Source: Nemertoderma westbladi
Lineage: Eukaryota; Animalia; Xenacoelomorpha
Reading direction: 5' to 3'
Assembly: GCA_032718475.1 (NCBI GenBank)
Contig: JAUCBJ010000680.1
Location: 1 to 50,460, forward strand
DNA: 50,460 nucleotides
Below, one piece after another: positions 1 to 50,460 of this stretch. Within the stretch, counting starts at the first letter, position 1, and each line of letters begins with the position of its first letter. The notes under the pieces are model-generated. The model was given only the letters and a program-made list of their open reading frames with translations. It ran no database searches and was not told the DNA's origin. Made by a program: the position numbers and the translations under genes.

Positions 1-1
1 A

Positions 2-3000
2 GAAACTTTCCGTCGGAATATACCTACCGATCGAGAATACGGTAGCCGCGGGGAGGATTATTCGAGAAGAATAAACTTCGATCCCGAACAACACATGCAG
101 ACTGTAGGGCATACTGTAGGTCTTACTGCACATACCGTAGGCCATACTGAGAGAGGCAATGTAGGCGATAGGATAGCGCGGACGACGGGATTAAACCCGG
201 AAGTCGCGGAATACATACCGGCGGGTAGGCCAGAAGCTGATAGGCCTATACCGGTACCAGCACAGCAGTATGACTACAGCATGCAGGGACATAACATATA
301 CCCAGGGGAGGGGGGAATTATTGCGGATAGGTGTATGGGCCCCAACATATTAACATCAACCCCAGTACCAGACATACCGGTGGGGGGGGGACAGGGTGAC
401 ATTCCCCCATCACAATATCAACAATATACCCCGACAGGAACAAGAACGAGACCCCTAGATGAAAACAGGTCGTGTGATACAGACATATGGAGGGGGCCGC
501 TACCCCCGATGACATATCCGAGTCAGAGAAGATCAAGAAATAGGACGGACGAACCGCACCAGACAAGGGAAACTATACAGCACCCGTCGAATCCATTAGA
601 AGCGCAGGCAATGGGGATGGCCACGTTGATCGATGCGTTGAAAACGAGGATCGAATTACCACCCGTGGAACCGTTCAAATTCGATGGGAGCAGGCCGGAA
701 GAATACTTACAGTTTCGGCGAATGTATAGCAACGAAATACTAACAAAAAACTTGACGCAGGCGGAGTGCCTAAAGTATCTACAAGTGTACACGGGAGGCC
801 CAGCATACGATATCGTGAGGCAATACCAAGGAATAGAGGGCGGCTTCACGACAGCATGGCGGGCACTGGATAGGGAATACGGGCACCCGGCCAAGATCAT
901 CAGGCAAACGCTGAGAGGCATAACATCGGGTGGCCTACAGGATAATCCCGTTAGCATTAAGACGTTTGCTAACAAAGTCGAGAAGGCGCTGATCGTGCTG
1001 AAGACGCTAGACGCGCCATACGAGCTCAACGCGTCCAATAACATCACCACGATAGCGCAGGCACTACCGAGCTGGCTGCGCAACAAATGGAGGAAGGTCG
1101 CTTTCTCCACCCGAGACAAGAAGGGTGCGGAACCAGGTTTAGAAGAAATGTCAAACTTCTTAAATTACGAGGCTGAACTAATAACGGACCCAGTCTATAG
1201 TGAAGATAGCCTGGGAAAGGGACCAAAGGCAGATCACTACAGGCCCAAACCAGAGCACAATACATCGAACGCGTTACCGAGACTCAGGCAATCATTGCCA
1301 TATGCAGCGACGCAGGGGACTGCAAGTCCACAGACAAGCGAAGATAGGACAACATCAGGGGGCGGACAGGGGAACAATAACAACATGAATAAACATAACC
1401 CCAATACGTCCAGTAGGTCAAACCCAGTCAATAAGAATAGTAGGGACTTTGGTACGAATATAACTGCGATACGCAATGCATTGTATAAAGAGGGCTACGA
1501 CCCAAAGAGCAAGTGCCAGTTACACGCAAATGCGCTTCATAAAACCATGAACTGCAGGTACTGGCAGGCGCTACCGAGGCAAGACCAGATAGATTACGCG
1601 TCGAGCAATAAAATCTGCTCGCGATGTGTGAAGAGTGGACACAAGGCCAGGGAATGCCAAGAGAAGCCGGTCAAGTTTGGCCAAAGGAGAGGCCAGACGA
1701 TGGCAACAAGCACAATAGGGGCGAAGAAGAGAGGAACAGTGCTACTTGGAGTAGTACCAGTGCGAGTGATCGGAGAAGGCAATCGATCAGTAACAACACT
1801 AATGCTGGTTGATAGTGGAGCTGCCTTCACATTAGTTGAGGAATGGGTAGCCGAAGAAATAGGGTTGAGAACGAGGCCAAGCAGGATGGCGGTGACAACC
1901 ATCTCTAGCAAAGACGAGATCCTAGAGATGAGGACAGGACGGTGCGCAATTGCAGCAGTGGCACCAGGATGCGATTACGGGGCAACCATCGACCCCATCC
2001 AAGTAATAGAGTCAATTAACATCAATGCCAGGCGGCCAACCAACATCGAGGTCGAGCAATACAAATTCCTGGACAACATTGACTTCTCAATCCCAGACGT
2101 GGACGTTAGGAAGGTATCCATCATAGTAGGCATGGACTGCCCAACAGCCCACGAGAGAATGCAAACGGTCTTCGGCGAAGACAAGCAGAGCGACCCGGTG
2201 GCCATACTAACGCCATTCGGGTGGACGCTGAGTGGTCCAATTAAGAGCAAGATACCATTCAGGATGTCGGAGACATCAGGATGCATGTTCGCGGGAACAA
2301 TGCAGGAAATGGGTGACGAGGGAGCAGAGGAGCAGCTTAAAAGACTGCTCAGGCAGGACTTCGAGGGACTGAAAGAGACCGGAGTCGGGACCTCGGTAGA
2401 AGACAAGCAGGCTCTACAAAGTGTGGAGGAATCCATGACGTGTGATGAGGGGCGGTATACAATAGGAATGGTATGGAAACTACCGAAGATACCGCTACCC
2501 GATAATAGAGGGATGGTACTCACGAGACTCCGCAAGCTGAAACAAACACTACAACGGAGCCCCGAGAAGAACGAGTACATTCACAAAACCATTAAGAAGT
2601 ACGTCGAGAAAGGATGGGCCGTGGAGTTACCGGTCGACGAACCGAACACGGACAGGACATACTACCTGCCACTCCACGTAGCTTTAGACCCAAAGAAAGG
2701 TAAACTTAGGATGGTAGTCGATGCATCGGCAAAGACCGACGGAAAGTGCTTAAACGATTACCTACTAGAGGGCCCAAACATATACAATTCGGGCATAGAA
2801 GTACTACTTAGATTTAGGAATGGGAAACACGCCTTCACGTGTGACATAGAAGGCATGTTCAACCAAGTCCGAGTAACAGAGGAAGATAGCGATAGTCAAC
2901 GCTTCTTATGGTATAACGGCGAAGAAGAACCGCCTATAATACCGGCATATAAGATGGTAGTACAAAACATGGGGGCCAAGTCGTCCTCATTTACGACGAC

Positions 3001-5719
3001 TATGGCAGTGAGAGACACGGTAAAGGGGAAGGAGGATAGATATAGCAGTAGGGCCGTCGACATGATCAGACGCGGTTTCTACGTAGACGACGGCATGGAG
3101 TCTGGAAATACGGTTGAGGAGATACTGGGAACAGGGCGCGAGGTTCGCGACATCCTGAGAGGATCCGGCTTCAACCTGACCAAATTCCAATCCAGTTCAG
3201 AAGAATTTATCAGGGAAATAGAGGACAAGAAACCAGAATCGACCATGGACAACCCTACAACAGCCAAAGGACAGGACATGGCGATTAAGAGAACGGAATC
3301 CCAGCAGAAGGCGTTGGGAATCGTGTGGGATAGGAAAACAGACGAACTGAAGTATCAGCTGAGCCAGGAGGGCGCAGACACCCATACGAAGAGGGGTTAC
3401 GTATCGTATATAGCAAGGATATACGATCCCTTAGGCCTAGCATCCCCATTACTAGTCACGGGGAAACAGATACTCAAGAGAGTATATAAGTTGAAGGATG
3501 AGTGGGACGTAGAGGTACCAGAAGACATTAAGAAACAGTGGAGCAAATGGACAGGAGACTTGGAGAGGATGGGAACATACAACATGCCGCGAGTGTATTT
3601 CCCGGACGGGAACATGACGAATCTGGACCTACATATGTTCTCCGACGCGTCGTTAGAGGCATACGGAGCGGCACTCTATTTAGTACAACGAGAGGGGCCT
3701 CACAAGCCCAGACTAGCCTTTAGCAAAGCTAAGTCAACGCCGCCAGATTCAGCATCTGTTTCCAAGTTAGAATTAACAGCCGCGAGACTAGGAGTTAGAG
3801 CCACAGCCTACCTAGTGGATACAATTCCCAACATAGTGGAGACACACTACTGGACGGACTCCATGGTAGTGCTTGGTTGGCTACACAACGAAAAGACGAG
3901 GTACCCGATATTCGTCGCGAATAGAGTGGACGAAATAAGGGCGAGCACAGAATTGGAAAGGTGGCACTACTGCCCAACAGACGAGAACCCAGCGGACTTG
4001 CTGTCGAGGGGCGTGGAACGCCACACTTTCTTAAAGAAAGAAGTATTGTGGCAAAACGGGCCACAATTTCTGAGCGATAGGGAGGCCTGGCCGCCGATGA
4101 GGAAGGTGGACCCGGGCTCGGAAGTAGTATCAGAAGGAGAAGAGGGAGATTCAGAGGGAGAAGAGATATACTCCCAGATGGTGAGGGAGATCAGGGACGT
4201 GCAACCAGGAAGGGAACTGTGCGATAACCCGACGGATAAACTCCTCAGCTACAGTTCTAGTTGGTATAAGACCAAGAAACTAGTGGCGTACTGGAGAGCC
4301 TTTGGGAATTTCCTTGCGGGAGTCGGCAAGGACAAGAAGACCAGGACAACCATAGATCTGGAAGGAGCGGCCAAGGCAGTGATCCGCTACGAACAACGCA
4401 AGAACTACGGCGACGAGGTGGAACGTGTCGGTAACCAACAACATCTCCGACGGGATAGCGAGTTGATCACGCTGTCGCCACAACTCAACGAGGATGGGAT
4501 CCTAGTAATGAATTCAAGGGTGGGATATAACAACAGTATAGTTGTGCCACCGAAACCCATCATCATTCCCACAGGATCGCCTATAGTCCACCAGATCATA
4601 TGGGACTCCCACAAATCGATACTGCATGGGGGCACCAACCGAACCCTCACAGAGATAAGGAGGACCTATTGGGTCAAACAACTAAGGAAGAAGGTTAAAG
4701 CGGTAGTGGGGCAGTGCCAGACCTGCAGACGAGCGAAGAAGGAACGAGCCGTACAGGAGATGGCGCCACTACCGGCGAGTAGGGTAAGACAGCACGACCC
4801 GCCATTTACACATTGCGGTGTGGACATGTTCGGGCCGATAAAGATCAAGGTGATGCGACACACGGAGAAACGCTACGGTATTATCTTCGTATGCAACAAT
4901 ACGCGGGCGGTAGGGATAGAACTCGCCCAAGATGCAACCGCATCAGCCTTCATTAACGCCTTAGAAAGGTTTAGGGACCGCAAAGGTGGGACGATCGCAG
5001 TAATATATAGCGACAACGGCACCAACTTTGTGGGTGCAGAGAGTGAGATGGCAGAGGCCTTAGACATCTTGGAGGGAGAAGAAGTCAGGGCGGCCATGAG
5101 AAGACGACAAGTGAAGTGGGAGAGACGGACGCCGTATGCACCACATACACTAGGATGCGTCGAAAGACTGGTGGGCAGTTCGAAACGTCTAATGACGAAG
5201 CTGATGAACACCCACATGGTCACTGAAGACGTCTTACGGACGGTACTTGCAAAGTGCGAGGGGATCATTAATAGCAGACCGCTATACCCGGAGAATGATG
5301 ACCCTGAGTCACTAGACGTGTTGACGCCTAGCCATTTCCTGATGGAAAGGCCAGCGACCATAGATATGCGGGGTGTAGACCCAGATGATATACACTCCCG
5401 GCAAAGTTGGAAAGTAGCTAAAGCAATTAGCGCAGAGTATTGGAGGAGGTGGGTAGAAGAATACCTACCCACGCTCCATAAGCGAAGCAAGTGGAGGAAG
5501 CCAAACAGGGAGTTGAGAGAGGGAGATCTCGTAATCGTCACGGATGATACTATCATCAACAACCAATGGCGGTTGGCGAGAGTTGTAGGCACCTACTCCG
5601 ACGAGGACGGAAGAGTCCGATCGGTAGAAGTGCGGATAGGTGGAAAGATAGGTGCGAAAGACAGGAAAACCTACAGGAGAGCAGTAGGTAAATGCTGTCT
5701 CCTAGAAGGGGCACCTTAA
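2..5719 (+). CDS. BEL/Pao Gag-Pol polyprotein (Gag, Zn knuckle, aspartic protease, RT, RNase H, integrase with C-terminal DUF5641-like region); 5' incomplete
   Basis: Frame is open from base 2 through ATG 95 to TAA 5719. Gag PFKFDG..EYLQF; knuckles CQLH-x4-H-x4-C and CSRC-x4-H-x4-C (1616-1657); protease LVDSGA (1811); RT YYLPLH, RMVVDAS, CDIEGMFNQV, YVDD (3080); IYDPLG; RNase H FSDAS..AYG, WTDS, NPADLLSRG; integrase H..HGG/CQTC, DMFGP, SDNGTNF, ERLVG; C-terminal WRRWVEEYL. Confidence 0.96.
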   Translation, partial: ETFRRNIPTDREYGSRGEDYSRRINFDPEQHMQTVGHTVGLTAHTVGHTERGNVGDRIARTTGLNPEVAEYIPAGRPEADRPIPVPAQQYDYSMQGHNIYPGEGGIIADRCMGPNILTSTPVPDIPVGGGQGDIPPSQYQQYTPTGTRTRPLDENRSCDTDIWRGPLPPMTYPSQRRSRNRTDEPHQTRETIQHPSNPLEAQAMGMATLIDALKTRIELPPVEPFKFDGSRPEEYLQFRRMYSNEILTKNLTQAECLKYLQVYTGGPAYDIVRQYQGIEGGFTTAWRALDREYGHPAKIIRQTLRGITSGGLQDNPVSIKTFANKVEKALIVLKTLDAPYELNASNNITTIAQALPSWLRNKWRKVAFSTRDKKGAEPGLEEMSNFLNYEAELITDPVYSEDSLGKGPKADHYRPKPEHNTSNALPRLRQSLPYAATQGTASPQTSEDRTTSGGGQGNNNNMNKHNPNTSSRSNPVNKNSRDFGTNITAIRNALYKEGYDPKSKCQLHANALHKTMNCRYWQALPRQDQIDYASSNKICSRCVKSGHKARECQEKPVKFGQRRGQTMATSTIGAKKRGTVLLGVVPVRVIGEGNRSVTTLMLVDSGAAFTLVEEWVAEEIGLRTRPSRMAVTTISSKDEILEMRTGRCAIAAVAPGCDYGATIDPIQVIESININARRPTNIEVEQYKFLDNIDFSIPDVDVRKVSIIVGMDCPTAHERMQTVFGEDKQSDPVAILTPFGWTLSGPIKSKIPFRMSETSGCMFAGTMQEMGDEGAEEQLKRLLRQDFEGLKETGVGTSVEDKQALQSVEESMTCDEGRYTIGMVWKLPKIPLPDNRGMVLTRLRKLKQTLQRSPEKNEYIHKTIKKYVEKGWAVELPVDEPNTDRTYYLPLHVALDPKKGKLRMVVDASAKTDGKCLNDYLLEGPNIYNSGIEVLLRFRNGKHAFTCDIEGMFNQVRVTEEDSDSQRFLWYNGEEEPPIIPAYKMVVQNMGAKSSSFTTTMAVRDTVKGKEDRYSSRAVDMIRRGFYVDDGMESGNTVEEILGTGREVRDILRGSGFNLTKFQSSSEEFIREIEDKKPESTMDNPTTAKGQDMAIKRTESQQKALGIVWDRKTDELKYQLSQEGADTHTKRGYVSYIARIYDPLGLASPLLVTGKQILKRVYKLKDEWDVEVPEDIKKQWSKWTGDLERMGTYNMPRVYFPDGNMTNLDLHMFSDASLEAYGAALYLVQREGPHKPRLAFSKAKSTPPDSASVSKLELTAARLGVRATAYLVDTIPNIVETHYWTDSMVVLGWLHNEKTRYPIFVANRVDEIRASTELERWHYCPTDENPADLLSRGVERHTFLKKEVLWQNGPQFLSDREAWPPMRKVDPGSEVVSEGEEGDSEGEEIYSQMVREIRDVQPGRELCDNPTDKLLSYSSSWYKTKKLVAYWRAFGNFLAGVGKDKKTRTTIDLEGAAKAVIRYEQRKNYGDEVERVGNQQHLRRDSELITLSPQLNEDGILVMNSRVGYNNSIVVPPKPIIIPTGSPIVHQIIWDSHKSILHGGTNRTLTEIRRTYWVKQLRKKVKAVVGQCQTCRRAKKERAVQEMAPLPASRVRQHDPPFTHCGVDMFGPIKIKVMRHTEKRYGIIFVCNNTRAVGIELAQDATASAFINALERFRDRKGGTIAVIYSDNGTNFVGAESEMAEALDILEGEEVRAAMRRRQVKWERRTPYAPHTLGCVERLVGSSKRLMTKLMNTHMVTEDVLRTVLAKCEGIINSRPLYPENDDPESLDVLTPSHFLMERPATIDMRGVDPDDIHSRQSWKVAKAISAEYWRRWVEEYLPTLHKRSKWRKPNRELREGDLVIVTDDTIINNQWRLARVVGTYSDEDGRVRSVEVRIGGKIGAKDRKTYRRAVGKCCLLEGAP

Positions 5720-5760
5720 ATTAGAGTTAGTGTGAAGTTTAGTCGTCCAAGTTTTGGACT

Positions 5761-5773
5761 GAGGGGGGTGGGA
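5761..5773 (+). promoter_or_regulatory. PPT-like G-rich tract directly after pol (possibly ancestral or internal PPT)
   Basis: gaggggggtggga begins 42 nt after the pol stop, where a BEL PPT normally lies. It is preceded by the hairpin gtccaa-gtt-ttggac and followed by agggcg-aga-cgccct and an (aaata)n tract. Confidence 0.45.
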
Positions 5774-5833
5774 TTGAGGGCGAGACGCCCTTCCCACACA
5801 AATAAAATAAAATAAAATAAAAAATAAATAAAA

Positions 5834-6340
5834 GTTAGTTAGTTAGTAGGTACGTAGTACCTAGAGTTAGTTAGTTAGTAGGTACGTAGTACCTAGAGTT
5901 AGTTAGTTAGTAGGTACGTAGTACCTAGAGTTAGTTAGTTAGTAGGTACGTAATGCCTAGATAGAGTTAGAGGGTAGGTAGTACCGATAGTTAGAGTTAG
6001 TAGGTACGTAGTACCTAGTTAGAGTTAGAGTTAGTGGGTACGTAGTACCTAGTTAGAGTTAGAGGGTACGTAATGCCTAGATAGAGTTAGAGGGTAGGTA
6101 GTACCGATAGTTAGAGTTAGTAGGTACGTAGTACCTAGTTAGAGTTAGAGTTAGTGGGTACGTAGTACCTAGTTAGAGTTAGAGGGTACGTAATGCCTAG
6201 ATAGAGTTAGAGGGTAGGTAGTACCGATAGTTAGAGTTAGTAGGTACGTAGTACCTAGTTAGAGTTAGAGTTAGTAGGTAGGTAGTACCGATAGAGTTAG
6301 AGTTAGAGGGTACGTAGTACCACTAGTTAGAGAGAGAGAG
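5834..6340 (+). repeat. Tandem array of taggtac-gta-gtaccta hairpins separated by (gtta)n/(gttaga)n linkers
   Basis: About 3.5 copies of the 32-bp unit gttagttagttagtaggtacgtagtacctaga from 5834, then a 120-bp higher-order period (lines 6001 and 6121 identical, 6241 starts the same way). Confidence 0.92.
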
Positions 6341-6836
6341 TAAGAGGCAAAAGGGGGTAAAATAGGGTATAGATATTAGTTAGGAGTAAGTAGAGTTAGT
6401 AGCGAGAGGGGGGCATATGAGTGCAGCTGGATAAATCGTGTGGCCACACGACGCATACTGCTGTACTGCATAGGCCCACTGATTAGGCCAGAATATGGAT
6501 CAAAGAGAGAACAGAATAAATCCATAGGCAGTAGTAAGTAGTAGGACAGTAGAATCAAAGCAAAATAAATAAATAAATAGAATAGGGCTAAAAATCGGAA
6601 AATAGTGGTAACACAAGAAAAGTCGTTCTAGAACATAATAAAAGTAACGGACAGAAATCGTAAACTAGGCTGATTTACTAGCTCCGAAATTAATTAAATT
6701 AAATTAGGCTTGAAAGGCGCAGTTAAGTAGAAAAGTAGGCCATTATCGAACTGTAGGAAACATCTCAATACATCACTCATCTGTATTGCGCCTTGGTAAG
6801 GCACCACCCTGCAGGTGAGCGAGTGTAGTGTTCGGA

Positions 6837-9371
6837 ATGGCGAGTAAGCTGATCAGGAAGAGAAAGGCGGAGTCAGGAGGAAAAGAAATATTGGTGGATT
6901 TCACCGAAAGACACCCGGAGGAGAAGACGAGAGGATACTACGAGAGGTTGGAAAGGGGTCACGCGGCACGAGCGCTGCAGGATCACTTCCGGGAGGCGCA
7001 CGAACAGCGGTTGGTCGGGACCTACGGGACGCCGTCGCTGGATAACGCAATCTTCCAACACTTCCACTACGTAGTGAAAGGAGACGAGGCGAAGTTCGGG
7101 ATTCCGAAGTATCCGAGGGAATCGCCGAGGAAGGACTGGAAAAGATTCATAGAGTCCGTCAACAGAGGAGGATATATGATCCTAGATGACGAGGGAACCG
7201 TGGAAGACGAAGCGGGATCGAGACGAGGAATGGCAGGATCGGCCAGGACCATACTCTTGCATTTGGCAGCGCCAAATGGGGACATCTTCTTATTCGACTT
7301 AGGGACGTATGGGAAGAAGGACGGGCCGAAATTAGACCGACTGCCGAAAGCGGTACAGGTCTTAGTAAGAGAGAAGTCGACGACGAAAGTGGGATCGGCG
7401 ATTCGCGAGGACGCGGAGAGGATCATCGGTCCGGACGCCACCAACCTCCTGGATATGCAGAAAGTCTTTATGGCTATGACGGCACCGGATGGATTGGGGG
7501 TGGTCGAGAACTTAGGCCAATGCGGGGCGGTGGCGATGGGCCAATTATTGGGGCTCGTATGCCACAAACCAATGGATTGGGGGAAGTTTAGGGAAGAATA
7601 CGGAGCAGAACTAGCGAACTCGCTGAAGTGGGGAGCGAGACCGGGAAAGCAGGAGGTATATAAGTTTCGCAGAGGAGCGATAAAGGTATATCAGAAGCGA
7701 TATATCCTGCAGGAGGACTGGATGATGATAAGTTTACTTAACTTATTCATGACCGTAGTTATCGAAAGAGAACCAGGGGCATTTCTGTTATCGGGATCAC
7801 CCCTAAGCTACAGGAGAGCCTTTAAGACGGCCTTTGACGGTCTGGTAGACCACCCGGGGCTGAAGGGCGAGTCGGTGTACTACAACAGCCGACATCTGGT
7901 AGATGGGGAGACGGATACACCGTATCAGAGATGGGAGCAGCTAGAGATGGATAGACGGGAAGCAAAGCGACTGGAAGAAGTCGCTAGACGGGAGAGGATA
8001 GAAGCAGAGGAGAGGGAAGAGGAGGCCAGGACACAGAGTTATGGCTTCGAGGAACAGGCGGGTCTAGACGAGCTTCATTGGACTTCGTCAGGGAGTTCGG
8101 GGGAGTCTCTAGGACGAGAATTGGGATGGACGGTGGGATCGCCGAAACAGTCGACGTCGGGGTTGCAAACGATGCCCATACCAGCGGGCGCCGAGGGCGA
8201 CCAACCGCCAAGGAAGTTAAGGGAGCTAGAGAGATGGAGAGCTACCGGCGAGAGCCAAGGCGGGAAGGGACATAGTGGATCCATCGGGATACCGGGATTG
8301 GAGACGCTACCGGAAGAAGAGGACGACGACGACGAATTCGGAGAGATACCGCCCATCGAAAGGATAAGCCACTCGGACACGGACTGGGTTGGCGGAAGGG
8401 TGGTGACGGCCAGTGGGGCAAGGGCCTTCTGGAACAGATCCGGCAAGCGGACCTGGGTGCACGAGGGGCCGGCGATGGATTTCGCGGGGAGCACCATCAG
8501 GTTGGGCGAGCAACCGGGGACGGCACCACGGATAGTATTCGGGGAGACGATGCCCGAGAGGGGCGGAGAGATAGACGTGAACAGGGAGAGCAATGTAGAG
8601 AAGTTCGCCTACCAGCGACTCCATAGACCGCGGAGATCGCTTGGGACGAAGGACGAGGTGGGACGCGAGACATTGGTACTCGGCTGCGACTACTGTGGGA
8701 GACAGACCCATCAGGAAAGCAGCTGCCTATACCGGTTCCAACGGGGAACCTTTTGTCTCTATTGTAGAGAACCAAGTCACAGGATGGGGGCGTGTCCACG
8801 GTTGCATAACCGATGTCCAAAGTGCCACTTTCGGGGACACTACGGACGCGAGTGCGACTGGATGAGCGACGAGGAGAAGTTCACGAGGTTCGAGGAGTGG
8901 GCCGACGTCGGGGCCATGACGCGCCAGCGCATGAAGGCCCAAGAGTTCAAGTGGGGTTTCTTCCTCATAAACCAGGAGACCCACATGGAAATAATAAAGC
9001 GAAGGTTACCGTTTACCTATCAAGAGGTAGCTACGGCGGCATCGTTCGCCGGAGTTATGAACACGCAACGGTACCTGGACAGGTGGACACCAGAGAACCG
9101 GAGGGAGTTTAGGGATTTCTTGGCGGAACACGTACCAAAGGCAATGAAGATGATCCTATGGGACGCCACACGAGGGAAACAACCAGGCCATTCTGAGGGG
9201 CCACCGGCGAAGCGGTATCGGGCTTTAATAACACCAGCGCCCAAGGAGCCGACGACCGGGATCAGCAAGGAAGTGGCAGCGAAGGTCCGGAAGCAGAAAG
9301 CGGATGATGCCAGAGGAACAGTGATAACCAAGAAACGGGCCAGGGAGGAGGACGTGAGGAGGTACAGATGA
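6837..9371 (+). CDS. Retrotransposon ORF2: DEDDy-type (WRN/EXD2/Mut-7/RNase D-like) 3'-5' exonuclease domain, acidic linker, three CCHC zinc knuckles
   Basis: First ATG at 6837 (in-frame TGA at 6816). ExoI YMILDDEG (D 7185, E 7191); ILLHLA..IFLFDL; LPKAVQVLV..KVGSAIREDAERI (ExoII D 7410); NLLDMQ; Q..YILQED (ExoIII-like, 7701-7718). Three CX2CX4HX4C at 8685-8855. Basic NLS-like ends (RKRK, KKRAR). Confidence 0.8.
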   Translation: MASKLIRKRKAESGGKEILVDFTERHPEEKTRGYYERLERGHAARALQDHFREAHEQRLVGTYGTPSLDNAIFQHFHYVVKGDEAKFGIPKYPRESPRKDWKRFIESVNRGGYMILDDEGTVEDEAGSRRGMAGSARTILLHLAAPNGDIFLFDLGTYGKKDGPKLDRLPKAVQVLVREKSTTKVGSAIREDAERIIGPDATNLLDMQKVFMAMTAPDGLGVVENLGQCGAVAMGQLLGLVCHKPMDWGKFREEYGAELANSLKWGARPGKQEVYKFRRGAIKVYQKRYILQEDWMMISLLNLFMTVVIEREPGAFLLSGSPLSYRRAFKTAFDGLVDHPGLKGESVYYNSRHLVDGETDTPYQRWEQLEMDRREAKRLEEVARRERIEAEEREEEARTQSYGFEEQAGLDELHWTSSGSSGESLGRELGWTVGSPKQSTSGLQTMPIPAGAEGDQPPRKLRELERWRATGESQGGKGHSGSIGIPGLETLPEEEDDDDEFGEIPPIERISHSDTDWVGGRVVTASGARAFWNRSGKRTWVHEGPAMDFAGSTIRLGEQPGTAPRIVFGETMPERGGEIDVNRESNVEKFAYQRLHRPRRSLGTKDEVGRETLVLGCDYCGRQTHQESSCLYRFQRGTFCLYCREPSHRMGACPRLHNRCPKCHFRGHYGRECDWMSDEEKFTRFEEWADVGAMTRQRMKAQEFKWGFFLINQETHMEIIKRRLPFTYQEVATAASFAGVMNTQRYLDRWTPENRREFRDFLAEHVPKAMKMILWDATRGKQPGHSEGPPAKRYRALITPAPKEPTTGISKEVAAKVRKQKADDARGTVITKKRAREEDVRRYR

Positions 9372-10076
9372 GTTCCCGGAGGCGAGGGAATGAGACTGAG
9401 ACTGGGAGGTGGTGCGCCTGGAAGGCGCCGCATGTAACGTACGAACTATTAAATATAAATTTAATTAATGCAAATAACTATATAAGTGCAATTCGTATGT
9501 ACGTACGTAGTGATTAGCAGTAAAATATATACGTTTGGAGTAAGTACTATAGTCATACAACCTTTCTCAACTAGCTACTGGGACTGGGGGACAATGACTA
9601 TGGCACTATGGACGAGACAACTGACAATTTCACACTTCTTGAGTGCGGCGGCACGAGAGGGGGGGGAGGTTCGTCAGGAGAGATAAAAACAGTCAAAGTG
9701 GACTTGAGAATCGGAATAAGAGTGATAGAGTGAAGTGCGGAGAGAGTGCGAACGCAATCCTAGTGTGGGGGGGGGAGAATGAGAGGCTGAGTAAGGGACG
9801 AGGAGGTCCGGGGGTATGAGAGAGTTAGGGTGAGAGTGAAGGTGAGATAGGGCGAGAGTGTTGGGGAAACAAAAATCGCGTGAAGAGGTGAGCGCGATCG
9901 GCCCGACATGAGACGCCAGGCGTAAAGGGTAGCGTTATCATACCCAGAGGGAGCGGCCCGGAAAGCCGACTCCGAGAGAAAAGATTTCCACCCCACACCC
10001 GATGCTAGATCGGGATCCAGCGGGATTGTAGCGCACTTTTTTGGTTGATGCTATCTTCTTACCGGGAAGATAGCAT

Positions 10077-10085
10077 GGGGGGGAG
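10077..10085 (+). promoter_or_regulatory. Polypurine tract (plus-strand primer) before candidate 3' LTR
   Basis: gggggggag directly followed by TGT, and preceded by an 11-bp perfect stem atgctatcttc/gaagatagcat (10048-10076). Confidence 0.7.
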
Positions 10086-10624
10086 TGTTAGCTTATTCAA
10101 TCCCGCCAACACCCCATAAAGTTATTAGCCGATAAGCAATATTGGGAGCCGCGAGATTGGGTAATTAACCAACTCGCGCCATCCCAATAAGAATGGGAAG
10201 GAAGCACACAATAGAGGGTCAGGGGCCAAACCCCTAACCCAAGGAGAACAGGTGGAGTTAACGGGAATACTCCACGGGGCGCCAACAAGGGTATTAACCA
10301 ATCAGAGGGGGGAACGGCATCGATTGAGTAGCAGTAAGGCCACCGTGCAATATAACCAATAACCTATTAATCAGTGATTCAGTTATCTCAAGTGCAGCAG
10401 TGCTAGCGTAGGGTACAGCCAATTAGTTTAGTTAGGGGATCACGGGACTTTAGTTACCGTATCCCGCCTTGTACACATTCACAACATATCTATATCTTAT
10501 AACCTTCTATTATACACCAAACTTCAGAACTCAGTCACTTTATTTCATCCTTATACACGGCGGGGACGCGTGGACTAAATTACCACAACCGGATAAATCG
10601 GGATCCCTCTTGGATCCCGTCACA
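10086..10624 (+). repeat. Candidate 3' LTR (539 bp)
   Basis: Starts TGT after the PPT and ends ACA exactly where the 17-bp satellite begins. Contains recurring aaccaa(t) motifs, TCAGT initiator-like motifs and a terminal hairpin cgggatcc-ctctt-ggatcccg. The 5' LTR is not in the window, so this cannot be confirmed here. Confidence 0.65.
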
Positions 10625-12367
10625 ACCGGTACATCCATGGTACCGGTACATCCATGGTACCGGTACATCCATGGTACCGGTACATCCATGGCACCGGTAC
10701 ATCCATGGCACCGGTACATCCATGGTACCGGTACATCCATGGTACCGGTACATCCATGGTACCGGTACATCCATGGTACCGGTACATCCATGGTACCGGT
10801 ACATCCATGGTACCGGTACATACATGGTTCCGGTACATACATGGTACCGGTAGATACATGGTACCGGTACATCCATGGTACCGGTACATCCATGGTACCG
10901 GTACATCCATGGTACCGGTACATCCATGGTACCGGTATATCCATGGTACCGGTACATCCATGGTACCGGTACATCCATGGTACCGGTACATCCATGGTAC
11001 CAGTACATCCATGGTACCGGTACATCCATGGTACCGGTACATACATGGTTCCGGTACATACATGGTACCGGTAGATACATGGTACCGGTACATCCATGGT
11101 ACCGGTACATCCATGGTACCGGTACATACATGGTTCCGGTACATACATGGTACCGGTAGATACATGGTACCGGTACATCCATGGTACCGGTACATCCATG
11201 GTACCGGTACATCCATGGTACCGGTACATCCATGGTACCGGTACATCCATGGTACCGGTACATCCATGGTACCGGTACATCCATGGTACCGGTACATCCA
11301 TGTAACGGTACATCCATGGTACCGGTACATCCATGGTACCGGTATATCCATGGTACCGGTACATCCATGGTACCGGTACATCCATGGTACCGGTACATCC
11401 ATGGTACCGGTACATCCATGGTACCGGTACATCCATGGTACCGGTATATCCATGGTACCGGTACATCCATGGTACCGGTACATCCATGGTACCGGTACAT
11501 CCATGGTACTGGTACATCCATGGTACCGGTACATCCATGGTACCGGTACATCCATGGTACCGGTACATCCATGGTACCGGTACATCCATGGTACCGGTAC
11601 ATCCATGGTACCGGTACATCCATGGTACCGGTACATCCATGGTACCGGTACATCCATGGTACCGGTACATCCATGGTACCGGTACATCCATGGTACCGGT
11701 ACATCCATGGTACCGGTACATCCATGGTACCGGTACATACATGGTTCCGGTACATACATGGTACCGGTAGATACATGGTACCGGTACATCCATGGTACCG
11801 GTACATCCATGGTACCGGTACATCCATGGTACCGGTACATCCATGGTACCGGTATATCCATGGTACCGGTACATCCATGGTACCGGTACATCCATGGTAC
11901 CGGTATATCCATGGTACCGGTACATCCATGGTACCGGTACATCCATGGTACCGGTACATCCATGGTACCGGTACATCCATGGTACCGGTACATCCATGGT
12001 ACCGGTACATCCATGGTACCGGTACATCCATGGTACCGGTACATACATGGTTCCGGTACATACATGGTACCGGTAGATACATGGTACCGGTACATCCATG
12101 GTACCGGTACATACATGGTTCCGGTACATACATGGTACCGGTAGATACATGGTACCGGTACATCCATGGTACCGGTACATCCATGGTACCGGTACATCCA
12201 TGGTACCGGTACATCCATGGTACCGGTACATCCATGGTACCGGTACATCCATGGTACCGGTACATCCATGTACCGGTACATCCATGGTACCGGTACATCC
12301 ATGGTACCGGTACATCCATGGTACCGGTACATCCATGGTACCGGTACATCCATGGTACCGGTACATC
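10625..12367. repeat. 17-bp minisatellite (accggtacatccatggt)n, about 102 copies
   Basis: Direct reading. Contains the palindromes gtaccggtac and ccatgg. A variant triplet (catacatggttcc / catacatggtacc / gatacatgg) recurs six times. Confidence 0.98.
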
Positions 12368-12443
12368 ATTATTCTCATAATAAGAAATAAAATAAATTAC
12401 CCCAGCTGCGGCTCACATAAACAAAACGTTCTCTTTCATATAG

Positions 12444-12587
12444 ATTTACGAGTCAAAATTAAAGGGGATTCAGTTACAACTAAAAAAATACGAAACATGG
12501 ACCATGGAAGCATCTGAAAAGCTGAGTTCTTACAGTCAGCTGGAATGCCAGGATAGTGAAATACAGAATAACCTTAAATTATTGGAA
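12444..12587 (+). CDS. Spectrin-repeat gene exon 1 of window (IYESK...KLLE)
   Basis: catatag|ATT...GAA|gtaagt, 144 nt, phase 0-0; missed by the ORF track. Confidence 0.8.
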
Positions 12588-15500
12588 GTAAGTTGATATA
12601 CAACCTAATTCACGACTATCTAAGGTCTTGTGGGAGGCAGTCTGAAATGACAGACCTCCATAGTCAGGTTGAGATAAGGATTATGAGATAATCCTTTTTT
12701 CTTATTAACTATGATTTGGTAAAATTTAATTATTCAAATTTTAGAATTTGAGAGCTGCAGAATTACAATTTAGAAGTTGCGAAGTTAGAATTTAGAAGTT
12801 AGATATATATATATAGAGTTATACCTAACATTTCCCAAAAGGTGAGCTCTAAAGACATTCTAGCCCATTCCTATTCACTGGAGGAGCTAATCGATTCTGT
12901 CGAAGAATTCGTTATAGAATACCCAGGTCGGTCCACTCGGGAGCTCCAAAAAAGTGCGGTGGCATTGAAAAAGAAGACTTTAATAATGGCCACAACGACC
13001 TCGGAGGTTATATTTCATATTCAATATTGAATAGTTCAATGTTATATTCAATAGTTTATACCGGTACATTTGTTATGGCTTTTGCACAGAATATCGGATA
13101 CGTTATACTCATTAGTTTATATATATTTAGTGGTATTCTCTTGTATTTCACTTAGATTAAGGGGAGCCTGGAGGCTGAGCTACATGGAAGATACCTTAAA
13201 TCATACACACAGTGCCGAGGTTGGATAGAAAGCGCCCGAACTGATATTCTAGACTCGGAAGAGTTGAAGGAACAGGAGCAAGTAGATTGTATCGAGGTAT
13301 GTGAATGGTGGAATATAGCCAACAACACACGTACACGTTGGTATGCAAGAGACAGAGCATGTAACACTGTAACAGTTGTAGGAATTAAACATAATAATAA
13401 TAGTGTAATAGTTAGTAATTTAATAATATTCTGATAGTTATGGTATCCCAGTAACATGGTTACCACGAATTACAGCCACGCAGAATAAATTTGATAACAA
13501 ACACTGGAATTATAGAAGCCATATCAAACCACGTAAATTTACATTTTATCAAAAATAAACATTTCCGAGAGTGTGACATTATGTAAATTCAATGTTTATG
13601 ACTATGTAACACTCTCTGTATGTATATTATAGCCCTTCTGATAATTTATTGAATGGACCGATTTTCTATCAGTTTATAAAACACACGTTTGATTCCTTAC
13701 TGTTCAGAATATTTGTATATGCACCTATGAAGGTGTAAGCCATGTCCCGATGTCCGGTATACAAGTTTCAGTAACATGAACAAGCTTAATGAAACTACAA
13801 GAAACCTAGATATATTTGTGTTGTAAATTAGAATTCTTATTTTTCCTCTAAAATTTTTTTCATAGTTCTAAAAGAGTGTCTCTATCGATATTTAACCAGG
13901 TCCCAGGTGCACTTTATTAAAGTACAGTACATCAATACTGAAATAAAACAATCAATAAATTCACATGGCATCCCTTTTTGGCTTAACTGTTCATTTTTGT
14001 GGTAGCCTGCCCGGTTGTCCAAAGATTTACTCTTGGGACGCTGAAAACAACAAGAACACATAATTAATTATATTAAATACTGACTTATATATTCCAGACA
14101 AGACAGGGGCATCTCTGCCTCGGATCCTTAAATTATAGCTAAATGAGTCCCAGTTCTCTCTCGGAGTATAGTTCTGGGGGGGGGGGGGGGCTCACTGGAA
14201 ATACGTTCTAAGATTTTGTGCGTAAATCGTAGTCTAACGGCCGAAGACTATATTTTTTACTTCACACCTACAGTATACTATTCTGCAATGTTATCCTCCT
14301 TAAAGTTACTTATGGGCGACATTTCAACAATCTTTTTACATTTCAGGAATTACTTTCTCAGAAAGACGCAGTTGAATTGAATTTGGACAAAGTGGTAGAG
14401 CGAGCTAATATAATAATAGGTACCAAGTTGCGAATGAAAGAAGATATATTGAGGGATGTAGAATCTTTACAACTGGATTGGAAAAAACTTCTAGATGAAA
14501 TCACATCGCTGAAGATTAAACTAAATCAAAAAATCGCATGGGTAAATGAGCAATACAACAATAATGGGATATTTAATTTAAATATAATATTATTTACTTT
14601 TTAATAATATAGATTTTAAACAATTATGCCATATAATAACATATCTTAATTAAAGTAAGGAACTTTATATATTAAGCCAACTTATCAGTAATCTGTTGTT
14701 ATTCCACTAAAGACCGGTTCACAGATTCACTTCGCGGTGACATTGCGGTAGTTTTGTGTTGCATTTTAAACACGTATGTGGGCACTTCGCGCAGCACGTA
14801 AGTCCAGATTAGCGTAGAGGTACAATTAGTGGACCTAGTCATTCACCCTCTAGTGGCAGACAGAGGAACTATAAAAGTCTGTCTGTGAGAAGAGTTTCTT
14901 TATTCAGTAATGCCCGTAGGATACTCCTACCAAATTTCAGATGAATCTGATGGTTGGTTCTACAATTACAGCAACTTTTACGTTTCTGTCAATTCGCCCC
15001 CTAGCGGCAGACAGATTAACTACAGAAGTCTGTTGTCATTCAGTAAAATTTCAAACTTTTGTTGATAGACTACATGTCTACCAAGTTTGGTTGCATTTCA
15101 TCCATGATTGACCGACTTATAAGCGTTCAAACATTTCCGACAACAATGACAATGACGGACGGGTCCACTAATTATAGCCCTTCGCTAAGGCTCACCTGGA
15201 CTTACGTGGCTCGCCCCACACACTTTGTCAGCGCTGTATCCAAAAAGCAAAACGCTGTAACTGTGATTGACCAGAATTGCGATTTCAGAACGCTGTCAGC
15301 GCGAAGTTTATCTGCGAACACGGCTGGAGTTTCTCCATTGATGACAGATATTGTACGCTAAGTGTAATAGGTTATTTACCGTACGGTTGTTACAGTAACT
15401 GCAATTAATAACATTAAATGAATATGGATTTCATCATTATTGCTAAATATATTCCTAAACATTACAATAATATTATTATTATTAATAAATATCGCGTAAT

Positions 15501-18500
15501 TAAGATTATTAATTAATTAGAAAACATATGTTCCACCATTATATTATAGTGTAGGGTAGTCGTAGCCGTAGTTAATATATTTTACACTCTAGTAATTTGA
15601 ATGCGATAGCATTTCAATTATCACTTTCCAGTTATTTTTTTTTTCTTCAGCAAAAAAGCTATGATGACGCTGTCTGCCATTTTGAAAGGTGGTTACAACA
15701 ATCATATGAGGCGTTAGACGGATTAAAAACCCTATCTACAGTCACATTAAGTAACAAAAATAATCAATTAGCGAAATTGAAATCTCTACAAGAGGATGTG
15801 TTCGGGAGAAACACTGCGTTGGAGTCGATTGTTAATAATTCGAATAAAATTAATCACGGGCACAAAGGAAAACAAATGGTTGAGAAGTACAATCAGCTGT
15901 TTAAAGATCTCGATGTAAGTAAATTACTTTTCTGTATAAAATGGTAATCTTAGAAATGAGATGTGGGCTTTCGAATATTAAATTGTTATTCATCCACAGA
16001 ACAAGCATGAAAAATATGAAACAAAAAAAAAGTAGTGAATATATATCATGACAATACTTTAGGAGTAGGAACCAGCAGTAAGATAATCGTAACTAATTTC
16101 TTCAACAGATTTCAATAAAGTCTTCAAACCATCTCTTGTCAATACATTCGCAATACGACAAGGAAGTGCGAACTATAATGGAGTTGTTGAATCAATGTAT
16201 GGAAGAAGGTTCGTGTTTGGCAAACTTTGCGGGGAATCGAGAACAACTGGAACATAAACTTACATCTCTGAAGAGTCTCATAGACAGGTGAGATCAATTA
16301 TCTTGCATAACAAGTGATAAATATATATAAATACAATATAGATTAATTGATAAGTTATTAATTGAGTATCTTTATTATAACGTAAATTTATATATATTTG
16401 GAATAATATTGTTCAAATTAATTAACTCATCGTTGTCAATCAAGCATTGCGTTCGACAATATTATTCACAATTCCAAATTTATTCAATAATACATACAGA
16501 CTTACTGAACTAACTGGTCTTCAAAATTGTTTCAGTTTCTCGGAACAAAGGCTGCACATCTTATTGCTTAATTAGGTCTACATAGTCCCTCATAGTTAGT
16601 GAGTAAAAAAAATACATGTTATTTTCCAGATTGGAGGTTGGAAGAGGAAAATTCAAATATATTGAAGAATTAGGAAATAAATTACTTAAAGAGTCCTCTG
16701 CAAATACGACAATACAACAACAGGTAGCTTAATTTACCAATAATTTGTATCATATAAAATTATGTTTTAATTTAAATACATTTATATCGGGTTTGCGAGT
16801 GCTTCTTCATTCCAGATTTGATTTAATTAAGAATATATACATTTTAGAATGAAGAAATACAACATCAGTTGGTCGATGGTATGAATAGCCTTAACGAGTG
16901 GCGCGATGGCCTTGAAAAGATCATCAGCCAATCTAAAGAATTCGAAAATTCCAAAGATGCATTTGAAGTCTGGTTGGAGGCGATAGAATTAAAACTTTCT
17001 AGCAAACCAACTCAAAAAAGCGACCTTCATCAGAGGAAATTACAAGTTGAAAAATTCAGGTAAAATGGCCAAATATTGATATAATTCAATACAGTACAAT
17101 TAGTTCTATCAGTATCACAACATTAAATACAATCAATATTATTTTATGAAATACAATCCCAATATTCTACTCTAAGTTCATAAATACTGTAAATAACATG
17201 ACATGAGTATTTATTATAACCTGTTACATCAACAGCATCTTCAATATATTTGATTATTATTATTTATAACAATATAGGTTAATCCATAATGACATAGCCA
17301 ATCACCACACACTCCTTGATTCACTCACTCAACTAGCAGAAGATCTATTGGATCAATCACAGTTCGGCGACTCATCAATATCCACGAGTATCACTCAGCT
17401 GATGGCCCGGTACGAATCTGTGACGGGATTGGCTAGTTCCTATCTGAAACAGCTGGAAGTGGTAGCCAGTGAATATCATTTATACAGGTTAGTGTTCAGC
17501 AATTAATATTGCACAGTCAGTTTGCTCAAATGCGCAATTGAATTTCACGAGATTACCGGTATCTTCAAGGACTGTATACTTTCATAAGATGCGTCTCAAG
17601 AAAGTCATGGGCTGTCCACCATGATTATTTTCTCCATGAGACTGCCAAAGCAAAACATTATGCACTGCCTGGTCCTCACGGCGAAAGCAATGTCCTGTAA
17701 AGCGGGGTGGCTTTGTTCAATTGTCAAACTTGGGGGACCATTAATTAAGACGCCTTCAATGCTGTACAGGGTCTGGTAGAGTACGTGTTCATTGTTCTTG
17801 ACACAGTGAACACGACGTAGCATGTGCCATCCAGAGATTTGGTGTCCTCAGCAATTAGCATGGACTCCCACATAGGAGTAGTAGGTCTACTGCTGCTCTA
17901 ATTATTCGAACCTTAAGATTCCGATTCTATGTGACTTTCAAATCTTCCATATCCCTTTCAATGCTGGCCATTCCTTCCCCTTACGTATTCGAAGGTCTTC
18001 ACATGACTTCCGAATCCTTGATAATCATGTTAGTTGTTAACTTCAGCGAGAGAGAAAATTATATAAACTATAAAAATTCAGAACTGTTCTAATAATTATT
18101 TCGTGTCACCCACTATTGCCTGCCTAAGTGAAAAAAGCACTTGCACTAATTTATACTAAATATATATTAATCTAAAATAATGTTTTTTTTAATATAGGGA
18201 AGCAATTCAGGATTGTGAAAGACGTTTGTTACATTTGAGTAGGAAAGTGACGGCTCAGAGCGCATTGGATTGCAATGACTTATCAACTACACAATCCCAC
18301 ATAGATAAACATCTCGTGAGTACCGGTACACAGTACATCTAAAGTACTGAATCATGAATCAATCGACTATTATTTACCCATACAATTAAATTGTAACTTC
18401 CTAGCAAAGCTTACATATTAATTTCGTCCTTGTTATTTTTCCGCTAAATAAATGTTTCAAAATGTAAATTTATCGAGTTTTTTTTTTGAAGCTTTCCTTT

Positions 18501-21500
18501 TTATTTATTGTCAAGATGTGCAAGTATATTTATTAATTCACCAACGCTGAAGGGCATTCATTAAAGTTTTATGAAACTCTAACACATATAACACATGTTC
18601 AATACTGTTTTGTAAATAAGTAAATTGTCATTCATTTTAATTACTTAAAAGACCAGTACTGGCCTTTTAATTGGTAGTTCTTTACTTAGCAAGTTTCATA
18701 TAGTATTACTGTACATCACAAATAATGGATATAACAAAGTATGGTAAACAATATCACTCTTGCAAGTAACGATACTATTTCTATAATACTGTCACGGTTG
18801 ACATTGTCACAAATAATCAAACTTTATATTTTCAGTTGTTGATGGAAGACATAAAGGTTTTGATAGCACGATCGGAAGTAGTGACCCAGCAGGGATTGAA
18901 CCTCTTACAGGAATCTCCACAACTTCAGACTTCTATTGAATCTCAATTAGAAAATCTGAAAGAGAGTTGTACAACCTTGTCTAGGACGGGCAACCAGATA
19001 GGGTTGCGACTAAAGGAATCACTAACGATCCATATGAACTTCACTCAGCTGGTAACAGAGGTGGGTTACCTTTCATATAAAAGAACAAGTAAAGTATTTG
19101 TAAATAAGTACTTATGAGCAGTATTGATCGATAGTAATTAATTCCTGAAGAATTTAATTCATGTTTTTTTTCAGGTAAATAGTTGGCTAAACACCCAAAC
19201 TAAGTTGCTCACCAGCAGCGAAAATGATCCACAAACTCAATCAGATGAGTTTAGAGATGCGATAACTCAGGCTGGAGAATATAAACACTCAGTCGAAGCA
19301 TTAGCGGAACGCTGTGATAGGGTTGCTGCCACGGGTAGTGGTGCCACGCAAGAGATGAGTAAACAGGTGCTACTAGATCTCAGTGCCTTCCAGAATAGGG
19401 TTGAAGACAGAATAGCAGCTCTGCATGATAGAAACTTAGAATTCAGTGAATACGTCAGACGGCGTGAGGAGTGTACCGAGTCTGTGGAATCTATTGCTTT
19501 AGCAATTGCCGAGAAACGTGAGACAAAGACACCATTAAACCCAAAGGTTTCTGAAATACTTATTGGTCAACTGCTTGGCATTAGCGAACAATTAAAATCA
19601 AAAGACAACACTTTGGAGGATTTGAACCACTTTTATAGGCAACTTCATAAGAAGGTCGCTGTGGATCCGGTACTTGTTGCACTTGGAGAGAAGTGTAGGC
19701 AATTACAAACGGACGTCCAAAGTGTATCGAAACTGATTGCGAAGCAGTCACTGTTGTGTAGAGAGTATTACAAGTCATTGGATGAATCGAATGATACCTT
19801 GAACCAACTCATTAAGGAAGCGAGGCATATTGAGGTCGATAAAACTGTATCTTTAGATGAGAAAGTTGAACAGGCAAAGAAGTTCCAATCTGCTCTGAAA
19901 TTTACAAAAAATGACAAACTAGAAAAATTCAAATCGCAAGGATTAGCCGTGGCCGAGTTTTGTACCGAAACCGATAAGAAGGTTGTAGATGACGAAGTTA
20001 AACGTTTAGAGGATTATTTGAATGAACTCGCAGAACTTGTGAAGAAAGTAGAGGAAAGCGCAGTAAAGGCATTACGAGGTTACAATTCTTTTCTAAAGGG
20101 TATAGCTGATGTCGGGAAATGTTTGGAAGAACACGAAGCTGAGCTCAACCGCGCAATGTCTATCGGACCCGATCCAAAGGATACCGAAGAGAAGATTAAA
20201 GAACACGTTTCTATGGAAACTAATCTAGAATCAGTGAATTCTAGAATTTGCCAACTAACAGAGGATTACGAAGTTTTATTTGAAAATATAAATGAGCCCG
20301 AACGAGAGATTTTGGAGGATCGCTTAGAACATATGAGAGCGAATATGACTGGGTTAAAGGACAAATCCGCAACAAGGAGGTTGGCGTTGGATGATTCGCT
20401 AAGGGATAGAAGGAACTTCGAGACAAATTTCAAGGAAGTAGCTGATTGGTTGAATAATTCCAAGGAGCGAGCATCCAAGCTGGGTAGTGGCCACGTTGCT
20501 AAGCAACTCGAAGAAACAAAACACTTATATGACTCGTTAGATGCTTTTCGACCGAATATAGTGCGGTTGCACAGCAGGTATCAATCCTTGCTCAGTTCGT
20601 GCCCAACTGAAGCTCGAGTGGCGTTTGGTGAACGTGTTCACACATTACAAAGTCACTTCGATCAGCTTAAGTCGCAATTAACTGCCAGATTAACTCAGCT
20701 TAAAATGGTTATTACGGAATATGATAATTTCCAAAAGAACATGAAAGATTTCAATAATTGGGTTCAAGGTATACGCGACCAGCTGAGTGATGGAGTTACT
20801 CTTAATGTGCCAATTGATATGATAGACCAACAGGTTGAACAGCAGACGGAATTACTTCTAGATATTGAGGTTCACAGTGTTCAGGTAAGGCGATAGATAG
20901 ATTACTTTTTTTCTAATTAATTAGGTGTTGATTTAATTTAAACTTTAGTGTTCTTGCTCAAGGGCCTTTTTTACTAGGCAATTTTTTTGGGGATTTTTTA
21001 TGACGTTTTTTTCACGCGGTTATTTTTAGAGGGTGAACTGGCCCGGCGACGTGTGTGCCAAAGTGTGCCATTTATGGAATATCCGGTCTACACGGTCATA
21101 ACGCCTGAAATTCCGGTAAATTTATTAGATTATGACCTAGAGTTAGGGTTACACTATCATTATGCCTGCCTTGGCGGCATTTTATCCTTAAGGCCGACGG
21201 ATCGACCCATACTGTACTTTGTGGAATGGTTACAATTTCGTACAGACAGCACAGGGCACAGCTGCATATGGCATGCCCTATTTTATTCAATAAATTCGTG
21301 TCTAGGATATTAGGTGGTACCCCGCGTTCCCACCCGGAATCTAAATTCCCCATAGAATCTAATATTATTGTTTTTCACAGCTCCTTTCAGGACGTTTCTC
21401 TTTTAGGTGACTTTAATTATGGTTTGTCGTTTGTGTCTGACCGACAAACCCTAACCTAAAAAACCAAACCAATATCCCAGTCAGATTTACAATACAAAAC

Positions 21501-24500
21501 ACCCCAATCACTAAGTCATTAAGTAGCCCAAGTCATTGAAGAAAATAACCCTGTGGGCCTGAAGTGTGATAGCGGGATTCCTGGAAAACTGGAATCGTGG
21601 TGGGGGGGTTCCCACCAACTGACCAAGTCCTTCTCATTATATACCCTTTGTGACTTGTCTATGTACTGTACATGGCCATATGCAGTTATGTGACACCCAC
21701 CAGAACAGCCAGCCATTACAGGTCCGGTACGGAAAAATAGCCTTAAGTTGCAACCTTGCAAGTGCAGATTAGCAGTAAATTGTGCCTGACATTTACCATA
21801 GGCTCCATCAGGCTTCCTGGAAAACACGTAACAGCGCAACGAGGCACTACAGCGCCCAGCGCTACAGCGCAACAACTCTATAACCAATCGTCAGCATTGG
21901 CGCCACAACCTAAGATTGGGTTATTAATTCCACTATAATTCCATTGACTTCTACAGTCTACACGCTCCGACAACTGTTACTCTACACGCTCCGACAACTG
22001 TTACCCTACACGCTCCGACAACTGTTACCCTACACGCTCCGATAACTGTTACCCTACACGCTCCGACAACTGTTTCCCTACACGCTCCGACAACTGTTAC
22101 CCTACACGCTCCGACAACTGTTACCCTACACGCTCCGACAACTGTTAACATACACGCTCCGACAACTGTTACCCTACAAGCTCCGACAACTGTTACCCTA
22201 CACGCTCCGACAACTGTTACCCTACACGCTCCGACAACTGTTACCCTACACGCTCCGACAACTGTTACCCTACACGCTCCGACAACTGTTACCCTACACG
22301 CTCCGACAACTGTTACCCTACACGCTCCGACAACTGTTACCCTACACGCTCCGACAACTGTTACCCTACACGCTCCGACAACTGTTACCCTACACGCTCC
22401 GACAACTGTTACCCTACACGCTCCGACAACTGTTACCCTACACGCTCCGACAACTGTTACCACGCTCCGACAACTGTTACCCTACACGCTCCGACAAGCA
22501 GAACAACGAAATCTGCCTTGTCGCGGTTTGACTGGTCCTCTTGTTGCAAGCCTAACCATGGAGCCTATTCTGGAACCATAGCAACGGTTGTTATTGCCGT
22601 TTTACCAAGGACCAAAACCTCCCAAACCATATTGATACTGAATGACAATTATAACAATGGGTTGTTGTTATTAGTTGTTATTGTTTAGAGAGGACTCCGT
22701 CAATATCTTAAAACTTATAAGGCCCTCAGGATCAGAGGGGATCCGAGAAAAAAAGTTCGGCTTTCGGAATTTAGTTCAAAAGTCAACTATTTTTTTGAAA
22801 AACCCCATTAACTAACTAAAATTTGCAGTGATAAGTTAATTATAACCACTTTAACTAAATAACATAAAATAACAATGGGGGGGTGTATAGATTATTATTA
22901 AACAGATGAAAGTTCAACTAGTTGAACAGCACTGCTTATGACATAAGCGAATATTACACCTGGGTCTCCAATATCTCTACAATTCTCCATTCAAATGAGT
23001 TCCATCCAGGTTGCAACCCTGTTTCCTGTTTCTTCATATTGGAACTGAAATGTAACGGGATGAGCTGCCTGGTCAATAATATTTACTGGCACTTTATCAC
23101 TTATAGAAGTATCTTTGCGATGAACATATACGTTGTAACATTTACACAATTCACTGCCATCAATTTTCGGAATTATAAATCCATAATATTCTGGATAGTA
23201 TTCATTAACATAATAAAGACCATTATATGTTTTAGTAACATCCAATAATGTATTGGTAACTTCCCCACTGCCTTCATTGACCATCTGCGCTGCACGGCAA
23301 TTAAAGTCCCCTGCCACTGTGACGATTGAGGCTCTGTTTCTTATTCTTTCACATAGACGTGCAGTGTAGAACCGAAATTTTACATGTGTATTGTTCTCTG
23401 GTGTCATCCGATGCCCATTAATATGGATATCTTTAGGCATAGTAAGCATAGAATAACATTCACAAAGCTCCATTCCATTTACTTCCGGTATAGTAAACCA
23501 ATAATTTTTTCCAACCAATAGTACTCTCCCATTGTATGTTACACCGTTCTTCAGTAAGTCCACATTCACTGTACCATTAGGAATATTGTCGGTAGCCGTA
23601 GCGTCTTTTTGTGACATGTTAATATTTCGAGCTATCTCGCAGGAGGTATCACCACGTATTGTAACACATGTAGCATGTCTTATTCCGAATGAATCATATT
23701 TATACTGGAATAGAATTTGTCTATAATGTAAATTCCCTATCCAACGATAATTATTTATATGGATTCTACTTTGAATGAAGTATATACTGTGGCAGTCACA
23801 AAGTACTTTGTTGTTACTATCTAAAGGCAGTATATACCCATATTTATATATATAGAATGCACAACAACCTAAATAAGTTGTGTCCTCCTCTATGTTTGGT
23901 TTTTCATAGCTGCGTCCTGAGCAACAGGCATCCACTCCTTGAACACTAACCCATGTAACTTCATAAACATATGGTTTATTTCTATCCATTGTACGTTTGC
24001 ATTGAAAGATAACAGCGTCGCCCTCCCGCAAACTCAGCAGGTACCCATTGTTATGGACTTTTGATGTATAAAAGTGCACAACGGTTTCCCTCAGTTTTGT
24101 AGGTTCTATAAACCCAAATTTGTTGTTAACATCAAGATATAAACAATGACCAGAGTATGTTTTATTTTCCTTCATAATACATCCCTCTTCCAAATTAGTT
24201 GCAAAATGCAATTTGTTATGGTCTAGCTGCGTATGCTTTAGTCTTGCGTTTAGCCCTTCTAAATGATTTACTAACAAACTGTTGGAAAATTGCTGAATAT
24301 CAGATTCATGTTGCATAGTACGTAATGGTGGCTGGTGGAATTCTAGACTATGTTCCACTCTTTGCAACAAATAATGACCTGGAAACGGTTCCGGTTGCAT
24401 ATAGGTACCACTTTGAGGTGGTACAGGTTGTATAGTGCCATGGCTTATTGATGGCAGAGGGAACTTTTGACCTTGTTCGACTCCTTGCTGCACATGATGA

Positions 24501-27500
24501 CCTGGATACGGTATCGGTTGCATATAGTTGCCACTTTGAAATGGTACAGGTTGTATAGCGCCATGGTTTATTGGTGGCAGAGGGAACTGGTGACCTTGTT
24601 CGACTCCTTGCTGCACATGATGACCTGGATACGGTACCGGTTGCATATAGTTGCCACTTTGAGATGGTACAGGTTGTATAGCGCCATGGCTTATTGGTGG
24701 CAGAGGGAACTGGTGGCCTTGTTCGACTCCTTGCTGCACATGATGACCTGGATACGGTACCGGTTGCATATAGTTGCCACTTTGAGATGGTACAGGTTGT
24801 ATAGCGCCATGGCTTATTGGTAGCAGAGGGAACTGGTGATCTTGTTCCATTCCTTGCTCTACATGATGAGTTTGAAACAGTCCCGGTTGAATACGTTGAG
24901 TTTGATACACTTCTGGGGTTTGCATAAGGGTCATATTTGTGTTTGGAATAGCGTGGCACTGGAGTGTTTGATATCCTTCTTGGAGCATATTAAGTGGAAT
25001 GTTTGTGGGAGGTGGGGGGTTATTGGGAGGCCTACTTGCTGGTCCTTCTGCTTGCACAATGCTCGTTTTTAGCACGTTTTGGACGGATGGTTGACTTTTT
25101 ACTGGCCCACGAAACCATTCTCCTTTATAATTGCACCTCCTAAGTAGAATTTGAGTAAGTTCTTTTGGGGTGATTTGTAGAACACTCATCGCTTCTTCCA
25201 AAAGTTCACTTGTCCATATTTCGACGAACGAGTCGAGTTTACTGCCAAGGTTATATAAAATTTGTAAGTGGTTTATCTCTGAACTGGGAAGAGAGGTGGA
25301 ACAATAGTACCAACTAATATGTTCCTGTAATATATCAATTTGTTTTTCTACAATCATCTCCAATATTTTATGTAATTTGTTTAGGTGTGTCTCCTTGTCA
25401 AAATCTGCCAGTGAATTGCATTCTTTTTCTACAAACGTAAGGAACCTTGAATAATTTGTGTTGACCAGTGTTAAATTATTTTCGATTTCTTGGGATTTTG
25501 ATGAACAATTTATATCCAAACGCGAAGAATAGATATCTTTCATCTTTGAAAATTGATCAACCAATCCCACATCCAGGTTTGATGCCACATTATGATTCGC
25601 AGCCATTTTGTGACAGGCATCAGCCTACATGCACACTCTTATATTTTTGTATACTATTCCTTCTAGAGCATTATTCAGAATTTCGAGATATTTTAATCAT
25701 ACTAGGCCTATGTACTGTATAATAATAAAATAAAAATATCTAAAACATAAAATATATAGCTAAAATAAATATTTATGATTAAAAATTAACTACCTACCAT
25801 AAAATAACTATTTTATAGCTACCATAATATTGTGGGAAGGTCTATGTTCTAGAATTTTAGAATTTACTAGATTCAAAATCGTCTATCAAACATATAACAT
25901 AATTTATAAAATAATAATATAAATTTTAGTGCCCAGCCAAAGCAACGCACCTTAATCAATCTACAAAGCACCTTAAGAATTTCAACACAACTTAAAACAG
26001 ATAATAATCGCTTATATACCGGCCTTGGATCGTCTTATAGTAGCTGTAAACGTCACTTCCCTATCCCACTCGCACCTATCGTCTCTGTTTGCGTACAAAT
26101 TTAGTAAGAGGGAAATATTTTCAAGACTATCACCAGGCCAGGGTCACTGACATACAAAGAGACTGTCAACCACAACTGTATTCAACAGTGCTATGACAAC
26201 AGTGCAGTCAGTATCTTTCGACAGTAAACATAATAATTGCATCCGGCAATACTTTGACTTGACCTAGTGAACCGTATATAACCTACCGCAATGACGATTT
26301 TAATGAGATATTTGGTATTTTGTCTTTTTTTACCGTTAATTGTCCTAATTATCGTTTTTACTTAATTTCCCATACGTGATTAACTGTGCAATTCTCTTTT
26401 ATATTGTCGGCTAAGAGCGAATTAAATTAAATGAATGGTTGGAATGTTGAATATATTAATCAGAATGTTGAATATATTAATCAGCTGCCACACTACGAAT
26501 AATAATAGAATATCGGTTTAGCTATTGTGCAGTTTATTAAGAGTATCATTTAGTGTATGGCGGGTAGGCTTAGGGTTAAGGTTGCGACACATACTGTACC
26601 TGTATGTTTAGCATGTATTTATATTTGTTTGTGTTTGTGTTTGTGTTTGTGTGTTTGTTGTTCTTCGATGACCCTGGGTTGAGAAGTATATTTTGGGCTA
26701 AATTTTGGGTAAAATCTATATTTTTTTATTGGGGGTGTGTAAGACTCCTGTTCTTCCTTTAAGTTAATATATACATACATAACAACCCCCTGTTAGTCAG
26801 TATGTCATTAACATCAATTATCATCTTATGAAAGTGGAGCACAATTCCGACATTACTGCAAATCATAAAATCTTATATAAATTTTGTACTGTGTGTGTGC
26901 CCTAGCACTCTACCAGTTTTCCATTGGTAACATATTTACACACCATAGGCCTATAGGGTTTCTGTGGTCTGATCTCTGTTTGGGCTAGGGGGTCACTGAT
27001 TTGATTAATTTACTGTAGTTTCACATTTACATACGAAGTACATTCGATCATATAAAGTGTTACACCGGACAGCCGGATTTCCAAATTGTAAGACTCCTGC
27101 AGCCCTGCGATGTTACCGTACCTAGAGCAGGTGGCAGGGCCGCTCTATGTCAGTATGTAATACTGTAAACTGTAATAAGTATTTTATTATTATTATTCCC
27201 GGTAGTTCCGTTTCCGTACGCGTAGGTAGGTAGCTACAAGCTAACGCATCTGTCAGTCTGTTACGGTACTGTATTGATTGATAAACAGATAAATGTCGGA
27301 TTACCGCTATCGGTAATGGCTAACAGGCTAATCAGCTAATTGTTAGCTTTGATGTTGGTTGTGTTGTGTAGGTCTATCTATACTCTATTTATATTTATAT
27401 CTTTATATTTTATTCTGTAATGAATACAACGGCGAGTCAACAACGGGCAGAACTCATAAAACTCCAAAAGAAAGAAACCGAATTTCAGATGCGAACCTTT

Positions 27501-30500
27501 ATGAACTTATACAACGAGATTACCAGTAAATGCTTTTCCCTCTGCGTCAACCGATTTAATCGGTCGTCTGTAGAAGACTCGGACGAGATTTGCTTAAACT
27601 CGTGCGTTTCTCGATTCGCGAAACTTAACCAGCGTTTAACTTTAGCGTTCGTCGACAATAATCAGAAGAAACTTCAACAACAAATGCAGGAAGCAGCAAT
27701 TACTTCGGCTAATTCAGCAGCTGCATTCTCTAACCCGGTATAAGGCAATAAACTATCTCACAGCACTGCAGTAAGAGCAGCATAGTTGTATACATACAGG
27801 GATATCTGCAGAGAATAACTAAATTATAGGCCTATTGCATATAAAACCATATCGCTCGCTACCCTACCGGTACCGTCGGCAGCTTTTCAAACCTGAACCT
27901 ATTTATTACAAAATTAGCCATCTACAAGACGACCAAAGTTAATTAGTTTATTGACTGGTAGGTAATATTGGCGGTAATAAAAACAGAAATCTGGAAATGG
28001 AATCCCCAGCGGTTGATTTAGAGAAACAGCGAAGTATTCTAGAACGTCTCAGTCTGTGGGACTCTAAAGAGAACCCGCTGGCTGGGTTAACGGAAAGTCA
28101 GAGAGACGACGTCTCTCTACTGAGCTCGATAATCAGTAACACCCGGTTACCCGGGCAACTAGAACCCGTTAGCAACGCGACCCCTAGCAACCAATCGCAA
28201 TTAACCCACAAAGCGTCTCTAAGGATCGCCGACGAACTGCAAGAGGCGACGAATTCCGACGAGTTACACGAACTCGCGGAGTTACGGGACTCGCTAGGCT
28301 CGTCCGTGGACGAGTGCGAAGCGATGCTGACGGCGGTGGACGCGGGACTCGTCCGGCTGTCCCGTCTGTCCCGCGAGTTGGCCGGCGTGACCGCGAGTAC
28401 CACCGCGCTACACGACGACTGCGACGAGCGCGTCCGACAGCGGGGGGACCTCGCCGCGAGCGCCGAGTCCCTCGCCCAACGACTGAGTTACTTCAACGAG
28501 TTGGAACGACTCGACCAGCGGCTCAACTCGGGCGGGTTGTCGGCGAGCTCCGATGGTTTCCTCGTTGCGCTCGGTCGTATCGACGAGTGCGTCGCCTTCC
28601 TCCGCGCGCATCCCGAGTACCGTGACTCCGCCGTCTACCTCGCCAGATTCAACCAGTGTCTCAACAAATCCCTAGGGTTAGTGAAAGGTTACGTGGAGAC
28701 CGCGCTAGTTGGCGCTACCGACGCGCTTATTAAGCGCGAAGGCGAGGCAACGCGTAGCGATAATGCGGTAACCCTGTTCTACGGGAAGTTCCGCGCCAAC
28801 GCGCCGCGCATTAAGAGTTTAATGGAGCGGTTGGAGCGCCGCGATGGGTGCGCGGCCGAATACCGCGCGGTGTTGGAGGAGTGCCGCACGTGCTACGTGT
28901 CGCAACGCGAGCGACTAGTGCGTCCCTCGGTGGTCGCGGCCATGGGGGAGCTAGCGAGCGAGCACCGCCGCGACCACTGCACCATGGTGCGCACCGGAGC
29001 GGTCTTTATGGTGCATCTCTCCCGCGACGAGTACCAACTCTACCAACACTTCTTTACGCGACCGTGTAAGCGTCTAGACGCTTTATTAGAGTCGCTATGC
29101 GCCGCGCTATACGATATATTCCGTCCGATGGTAATCCGAGTGAACCATTTAGAGACGTTAGCCGAATTGTGCGCGATCCTTAAGGACGAGATGCTGGAGA
29201 ACTACGTGCAGAGAGACCCCGAGGAGTTGGCCGCCTTGGGGAACGTGTTCACCCAGATGCTGGAGGACGTACAGGAGCGGTTGGTCTACCGGACCTCCAT
29301 CTACACGCGAACCGACATCCTCGGCTACTCGCCCAGCCCCGGGGACCTCGCCTACCCGGATAAACTCCTCATGATGGAGTCGATAGCCTCGAGTCTCAAT
29401 AATCGGTCGAACAGCCTCGATTCCGAGGGTTTCGAGTCGGTTTCCATGTCGGACTCGGTCGTCGGACAGTCGTCGGTTAGCCCCGCGGACATCCACGGTA
29501 TGTGGTTCCCCACCGTCCGACGCACCATGGTCTGTCTCAGCAAACTCTACCGCTGTCTCGATAAGTCCATCTTCCAGGGATTGAGTCAGGAAGCTCTATC
29601 GATGTGCGTTGTCTCCTTAGAGAGCGCGAGCAGTCGGTTGGTAGCGGAACGCGGTACCGTACACGGTCGGTTGTTCCTCATTAAACATCTACTGATCCTC
29701 AGGGAGCAGATCAGCCCGTTTAAGGCGGAGTTCTCCATAGGGGAAACCTCCATCGATTTCTCGCATACGGCGTCCGCGGTCCGCGGTTTCTGGTCCCACA
29801 AACGCGACGGTAAACTCTTGGCTTTATCCTCGGAGAACGCCTTCCTCGCGCTGCTACTCGAAGGCTCGCCCCAAGCCACGGAAGTTCGCCACGACTCGCG
29901 CAAACAGGTTGACGTCCATCTCAAACAGAGTTGCTTGCGATTCATCGACGAGTCTTCGGTTGGGCTCGTTAAGGAGTTGCGGGATTTCGTTGACAAGGCC
30001 AAAGTGATAGTCGAGTTGAAGAAGCAAGGCGAGACCGGAGTTTGCGTGAAGGATCAGCCGTGGGGTAGCCCGGAGACGATCCACGACCTGGTCGCTTCCA
30101 CTAGCAGGAACGTTAAGACCAAGTTACCGGGGTTACTGTCTACCATGCGTTTATATTTAGCCAATAAGGAGACTGAGTTGGTTCTATTTCGGGCTATTCG
30201 CAGTAACGTTCAGTCCGTCTACAGCGACGCCTCCCGTTTAGTTACCGATACTTACGACGAGGAGAGCGTCGCTATTATTGGTTGTCCTTCGGTTGAGGAA
30301 CTTAATCTAATTTTATCTGTCAGTTTATTTAATTAAATGTCTCCCATTCGGTGTTTTTCAACCTGATTCGATTATTTTCTCCAGATAAATTTATTTTTTT
30401 TTATTTAATTATTGTTAAATTGGCGATACAATTATATTATGTCCGGGGTATTTGTGGGTCGATATAGATTCTTTTAGTTTTGTAACAAACTTATGTGGAA

Positions 30501-33500
30501 CCGGGATTATTAAGAATTTGGTATATTTGATTCGGCCGCAACCAATATATCATATTTACTCAGTCATATCCCATTAGTCTGACTAACGTATTAATTATTA
30601 TTGAGGAGTAGGGGGGGGGGGGGGGGGGGGTGGTGGTGTCGCCCTCAGACAAATTGCTATGGGTCAAAATCACTAAAAGTGGCCAAACTTAAGATGGGAT
30701 TTTCGTCAAAAGTATAGTATAGAGCATTACAGCTCAGATATTCTGAAATATTAATACAAGGGAGCGTTGCAAAAAATGGTATTCTATAACACAAAAAAAT
30801 GGCGGTCATTTTAATATATAAAATATTTGAAATGATCGAGGAATTCAAAAGTTACGGCGTGTCTAATGTTATTGTTTAGATTTTGGCCGCTTTTAGTGAT
30901 TTTGACCCTAAAGGAATTTTATAATTGAGTTTTTCTATACTACAATTTTCTGCATCTCCTAAATATGCCCTAAAGCCCCGTTCGCATCCATAATGGTGCG
31001 TGAGCGGTAAAGTAGTCTAGCGGTATTGAAGCGGAAAGCCAGCGGTACACTACCCGGAGCCCGTTCACACCCAACTGTACCGATGCGGTTGTCTCTCTGT
31101 CGACTGTGAATTCAACAGGAAATTACATTAATTGTTTTAACATTGTTTAAACGGGCTGCGGTAAATGGTGCGGTTTAGCGCACAACTACCTGTTGGGTAG
31201 TTCCAGTCAGAGGTGTACCGCTGGCCCTGCGGTACACCGCGCGGTGTACACTGTTCCGTTGGATGTGAACGGGCCTTAATCGAAGTAAATTTCTGCACAA
31301 GCTCACTATAATCTAATAATCCTACGATATTCCAACCTTATCCGTTGTCCTAACCAAGTTAAATTACTATAAGAGATGGGGACTTCTCAAACTTGGTAAC
31401 AGTAAGTAAGTCGTCGCAAAACTATTTAAACTTCCTTTAGTATTAAATTAGAAGCCTAAATATTTACAAACGGAAAATGAAAAATGTAACACCCTGAATT
31501 TAATATAGAAGTCATGTTTATTTCAATCAATAATTAATTATGTATTACCGTATAAATAGGGTCAGAAAGCCTGAGCCTATATTATAACCGCCATATCCCG
31601 AAACAGCATCTCCACGGTGAACTCTTTAGATGGTCAGCAGCCTCCTTTAATGGGCTATGAGTCCCGTAAAACATTCTCACCAATCTTATAAAGTTATACT
31701 TATAACATAATATACTTCCGGTTTTACTTCCTACCCTATAGGGATAGGGATATACACAGATATACCTATGGAGTTATATAGGGGCCGTGCACAAATGATG
31801 TGACGATGTGAACAATTTTTGACCCCCCTCCCCCCCCCCCCCCCCCCTCCCCCCTCTGTCACGAATTTTGTAACCCCCCCCCTCCCCCCTTGAACGTCAC
31901 GTCACAAAACATTACCCAGTATAGTTAATAAAAAATGTTAAATTTGAAATTATTATGTTATGAAAACTTAATGTTAATACTTCATTAATTCAGCTGTACA
32001 CAATGACTAAACAAGGAAGATACCCCACATATTCACTCCCATGGGAATGACGACACCTGAGTTTCGACATCGATCACCGGAAGTACACCAGGTATACGAT
32101 CGACTATTGTGCCACTCCCGTGGTCCAACTCTACCTCGTCCTTATCTACCCAGTCAATGTGGTGTTCTTCATCTTTATGCCACTTTGAATTATTAACACT
32201 TCATCACCTCGATTCGCGATTACTTGAATAGATTTCACTTTGGTTGTTGATGTTGGTGTTATGAATTTCTTTGTTCACCAAAGTGATATATGACTTCACT
32301 AGTATAGCTACAGCCGCCCACACCCCCCCTCCACCATGTCACAAATTGTCACAAAATTACAACCCCCTCTTGACCGTGACATCATTTGTGCACGACCCCA
32401 TAGTATTTTTAGTTTTTTCTATCGAGGTTTATCTAGCAGATCGCGCTGATAATTTAGTTTATAATATGAATGAATGATACTCAACTGACTAACAAACCGA
32501 CAGAAACTTTTTGCTTTGAAAAAATAATTTGGATCATTAAGTTATCGCTGTACTTCGTGGCTCGCCCCACAGAGGATGGGCCCGACTAAAACTATTCCAT
32601 TACCTTATATTTTGCAGCTGGAAGTTCTACAAAGTCAGAACTCCGAAATATCGCCAATGCTGCAAGAATTGGAAAGATCGAATTGCAGTACAATGTTGCA
32701 AAAGATAAATAAAGAGTATAACGAATGTTCGGAGCTAGTCAAACACAATAAAAAGACGTTAAGTGAGTAATGAATAATTATTGACATGCTAATTATACTG
32801 TAGTAGCCCTTGCCATATAAGAATACTATAAAAAAAAAGTAGTCTAGTAAAAAAGTAGTCTTTTGACATAGTTTTAGTGTTATGTAATGAAGTTTGTTTA
32901 ATAATTTGTAGTCAATAAATAAATGTACATGTAATAATTATTCAACTATACGATGGATTGTAATGATTAATAATAATAAACATTGATTGTTTAGTTTTAT
33001 TATTATTTGTTGAGATTTTTTTTAAGATCTATAACTTCACATGTGCGTCTCCAATTATATGTTAGGTAACATGCTAAGGACGAGAGAGGAAACAGAAGCA
33101 ATGCTATTGGATTCTTCCGCTTGGTTGACGGCGATGCAGAACCAATTGGTGCAGCTAAAGCAACCTTGTGGCCACACAGTGAGGGATGCGCAAAGTTTGT
33201 TGCAGAAATACAGGTAGGTCTATCATCAGTAATTTGCTAGAAGTGATGTATAACCAGTCTCTACCCCAATCTTCAAGAATTATTTAAATTATAGAATAAA
33301 TGTATCTATTTTGATTCAGGGACCTGAACCAAAGAGTTGATAATTACAAGAGCGACATTGAAACTCTGAACCAACAAAAGGCAGCATTGGAGGTGACAAG
33401 AAGAACTCTAACCTTGGATAAAGTCGACAAATTAGCTGTCCAATATCTGATGCTAAAACAGAGTATAAAACAAAGGTTTGTAAGCCTAATCAACGTAATT

Positions 33501-34907
33501 GGTGTACAACGGTGGATGAAAGCGAATTATTACCGGTTTGTTTTTCGATAGGAGCTTCTTATCTCTACACGTGCAACTGGGCAAATACTAGGAAATAATT
33601 CATCTGTGTGAGATAGTGCCAAAGAAGGGTGATCCCTTCAATTAAACTTGACAGTGTTAATGTTAAAAATTGAAACAATATGCATTCAAAAGGGTGTGTT
33701 TAACCAAAACGTTTTGGAATATGAGGCCCTTATAAACTTACTTACGGTAATTGTCGGTACTTATAAACCTTTGAATAATATCTCGAAATAATGAAAGTAA
33801 TCAACTTGTTTATAACCGGTGGTGAATACATTTAACAGACAATAGATTTATTCAATGTGGCTGGGGTTTGCGTTGCAATGGCATCAACATAAAGAGATAA
33901 TATTAATAAATTAATTAATATATAAGATAATTAATACGATAATATATTAATTATATCTGAGTTGATTATTGTGAATTCGATTTATTTAATTTGTTAATTC
34001 TTATTTTCTTATTCCGATTATTTTAGGATAAACGAGGTTTTGAATATGGTTGGAACAAGGGAGGAGTTCGCTAAAACAATAGAGGGCGTAGAAGGTAATA
34101 CTGTACGCCTAGAAAGGGATGCTGAGACCTTGAAAGACAATGACCCTCTGCGTACAGAAGATGTTTACACCACTATGGAAAACGAAGTTAGTAATAAAAC
34201 AATAGTCGTACTTAAATACCTAAACATATTTCCTAGGTGATATTTAACCATGTTTCCACACTGTTGTGTAGACAATTAATTGTTCCATAATGTTCGAGGG
34301 ATTAGCTTTATTCCAATACTCAGTGTTGCAAAACTATTACTGGTCCAATATCATAAAAACAGGATGAGGACTAAAGGACAAGGATAATGACTGAAGAATG
34401 TATCTCTTGTCAATTTAAATATTATTTTAATTGAAATTCCAAATTAACGTAGCAGTTATAGTACCGGTAATATTAAATTATATATATAATTATAATATAA
34501 TTAAATATTACAAACAAGCTGATTATTTTTTAAATGTTCACCAACTATTTCAGGTCCATCAAGGTCTGATGGATCTCCGGGCGTTGAATCCCACCGCCGA
34601 TAAACTGTCCGCAGAAGGACGGGAAACCGATAAAAAGGCTATCCGATCGATAATCACGAATCTTACAGAAAGACTTCATAGATGTAAGCTGCTGATCCGC
34701 AGCTGTTTGGAGGATTGGAGTGATATCCAGAGGAATAGGGCGTCTGTACATGATCTCATTCAGGATCTTTCTGATTGGCTACAATCCCTGGAAGATAAGA
34801 TTACACACAAAGAAAAGTTGCCACTATCATCTCGCAGCGTCGAAGATAAACTGTCTTTGGGTGCGAAGTGGAGTAGAGAAATGGGACAACGGATGGAAAC
34901 ATTAGCT
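12444..34907 (+). CDS. Multi-exon spectrin-repeat cytoskeletal linker protein (nesprin/MSP-300/ANC-1-like); internal part, 17 exons, 4620 nt = 1540 codons
   Basis: All 17 exons have AG/GT borders and consecutive phases match. The translation is helical with spectrin-repeat signatures (F..WL..., e.g. FEVWLEAIE, VADWLNNS, FNNWVQG, LSDWLQSLE). No CH or KASH domain is in view, so orthology is not certain. Confidence 0.85.
12842..13006 (+). CDS. Spectrin-repeat gene exon 2
   Basis: cccaaaag|GTG...GAG|gttata, 165 nt, phase 0-0. Confidence 0.75.
13156..13296 (+). CDS. Spectrin-repeat gene exon 3 (IKGS...DCIE)
   Basis: cacttag|ATT...GAG|gtatgt, 141 nt, phase 0-0. Confidence 0.85.
14347..14541 (+). 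CDS. Spectrin-repeat gene exon 4
   Basis: tttcag|GAA...TGG|gtaaat, 195 nt, phase 0-0. Confidence 0.85.
14711..15325. mobile_element. Degenerate PIF/Harbinger-like MITE containing a nested inverted-repeat element
   Basis: Left end agaccggttcacagat vs reverse complement of right end agccgtgttcgcagat (12/16). Subterminal cttcgcg(g/c)tgaca on both arms. TAA flanks the left end only. Confidence 0.5.
14777..15220. mobile_element. Non-autonomous element with long subterminal inverted repeats (possibly Helentron/DINE-1-like)
   Basis: cacgtaagtccag..ttagcg..aattagtggacc (14795-14835) is mirrored at 15161-15208. Internal direct repeat ccctctagtggcagacaga / cccctagcggcagacaga. Its end cgtggctcgccccaca recurs at about 32556. 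Confidence 0.55.
15651..15914 (+). CDS. Spectrin-repeat gene exon 5
   Basis: ttcttcag|CAA...GAT|gtaagt, 264 nt, phase 0-0. Confidence 0.88.
16109..16287 (+). CDS. Spectrin-repeat gene exon 6
   Basis: caacag|ATT...AG|gtgaga, 179 nt, phase 0-2. Confidence 0.85.
16630..16723 (+). CDS. Spectrin-repeat gene exon 7
   Basis: ttccag|A TTG...CAG|gtagct, 94 nt, phase 2-0. Confidence 0.85.
16848..17059 (+). CDS. Spectrin-repeat gene exon 8
   Basis: ttttag|AAT...AG|gtaaaa, 212 nt, phase 0-2. Confidence 0.88.
17278..17487 (+). CDS. Spectrin-repeat gene exon 9
   Basis: atatag|G TTA...AG|gttagt, 210 nt, phase 2-2. Confidence 0.85.
17570..18020 (-). pseudogene. Eroded 3' fragment of an RTE-clade non-LTR retrotransposon
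   Basis: One minus frame reads RFTGHCFRREDQAVHNVLLWQSHGENNHGGQPMTF, like the RTE C-terminal R.AGHC.R....VLLW.P.G.R..G.P..T motif. An adjacent frame reads MLRRVHCVK..EHV..QTLY. Stops and frameshifts are present; boundaries are approximate. Confidence 0.6.
18198..18315 (+). CDS. Spectrin-repeat gene exon 10
   Basis: atatag|G GAA...CTC|gtgagt, 118 nt, phase 2-0. Confidence 0.85.
18836..19060 (+). CDS. Spectrin-repeat gene exon 11
   Basis: tttcag|TTG...GAG|gtgggt, 225 nt, phase 0-0. Confidence 0.85.
19175..20884 (+). CDS. Spectrin-repeat gene exon 12 (large, 570 codons)
   Basis: tttcag|GTA...CAG|gtaagg, 1710 nt, phase 0-0; several spectrin-like repeats. Confidence 0.92.
21958..22496. repeat. 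24-bp minisatellite (ctacacgctccgacaactgttacc)n, about 22 copies
   Basis: Direct reading; nearly homogeneous. Confidence 0.97.
22991..25606 (-). CDS. Intronless 871-aa putative RNA-binding protein: helical N-terminus, four 41-aa Q/P/H/G repeats, four cold-shock/OB-fold-like domains; nested antisense in host intron
   Basis: Long uninterrupted ORF with caaaATGG start context. Four units with TY.G...(K/Y)(F/Y)G(F/Y)I.P...(V/I)(Y/H)(F/V)...V.F, resembling CSD RNP1/RNP2 motifs (unit 3 is more divergent). Confidence 0.72.
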   Translation of the reverse strand: MAANHNVASNLDVGLVDQFSKMKDIYSSRLDINCSSKSQEIENNLTLVNTNYSRFLTFVEKECNSLADFDKETHLNKLHKILEMIVEKQIDILQEHISWYYCSTSLPSSEINHLQILYNLGSKLDSFVEIWTSELLEEAMSVLQITPKELTQILLRRCNYKGEWFRGPVKSQPSVQNVLKTSIVQAEGPASRPPNNPPPPTNIPLNMLQEGYQTLQCHAIPNTNMTLMQTPEVYQTQRIQPGLFQTHHVEQGMEQDHQFPLLPISHGAIQPVPSQSGNYMQPVPYPGHHVQQGVEQGHQFPLPPISHGAIQPVPSQSGNYMQPVPYPGHHVQQGVEQGHQFPLPPINHGAIQPVPFQSGNYMQPIPYPGHHVQQGVEQGQKFPLPSISHGTIQPVPPQSGTYMQPEPFPGHYLLQRVEHSLEFHQPPLRTMQHESDIQQFSNSLLVNHLEGLNARLKHTQLDHNKLHFATNLEEGCIMKENKTYSGHCLYLDVNNKFGFIEPTKLRETVVHFYTSKVHNNGYLLSLREGDAVIFQCKRTMDRNKPYVYEVTWVSVQGVDACCSGRSYEKPNIEEDTTYLGCCAFYIYKYGYILPLDSNNKVLCDCHSIYFIQSRIHINNYRWIGNLHYRQILFQYKYDSFGIRHATCVTIRGDTSCEIARNINMSQKDATATDNIPNGTVNVDLLKNGVTYNGRVLLVGKNYWFTIPEVNGMELCECYSMLTMPKDIHINGHRMTPENNTHVKFRFYTARLCERIRNRASIVTVAGDFNCRAAQMVNEGSGEVTNTLLDVTKTYNGLYYVNEYYPEYYGFIIPKIDGSELCKCYNVYVHRKDTSISDKVPVNIIDQAAHPVTFQFQYEETGNRVATWMELI
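24376..24868 (-). repeat. In-frame 123-bp coding tandem repeat x4 (GHHVQQGVEQGHQFPLPPISHGAIQPVPSQSGNYMQPVPYP)
   Basis: (a/g)tggtacaggttgtatag recurs at 24418, 24541, 24664 and 24787. Confidence 0.93.
27420..27743 (+). CDS. TIMM10B: Mitochondrial small Tim chaperone, Tim10B/Tim9b (FXC1) type
   Basis: Twin CX3C (CFSLC...CLNSC). MRTFMNLYNEIT and NQRLTLAFV...LQQQM resemble Tim10B (LRDFLLVYNRMT / NHRLMAAYV...VQRRI) more than Tim9. AATAAA lies just after the stop. Confidence 0.8.
   Translation: MNTTASQQRAELIKLQKKETEFQMRTFMNLYNEITSKCFSLCVNRFNRSSVEDSDEICLNSCVSRFAKLNQRLTLAFVDNNQKKLQQQMQEAAITSANSAAAFSNPV
27997..30336 (+). CDS. COG3: Conserved oligomeric Golgi complex subunit 3 (Sec34), intronless
   Basis: Recognisable COG3 motifs LSYFNELE, TLFYGKFRA.AP, RDHC.MVR.G.FMVH, HLETLAELC.ILK, QMLEDVQERLVYRT, PGDLAYPDKL.MME, ADIHGMWFPTVRRT..CLSKLYRC, LFLIKHLLILREQI, LYLANKETE. 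Apparently full length. Confidence 0.96.
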   Translation: MESPAVDLEKQRSILERLSLWDSKENPLAGLTESQRDDVSLLSSIISNTRLPGQLEPVSNATPSNQSQLTHKASLRIADELQEATNSDELHELAELRDSLGSSVDECEAMLTAVDAGLVRLSRLSRELAGVTASTTALHDDCDERVRQRGDLAASAESLAQRLSYFNELERLDQRLNSGGLSASSDGFLVALGRIDECVAFLRAHPEYRDSAVYLARFNQCLNKSLGLVKGYVETALVGATDALIKREGEATRSDNAVTLFYGKFRANAPRIKSLMERLERRDGCAAEYRAVLEECRTCYVSQRERLVRPSVVAAMGELASEHRRDHCTMVRTGAVFMVHLSRDEYQLYQHFFTRPCKRLDALLESLCAALYDIFRPMVIRVNHLETLAELCAILKDEMLENYVQRDPEELAALGNVFTQMLEDVQERLVYRTSIYTRTDILGYSPSPGDLAYPDKLLMMESIASSLNNRSNSLDSEGFESVSMSDSVVGQSSVSPADIHGMWFPTVRRTMVCLSKLYRCLDKSIFQGLSQEALSMCVVSLESASSRLVAERGTVHGRLFLIKHLLILREQISPFKAEFSIGETSIDFSHTASAVRGFWSHKRDGKLLALSSENAFLALLLEGSPQATEVRHDSRKQVDVHLKQSCLRFIDESSVGLVKELRDFVDKAKVIVELKKQGETGVCVKDQPWGSPETIHDLVASTSRNVKTKLPGLLSTMRLYLANKETELVLFRAIRSNVQSVYSDASRLVTDTYDEESVAIIGCPSVEELNLILSVSLFN
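30661..30908. mobile_element. MITE-like element with 27-bp inverted repeats
   Basis: gggtcaaaatcactaaaagtggccaaa (30661-30687) vs tttggccgcttttagtgattttgaccc (30882-30908), 1 mismatch; no clear TSD. Confidence 0.65.
30974..31276. mobile_element. PIF/Harbinger (Tourist-like) MITE
   Basis: TIRs agccccgttcgcatcc / aggcccgttcacatcc (14/16), TAA on both sides, internal (a/g)cggta repeats. Confidence 0.8.
31781..32399. mobile_element. Non-autonomous TIR DNA transposon (Harbinger-like TIRs)
   Basis: 25-bp TIRs ggggccgtgcacaaatgatgtgacg / ggggtcgtgcacaaatgatgtcacg (23/25), ATA on both flanks, subterminal poly-C and gtcac motifs. Confidence 0.82.
32618..32762 (+). CDS. Spectrin-repeat gene exon 13
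   Basis: ttgcag|CTG...TTA A|gtgagt, 145 nt, phase 0-1. Confidence 0.85.
33066..33213 (+). CDS. Spectrin-repeat gene exon 14
   Basis: gttag|GT AAC...AG|gtaggt, 148 nt, phase 1-2. Confidence 0.85.
33320..33475 (+). CDS. Spectrin-repeat gene exon 15
   Basis: attcag|G GAC...AG|gtttgt, 156 nt, phase 2-2. Confidence 0.85.
34027..34186 (+). CDS. Spectrin-repeat gene exon 16
   Basis: ttttag|G ATA...GAA|gttagt, 160 nt, phase 2-0. Confidence 0.82.
34554..34907 (+). CDS. Spectrin-repeat gene exon 17
   Basis: tttcag|GTC...GCT|gtgagt, 354 nt, phase 0-0. Confidence 0.88.
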
Positions 34908-37900
34908 GTGAGTCTCATGGCCGTGTACCATCTTTCCTTTCCCATTGTGTGTCCCGGTCGTGTACCATCCTTCCATACTCATTGTGTGTCCTTGTCGTGT
35001 ACCATTCTTCCTTACCCATTGTATGTCATGGTCGTGTCTCATCCTTCCTTTCCCATTGTGTGTCCTTGACGTGTACCATCCTTCCTTACCCATTGTGTGT
35101 CCTGGTCGTGTACCATCCTTCCTTACCCATTGTATGTCCTGGTCGTGTACCATCCTTCCTTACCCATTGTGTGTCCTGGTCGTGTACCATCCTTCCTTAC
35201 CCATTGTGTGTCCTTGACGTGTACCATCCTTCCTTACCCATTGTGTGTCCTTGACGTGTACCATCCTTTCTTACCCATTGTATGTCCTGGTCGTGTCTCA
35301 TCCTTCCTTTCCCATTGTGTGTCCTTGTCGTGCACCATCCTTCCTTACTCATTGTGTGTCCTGGTCGTGTACCATCCTTTCTTACCCATTGTATGTCCTG
35401 GTCGTGTCTCATCCTTCCTTTCCCATTGTGTGTCCTTGTCGTGTACCATCCTTCCTTACCCATTGTGTGGCCTTGTCGTGTACCATCCTTCCTTACCCAT
35501 TGTGTGTCCTTGACGTGTACCATCCTTCCTTTCCCATTGTGTGTCCTTGACGTGTACCATCCTTCCTTACCCATTGTGTGTCCTTGTCGTGTACCATCCT
35601 TCCTTACACATTGTGTGGCCTTGTCGTGTACCATCCTTCCTTACACATTGTGTGTCCTGGTCGTGTACCATGCTTCCTTACCCATTGTGTGTCCTGGTCG
35701 TGTACCATCCTTCCTTACCCATTGTGTGTCCTGGTCGTGTACCATCCTTCCTTTCCCATTGTGTGTCCTTGACGTGTACCATCCTTCCTTACCCATTGTG
35801 TGTCCTTGACGTGTACCATCCTTCCTTTCCCATTGTGTGTCCTGGTCGTGTACCATCCTTCCTTACCCATTGGGTGTCCTTGACGTGTACCATCCTTCCT
35901 TACCCATTGTGTGTCCTTGACGTGTACCATCCTTCCTTACCCATTGTGTGTCCTTGACGTGTACCATCCTTCCTTACCCATTGTGTGTCCTTGACGTGTA
36001 CCATCCTTCCTTACACATTGTGTGTCCTGGTCGTGTACCATCCTTCCTTACCTATTGTGTGTCCTGGTCGTGTACCATCCTTCCTTACCCATTGTGTGTC
36101 CTGGTCGTGTACCATCCTTCCTTTCCCATTGTGTGTCCTTGACGTGTACCATCCTTCCTTACCCATTGTGTGTCCTGGTCGTGTACCATGCTTCCTTACC
36201 CATTGTGTGTCCTGGTCGTGTACCATCCTTCCTTACCCATTGTGTGTCCTGGTCGTGTACCATCCTTCCTTTCCCATTGTGTGTCCTTGACGTGTACCAT
36301 CCTTCCTTACCCATTGTGTGTCCTTGACGTGTACCATCCTTCCTTTCCCATTGTGTGTCCTGGTCGTGTACCATCCTTCCTTACCCATTGGGTGTCCTTG
36401 ACGTGTACCATCCTTCCTTACCCATTGTGTGTCCTTGACGTGTACCATCCTTCCTTACCCATTGTGTGTCCTTGACGTGTACCATCCTTCCTTACCCATT
36501 GTGTGTCCTTGACGTGTACCATCCTTCCTTACCCATTGGGTGTCCTTGACGTGTACCATCCTTCCTTACCCATTGTGTGTCCTTGACGTGTACCATCCTT
36601 CCTTACCCATTGTGTGTCCTTGACGTGTACCATCCTTCCTTACCCATTGTGTGTCCTTGACGTGTACCATCCTTCCTTACCCATTGTGTGTCCTTGACGT
36701 GTACCATCCTTCCTTACCCATTGTGTGTCCTTGACGTGTACCATCCTTCCTTTCCCATTGTGTGTCCTGGTCGTGTACCATCCTTCCTTACCCATTGGGT
36801 GTCCTTGACGTGTACCATCCTTCCTTACCCATTGTGTGTCCTTGACGTGTACCATCCTTCCTTACCCATTGTGTGTCCTTGACGTGTACCATCCTTCCTT
36901 ACCCATTGTATGTCCTGGTCGTGTACCATCCTTCCTTACACATTGTGTGTCCTGGTCGTGTACCATCCTTCCTTACCTATTGTGTGTTCTTGTCGTGTAC
37001 CATCCTTCCTTACCCATTGTATGTCTGGTCGTGTCTCATCCTTCCTTAGCCATTGTGTGTCCTTGACGTGTACCATCCTTCCTTACCCATTGTGTGTCCT
37101 GGTCGTGTACCATCCTTCCTTACCCATTGTATGTCTGGTCGTGTCTCATCCTTCCTTAGCCATTGTATATCCTGGTCGTGTACCATCCTTCCTTACCCAT
37201 TGTGTGTCCCGGTCGTGTACCATCCTTCCTTGCCCATTGTGTGTCCTGGTCGTGTACCATCCTTCCTTACCCATTGTATGTCTGGTCGTGTCTCATCCTT
37301 CCTTAGCCATTGTGTGTCCTGGTCGTGTACCATCCTTCCTTACCCATTGTGTGTCCCGGTCGTGTACCATCCTTCCTTACCCATTGTGTGTCCTTGACGT
37401 GTACCATCCTTCCTTACCCATTGTGTGTCCTTGTCGTGTACCATCCTTCCTTACCCATTGTGTGTCCTTGTCATGTACCATCCTTCCTTACCCATTGTGT
37501 GTCCTTGTCATGTACCATCCTTCCTTACCCATTGTGTGTCCTTGTCGTGTACCATCCTTCCTTACCCATTGTGTGTCCTGGTCGTGTTCCATCCTTCCTT
37601 ACCCATTGTGTGTCCGTGACGTGTACCATCCTTCCTTACCCATTGTGTGTCCTTGACGTGTACCATCCTTCCTTACCCATTGTGTGTCCGTGACGTGTAC
37701 CATCCTTCCTTACCCATTGTGTGTCCGTGACGTGTACCATCCTTCCTTACCCATTGTGTGTCCGTGACGTGTACCATCCTTCCTTACTCATTGTGTGTCC
37801 TGGTCGTGTACCATCCTTCCTTACCCATTGTGTGTCCGTGACGTGTACCATCCTTCCTTACCCATTGTGTGTCCTTGACGTGTACCATCCCTCCTTACCC

Positions 37901-40900
37901 ATTGGGTGTCCTTGTCGTGTACCATCCTTCCTTACCCATTGTGTGTCCTTGTCGTGTACCATCCTTCCTTACCCATTGTGTGTCCTTACGTGTACCATCC
38001 TTCCTTACCCATTGTGTGTCCTTGTCGTGTACCATCCTTCCTTACCCATTGTGTGTCCTTGTCGTGTACCATCCTTCCTTACACATTGTGTGTCCTTGAC
38101 GTGTACCATCCTTCCTTTCCCATTGTGTGTCCTTGACGTGTACCATCCTTCCTTTCCCATTGTGTGTCCTTGACGTGTACCATCCTTCCTTACCCATTGT
38201 GTGTCCCTGTCGTGTCTCATCCTTCCTTACCCATTGTATGTCCTGGTCGCGTACCATCCTTCCTTACCCATTGTGTGTCCTTGACGTGTACCGTCCTTCC
38301 TTACCCATTGTGTGTCCCTGTCGTGTCTCATCCTTCCTTACTCATTGTGTGTCCTGGTCGCGTACCATCCTTCCTTACCCATTGTGTGTCCCTGTCGTGT
38401 CTCATCCTTCCTTACCCATTGTATGTCCTGGTCGCGTACCATCCTTCCTTACCCATTGTGTGTCCTTGACGTGTACCATCCTTCCTTACCCATTGTGTGT
38501 CATTGTCGTGTACCATCCTTCCTTACCCATTGTGTGTCCTTACGTGTACCATCCTTCCTTACCCATTGTGTGTCCTTGACGTGTACCATCCTTCCTTACC
38601 CATTGTGTGTCATTGTCGTGTACCATCCTTCCTTACCCATTGTGTGTCCTTACGTGTACCATCCTTCCTTACCCATTGTGTGTCCTTGACGTGTACCATC
38701 CTTCCTTACCCATTGTGTGTCCTTGACGTGTACCATCCTTCCTTACCCATTGTGTGTCCTTGACGTGTACCATCCTTCCTTACCCATTGTGTGTCCTTGA
38801 CGTGTACCTTCCTTCCTTACCCATTGTGTGTCCTTGTCGTGTACCATCCTTCCTTACCCATTGTGTGTCCCTGTCGTGTCTCATCCTTCCTTACTCATTG
38901 TGTGTCCTGGTCGCGTACCATCCTTCCTTACCCATTGTGTGTCATTGTCGTGTACCATCCTTCCTTACCCATTGTGTGTCCTTACGTGTACCATCCTTCC
39001 TTACCCATTGTGTGTCCTTGACGTGTATCATCCTTCCTTACCCATTGTGTGTCATTGACGTGTATCATCCTTCCTTACCCATTGTGTGTCATTGTCGTGT
39101 ACCATCCTTCCTTACACATTGGGTATCCTTGACGTGTACCTTCCTTCCTTACCCATTGTGTGTCCTTGTCGTGTACCATCCTTACTTACCCATTGTGTGT
39201 CCTTGTCGTGTCTCATCCTTCCTTAACCATTGTATGTCATGGTCGTGTACCATCCTTCCTTACCCATTGTGTGTCCTTGACGTGTACCATCCTTCCTTAC
39301 CCATTGTGTGTCCTTGACGTGTACCTTCCCTCCTTACCCTTTGTATGTCCTTGACGTGTACCATCCTTCCTTACCCATTGTGTGTCCTTGACGTGTACCA
39401 TCCTTCCTTACCCATTGTGTGTCCTTGACGTGTACCATCCTTCCTTACCCATTGTGTGTCCTTGACGTGTACCTTCCTTCTTTACCCATTGTGTGTCCTT
39501 GTCGTGTCTCATCCTTCCTTACCCATTGTGTGTCCTTGTCGTGTACCATCCTTCCTTACACATTGGGTATCCTTGACGTGTACCTTCCTTCCTTACCCAT
39601 TGTGTGTCCTTGTCGTGTACCATCCTTACTTACCCATTGTGTGTCCTTGTCGTGTCTCATCCTTCCTTAACCATTGTATGTCATGGTCGTGTACCATCCT
39701 TCCTTACCCATTGTGTGTCCTGGTCGTGTACCTTCCTTCCTTACCCATTGGGTATCCTTGACGTGTACCTTCCTTCCTTACCCTTTGTATGTCCTTGACG
39801 TGTACCATCCTTCCTTACCCATTGTGTGTCCTTGACGTGTACCTTCCTTCCTTACCCATTGTGTGTCCTTGTCGTGTACCATCCTTCCTTACCCATTGTG
39901 TGTCCTTAACGTGTACCATCCTTCCTTACCCATTGTATGTCCTGGTCGTGTCTCATCCTTCCTTTCCCATTGTGTGTCCTGGTCGTGTACCATCCTTCCT
40001 TACCCATTGTGTGTCCTTGTCGTGTACCATCCTTCCTTACCCATTGTGTGTCCTTGACGTGTACCATCCTTCCTTACCCATTGTGTGTCCTTGACGTGTA
40101 CCATCCTTCCTTACCCATTGTATGTCCTGGTCGTGTCTCATCCTTCCTTTCCCATTGTGTGTCCTGGTCGTGTCTCATCCTTCCTTTCCCATTGTGTGTC
40201 CTGGTCGTGTACCATCCTTCCTTACCCATTGTGTGTCCTTGTCGTGTACCATCCTTCCTTACCCATTGTGTGTCCTTGACGTGTACCATCCTTCCTTACC
40301 CATTGTGTGTCCTTGACGTGTACCATCCTTCCTTACCCATTGTGTGTCCTGGTCGTGTACCATCCTTCCTTACCCATTGTGTGTCCTTGACGTGTACCAT
40401 CCTTCCTTACCCATTGTATGTCCTGGTCGTGTCTCATCCTTCCTTTCCCATTGTGTGTCCTGGTCGTGTCTCATCCTTCCTTTCCCATTGTGTGTCCTGG
40501 TCGTGTACCATCCTTCCTTACCCATTGTGTGTCCTTGTCGTGTACCATCCTTCCTTACCCATTGTGTGTCCTTGACGTGTACCATCCCTCCTTACCCATT
40601 GTGTGTCCTTGACGTGTACCATCCTTCCTTACCCATTGTGTGTCCTGGTCGTGTACCATCCTTCCTTACCCATTGTGTGTCCTTGACGTGTACCATCCTT
40701 CCTTACCCATTGTGTGTCCTTGACGTGTACCATCCTTCCTTACCCATTGTGTGTCCTTGACGTGTACCATCCTTCCTTACCCATTGTGTGTCCTTGTCGT
40801 GTACCATCCTTCCTTACCCATTGTGTGTCCTTGTCGTGTACCATCCTTCCTTACCCATTGTGTGTCCTTGACGTGTACCATCCTTCCTTACCCATTGTGT

Positions 40901-43900
40901 GTCCTTGACGTGTACCATCCTTCCTTACCCATTGTGTGTCCTTGACGTGTACCATCCTTCCTTACCCATTGTGTGTCCTTGACGTGTACCATCCTTCCTT
41001 ACCCATTGTGTGTCCTGGTCGTGTACCATCCTTCCTTACCCATTGTGTGTCCTTGTCGTGTACCATCCTTCCTTACCCATTGTGTGTCCTTGACGTGTAC
41101 CATCCTTCCTTACCCATTGTGTGTCCTGGTCGTGTACCATCCTTCCTTACCCATTGTATGTCCTGGTCGTGTCTCATCCTTCCTTTCCCATTGTGTGTCC
41201 TGGTCGTGTACCATCCTTCCTTACCCATTGTATGTCCTGGTCGTGTCTCATCCTTCCTTTCCCATTGTGTGTCCTGGTCGTGTACCATCCTTCCTTACCC
41301 ATTGTGTGTCCTTGTCGTGTACTCATCCTTCCTTTCCCATTGTGTGTCCTGGTCGTGTACCATCCTTCCTTACCCATTGTGTGTCCTTGTCGTGTACCAT
41401 CCTTCCTTTCCCATTGTGTGTCCTGGTCGTGTACCATCCTTCCTTACCCATTGTGTGTCCTTGACGTGTACCATCCTTCCTTACCCATTGTGTGTCCTTG
41501 ACGTGTACCATCCTTCCTTACCCATTGTGTGTCCTGGTCGTGTACCATCCTTCCTTACCCATTGTGTGTCCTGGTCGTGTACCATCCTTCCTTACCCATT
41601 GTATGTCCTGGTCGTGTCTCATCCTTCCTTTCCCATTGTGTGTCCTGGTCGTGTACCATCCTTCCTTACCCATTGTGTGTCCTTGTCGTGTACCATCCTT
41701 CCTTACCCATTGTGTGTCCTTGACGTGTACCATCCTTCCTTACCCATTGTGTGTCCTTGACGTGTACCATCCTTCCTTACCCATTGTGTGTCCTGGTCGT
41801 GTACCATCCTTCCTTACCCATTGTGTGTCCTTGACGTGTACCATCCTTCCTTACCCATTGTGTGTCCTTGACGTGTACCATCCTTCCTTACCCATTGTGT
41901 GTCCTTGACGTGTACCATCCTTCCTTACCCATTGTGTGTCCTTGTCGTGTACCATCCTTCCTTACCCATTGTGTGTCCTTGTCGTGTACCATCCTTCCTT
42001 ACCCATTGTGTGTCCTTGACGTGTACCATCCTTCCTTACCCATTGTGTGTCCTTGACGTGTACCATCCTTCCTTACCCATTGTGTGTCCTTGACGTGTAC
42101 CATCCTTCCTTACCCATTGTGTGTCCTTGACGTGTACCATCCTTCCTTACCCATTGTGTGTCCTGGTCGTGTACCATCCTTCCTTACCCATTGTGTGTCC
42201 TTGTCGTGTACCATCCTTCCTTACCCATTGTGTGTCCTTGACGTGTACCATCCTTCCTTACCCATTGTGTGTCCTGGTCGTGTACCATCCTTCCTTACCC
42301 ATTGTGTGTCCTTGACGTGTACCATCCTTCCTTACCCATTGTGTGTCCTGGTCGTGTACCATCCTTCCTTACCCATTGTGTGTCCTTGTCGTGTACCATC
42401 CTTCCTTACCCATTGTGTGTCCTTGTCGTGTACCATCCTTCCTTACCCATTGTGTGTCCTTGACGTGTACCATCCTTCCTTACCCATTGTGTGTCCTTGA
42501 CGTGTACCATCCTTCCTTACCCATTGTGTGTCCTTGACGTGTACCATCCTTCCTTACCCATTGTGTGTCCTGGTCGTGTACCATCCTTCCTTACCCATTG
42601 TGTGTCCTTGTCGTGTACCATCCTTCCTTACCCATTGTGTGTCCTTGACGTGTACCATCCTTCCTTACCCATTGTGTGTCCTTGTCGTGTACCATCCTTC
42701 CTTACCCATTGTGTGTCCTTGACGTGTACCATCCTTCCTTACCCATTGTGTGTCCTGGTCGTGTACCATCCTTCCTTACCCATTGTGTGTCCTTGACGTG
42801 TACCATCCTTCCTTACCCATTGTGTGTCCTTGACGTGTACCATCCTTCCTTACCCATTGTGTGTCCTTGACGTGTACCATCCTTCCTTACCCATTGTGTG
42901 TCCTTGTCGTGTACCATCCTTCCTTACCCATTGTGTGTCCTTGTCGTGTACCATCCTTCCTTACCCATTGTGTGTCCTTGACGTGTACCATCCTTCCTTA
43001 CCCATTGTGTGTCCTTGACGTGTACCATCCTTCCTTACCCATTGTGTGTCCTTGACGTGTACCATCCTTCCTTACCCATTGTGTGTCCTTGACGTGTACC
43101 ATCCTTCCTTACCCATTGTGTGTCCTTGACGTGTACCATCCTTCCTTACCCATTGTGTGTCCTTGACGTGTACCATCCTTCCTTACCCATTGTGTGTCCT
43201 GGTCGTGTACCATCCTTCCTTACCCATTGTGTGTCCTTGACGTGTACCATCCTTCCTTACCCATTGTGTGTCATGGTCGTGTCTCATCCTTCCTTTCCCA
43301 TTGTGTGTCCTTGACGTGTACCATCCTTCCTTACCCATTGTGTGTCCTGGTCGTGTACCATCCTTCCTTACCCATTGTGTGTCCTGGTCGTGTACCATCC
43401 TTCCTTACCCATTGTGTGTCCTTGTCGTGTACCATCCTTCCTTACCCATTGTGTGTCCTTGACGTATACCATCCTTCCTTACCCATTGTGTGTCCTGGTC
43501 GTGTACCATCCTTCCTTACCCATTGTGTGTCCTGGTCGTGTACCACCTTTCCTTACCCATTGTGTGTCCTTGTCGTGTACCATCCTTCCTTACCCATTGT
43601 GTGTCCTTGACGTGTACCGTCCTTCCTTACCCATTGTGTGTCCTTGACGTGTACCATCCTTCCTTACCCATTGTGTGTCCTGGTCGTGTACCATCCTTCC
43701 TTACCCATTGTGTGTCCTTGTCGTGTACCATCCTTCCTTACCCATTGTGTGTCCTGGTCGTGTACCATCCTTCCTTTCCCATTGTGTATCCTTGACGTGT
43801 ACCATCCTTCCTTACCCATTGTGTGTCCTTGACGTGTACCATCCTTCCTTACACATTGTGTGTCCTTGACGTGTACCATCCTTCCTTACCCATTGTGTGT

Positions 43901-46900
43901 CCCTGTCGTGTACCATCCTTCCTTACCCATTGTGTGTCCTTGACGTGTACCATCCTTCCTTACCCATTGTGTGTCCTTGACGTGTACCATCCTTCCTTAC
44001 CCATTGTGTGTCCTTGACGTGTACCATCCTTCCTTACCCATTGTGTGTCCCTGTCGTGTACCATCCTTCCTTACCCATTGTGTGTCCTTGACGTGTACCA
44101 TCCTTCCTTACCCATTGTGTGTCCTTGTCGTGTACCATCCTTCCTTACCCATTGTGTGTCCTTGACGTGTACCATCCTTCCTTACCCATTGTGTGTCCCT
44201 GTCGTGTACCATCCTTCCTTACCCATTGTGTGTCCTTGACGTGTACCATCCTTCCTTACCCATTGTTTGTCCTTGACGTGTACCATCCTTCCTTACCCAT
44301 TGTGTATCCTTGTCGTGTACCATCCTTCCTTACCCATTGTGTGTCCTTGACGTGTACCATCCTTCCTTACCCATTGTGTGTCCCTGTCGTGTACCATCCT
44401 TCCTTACCCATTGTGTGTCCTTGACGTGTACCATCCTTCCTTACCCATTGTGTGTCCTTGACGTGTACCATCCTTCCTTACCCATTGTGTGTCCCTGTCG
44501 TGTACCATCCTTCCTTACCCATTGTGTGTCCTTGACGTGTACCATCCTTCCTTACCCATTGTGTGTCCCTGTCGTGTACCATCCTTCCTTACCCATTGTG
44601 TGTCCTTGACGTGTACCATCCTTCCTTACCCATTGTTTGTCCTTGACGTGTACCATCCTTCCTTACCCATTGTGTATCCTTGTCGTGTACCATCCTTCCT
44701 TACCCATTGTGTGTCCTTGACGTGTACCATCCTTCCTTACCCATTGTGTGTCCCTGTCGTGTACCATCCTTCCTTACCCATTGTGTGTCCTTGACGTGTA
44801 CCATCCTTCCTTACCCATTGTGTGTCCTTGACGTGTACCATCCTTCCTTACCCATTGTGTATCCTTGTCGTGTACCATTTTTCCTTACCCATTGTGTGTC
44901 CTGGTCGTGTACCATCCTTCCTTACCCATTGTGTGTCCTGGTCGTGTACCATCCTTCCTTACCCATTGTGTGTCCTTGACGTGTACCATCCTTCCTTACC
45001 CATTGTGTGTCCTTGACGTGTACCATCCTTCCTTACACATTGTGTGTCCTTGACGTGTACCATCCTTCCTTACCCATTGTGTGTCATGGTCGTGTCTCAT
45101 CCTTCCTTACCCATTGTGTGTCCTTGACGTGTACCATCCTTCCTTACCCATTGTGTGTCCTTGACGTGTACCATCCTTCCTTACACATTGTGTGTCCTTG
45201 ACGTGTACCATCCTTCCTTACCCATTGTGTGTCATGGTCGTGTCTCATCCTTCCTTACCCATTGTGTGTCCTTGACGTGTACCATCCTTCCTTACCCATT
45301 GTGTGTCCTTGTCGTGTACCATCCTTCCTTACCCATTGTGTGTCCTTGACGTGTACCATCATTCCTTACCCATTGTGTGTCCTGGTCGTGTACCATCCTT
45401 CCTTACCCATTGTGTGTCCTGGTCGTGTACCATCCTTCCTTACCCATTGTGTGTCCTTGTCGTGTACCATCCTTCCTTACCCATTGTGTGTCCTTGACGT
45501 GTACCATCCTTCCTTACCCATTGTGTGTCCTGGTCGTGTACCATCCTTCCTTACCCATTGTGTGTCCTGGTCGTGTACCACCTTTCCTTACCCATTGTGT
45601 GTCCTTGACGTGTACCATCCTTCCTTACCCATTGTGTGTCCTTGACGTGTACCATCCTTCCTTACACATTGTGTGTCCTTGACGTGTACCATCCTTCCTT
45701 ACCCATTGTATGTCCCTGTCGTGTACCATCCTTCCTTACCCATTGTGTGTCCTTGACGTGTACCATCCTTCCTTACCCATTGTGTGTCCTTGTCGTGTAC
45801 CATCCTTCCTTACACATTGTTTGTCCTTGACGTGTACCATCCTTCCTTACACATTGTTTGTCCTTGACGTGTACCATCCTTCCTTACCCATTGTGTGTCC
45901 TGGTCGTGTACCGTCCTTCCTTACCCATTGTGTGTCCTTAACGTGTACCATCCTTCCTTACCCATTGTGTGTCCTTGACGTGTACCATCCTTCCTTACCC
46001 ATTGTGTGTCCTTGACGTGTACCATCCTTCCTTACCCATTGTCTGTCCTGGTCGTGTACCATCCTTCCTTACCCATTGTGTGTCCTTGACGTGTACCATC
46101 CTTCCTTACCCATTGTGTGTCCTTGACGTGTACCATCCTTCCTTACCCATTGTGTGTCCTTGTCGTGTACCATCCTTCCTTACCCATTGTGTGTCCTTAA
46201 CGTGTACCATCCTTCCTTACCCATTGTGTGTCCTGGTCGTGTACCATCCTTCCTTACCCATTGTGTGTCCTTAACGTGTACCATCCTTCCTTACCCATTG
46301 TGTGTCCTGGTCGTGTACCATCCTTCCTTACCCATTGTGTGTCCTTGACGTGTACCATCCTTCCTTACCCATTGTGTGTCCTTGACGTGTACCATCCTTC
46401 CTTACCCATTGTGTGTTCTTGACGTGTACCATCCTTCCTTACCCATTGTGTGTCCTTGACGTGTACCATCCTTCCTTACCCATTGTGTGTCCTTGACGTG
46501 TACCATCCTTCCTTACCCATTGTGTGTCCTTGTCGTGTACCATCCTTCCTTACCCATTGTGTGTCCTTGTCGTGTACCATCCTTCCTTACCCATTGTGTG
46601 TCCTTGACGTGTACCATCCTTCCTTACCCATTGTGTGTCCTTGACGTGTACCATCCTTCCTTACCCATTGTGTGTCCTTGACGTGTACCATCCTTCCTTA
46701 CCCATTGTGTGTCCTTGAGGTGTACCATCCTTCCTTACCCATTGTGTGTCCTTGACGTGTACCATCCTTCCTTACCCATTGTGTGTCCTTGACGTGTACC
46801 ATCCTTCCTTACCCATTGTGTGTCCTTGACGTGTACCATCCTTCCTTACCCATTGTGTGTCCTTGTCGTGTACCATCCTTCCTTACCCATTGTGTGTCCT

Positions 46901-48583
46901 TGACGTGTACCATCCTTCCGTACCCATTGTGTGTCCTTGAGGTGTACCATCCTTCCTTACTCATTGTGTGTCCTTGACGTGTACCATCCTTCCTTACCCA
47001 TTGTGTGTCCTTGACGTGTACCATCCTTCCTTACCCATTGTGTGTCCTTGTCGTGTACCATCCTTCCTTACCCATTGTGTGTCCTGGTCGTGTACCATCC
47101 TTCCTTGCCCATTGTGTGTCCTTGAGGTGTACCATCCTTCCTTACTCATTGTGTGTCCTTGACGTGTACCATCCTTCCTTACCCATTGTCTGTCCTGGTC
47201 GTGTACCATCCTTCCTTACCCATTGTGTGTCCTTGTCGTGTACCATCCTTCCTTACCCATTGTGTGTCCTTGACGTGACCATCCTTCCTTACCCATTGTG
47301 TGTCCTTGTCGTGTACCATCCTTCCTTACCCATTGTGTGTCCTTGACGTGACCATCCTTCCTTACCCATTGTGTGTCCTTGACGTGTACCATCCTTCCTT
47401 ACCCATTGTGTGTCCTTGACGTGTACCATCCTTCCTTACCCATTGTGTGTCCTTGACGTGTACCATCCTTCCTTACCCATTGTGTGTCCTTGAGGTGTAC
47501 CATCCTTCCTTACCCATTGTGTGTCCTTGACGTGTACCATCCTTCCTTACCCATTGTGTGTCCTTGACGTGTACCATCCTTCCTTACCCATTGTGTGTCC
47601 TGGTCGTGTACCATCCTTCCTTGCCCATTGTGTGTCCTTGAGGTGTACCATCCTTCCTTACTCATTGTGTGTCCTTGACGTGTACCATCCTTCCTTACCC
47701 ATTGTCTGTCCTGGTCGTGTACCATCCTTCCTTACCCATTGTGTGTCCTTGTCGTGTACCATCCTTCCTTACCCATTGTGTGTCCTTGACGTGACCATCC
47801 TTCCTTACCCATTGTGTGTCCTTGTCGTGTACCATCCTTCCTTACCCATTGTGTGTCCTTGACGTGACCATCCTTCCTTACCCATTGTGTGTCCTTGACG
47901 TGTACCATCCTTCCTTACCCATTGTGTGTCCTTGACGTGTACCATCCTTCCTTACCCATTGTGTGTCCTTGACGTGTACCATCCTTCCTTACCCATTGTG
48001 TGTCCTTGAGGTGTACCATCCTTCCTTACCCATTGTGTGTCCTTGACGTGTACCATCCTTCCTTACCCATTGTGTGTCCTTGACGTGTACCATCCTTCCT
48101 TTCCCATAGTGTGTCCTTGTCGTGTACCATCCTTCCTTACCCATTGTGTGTCCTGTTCGTGTACCATCCTTCCTTACCCATTGTGTGTCCTGGTCGTGTA
48201 CCATCCTTCCTTACCCATTGTGTGTCCTTGACGTGTACCATCCGTCCTTACTCATTGTGTGTCCTTGACGTGTACCATCCTTCCTTACCCATTGTGTGTC
48301 CTTGACGTGTACCATCCTTCCGTACCCATTGTGTGTCCTTGAGGTGTACCATCCTTCCTTACCCATTGTGTGTCCTTGACGTGTACCATCCTTCCTTACC
48401 CATTGTGTGTCCTTGACGTGTACCATCCTTCCTTACCCATTGTGTGTCCTTGACGTGTACCATCCTTCCTTACCCATTGTGTGTCCTTGACGTGTACCAT
48501 CCTTCCTTACCCATTGTGTGTCCTTGACGTGTCTCATCCTTCCTTTCCCATTGTGTGTCCTGGTCGTGTACCATCCTTACCCA
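34908..48583. repeat. 37-bp satellite (gtgtgtccttgacgtgtaccatccttccttacccatt)n, about 13.7 kb, roughly 370 copies, intronic
   Basis: Direct reading. Main variants are tga/ggt/tgt before cgtg. Higher-order block duplications are present. Confidence 0.99.
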
Positions 48584-49180
48584 CTCTACTGTCCCCGGGT
48601 CGTTTCCCAAGTTGTTTTGGTTCCTATTTATAAACCAGTCAAGGATGAAATCCAGGGTTGGGCTAGGCTAGGCTAATAACTAAAAATAGTGAATAACTAA
48701 AAATACTAACTGCGGAGGTTGCACCCTACCAACTAACAACTTGAAACAAACTGAGTAACTGATTAACTGACCAATTATATAATAATAATAAAAAATTATT
48801 TTATAATAATATAATAAATTGTAATTCTAATTAAATCATAATTTATGTTAAAATGTAGTTAAAATATGTCGCAGAAAGTAAATGAATTGTCTAATTAACC
48901 TGTTCATTTCTGAAACTTATTTATCTTATTATAAATTTATGGCTAGGGTTGAAATTATTTTGGTTACTTATCTAGATACCCATTGTTTATTATATCCTAG
49001 GCTTATTATTGTTAAATCAGTGGTTTATTATGTATCTGCCCGTGTACTGTACTTGTACCGTACTGTACTGTAGATAAGGGTGCTTCACCCTTTTTGCAGA
49101 CTTAGGACTGTTGTTTTGAGGTCTGGTTTCGCACCGGATTGAAAATGCTTTATAGCTTTTAATGAACAATTCCCTTGATT

Positions 49181-49577
49181 AAAAATACCGGCACTTTTCA
49201 AAATTATGAGCCTGAAAAAATTAAATCACCATGTCCAATTGTTATTCAAAACTAAAAGTCAGGTCAATAAAAACTCAAAAAATAGTATTTTTTTAACATT
49301 CTGTCATTTGGTTTTCGAGATATTGGCTTTTTTTACCATTTTTTAATACCGGCACTTTTCAAAAATATGCACCCAAAAAAATTTAATAACCATATCCAAT
49401 TATTATTCAAAAGTGAAAGGAAGGTCAAGACAAACACAAATATAGTATTTTTTAAATATTTTGACATTTGGTTTTCAGGATATCGGCATTTTTCATTTTT
49501 TGAAAAATACCGGTGGCAATTTTCAAAATTATGTGTCGGACAAAATTAAATCACCATGTCAAATTGTTATTCAAAAC
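49181..49577. repeat. Diverged ~160-bp tandem repeat x2.5 (AT-rich, probably internal to a TE)
   Basis: aataccgg..ttttcaaaa..atg...aatt.aa..accat.tc.aatt.ttattcaaaa recurs near 49183, 49345 and 49506. Confidence 0.8.
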
Positions 49578-49589
49578 AATTTGATTTAA

Positions 49590-50442
49590 CCCCCCGGACA
49601 GTAGCACCGTGGGTGCATTATTAGGACGGTAGCCCCCCGGACAGTAGCACCGTGGGTGCATTATTAGGACAGTGGCCCCCCGGACAGTAGCACCGTGGGT
49701 GCATTATTAGGACGGTAGCCCCCCGGACAGTAGCACCGTGGGTGCATTATTAGGACGGTAGCCCCCCGGACAGTAGCACCGTGGGTGCATTATTAGGACG
49801 GTAGCCCCCCGGACAGTAGCCCCCCGGACAGTAGATCCCCGGACAGAAGCACCGTGGGTGCATTATTAGGACAGTAGCCCCCCGGACAGTAGCACCGTGG
49901 GTGCATTATTAGGACGGTAGCCCCCCGGACAGTAGCACCGTGGGTGCATTATTAGGACGGTAGCCCCCCGGACAGTAGCCCCCCGGACAGTAGATCCCCG
50001 GACAGTAGCACCGTGGGTGCATTATTGGGACGGTAGCCCCCCGGACAGTAGATCCCCGGACAGTAGCACCGTGGGTGCATTATTATGACAGTAGCCCCCC
50101 GGACAGTAGCACCGTGGGTGCATTATTAGGACAGTAGCCCCCCCCCCCCCCCGGCCAGTAGCACCATGGGTGCATTATTAGGACAGTAGCCCCCCGGTCA
50201 GTAGCACCGTGGGTGCATTATTAGTACAGTAGCCCCCCGGACAGTAGCACCATGGGTGCATTATTAGGACGGTAGCCCCCCGGACAGTAGATCCCCGGAC
50301 AGTAGCACCGTGGGTGCATTATTAGGACGGTAGCCCCCGGACAGTAGATCCCCGGACAGTAGCACCGTGGGTGCATTATTAGGACGGTAGCCCCCCGGAC
50401 AGTAGATCCCCGGACAGTAGCACCGTGGGTGCATTATTAGAC
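49590..50442. repeat. 43-bp minisatellite (ccccccggacagtagcaccgtgggtgcattattaggacggtag)n with extra 15-bp sub-units
   Basis: Direct reading; each unit carries the hairpin gcacc-gtg-ggtgc. Confidence 0.95.
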
Positions 50443-50460
50443 TGATTCATTTCTTTTTGA

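Follow-up and report, generated by a model that had tools for sequence, protein, structure and literature searches.

The window, that is the whole 50,460-nt stretch of the Nemertoderma westbladi contig JAUCBJ010000680.1 that was analysed, opens inside a mobile element whose genes and non-coding features are collected in Table 1. Judged by the content and order of the domains in its translated gag-pol frame, the element is a BEL/Pao LTR retrotransposon. A profile search matched Peptidase_A17 with an E-value of 5e-39, and relatives of the integrase region reached 33–41% identity at best among the matches listed, the named ones being animal. BEL/Pao elements have a polypurine tract, about 10 nt long, ahead of the 3' LTR, and the present element has one. 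They also have two LTRs of 0.2–1.2 kb, a primer-binding site for tRNA-Arg or tRNA-Gly and a target-site duplication; the window holds one 539-bp LTR candidate, the 5' LTR and the rest of the element's 5' end lying beyond it. Four contigs of run X5 diverge as loose ends behind 10624, the end of this LTR. The element agrees with Belpaoviridae/Semotivirus in domain order, single gag-pol frame, polypurine tract and LTR size, but differs in its length (at least 10.6 kb compared with 4.2–10 kb) and in a third gene that is not env-like (PMC8742986). Since ORF2 and the LTR are matched by thousands of variant contigs (8187 and 4364) from two studies, the element is a multi-copy family. Contig depth, which is not copy number, peaks at 5742–5793, in the array and at 9950–10375, and these peaks could stem from a more abundant non-autonomous partner.

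Table 1. Features of the BEL/Pao element and of the spacer that carries the palindromic array, numbered from the first nucleotide of the window.
Feature	Position	Strand	Description
BEL/Pao gag-pol	2–5719	+	1905 aa, single open frame; 5' end beyond the window
gag-pol domains, in order			DUF1759, CCHC (weak), aspartyl protease (Asp_protease_2), RVT_1 (weak), Peptidase_A17, Integrase_H2C2, rve, DUF5641
Two predicted hairpins after the pol stop	5745–5797	+	5745–5759 and 5768–5797; from folding
A-rich tract	5800–5833	+	Six AATAAA (5801–5827)
Palindromic array	5834–6330	+	16 units of 17 nt (5847–6323); C-free GTTA/GAGTTA linkers of 11–17 nt
Predicted hairpin 3' of the array	6409–6477	+	Long and imperfect; folding z −3.3
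Candidate branch point and splice acceptor	6775–6815	+	CAG/G at 6812–6815; from motif only
ORF2	6837–9371	+	844 aa; exonuclease-like N-terminal part, acidic low-complexity middle, three knuckles
Polypurine tract	10077–10085	+	Followed by TGT; 11-bp hairpin (10048–10076) just 5'
Probable 3' LTR	10086–10624	+	539 bp, TGT...ACA; CCAAT boxes, TATA-like at 10349, initiator-like at 10379

We also considered a 3' LTR that would start at about 5774 and enclose the array, an idea prompted by a loose pattern (a G-run followed by TGT or TGA within 400 nt of the pol stop) in 40 of 59 relatives. It was rejected: TTGA follows the G-run at this position, the G-run itself is predicted to be paired, and 5720–6836 and 9372–10640 share no real likeness (best E 0.17). 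Polypurine-tract-like G-runs occur at six places in the non-coding parts (5763, 6408, 9586, 9767, 9810 and 10077), with TGT after the last one only. Behind the ORF2 stop (9452–9511), 9 nt of the array unit come after an AT-rich tract, which faintly recalls the layout found behind pol (E 0.17). Strong local folding was calculated for 9612–9691 and 10012–10291 in the 3' UTR and around the start of the LTR (z −3.1 to −4.7), exceeding that of every folding window in the array. A 17-bp satellite of about 103 copies (10625–12367) directly abuts the end of the LTR; its unit has 5-bp palindromic arms in common with the array unit, probably by chance.

The second gene of the element, ORF2, carries an acidic motif at aa 117–119 of its N-terminal part, whose motifs resemble those of 3'-5' exonucleases, and three CX2CX4HX4C knuckles at aa 617, 640 and 660. 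An Atlas feature match linked the protein to a PF01612 cluster (0.92; 163 shared features; family assigned to 50% of members). The exonuclease part gave no match in Pfam, NCBIfam or the PDB, and the single-sequence AlphaFold model had a pLDDT of 32. No homologues were found in protein searches (full length, 464–1477 aa; exonuclease part, 141–450 aa) or among viral and metagenome contigs, plasmids returned only two chance hits at E 4–5, and the three weak hits in PHROGs all lie outside the exonuclease part. As HMM, PDB and homologue searches were blank despite the Atlas match, we call ORF2 a likely exonuclease only. Among the 40 best-supported rows of differences between copies (382 further rows lie beyond those), 37 fall in ORF2. 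Of these, 28 affect third codon positions and 29 leave the amino acid unchanged, with 30% synonymous expected (p about 1e-9). This excess of synonymous changes among the listed differences argues for purifying selection on ORF2.

A gene of this kind is not without parallel. According to the available part of the report on the bdelloid elements Juno and Vesta (PMC5408684), their DEDDy ORF3 is likewise a separate non-env frame after pol with motifs of the 3'-5' exonuclease type. ORF2 differs from it in belonging to an element of another superfamily, in its length of 844 aa and three CCHC knuckles, and in being clearly under purifying selection when copies are compared. Homology to the DEDDy protein is a lead only, and the same part of that report describes no array for Juno or Vesta. 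Long ORFs after pol in ten relatives were considered as kin of ORF2 and set aside, being gag-like or unrelated by eye and giving no match to ORF2 (best E 0.13). An exonuclease-type accessory ORF in BEL/Pao elements was not found in a literature search of titles and abstract openings, which had most subscription journals outside its scope. From its motifs, ORF2 would add BEL/Pao to the bdelloid gypsy-type elements as carriers of a DEDDy-type accessory gene, and the extra ORF is more novel than the array and deserves more attention. The preliminary description had placed array, exonuclease-like ORF and reverse transcriptase in one mobile unit, and all three do lie within this one multi-copy element. 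What connects the array with ORF2 is adjacency only.

The array starts 114 nt 3' of the pol stop (5719), in the non-coding spacer ahead of ORF2. About 16 copies of a 17-nt unit had been reported from first inspection, and exactly 16 were found, starting at 5847, 5879, 5911, 5943, 5971, 6001, 6035, 6063, 6091, 6121, 6155, 6183, 6211, 6241, 6275 and 6307. The successive periods of 32, 32, 32, 28, 30, 34, 28, 28, 30, 34, 28, 28, 30, 34 and 32 nt resolve into a 32-nt repeat followed by a higher-order repeat of four units and 120 nt (28+28+30+34). Both periodicities, as well as the unit variants named at the outset, were recovered: exact self-matches run for 88 nt at offset 32 and for 211 nt at offset 120, the TRF score for period 120 is 754, and the GTA centre is invariant in all 16 units. 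Repetition as such is far above chance. The linkers contain no C in 205 nt, so that all C residues of the array fall within units. Unique spacers between units are absent, the linkers being near-identical simple repeats, and no linker match was found elsewhere in the window. A resemblance of the linkers to telomeric TTAGG or TTAGGG was not borne out, with neither motif occurring in 5834–6345.

The commonest unit is predicted to fold into a stem of 7 bp capped by the GTA loop (−6.5 kcal/mol). The four inner pairs are present in all 16 units and the loop is never altered; all seven pairs are intact in eight of 16 units and the closing pair is lost in seven. The earlier impression of a loop retained while stems vary is thus correct for the loop, but the variation in the stems mostly loses pairs. 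Changes that preserve the stem on both sides were found for none of the seven pairs among eight distinct rows, and the covariation score of 0.092 is close to that of shuffled rows (0.090). Two of the eight distinct substitutions among units retain the pair by a one-sided change to G-U, with a chance probability of 0.30–0.83. The seven variable unit positions take in both sides of three pairs (p 0.02, for a statistic picked post hoc), and four of the seven are unit edges, where linker slippage acts.

When folding was left unrestricted, units paired with one another with a mean probability of 0.98, compared with 0.01 for local pairing. A duplex of two units is predicted at −19.7 kcal/mol and the same units as two hairpins at −13.0 kcal/mol (2 × −6.5). 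Local hairpins prevailed only when the pair span was limited to 25 nt. Since unrestricted folding favours inter-unit pairing, local hairpins would be at most a kinetic form, and the array of discrete hairpins described initially gives way to a predicted equilibrium fold in which units pair with one another. Whole-array folding had a z-score of −4.3 on both strands, a value in which one duplicated palindrome is counted many times. At the level of the unit, stability on the + strand gave p 0.031 for the 32-mer and p 0.003 for the 120-mer; p values of 0.05 or below were also obtained for two of five other repeats in the window and for three of 25 post-pol repeat units of distant relatives. Hairpin strength of the unit is thus modestly above chance only. 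A search of Rfam gave no match over the array and two sub-threshold matches, both within ORF2.

Strong predicted hairpins bracket the array (5745–5797 and 6409–6477). The second of the two upstream hairpins includes a G-rich tract in the position that the polypurine tract occupies in relatives, and the segment 5760–5839 folds with a z-score of −3.5. Cross-copy difference rows (n = 28, with 5792–5859 outside their coverage) number none in 5736–5791 and none in 6404–6460, so that both hairpins are without listed differences, and 12 in 5720–5735. AATAAA tracts had been said to flank the array on both sides; the six directly 5' of it agree with this, but the three downstream (6564–6572) lie about 240 nt beyond its end. 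From the array end to the ORF2 ATG there are about 500 nt containing two ATGs and several AATAAA, and an acceptor-like CAG/G, a candidate splice acceptor by its fit to the splice consensus, sits 22 nt 5' of the ORF2 ATG. The acceptor-like site and the two intervening ATGs favour a spliced ORF2 message over an array-driven internal start, and a role of the array as an ORF2 translation element, as once proposed, is unlikely given this gap. From the motif, ORF2 is a candidate for expression from a subgenomic message spliced at 6812–6815. The array would then be confined to unspliced RNA, as it lies 5' of the candidate acceptor in the part removed.

Units of the array are present in 5439 contigs of run X1 and 1095 contigs of run X3, many of which fit two places; these contigs come from two studies and none spans the whole array. 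In 12 of the 13 joints listed, whole units (2–13) are skipped. Because short contigs in repeats can land on the wrong unit, such joints are a mere hint of copy-number variation, and unit number appears to vary among copies. None of the seven listed difference rows within the array touches the inner stem or the loop, a result that is favoured by the core seeds and comes from rows that mostly repeat within-array variants and are not independent. Loose ends near 5897 suggest other short hairpins with a different loop and the same linkers in some copies, and for this reason the GTA loop may not be universal. The initial proposal of a functional RNA module had looked to conservation across copies: the units do recur, but compensatory substitutions are absent and unit number appears variable.

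No counterpart of the array or of ORF2 was found among 79 distant BEL loci, and the two-unit array pattern was absent from viral contigs (0 hits). Of the distant BEL loci, 38 offer 600 nt or more of sequence after pol, and 11 of these have a tandem repeat within 1200 nt of it. Three of these 11 loci have post-pol repeats of 140 nt or longer, none of which resembles the array. Post-pol repeats are thus not rare, and they are family-specific. One distant BEL relative (L039) has an array of its own of about 430 nt, 117–547 nt after the pol stop, with units that are more stable than shuffled ones (p 0.007–0.02).

Comparable arrays are best documented in plants. In the accessible part of one source (PMC11963269), tandem arrays behind pol are a frequent feature of plant LTR elements, with function stated to be unknown. 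Family-specific arrays of variable copy number, which most often adjoin pol or the 3' LTR, occur according to the same text in about half of all Retand elements. The available text of another (PMC7004042) hypothesises that Tat/Ogre arrays arise from abnormal strand transfer. As far as these sources go, the present element resembles plant Retand/Tat/Ogre elements in having a short family-specific array by the pol stop, a long region between pol and LTR with extra ORFs, and an array whose copy number appears to vary. It is not a member of that gypsy lineage, being an animal BEL/Pao element with palindromic units and C-free linkers, and its extra ORF is in sense orientation and exonuclease-like compared with the antisense TRP28 of the plant elements.

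On balance, the array is probably a minisatellite behind pol, hypervariable and enlarged through slippage or template switching in the manner of plant Tat/Ogre/Retand elements, and not selected as 16 hairpins. A single fold-back event in G/T/A-rich simple sequence would have produced the palindromic unit, an origin suggested by the fact that every C of the array sits within a unit. Repeated duplication would then have copied the palindrome, and later unit variants would have been eroded at their outer and closing pairs and then multiplied as part of the 120-nt block. Reverse transcription, with slippage or template switching, is the likely stage at which the array grew and was resized. It would be carried along because the spacer behind pol puts up with changes in length, as the corresponding regions of plant Tat/Ogre/Retand elements do. 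This reading is supported by the exact duplications, the absence of covariation, the unit-skipping joints, the comparable stability of control repeats, the lack of an Rfam match and the post-pol repeats of relatives. The invariant inner stem and loop, the paired variable positions, the C-free linkers and the bracketing hairpins speak against it. Were it slippage DNA and nothing more, the array would be unremarkable.

Some of the same observations could tentatively be read in another way, with the array acting as a multivalent cis signal of full-length RNA for dimerisation, packaging or export. The palindromes might pair two genomes, and the single-stranded G/U/A linkers might bind the zinc knuckles of Gag or ORF2. 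The predicted preference for two-unit pairing over separate hairpins and the high inter-unit probability point in this direction, as do the invariant inner stem and loop, the C-free linkers and the hairpins on both sides; however, such energies arise from any palindromic repeat, covariation is absent, and units on the same RNA would pair first and compete with RNA-RNA pairing. The acceptor-like site would restrict the array to unspliced RNA, but this splice is a candidate from its motif only. In the available parts of the literature, Ty1 dimerises via palindromes (PMC6844567) and most export elements of retroelements span about 500 nt and are found in the 3' portion of the genome (PMC4588558); the Ty1 palindromes sit in the 5' UTR, unlike the array. 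According to the same sources, the array shares with the MusD MTE, the RRE and Ty1 PAL1/PAL2 a size of about 500 nt, a position 3' of pol and self-complementary motifs, and like them would be present in unspliced RNA only, but those elements are unique folds with tested function and the array is a simple repeat without covariation (PMC4588558; PMC6844567). With its unusually clean design of one palindrome and C-free linkers, the array lends itself to in vitro tests of pairing and protein binding.

An improbable extension of such a signal would assign its recognition to ORF2. Made from the spliced message, ORF2 might be an exonuclease-fold RNA binder with triple knuckles that recognises the array and steers unspliced RNA to export, pairing or packaging. 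It would then be Egalitarian-like in fold and Rev-like in role, with the array as response element and with regulation like that of complex retroviruses, which we likewise regard as improbable. This reading draws on Egalitarian, whose DEDDy fold is able to bind RNA stem-loops; the I factor contains an Egalitarian-dependent signal, both according to the available part of the source (bioRxiv 10.1101/2025.08.03.668247).

It is similarly doubtful that the AATAAA cluster and the G/U-rich array together act as an internal poly(A) site or as a block that silences splicing. Either would determine, via host UAG binders of the hnRNP A/Musashi type, how much gag-pol, full-length and ORF2 message is made relative to one another, to which we also give little credence. 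UAG and R-U(1-3)-AGU are binding motifs of these proteins, and the 497 nt of the array contain 81 and 34 of them, respectively (163 and 68 per kb compared with 19 and 3 per kb in gag-pol), UAG being about ninefold denser. The six AATAAA lie immediately 5' of the array and the probable LTR has none, but A-rich tracts are also made by slippage, and a strong internal site would remove ORF2 and the 3' LTR. A literature search of titles found no retrotransposon precedent. Finally, a small guide RNA precursor or a reservoir of substrate for the nuclease encoded by ORF2, CRISPR-like or telomere-related, is very improbable: array, exonuclease-like ORF and reverse transcriptase share one mobile unit and ORF2 is conserved, but the linkers are simple repeats of 11–17 nt with neither a unique spacer nor a match in the window, TTAGG is absent, the stems of merely 4–7 bp are below the length needs of Dicer and Drosha, and to our knowledge 3'-5' exonucleases do not cut internal hairpins.

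Further features were noted in the remainder of the window, where a COG3 gene and spectrin-repeat exons are those of an animal-type genome. On the minus strand, an 877-aa open frame (22991–25624) contains 41-aa Q/P/H-rich repeats and repeated domains that are cold-shock/OB-like by eye. A small ORF at 27372–27743 is Tim9/Tim10-like by eye, and a single-frame COG3 gene at 27955–30336 has a G+C content much above that of its surroundings. Spectrin-repeat exons, nesprin- or dystrophin-like by eye, were recognised at 13156–20896 and 34431–34900, the latter running into a 13.6-kb satellite with a 37-bp unit (34922–48578).

Follow-up and report, generated by a model that had tools for sequence, protein, structure and literature searches.

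Among the cellular proteins that share the DEDDy exonuclease fold, Nibbler/Mut-7 and EXD1 have small-RNA roles. Genes for DEDDy domains are also carried by retroelements: the Ty3/gypsy-type elements Juno and Vesta and the Athena/Terminon elements of bdelloid rotifers code for a DEDDy ORF3 of undemonstrated activity (Rodriguez, Kenefick, Arkhipova 2017, PMC5408684, in the available part of the text, which also discusses those roles of Nibbler/Mut-7 and EXD1). In Trypanosoma brucei RNase D (TbRND, a cellular enzyme; PDB 7c42-7c4c), a DEDDy exonuclease domain is followed by tandem CCHC fingers, to which single-stranded RNA binds and which make the exonuclease domain cleave much more strongly (PMC7797062, excerpted text). 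For the BEL/Pao elements, or Belpaoviridae, the ICTV profile gives gag, pol and env as the only genes (PMC8742986). We describe here a BEL/Pao element of the animal Nemertoderma westbladi which, like Tas, Cer7 and Atlas virus (Semotivirus), has a further gene after gag-pol and before the polypurine tract (PPT) and 3' LTR; in contrast to theirs, this gene is predicted to code for a soluble protein of nuclease fold instead of an env glycoprotein.

The window (contig JAUCBJ010000680.1 of assembly GCA_032718475.1, 50,460 nt) begins inside gag, and the 5' LTR, primer-binding site and target-site duplication fall outside it. A single plus-strand gag-pol ORF (gag, protease, RT and RNase H, plus integrase; 2..5719, 1905 aa, 5'-open at the window start) matches the Pfam families Peptidase_A17 (5e-39), DUF5641 (4e-24), Integrase_H2C2 (2e-12) and DUF1759 (9e-11). 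Its domain order, DUF1759, aspartic protease, RVT_1, Peptidase_A17, integrase and DUF5641, is of the BEL/Pao type (PR-RT-RH-IN), and the motifs YVDD, DAS, WTDS, NPAD and SDNG are present. A non-coding spacer (5720..6836, plus strand), which contains a tandem array (about 5836-6332), separates gag-pol from ORF2 (6837..9371, 844 aa), whose frame runs from the ATG at 6837 to the stop at 9371 on the same strand; in 26 relatives the gap between pol and the first ATG ranges from -319 to 2148 nt. About 700 nt past the ORF2 stop, a 9-nt PPT (10077..10085, plus strand) lies directly 5' of a 539-bp 3' LTR (10086..10624, plus strand, TGT...ACA), both as in BEL/Pao elements (PPT of about 10 nt; 3' LTR of 0.2-1.2 kb with TG...CA ends). 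The LTR is delimited by its termini, by the contigs of host run X6, which depart from the sequence before 10086 (n=2) and after 10624 (n=4), and by the summed contig depth of host runs X1 and X3, which drops about tenfold beyond 10621 and which, being no copy number, served for the LTR edge only. A 17-bp satellite (10625..12367, unstranded) abuts the LTR as flank outside the element. ORF2 is thereby confirmed to sit inside a BEL/Pao element, in the env position. The sequence-only reading from which this analysis started had described it as an intact 844-codon frame between pol and the PPT/LTR, sharing its strand and purine-rich composition with pol, and both points hold, GC and AT skews being positive through gag-pol and ORF2 alike.

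Element sequence recurs at a high level in the host runs: 30,989 X1 contigs fall on 1-10620, and 30 of 30 bins are covered in X1, X3 and X6. The X1 contig mass shows many divergent element copies and gives no copy number. In run X5, which carries another organism label and whose RNA status is a guess, contigs of low depth cover pol and ORF2 in part; these are not counted as evidence.

ORF2 comprises a DEDDy/RNase D-like 3'-5' exonuclease domain (7059..7766; aa ~75-310), a poorly conserved linker (8052..8666; aa ~406-610), three CX2CX4HX4C zinc knuckles (8685..8855, at 8685-8726, 8754-8795 and 8814-8855) and a conserved helical extension of no known family (8856..9029), all on the plus strand. 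The linker is predicted to be disordered (pLDDT mostly <50) and shows no conservation in alignment A1, which consists of ORF2 and 25 of the longer homologues retrieved by HMMER. The knuckles match their pattern exactly at aa 617, 640 and 660, as first read, and have pLDDT 91-95; the motif pattern occurs once in the window against 0 in 100 shuffles. The knuckle region is the best-conserved part of the protein, with ligands invariant or nearly so in alignments A1 and A2 (the invariance in A2 is partly forced by the search pattern), and in the tail G692, T695 and G707 are kept in at least 90% of A1 rows. No transmembrane anchor or env fusion glycoprotein was found in ORF2: the highest 19-residue Kyte-Doolittle mean is 1.3, which denotes no strongly hydrophobic segment and agrees with the absence of an obvious transmembrane segment reported initially, and the top fold matches are all exonucleases.

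Searched by itself, ORF2 matches 0 Pfam families at E<=1 and yields two weak knuckle matches and nothing else among PDB sequences; word-index homologue searches (aa 20-340; A1) gave no match, and viral contigs contained none to ORF2, the knuckle motif or the RNase H region. An exhaustive HMMER search retrieved 73 proteins at E<=0.001, nearly all via the knuckle region, two of which (P0047, P0051) fit neither domain profile. The N-terminal parts of the A1 homologues, mostly not the basis of their retrieval, line up as an exonuclease domain. The profile based on the 25 homologue rows, with the window row removed from columns that had been built in its presence, recovers aa 75-310 of ORF2 at 91.7 bits, and six long matches outside A1 score 28-63 bits against the same profile. 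Compared with the PDB, the A1 family profile finds TbRND (9.8e-10, exonuclease and knuckles together), EXD2 (1.5e-8), WRN (2.6e-4), Egalitarian (2.3e-3) and Mut-7 (0.015). The AlphaFold model of ORF2 (mean pLDDT 59) reaches 80-92 in the exonuclease core segments and the knuckles, is lower in loops and later helices, and falls below 50 in the linker. With this model, the top Foldseek rows are Egalitarian, TbRND, Nibbler, Exd1 and EXD2 (Exd1 and EXD2 at E of ~1e-5 to 1e-4), and DEDD-type exonucleases are the only kind among the matches listed. VIA-align gives Z 14.2 with Nibbler 7jw2 (rmsd 3.2, 202 residues) and Z 13.4 with WRN; Nibbler, the nano-RNase NrnC, WRN and Egalitarian, and also the apicoplast polymerase, are tied within about 1 Z. 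Family profile, Foldseek and VIA-align thus agree in predicting a DnaQ-like alpha/beta fold for the exonuclease domain, the fold that the sequence-only reading had put forward. Since DNA exonucleases (WRN, apicoplast polymerase) and NrnC are among the tied matches, the fold picks neither RNA nor piRNA as substrate. The knuckle and tail domain, whose model is confident (pLDDT 77), has only weak knuckle matches in Pfam, none among PDB sequences and none in Foldseek at E<=0.001, though its fold may still be a known one. Pfam fails to detect ORF2 in the window, and does so in almost every relative scanned; the gene may have been overlooked for this reason.

Of the known proteins, TbRND shares the architecture of an exonuclease domain with C-terminal CCHC fingers and is the best PDB match of the family profile; it superposes on the ORF2 model with Z 12.7 (rmsd 3.8, 200 residues). 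The only homologue with an Atlas result (P0010) has a euglenozoan cluster of exonuclease plus CCHC proteins as its top row (0.86), which is a lead only. In contrast to ORF2, with its three knuckles, about 300 aa between domains and an extra tail, TbRND is cellular, has four fingers and joins its domains by a linker of 28 aa (PMC7797062, available part). The three knuckles, the long linker and 15-17% identity speak against orthology of ORF2 to the trypanosomatid ZFD-containing RNase D. Moreover, the score of the exonuclease domain alone to TbRND is weak (0.029) and below that to EXD2, and convergence may account for the common architecture. The predicted fold is also that of Nibbler/Mut-7, EXD2, WRN and the pseudonucleases EXD1 and Egalitarian, with Nibbler, WRN and Egalitarian at Z 13-14; however, with 11-17% identity they show no orthology to ORF2, and none is element-borne.

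With the bdelloid ORF3, in the available part of PMC5408684, ORF2 shares its RNase D-like DEDDy nature and its place where env would be, the lack of a transmembrane segment, an unproven function and an acidic site kept with a D-to-E change. By that description the two are nevertheless set apart: the carrier here is BEL/Pao as against Ty3/gypsy-type; the ORF2 protein continues into three CCHC knuckles and a tail that is conserved, whereas rotifer knuckles are mentioned only in gag and pol; and ORF2 co-diverges with pol over deep branches, while the rotifer ORFs are read as recent acquisitions. A nuclease accessory ORF of LTR retrotransposons is therefore known, and the BEL/Pao carrier and the knuckle fusion are apparently undescribed. 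We found neither an exonuclease gene in BEL/Pao nor an exonuclease-knuckle fusion in any transposon in the literature searched (Repbase, GyDB, subscription papers and supplements lie outside it, and a Repbase note is quite possible), in line with the sequence-only reading, which knew of no such fusion in BEL/Pao. The word 'exonuclease' is absent from the main texts, as far as these were available, of PMC3118150, PMC554778, PMC6238403, PMC6086898, 10.1101/825315, PMC12440569, PMC12451622 and PMC11673190, and the excerpts of PMC6431247, PMC5718144 and PMC6338049 mention retroelement exonuclease domains via the rotifer work only. The same reading had placed DEDDy ORFs in Ty3/gypsy elements of both bdelloids and nematodes; PMC5408684 bears out the former, and the latter found no backing, 'nematode' being absent from the available part of PMC5408684 and 'exonuclease' from that of the main text of PMC6086898.

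In the family alignment, the active site of ORF2 consists of ExoI D117/E119 (codons at 7185 and 7191, plus strand), ExoII D192 (7410) and ExoIII Y289/E293 (7701 and 7713), the last a Y-x3-E. The ExoI D-x-E, the ExoII Asp and the ExoIII Tyr were correctly picked out at the outset; as to the final acid, for which E293 and D294 had both been considered, the alignment selects E293. The acid is thus kept as Glu, and the canonical Asp of Y-x3-D is absent; across the 25 homologues this column has Asp in 12 and Glu in 7. We examined 88 family proteins, 83 of which have the exonuclease domain and 72 of which fill all five site columns: of these 72, four acids are retained by 44, two or more are missing in 26, and 2 are intermediate. 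A single clade (FastTree 0.943) unites the five D-E-D-Y-E proteins, among which is that of the window, and the pseudonucleases make up a large clade (1.0) along with several groups of smaller size. As the ExoIII Glu is common to the five-member clade, it appears to be an inherited variant and not decay, which eases the doubt on catalysis that the non-canonical ExoIII had first raised; its retention over long branches along with the other three acids is, we infer, better read as a tolerated variant. The exchange may still weaken or abolish catalysis. The ORF2 of the window could itself be a pseudonuclease, its four acids forming a non-functional site: the Glu is non-canonical, such members are common in the family, and its exonuclease domain is only 11-24% identical to those of linked relatives. 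We consider this unlikely, as D, E, D and Y are kept in all five Y-x3-E proteins over long branches whereas the pseudonuclease clades scramble these columns, and as bdelloid DEDDy ORFs with a D-to-E change were judged possibly active (PMC5408684, available part). The initial reading, made from one element, is supported; it had missed that the element stands for an entire lineage, in which some branches have an intact site and others are pseudonucleases.

A degenerate pattern for knuckles 2 and 3 recovered at least 120 metagenome stretches, with long flanks for 80, a further 12 in prokaryote-binned contigs, and none in viral contigs. Among the matches listed, 124 of 132 loci are profile-confirmed members of the ORF2 family, and the exonuclease domain is found in 50 of the 57 with at least 2 kb upstream. 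Pol was scored where the window's RT, RNase H or integrase has a BLAST match on the same strand. By this measure, and again among the matches listed, a BEL/Pao pol lies upstream in 32 of the 34 family loci whose upstream sequence reaches at least 5 kb, and a BEL-like pol in 38 of 46 where it reaches at least 3 kb; many of these loci come from few related assemblies and are not independent hosts. The two exceptions among the 34 are an integrase end (DUF5641) between direct repeats (L022) and a remnant without BEL sequence (L012). A Pfam scan finds Peptidase_A17 in 23 of 25 upstream ORFs, the remaining two being integrase-end fragments with DUF5641. In locus L023, pol and an ORF2 remnant are flanked by 797-bp repeats that are 95% alike.

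In 21 elements with continuous RT-IN and an exonuclease-bearing ORF2, at about 30% pol identity, the tree distances of pol and ORF2 are strongly correlated (Mantel rho 0.912, 0/2000 permutations), and 7 of the 8 ORF2 splits with support of at least 0.9 are recovered in the pol tree. The alternative of a passenger gene, or of an insertion separate from the element and of no role for it, could draw on the host runs, where no single contig spans pol and ORF2 and some copies have partial ORF2 deletions (joints 8849-9394 and 8168-9141), and on L012, the one of 34 long loci without BEL sequence. It is, however, largely refuted by the placement of ORF2 inside the PPT/LTR, the pol linkage, the tree congruence and the purifying selection detailed below, and we regard it as extremely improbable; the linkage to the BEL element proposed initially accordingly stands. 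None of the 15 joints listed of 44 skips the whole of ORF2, a weak observation as the host contigs are short. These comparisons argue that BEL/Pao elements carry ORF2 as a regular component, and position, linkage, co-divergence and purifying selection together establish it as an old, selected accessory gene of a BEL/Pao lineage. A third kind of gene, beyond gag-pol and the occasional env, has travelled with pol across BEL/Pao elements that are about 30% identical.

Against 35 database pols of no established ORF2 status, the pol of the window reaches 31-37% identity, versus 27-31% against 20 ORF2-bearing ones. In a 34-row pol tree (15 of the 21 ORF2-bearing elements and 19 of the 35 others) the metagenome elements form a clade (100), with the window as a long branch beside it; the trees do not include reference elements of the named clades Sinbad, Suzu, Tas, Pao and BEL. 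Holding the window and the ORF2-bearing pols together is not rejected (AU p 0.551), which is no proof of a clade. With the window's pol nearer to pols without established ORF2 status than to ORF2-bearing ones, a single origin is not shown, and ORF2 may have arisen once or may have been captured independently by the lineage of the window. Among 30 short-contig pol matches, a biased, hand-picked set of contigs that are possibly cut, 28 have <1.8 kb outside the ORF.

Both the exonuclease and the knuckle domains are under purifying selection. Among copies, 17 of 23 ORF2 variants are synonymous (within the best 40 of 1134 variants, a selected subset), against an expectation of 22%, or 33% for transitions (p ~6e-7 and 2e-4). 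In 10 hand-chosen pairs of close relatives, dN/dS of the exonuclease domain is 0.08-0.18 in 5 intact-site pairs versus 0.21-0.46 in 4 pseudonuclease pairs (1 saturated), and that of the knuckles 0.02-0.24 in 8 pairs (2 saturated), all of these values being rough with dS often near or above 1. Since conservation is highest in the knuckles, and since the 26 of 72 relatives that have lost catalytic residues persist under constraint, the shared job of the family is probably RNA binding more than cutting, with trimming optional.

As to what this binding serves, we tentatively favour the reading that ORF2 counters host small-RNA silencing, ahead of a handling of the element's own RNA and, last, of work on DNA. 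By analogy with TbRND, and with RNA as the likely substrate, the three knuckles would grip single-stranded RNA and feed its 3' end to the DEDDy domain, where it would be held and, in the copy of the window, likely trimmed. The protein would be made separately and act in trans; as a separate ORF, it is more likely to act in the cell than in the particle. Its targets would be small RNAs or their precursors, such that host small-RNA silencing of the element would be blunted, and the pseudonuclease relatives would work via binding alone. We prefer this reading for the small-RNA roles of Nibbler/Mut-7 and EXD1 and the precedent of arenaviruses, which have an immune-suppressing exonuclease (PMC7968707, excerpted text). 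In length, the linker of ORF2 greatly exceeds that of TbRND (28 aa), and the coupling of knuckles to site may differ accordingly.

Two other readings explain part of this evidence. ORF2 might be an Egalitarian- or EXD1-like adaptor for the RNA of its own element, acting in export, localisation, stability or packaging, with catalysis incidental or trimming the element's own RNA or tRNA primer. The knuckle region as the best-conserved part, the loss of at least two catalytic acids on several separate branches with constraint kept, and Egalitarian as the top Foldseek row all point this way. Basic clusters at both ends of ORF2 resemble nuclear-localisation signals, with which an RNA-export role would fit equally well. 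There is also a precedent in CERV of Cer1, an RNA-export protein of an LTR element (PMC10309623, available part). On the other hand, all four acids are kept in 44 of 72 very divergent proteins, exonuclease dN/dS is lower in intact-site pairs, and the third Cys-His box is kept in 7 of 8 scorable ORF2-bearing gags; we hold the adaptor to be possible, if rather doubtful. A role on DNA in replication, as cDNA proofreading or end trimming before integration, would suit the Z of ~13 with WRN and family-A polymerase exonucleases and the deoxynucleoside kinase domain in the pol of one ORF2-bearing relative, a hint at investment in DNA synthesis. It requires catalysis, though, which is missing in members still under selection, making cDNA proofreading the weakest option; ORF2 is apart from gag-pol, and how it would get into the particle is not evident; the RT, RNase H and integrase motifs are all present. 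We therefore deem work on DNA improbable.

The fullest version of the counter-silencing reading, that of an undescribed ancient BEL/Pao lineage with its own knuckle-guided exonuclease trimming or capturing host piRNAs or siRNAs, and repeatedly turned into a binding-only pseudonuclease, is more speculative still. If true, animals would have a transposon that encodes an enzyme suppressing small-RNA defence, with a split into intact-site and pseudonuclease forms that mirrors the Nibbler/EXD1 pair of the host. As the family offers natural intact-, variant- and dead-site versions, both the role of retroelement DEDDy genes and the question whether animal transposons encode silencing suppressors become directly testable with purified proteins.

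Two substitute roles were considered and rejected: that for RNase H, given the RNase H motifs present in pol, and that for the gag nucleocapsid, given the retention of the third Cys-His box in nearly all scorable gags. By pattern, the gag of the window is the only one of the 8 ORF2-bearing gags scored in which this box is missing, as it also is in 9 of 42 nearby pols.

Among the relatives of ORF2, the predicted exonuclease and zinc-knuckle gene of the window's BEL/Pao element, the ExoIII tyrosine is replaced by histidine or asparagine, with all four acids of the site retained, in a clade comprising loci L010, L044, L077, L079, L123, L124, L127, L128, L130 and L132. The ORF2-family contigs L123, L124, L127, L128, L130 and L132 were assigned to bacterial genome bins, a placement that probably reflects eukaryotic contamination of those bins. 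In the ORF2 relatives at L047 (3341-6529), L059 (6880-9648) and L061, the knuckle domain is present and the exonuclease domain was undetected even upon profile iteration; these proteins might possibly bear a different N-terminal module in its place.

The BEL/Pao gag-pol of L124 (3545-9538, minus strand) belongs to the same lineage as the window's element; its residues 583-778, upstream of the RT, form a complete deoxynucleoside kinase domain (Pfam dNK, 6e-46). The element at L022 (5187-10931) is flanked by direct repeats and looks non-autonomous: its pol is mostly gone, the DUF5641 end being the sole recognisable part, and its exonuclease and knuckle parts are retained with a stop between them. 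At L051, a 1589-aa frame (1-4767, minus strand) that has no Pfam match has its upstream edge about 235 nt past a 1552-aa ORF2; it may be a third gene or the start of gag in a permuted position.

In the window itself, candidate splice-like signals occur immediately 5' of the ORF2 ATG (6790-6840): one site resembles a GTAAG donor, the other a pyrimidine-CAG acceptor. Genes for a Tim10/DDP-family protein (27372-27743, plus strand) and a single-frame, GC-rich COG3 (27955-30336, plus strand) sit amid the spectrin-repeat-like exons of one large host gene. An 877-aa frame (22991-25624, minus strand) contains an internal 123-bp repeat and weakly matches the cold-shock domain (4e-5). A 17-bp satellite (10625-12367) directly adjoins the element's 3' LTR. 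At 34922-48578, a unit of 37 bp is repeated in an array 13.6 kb long.
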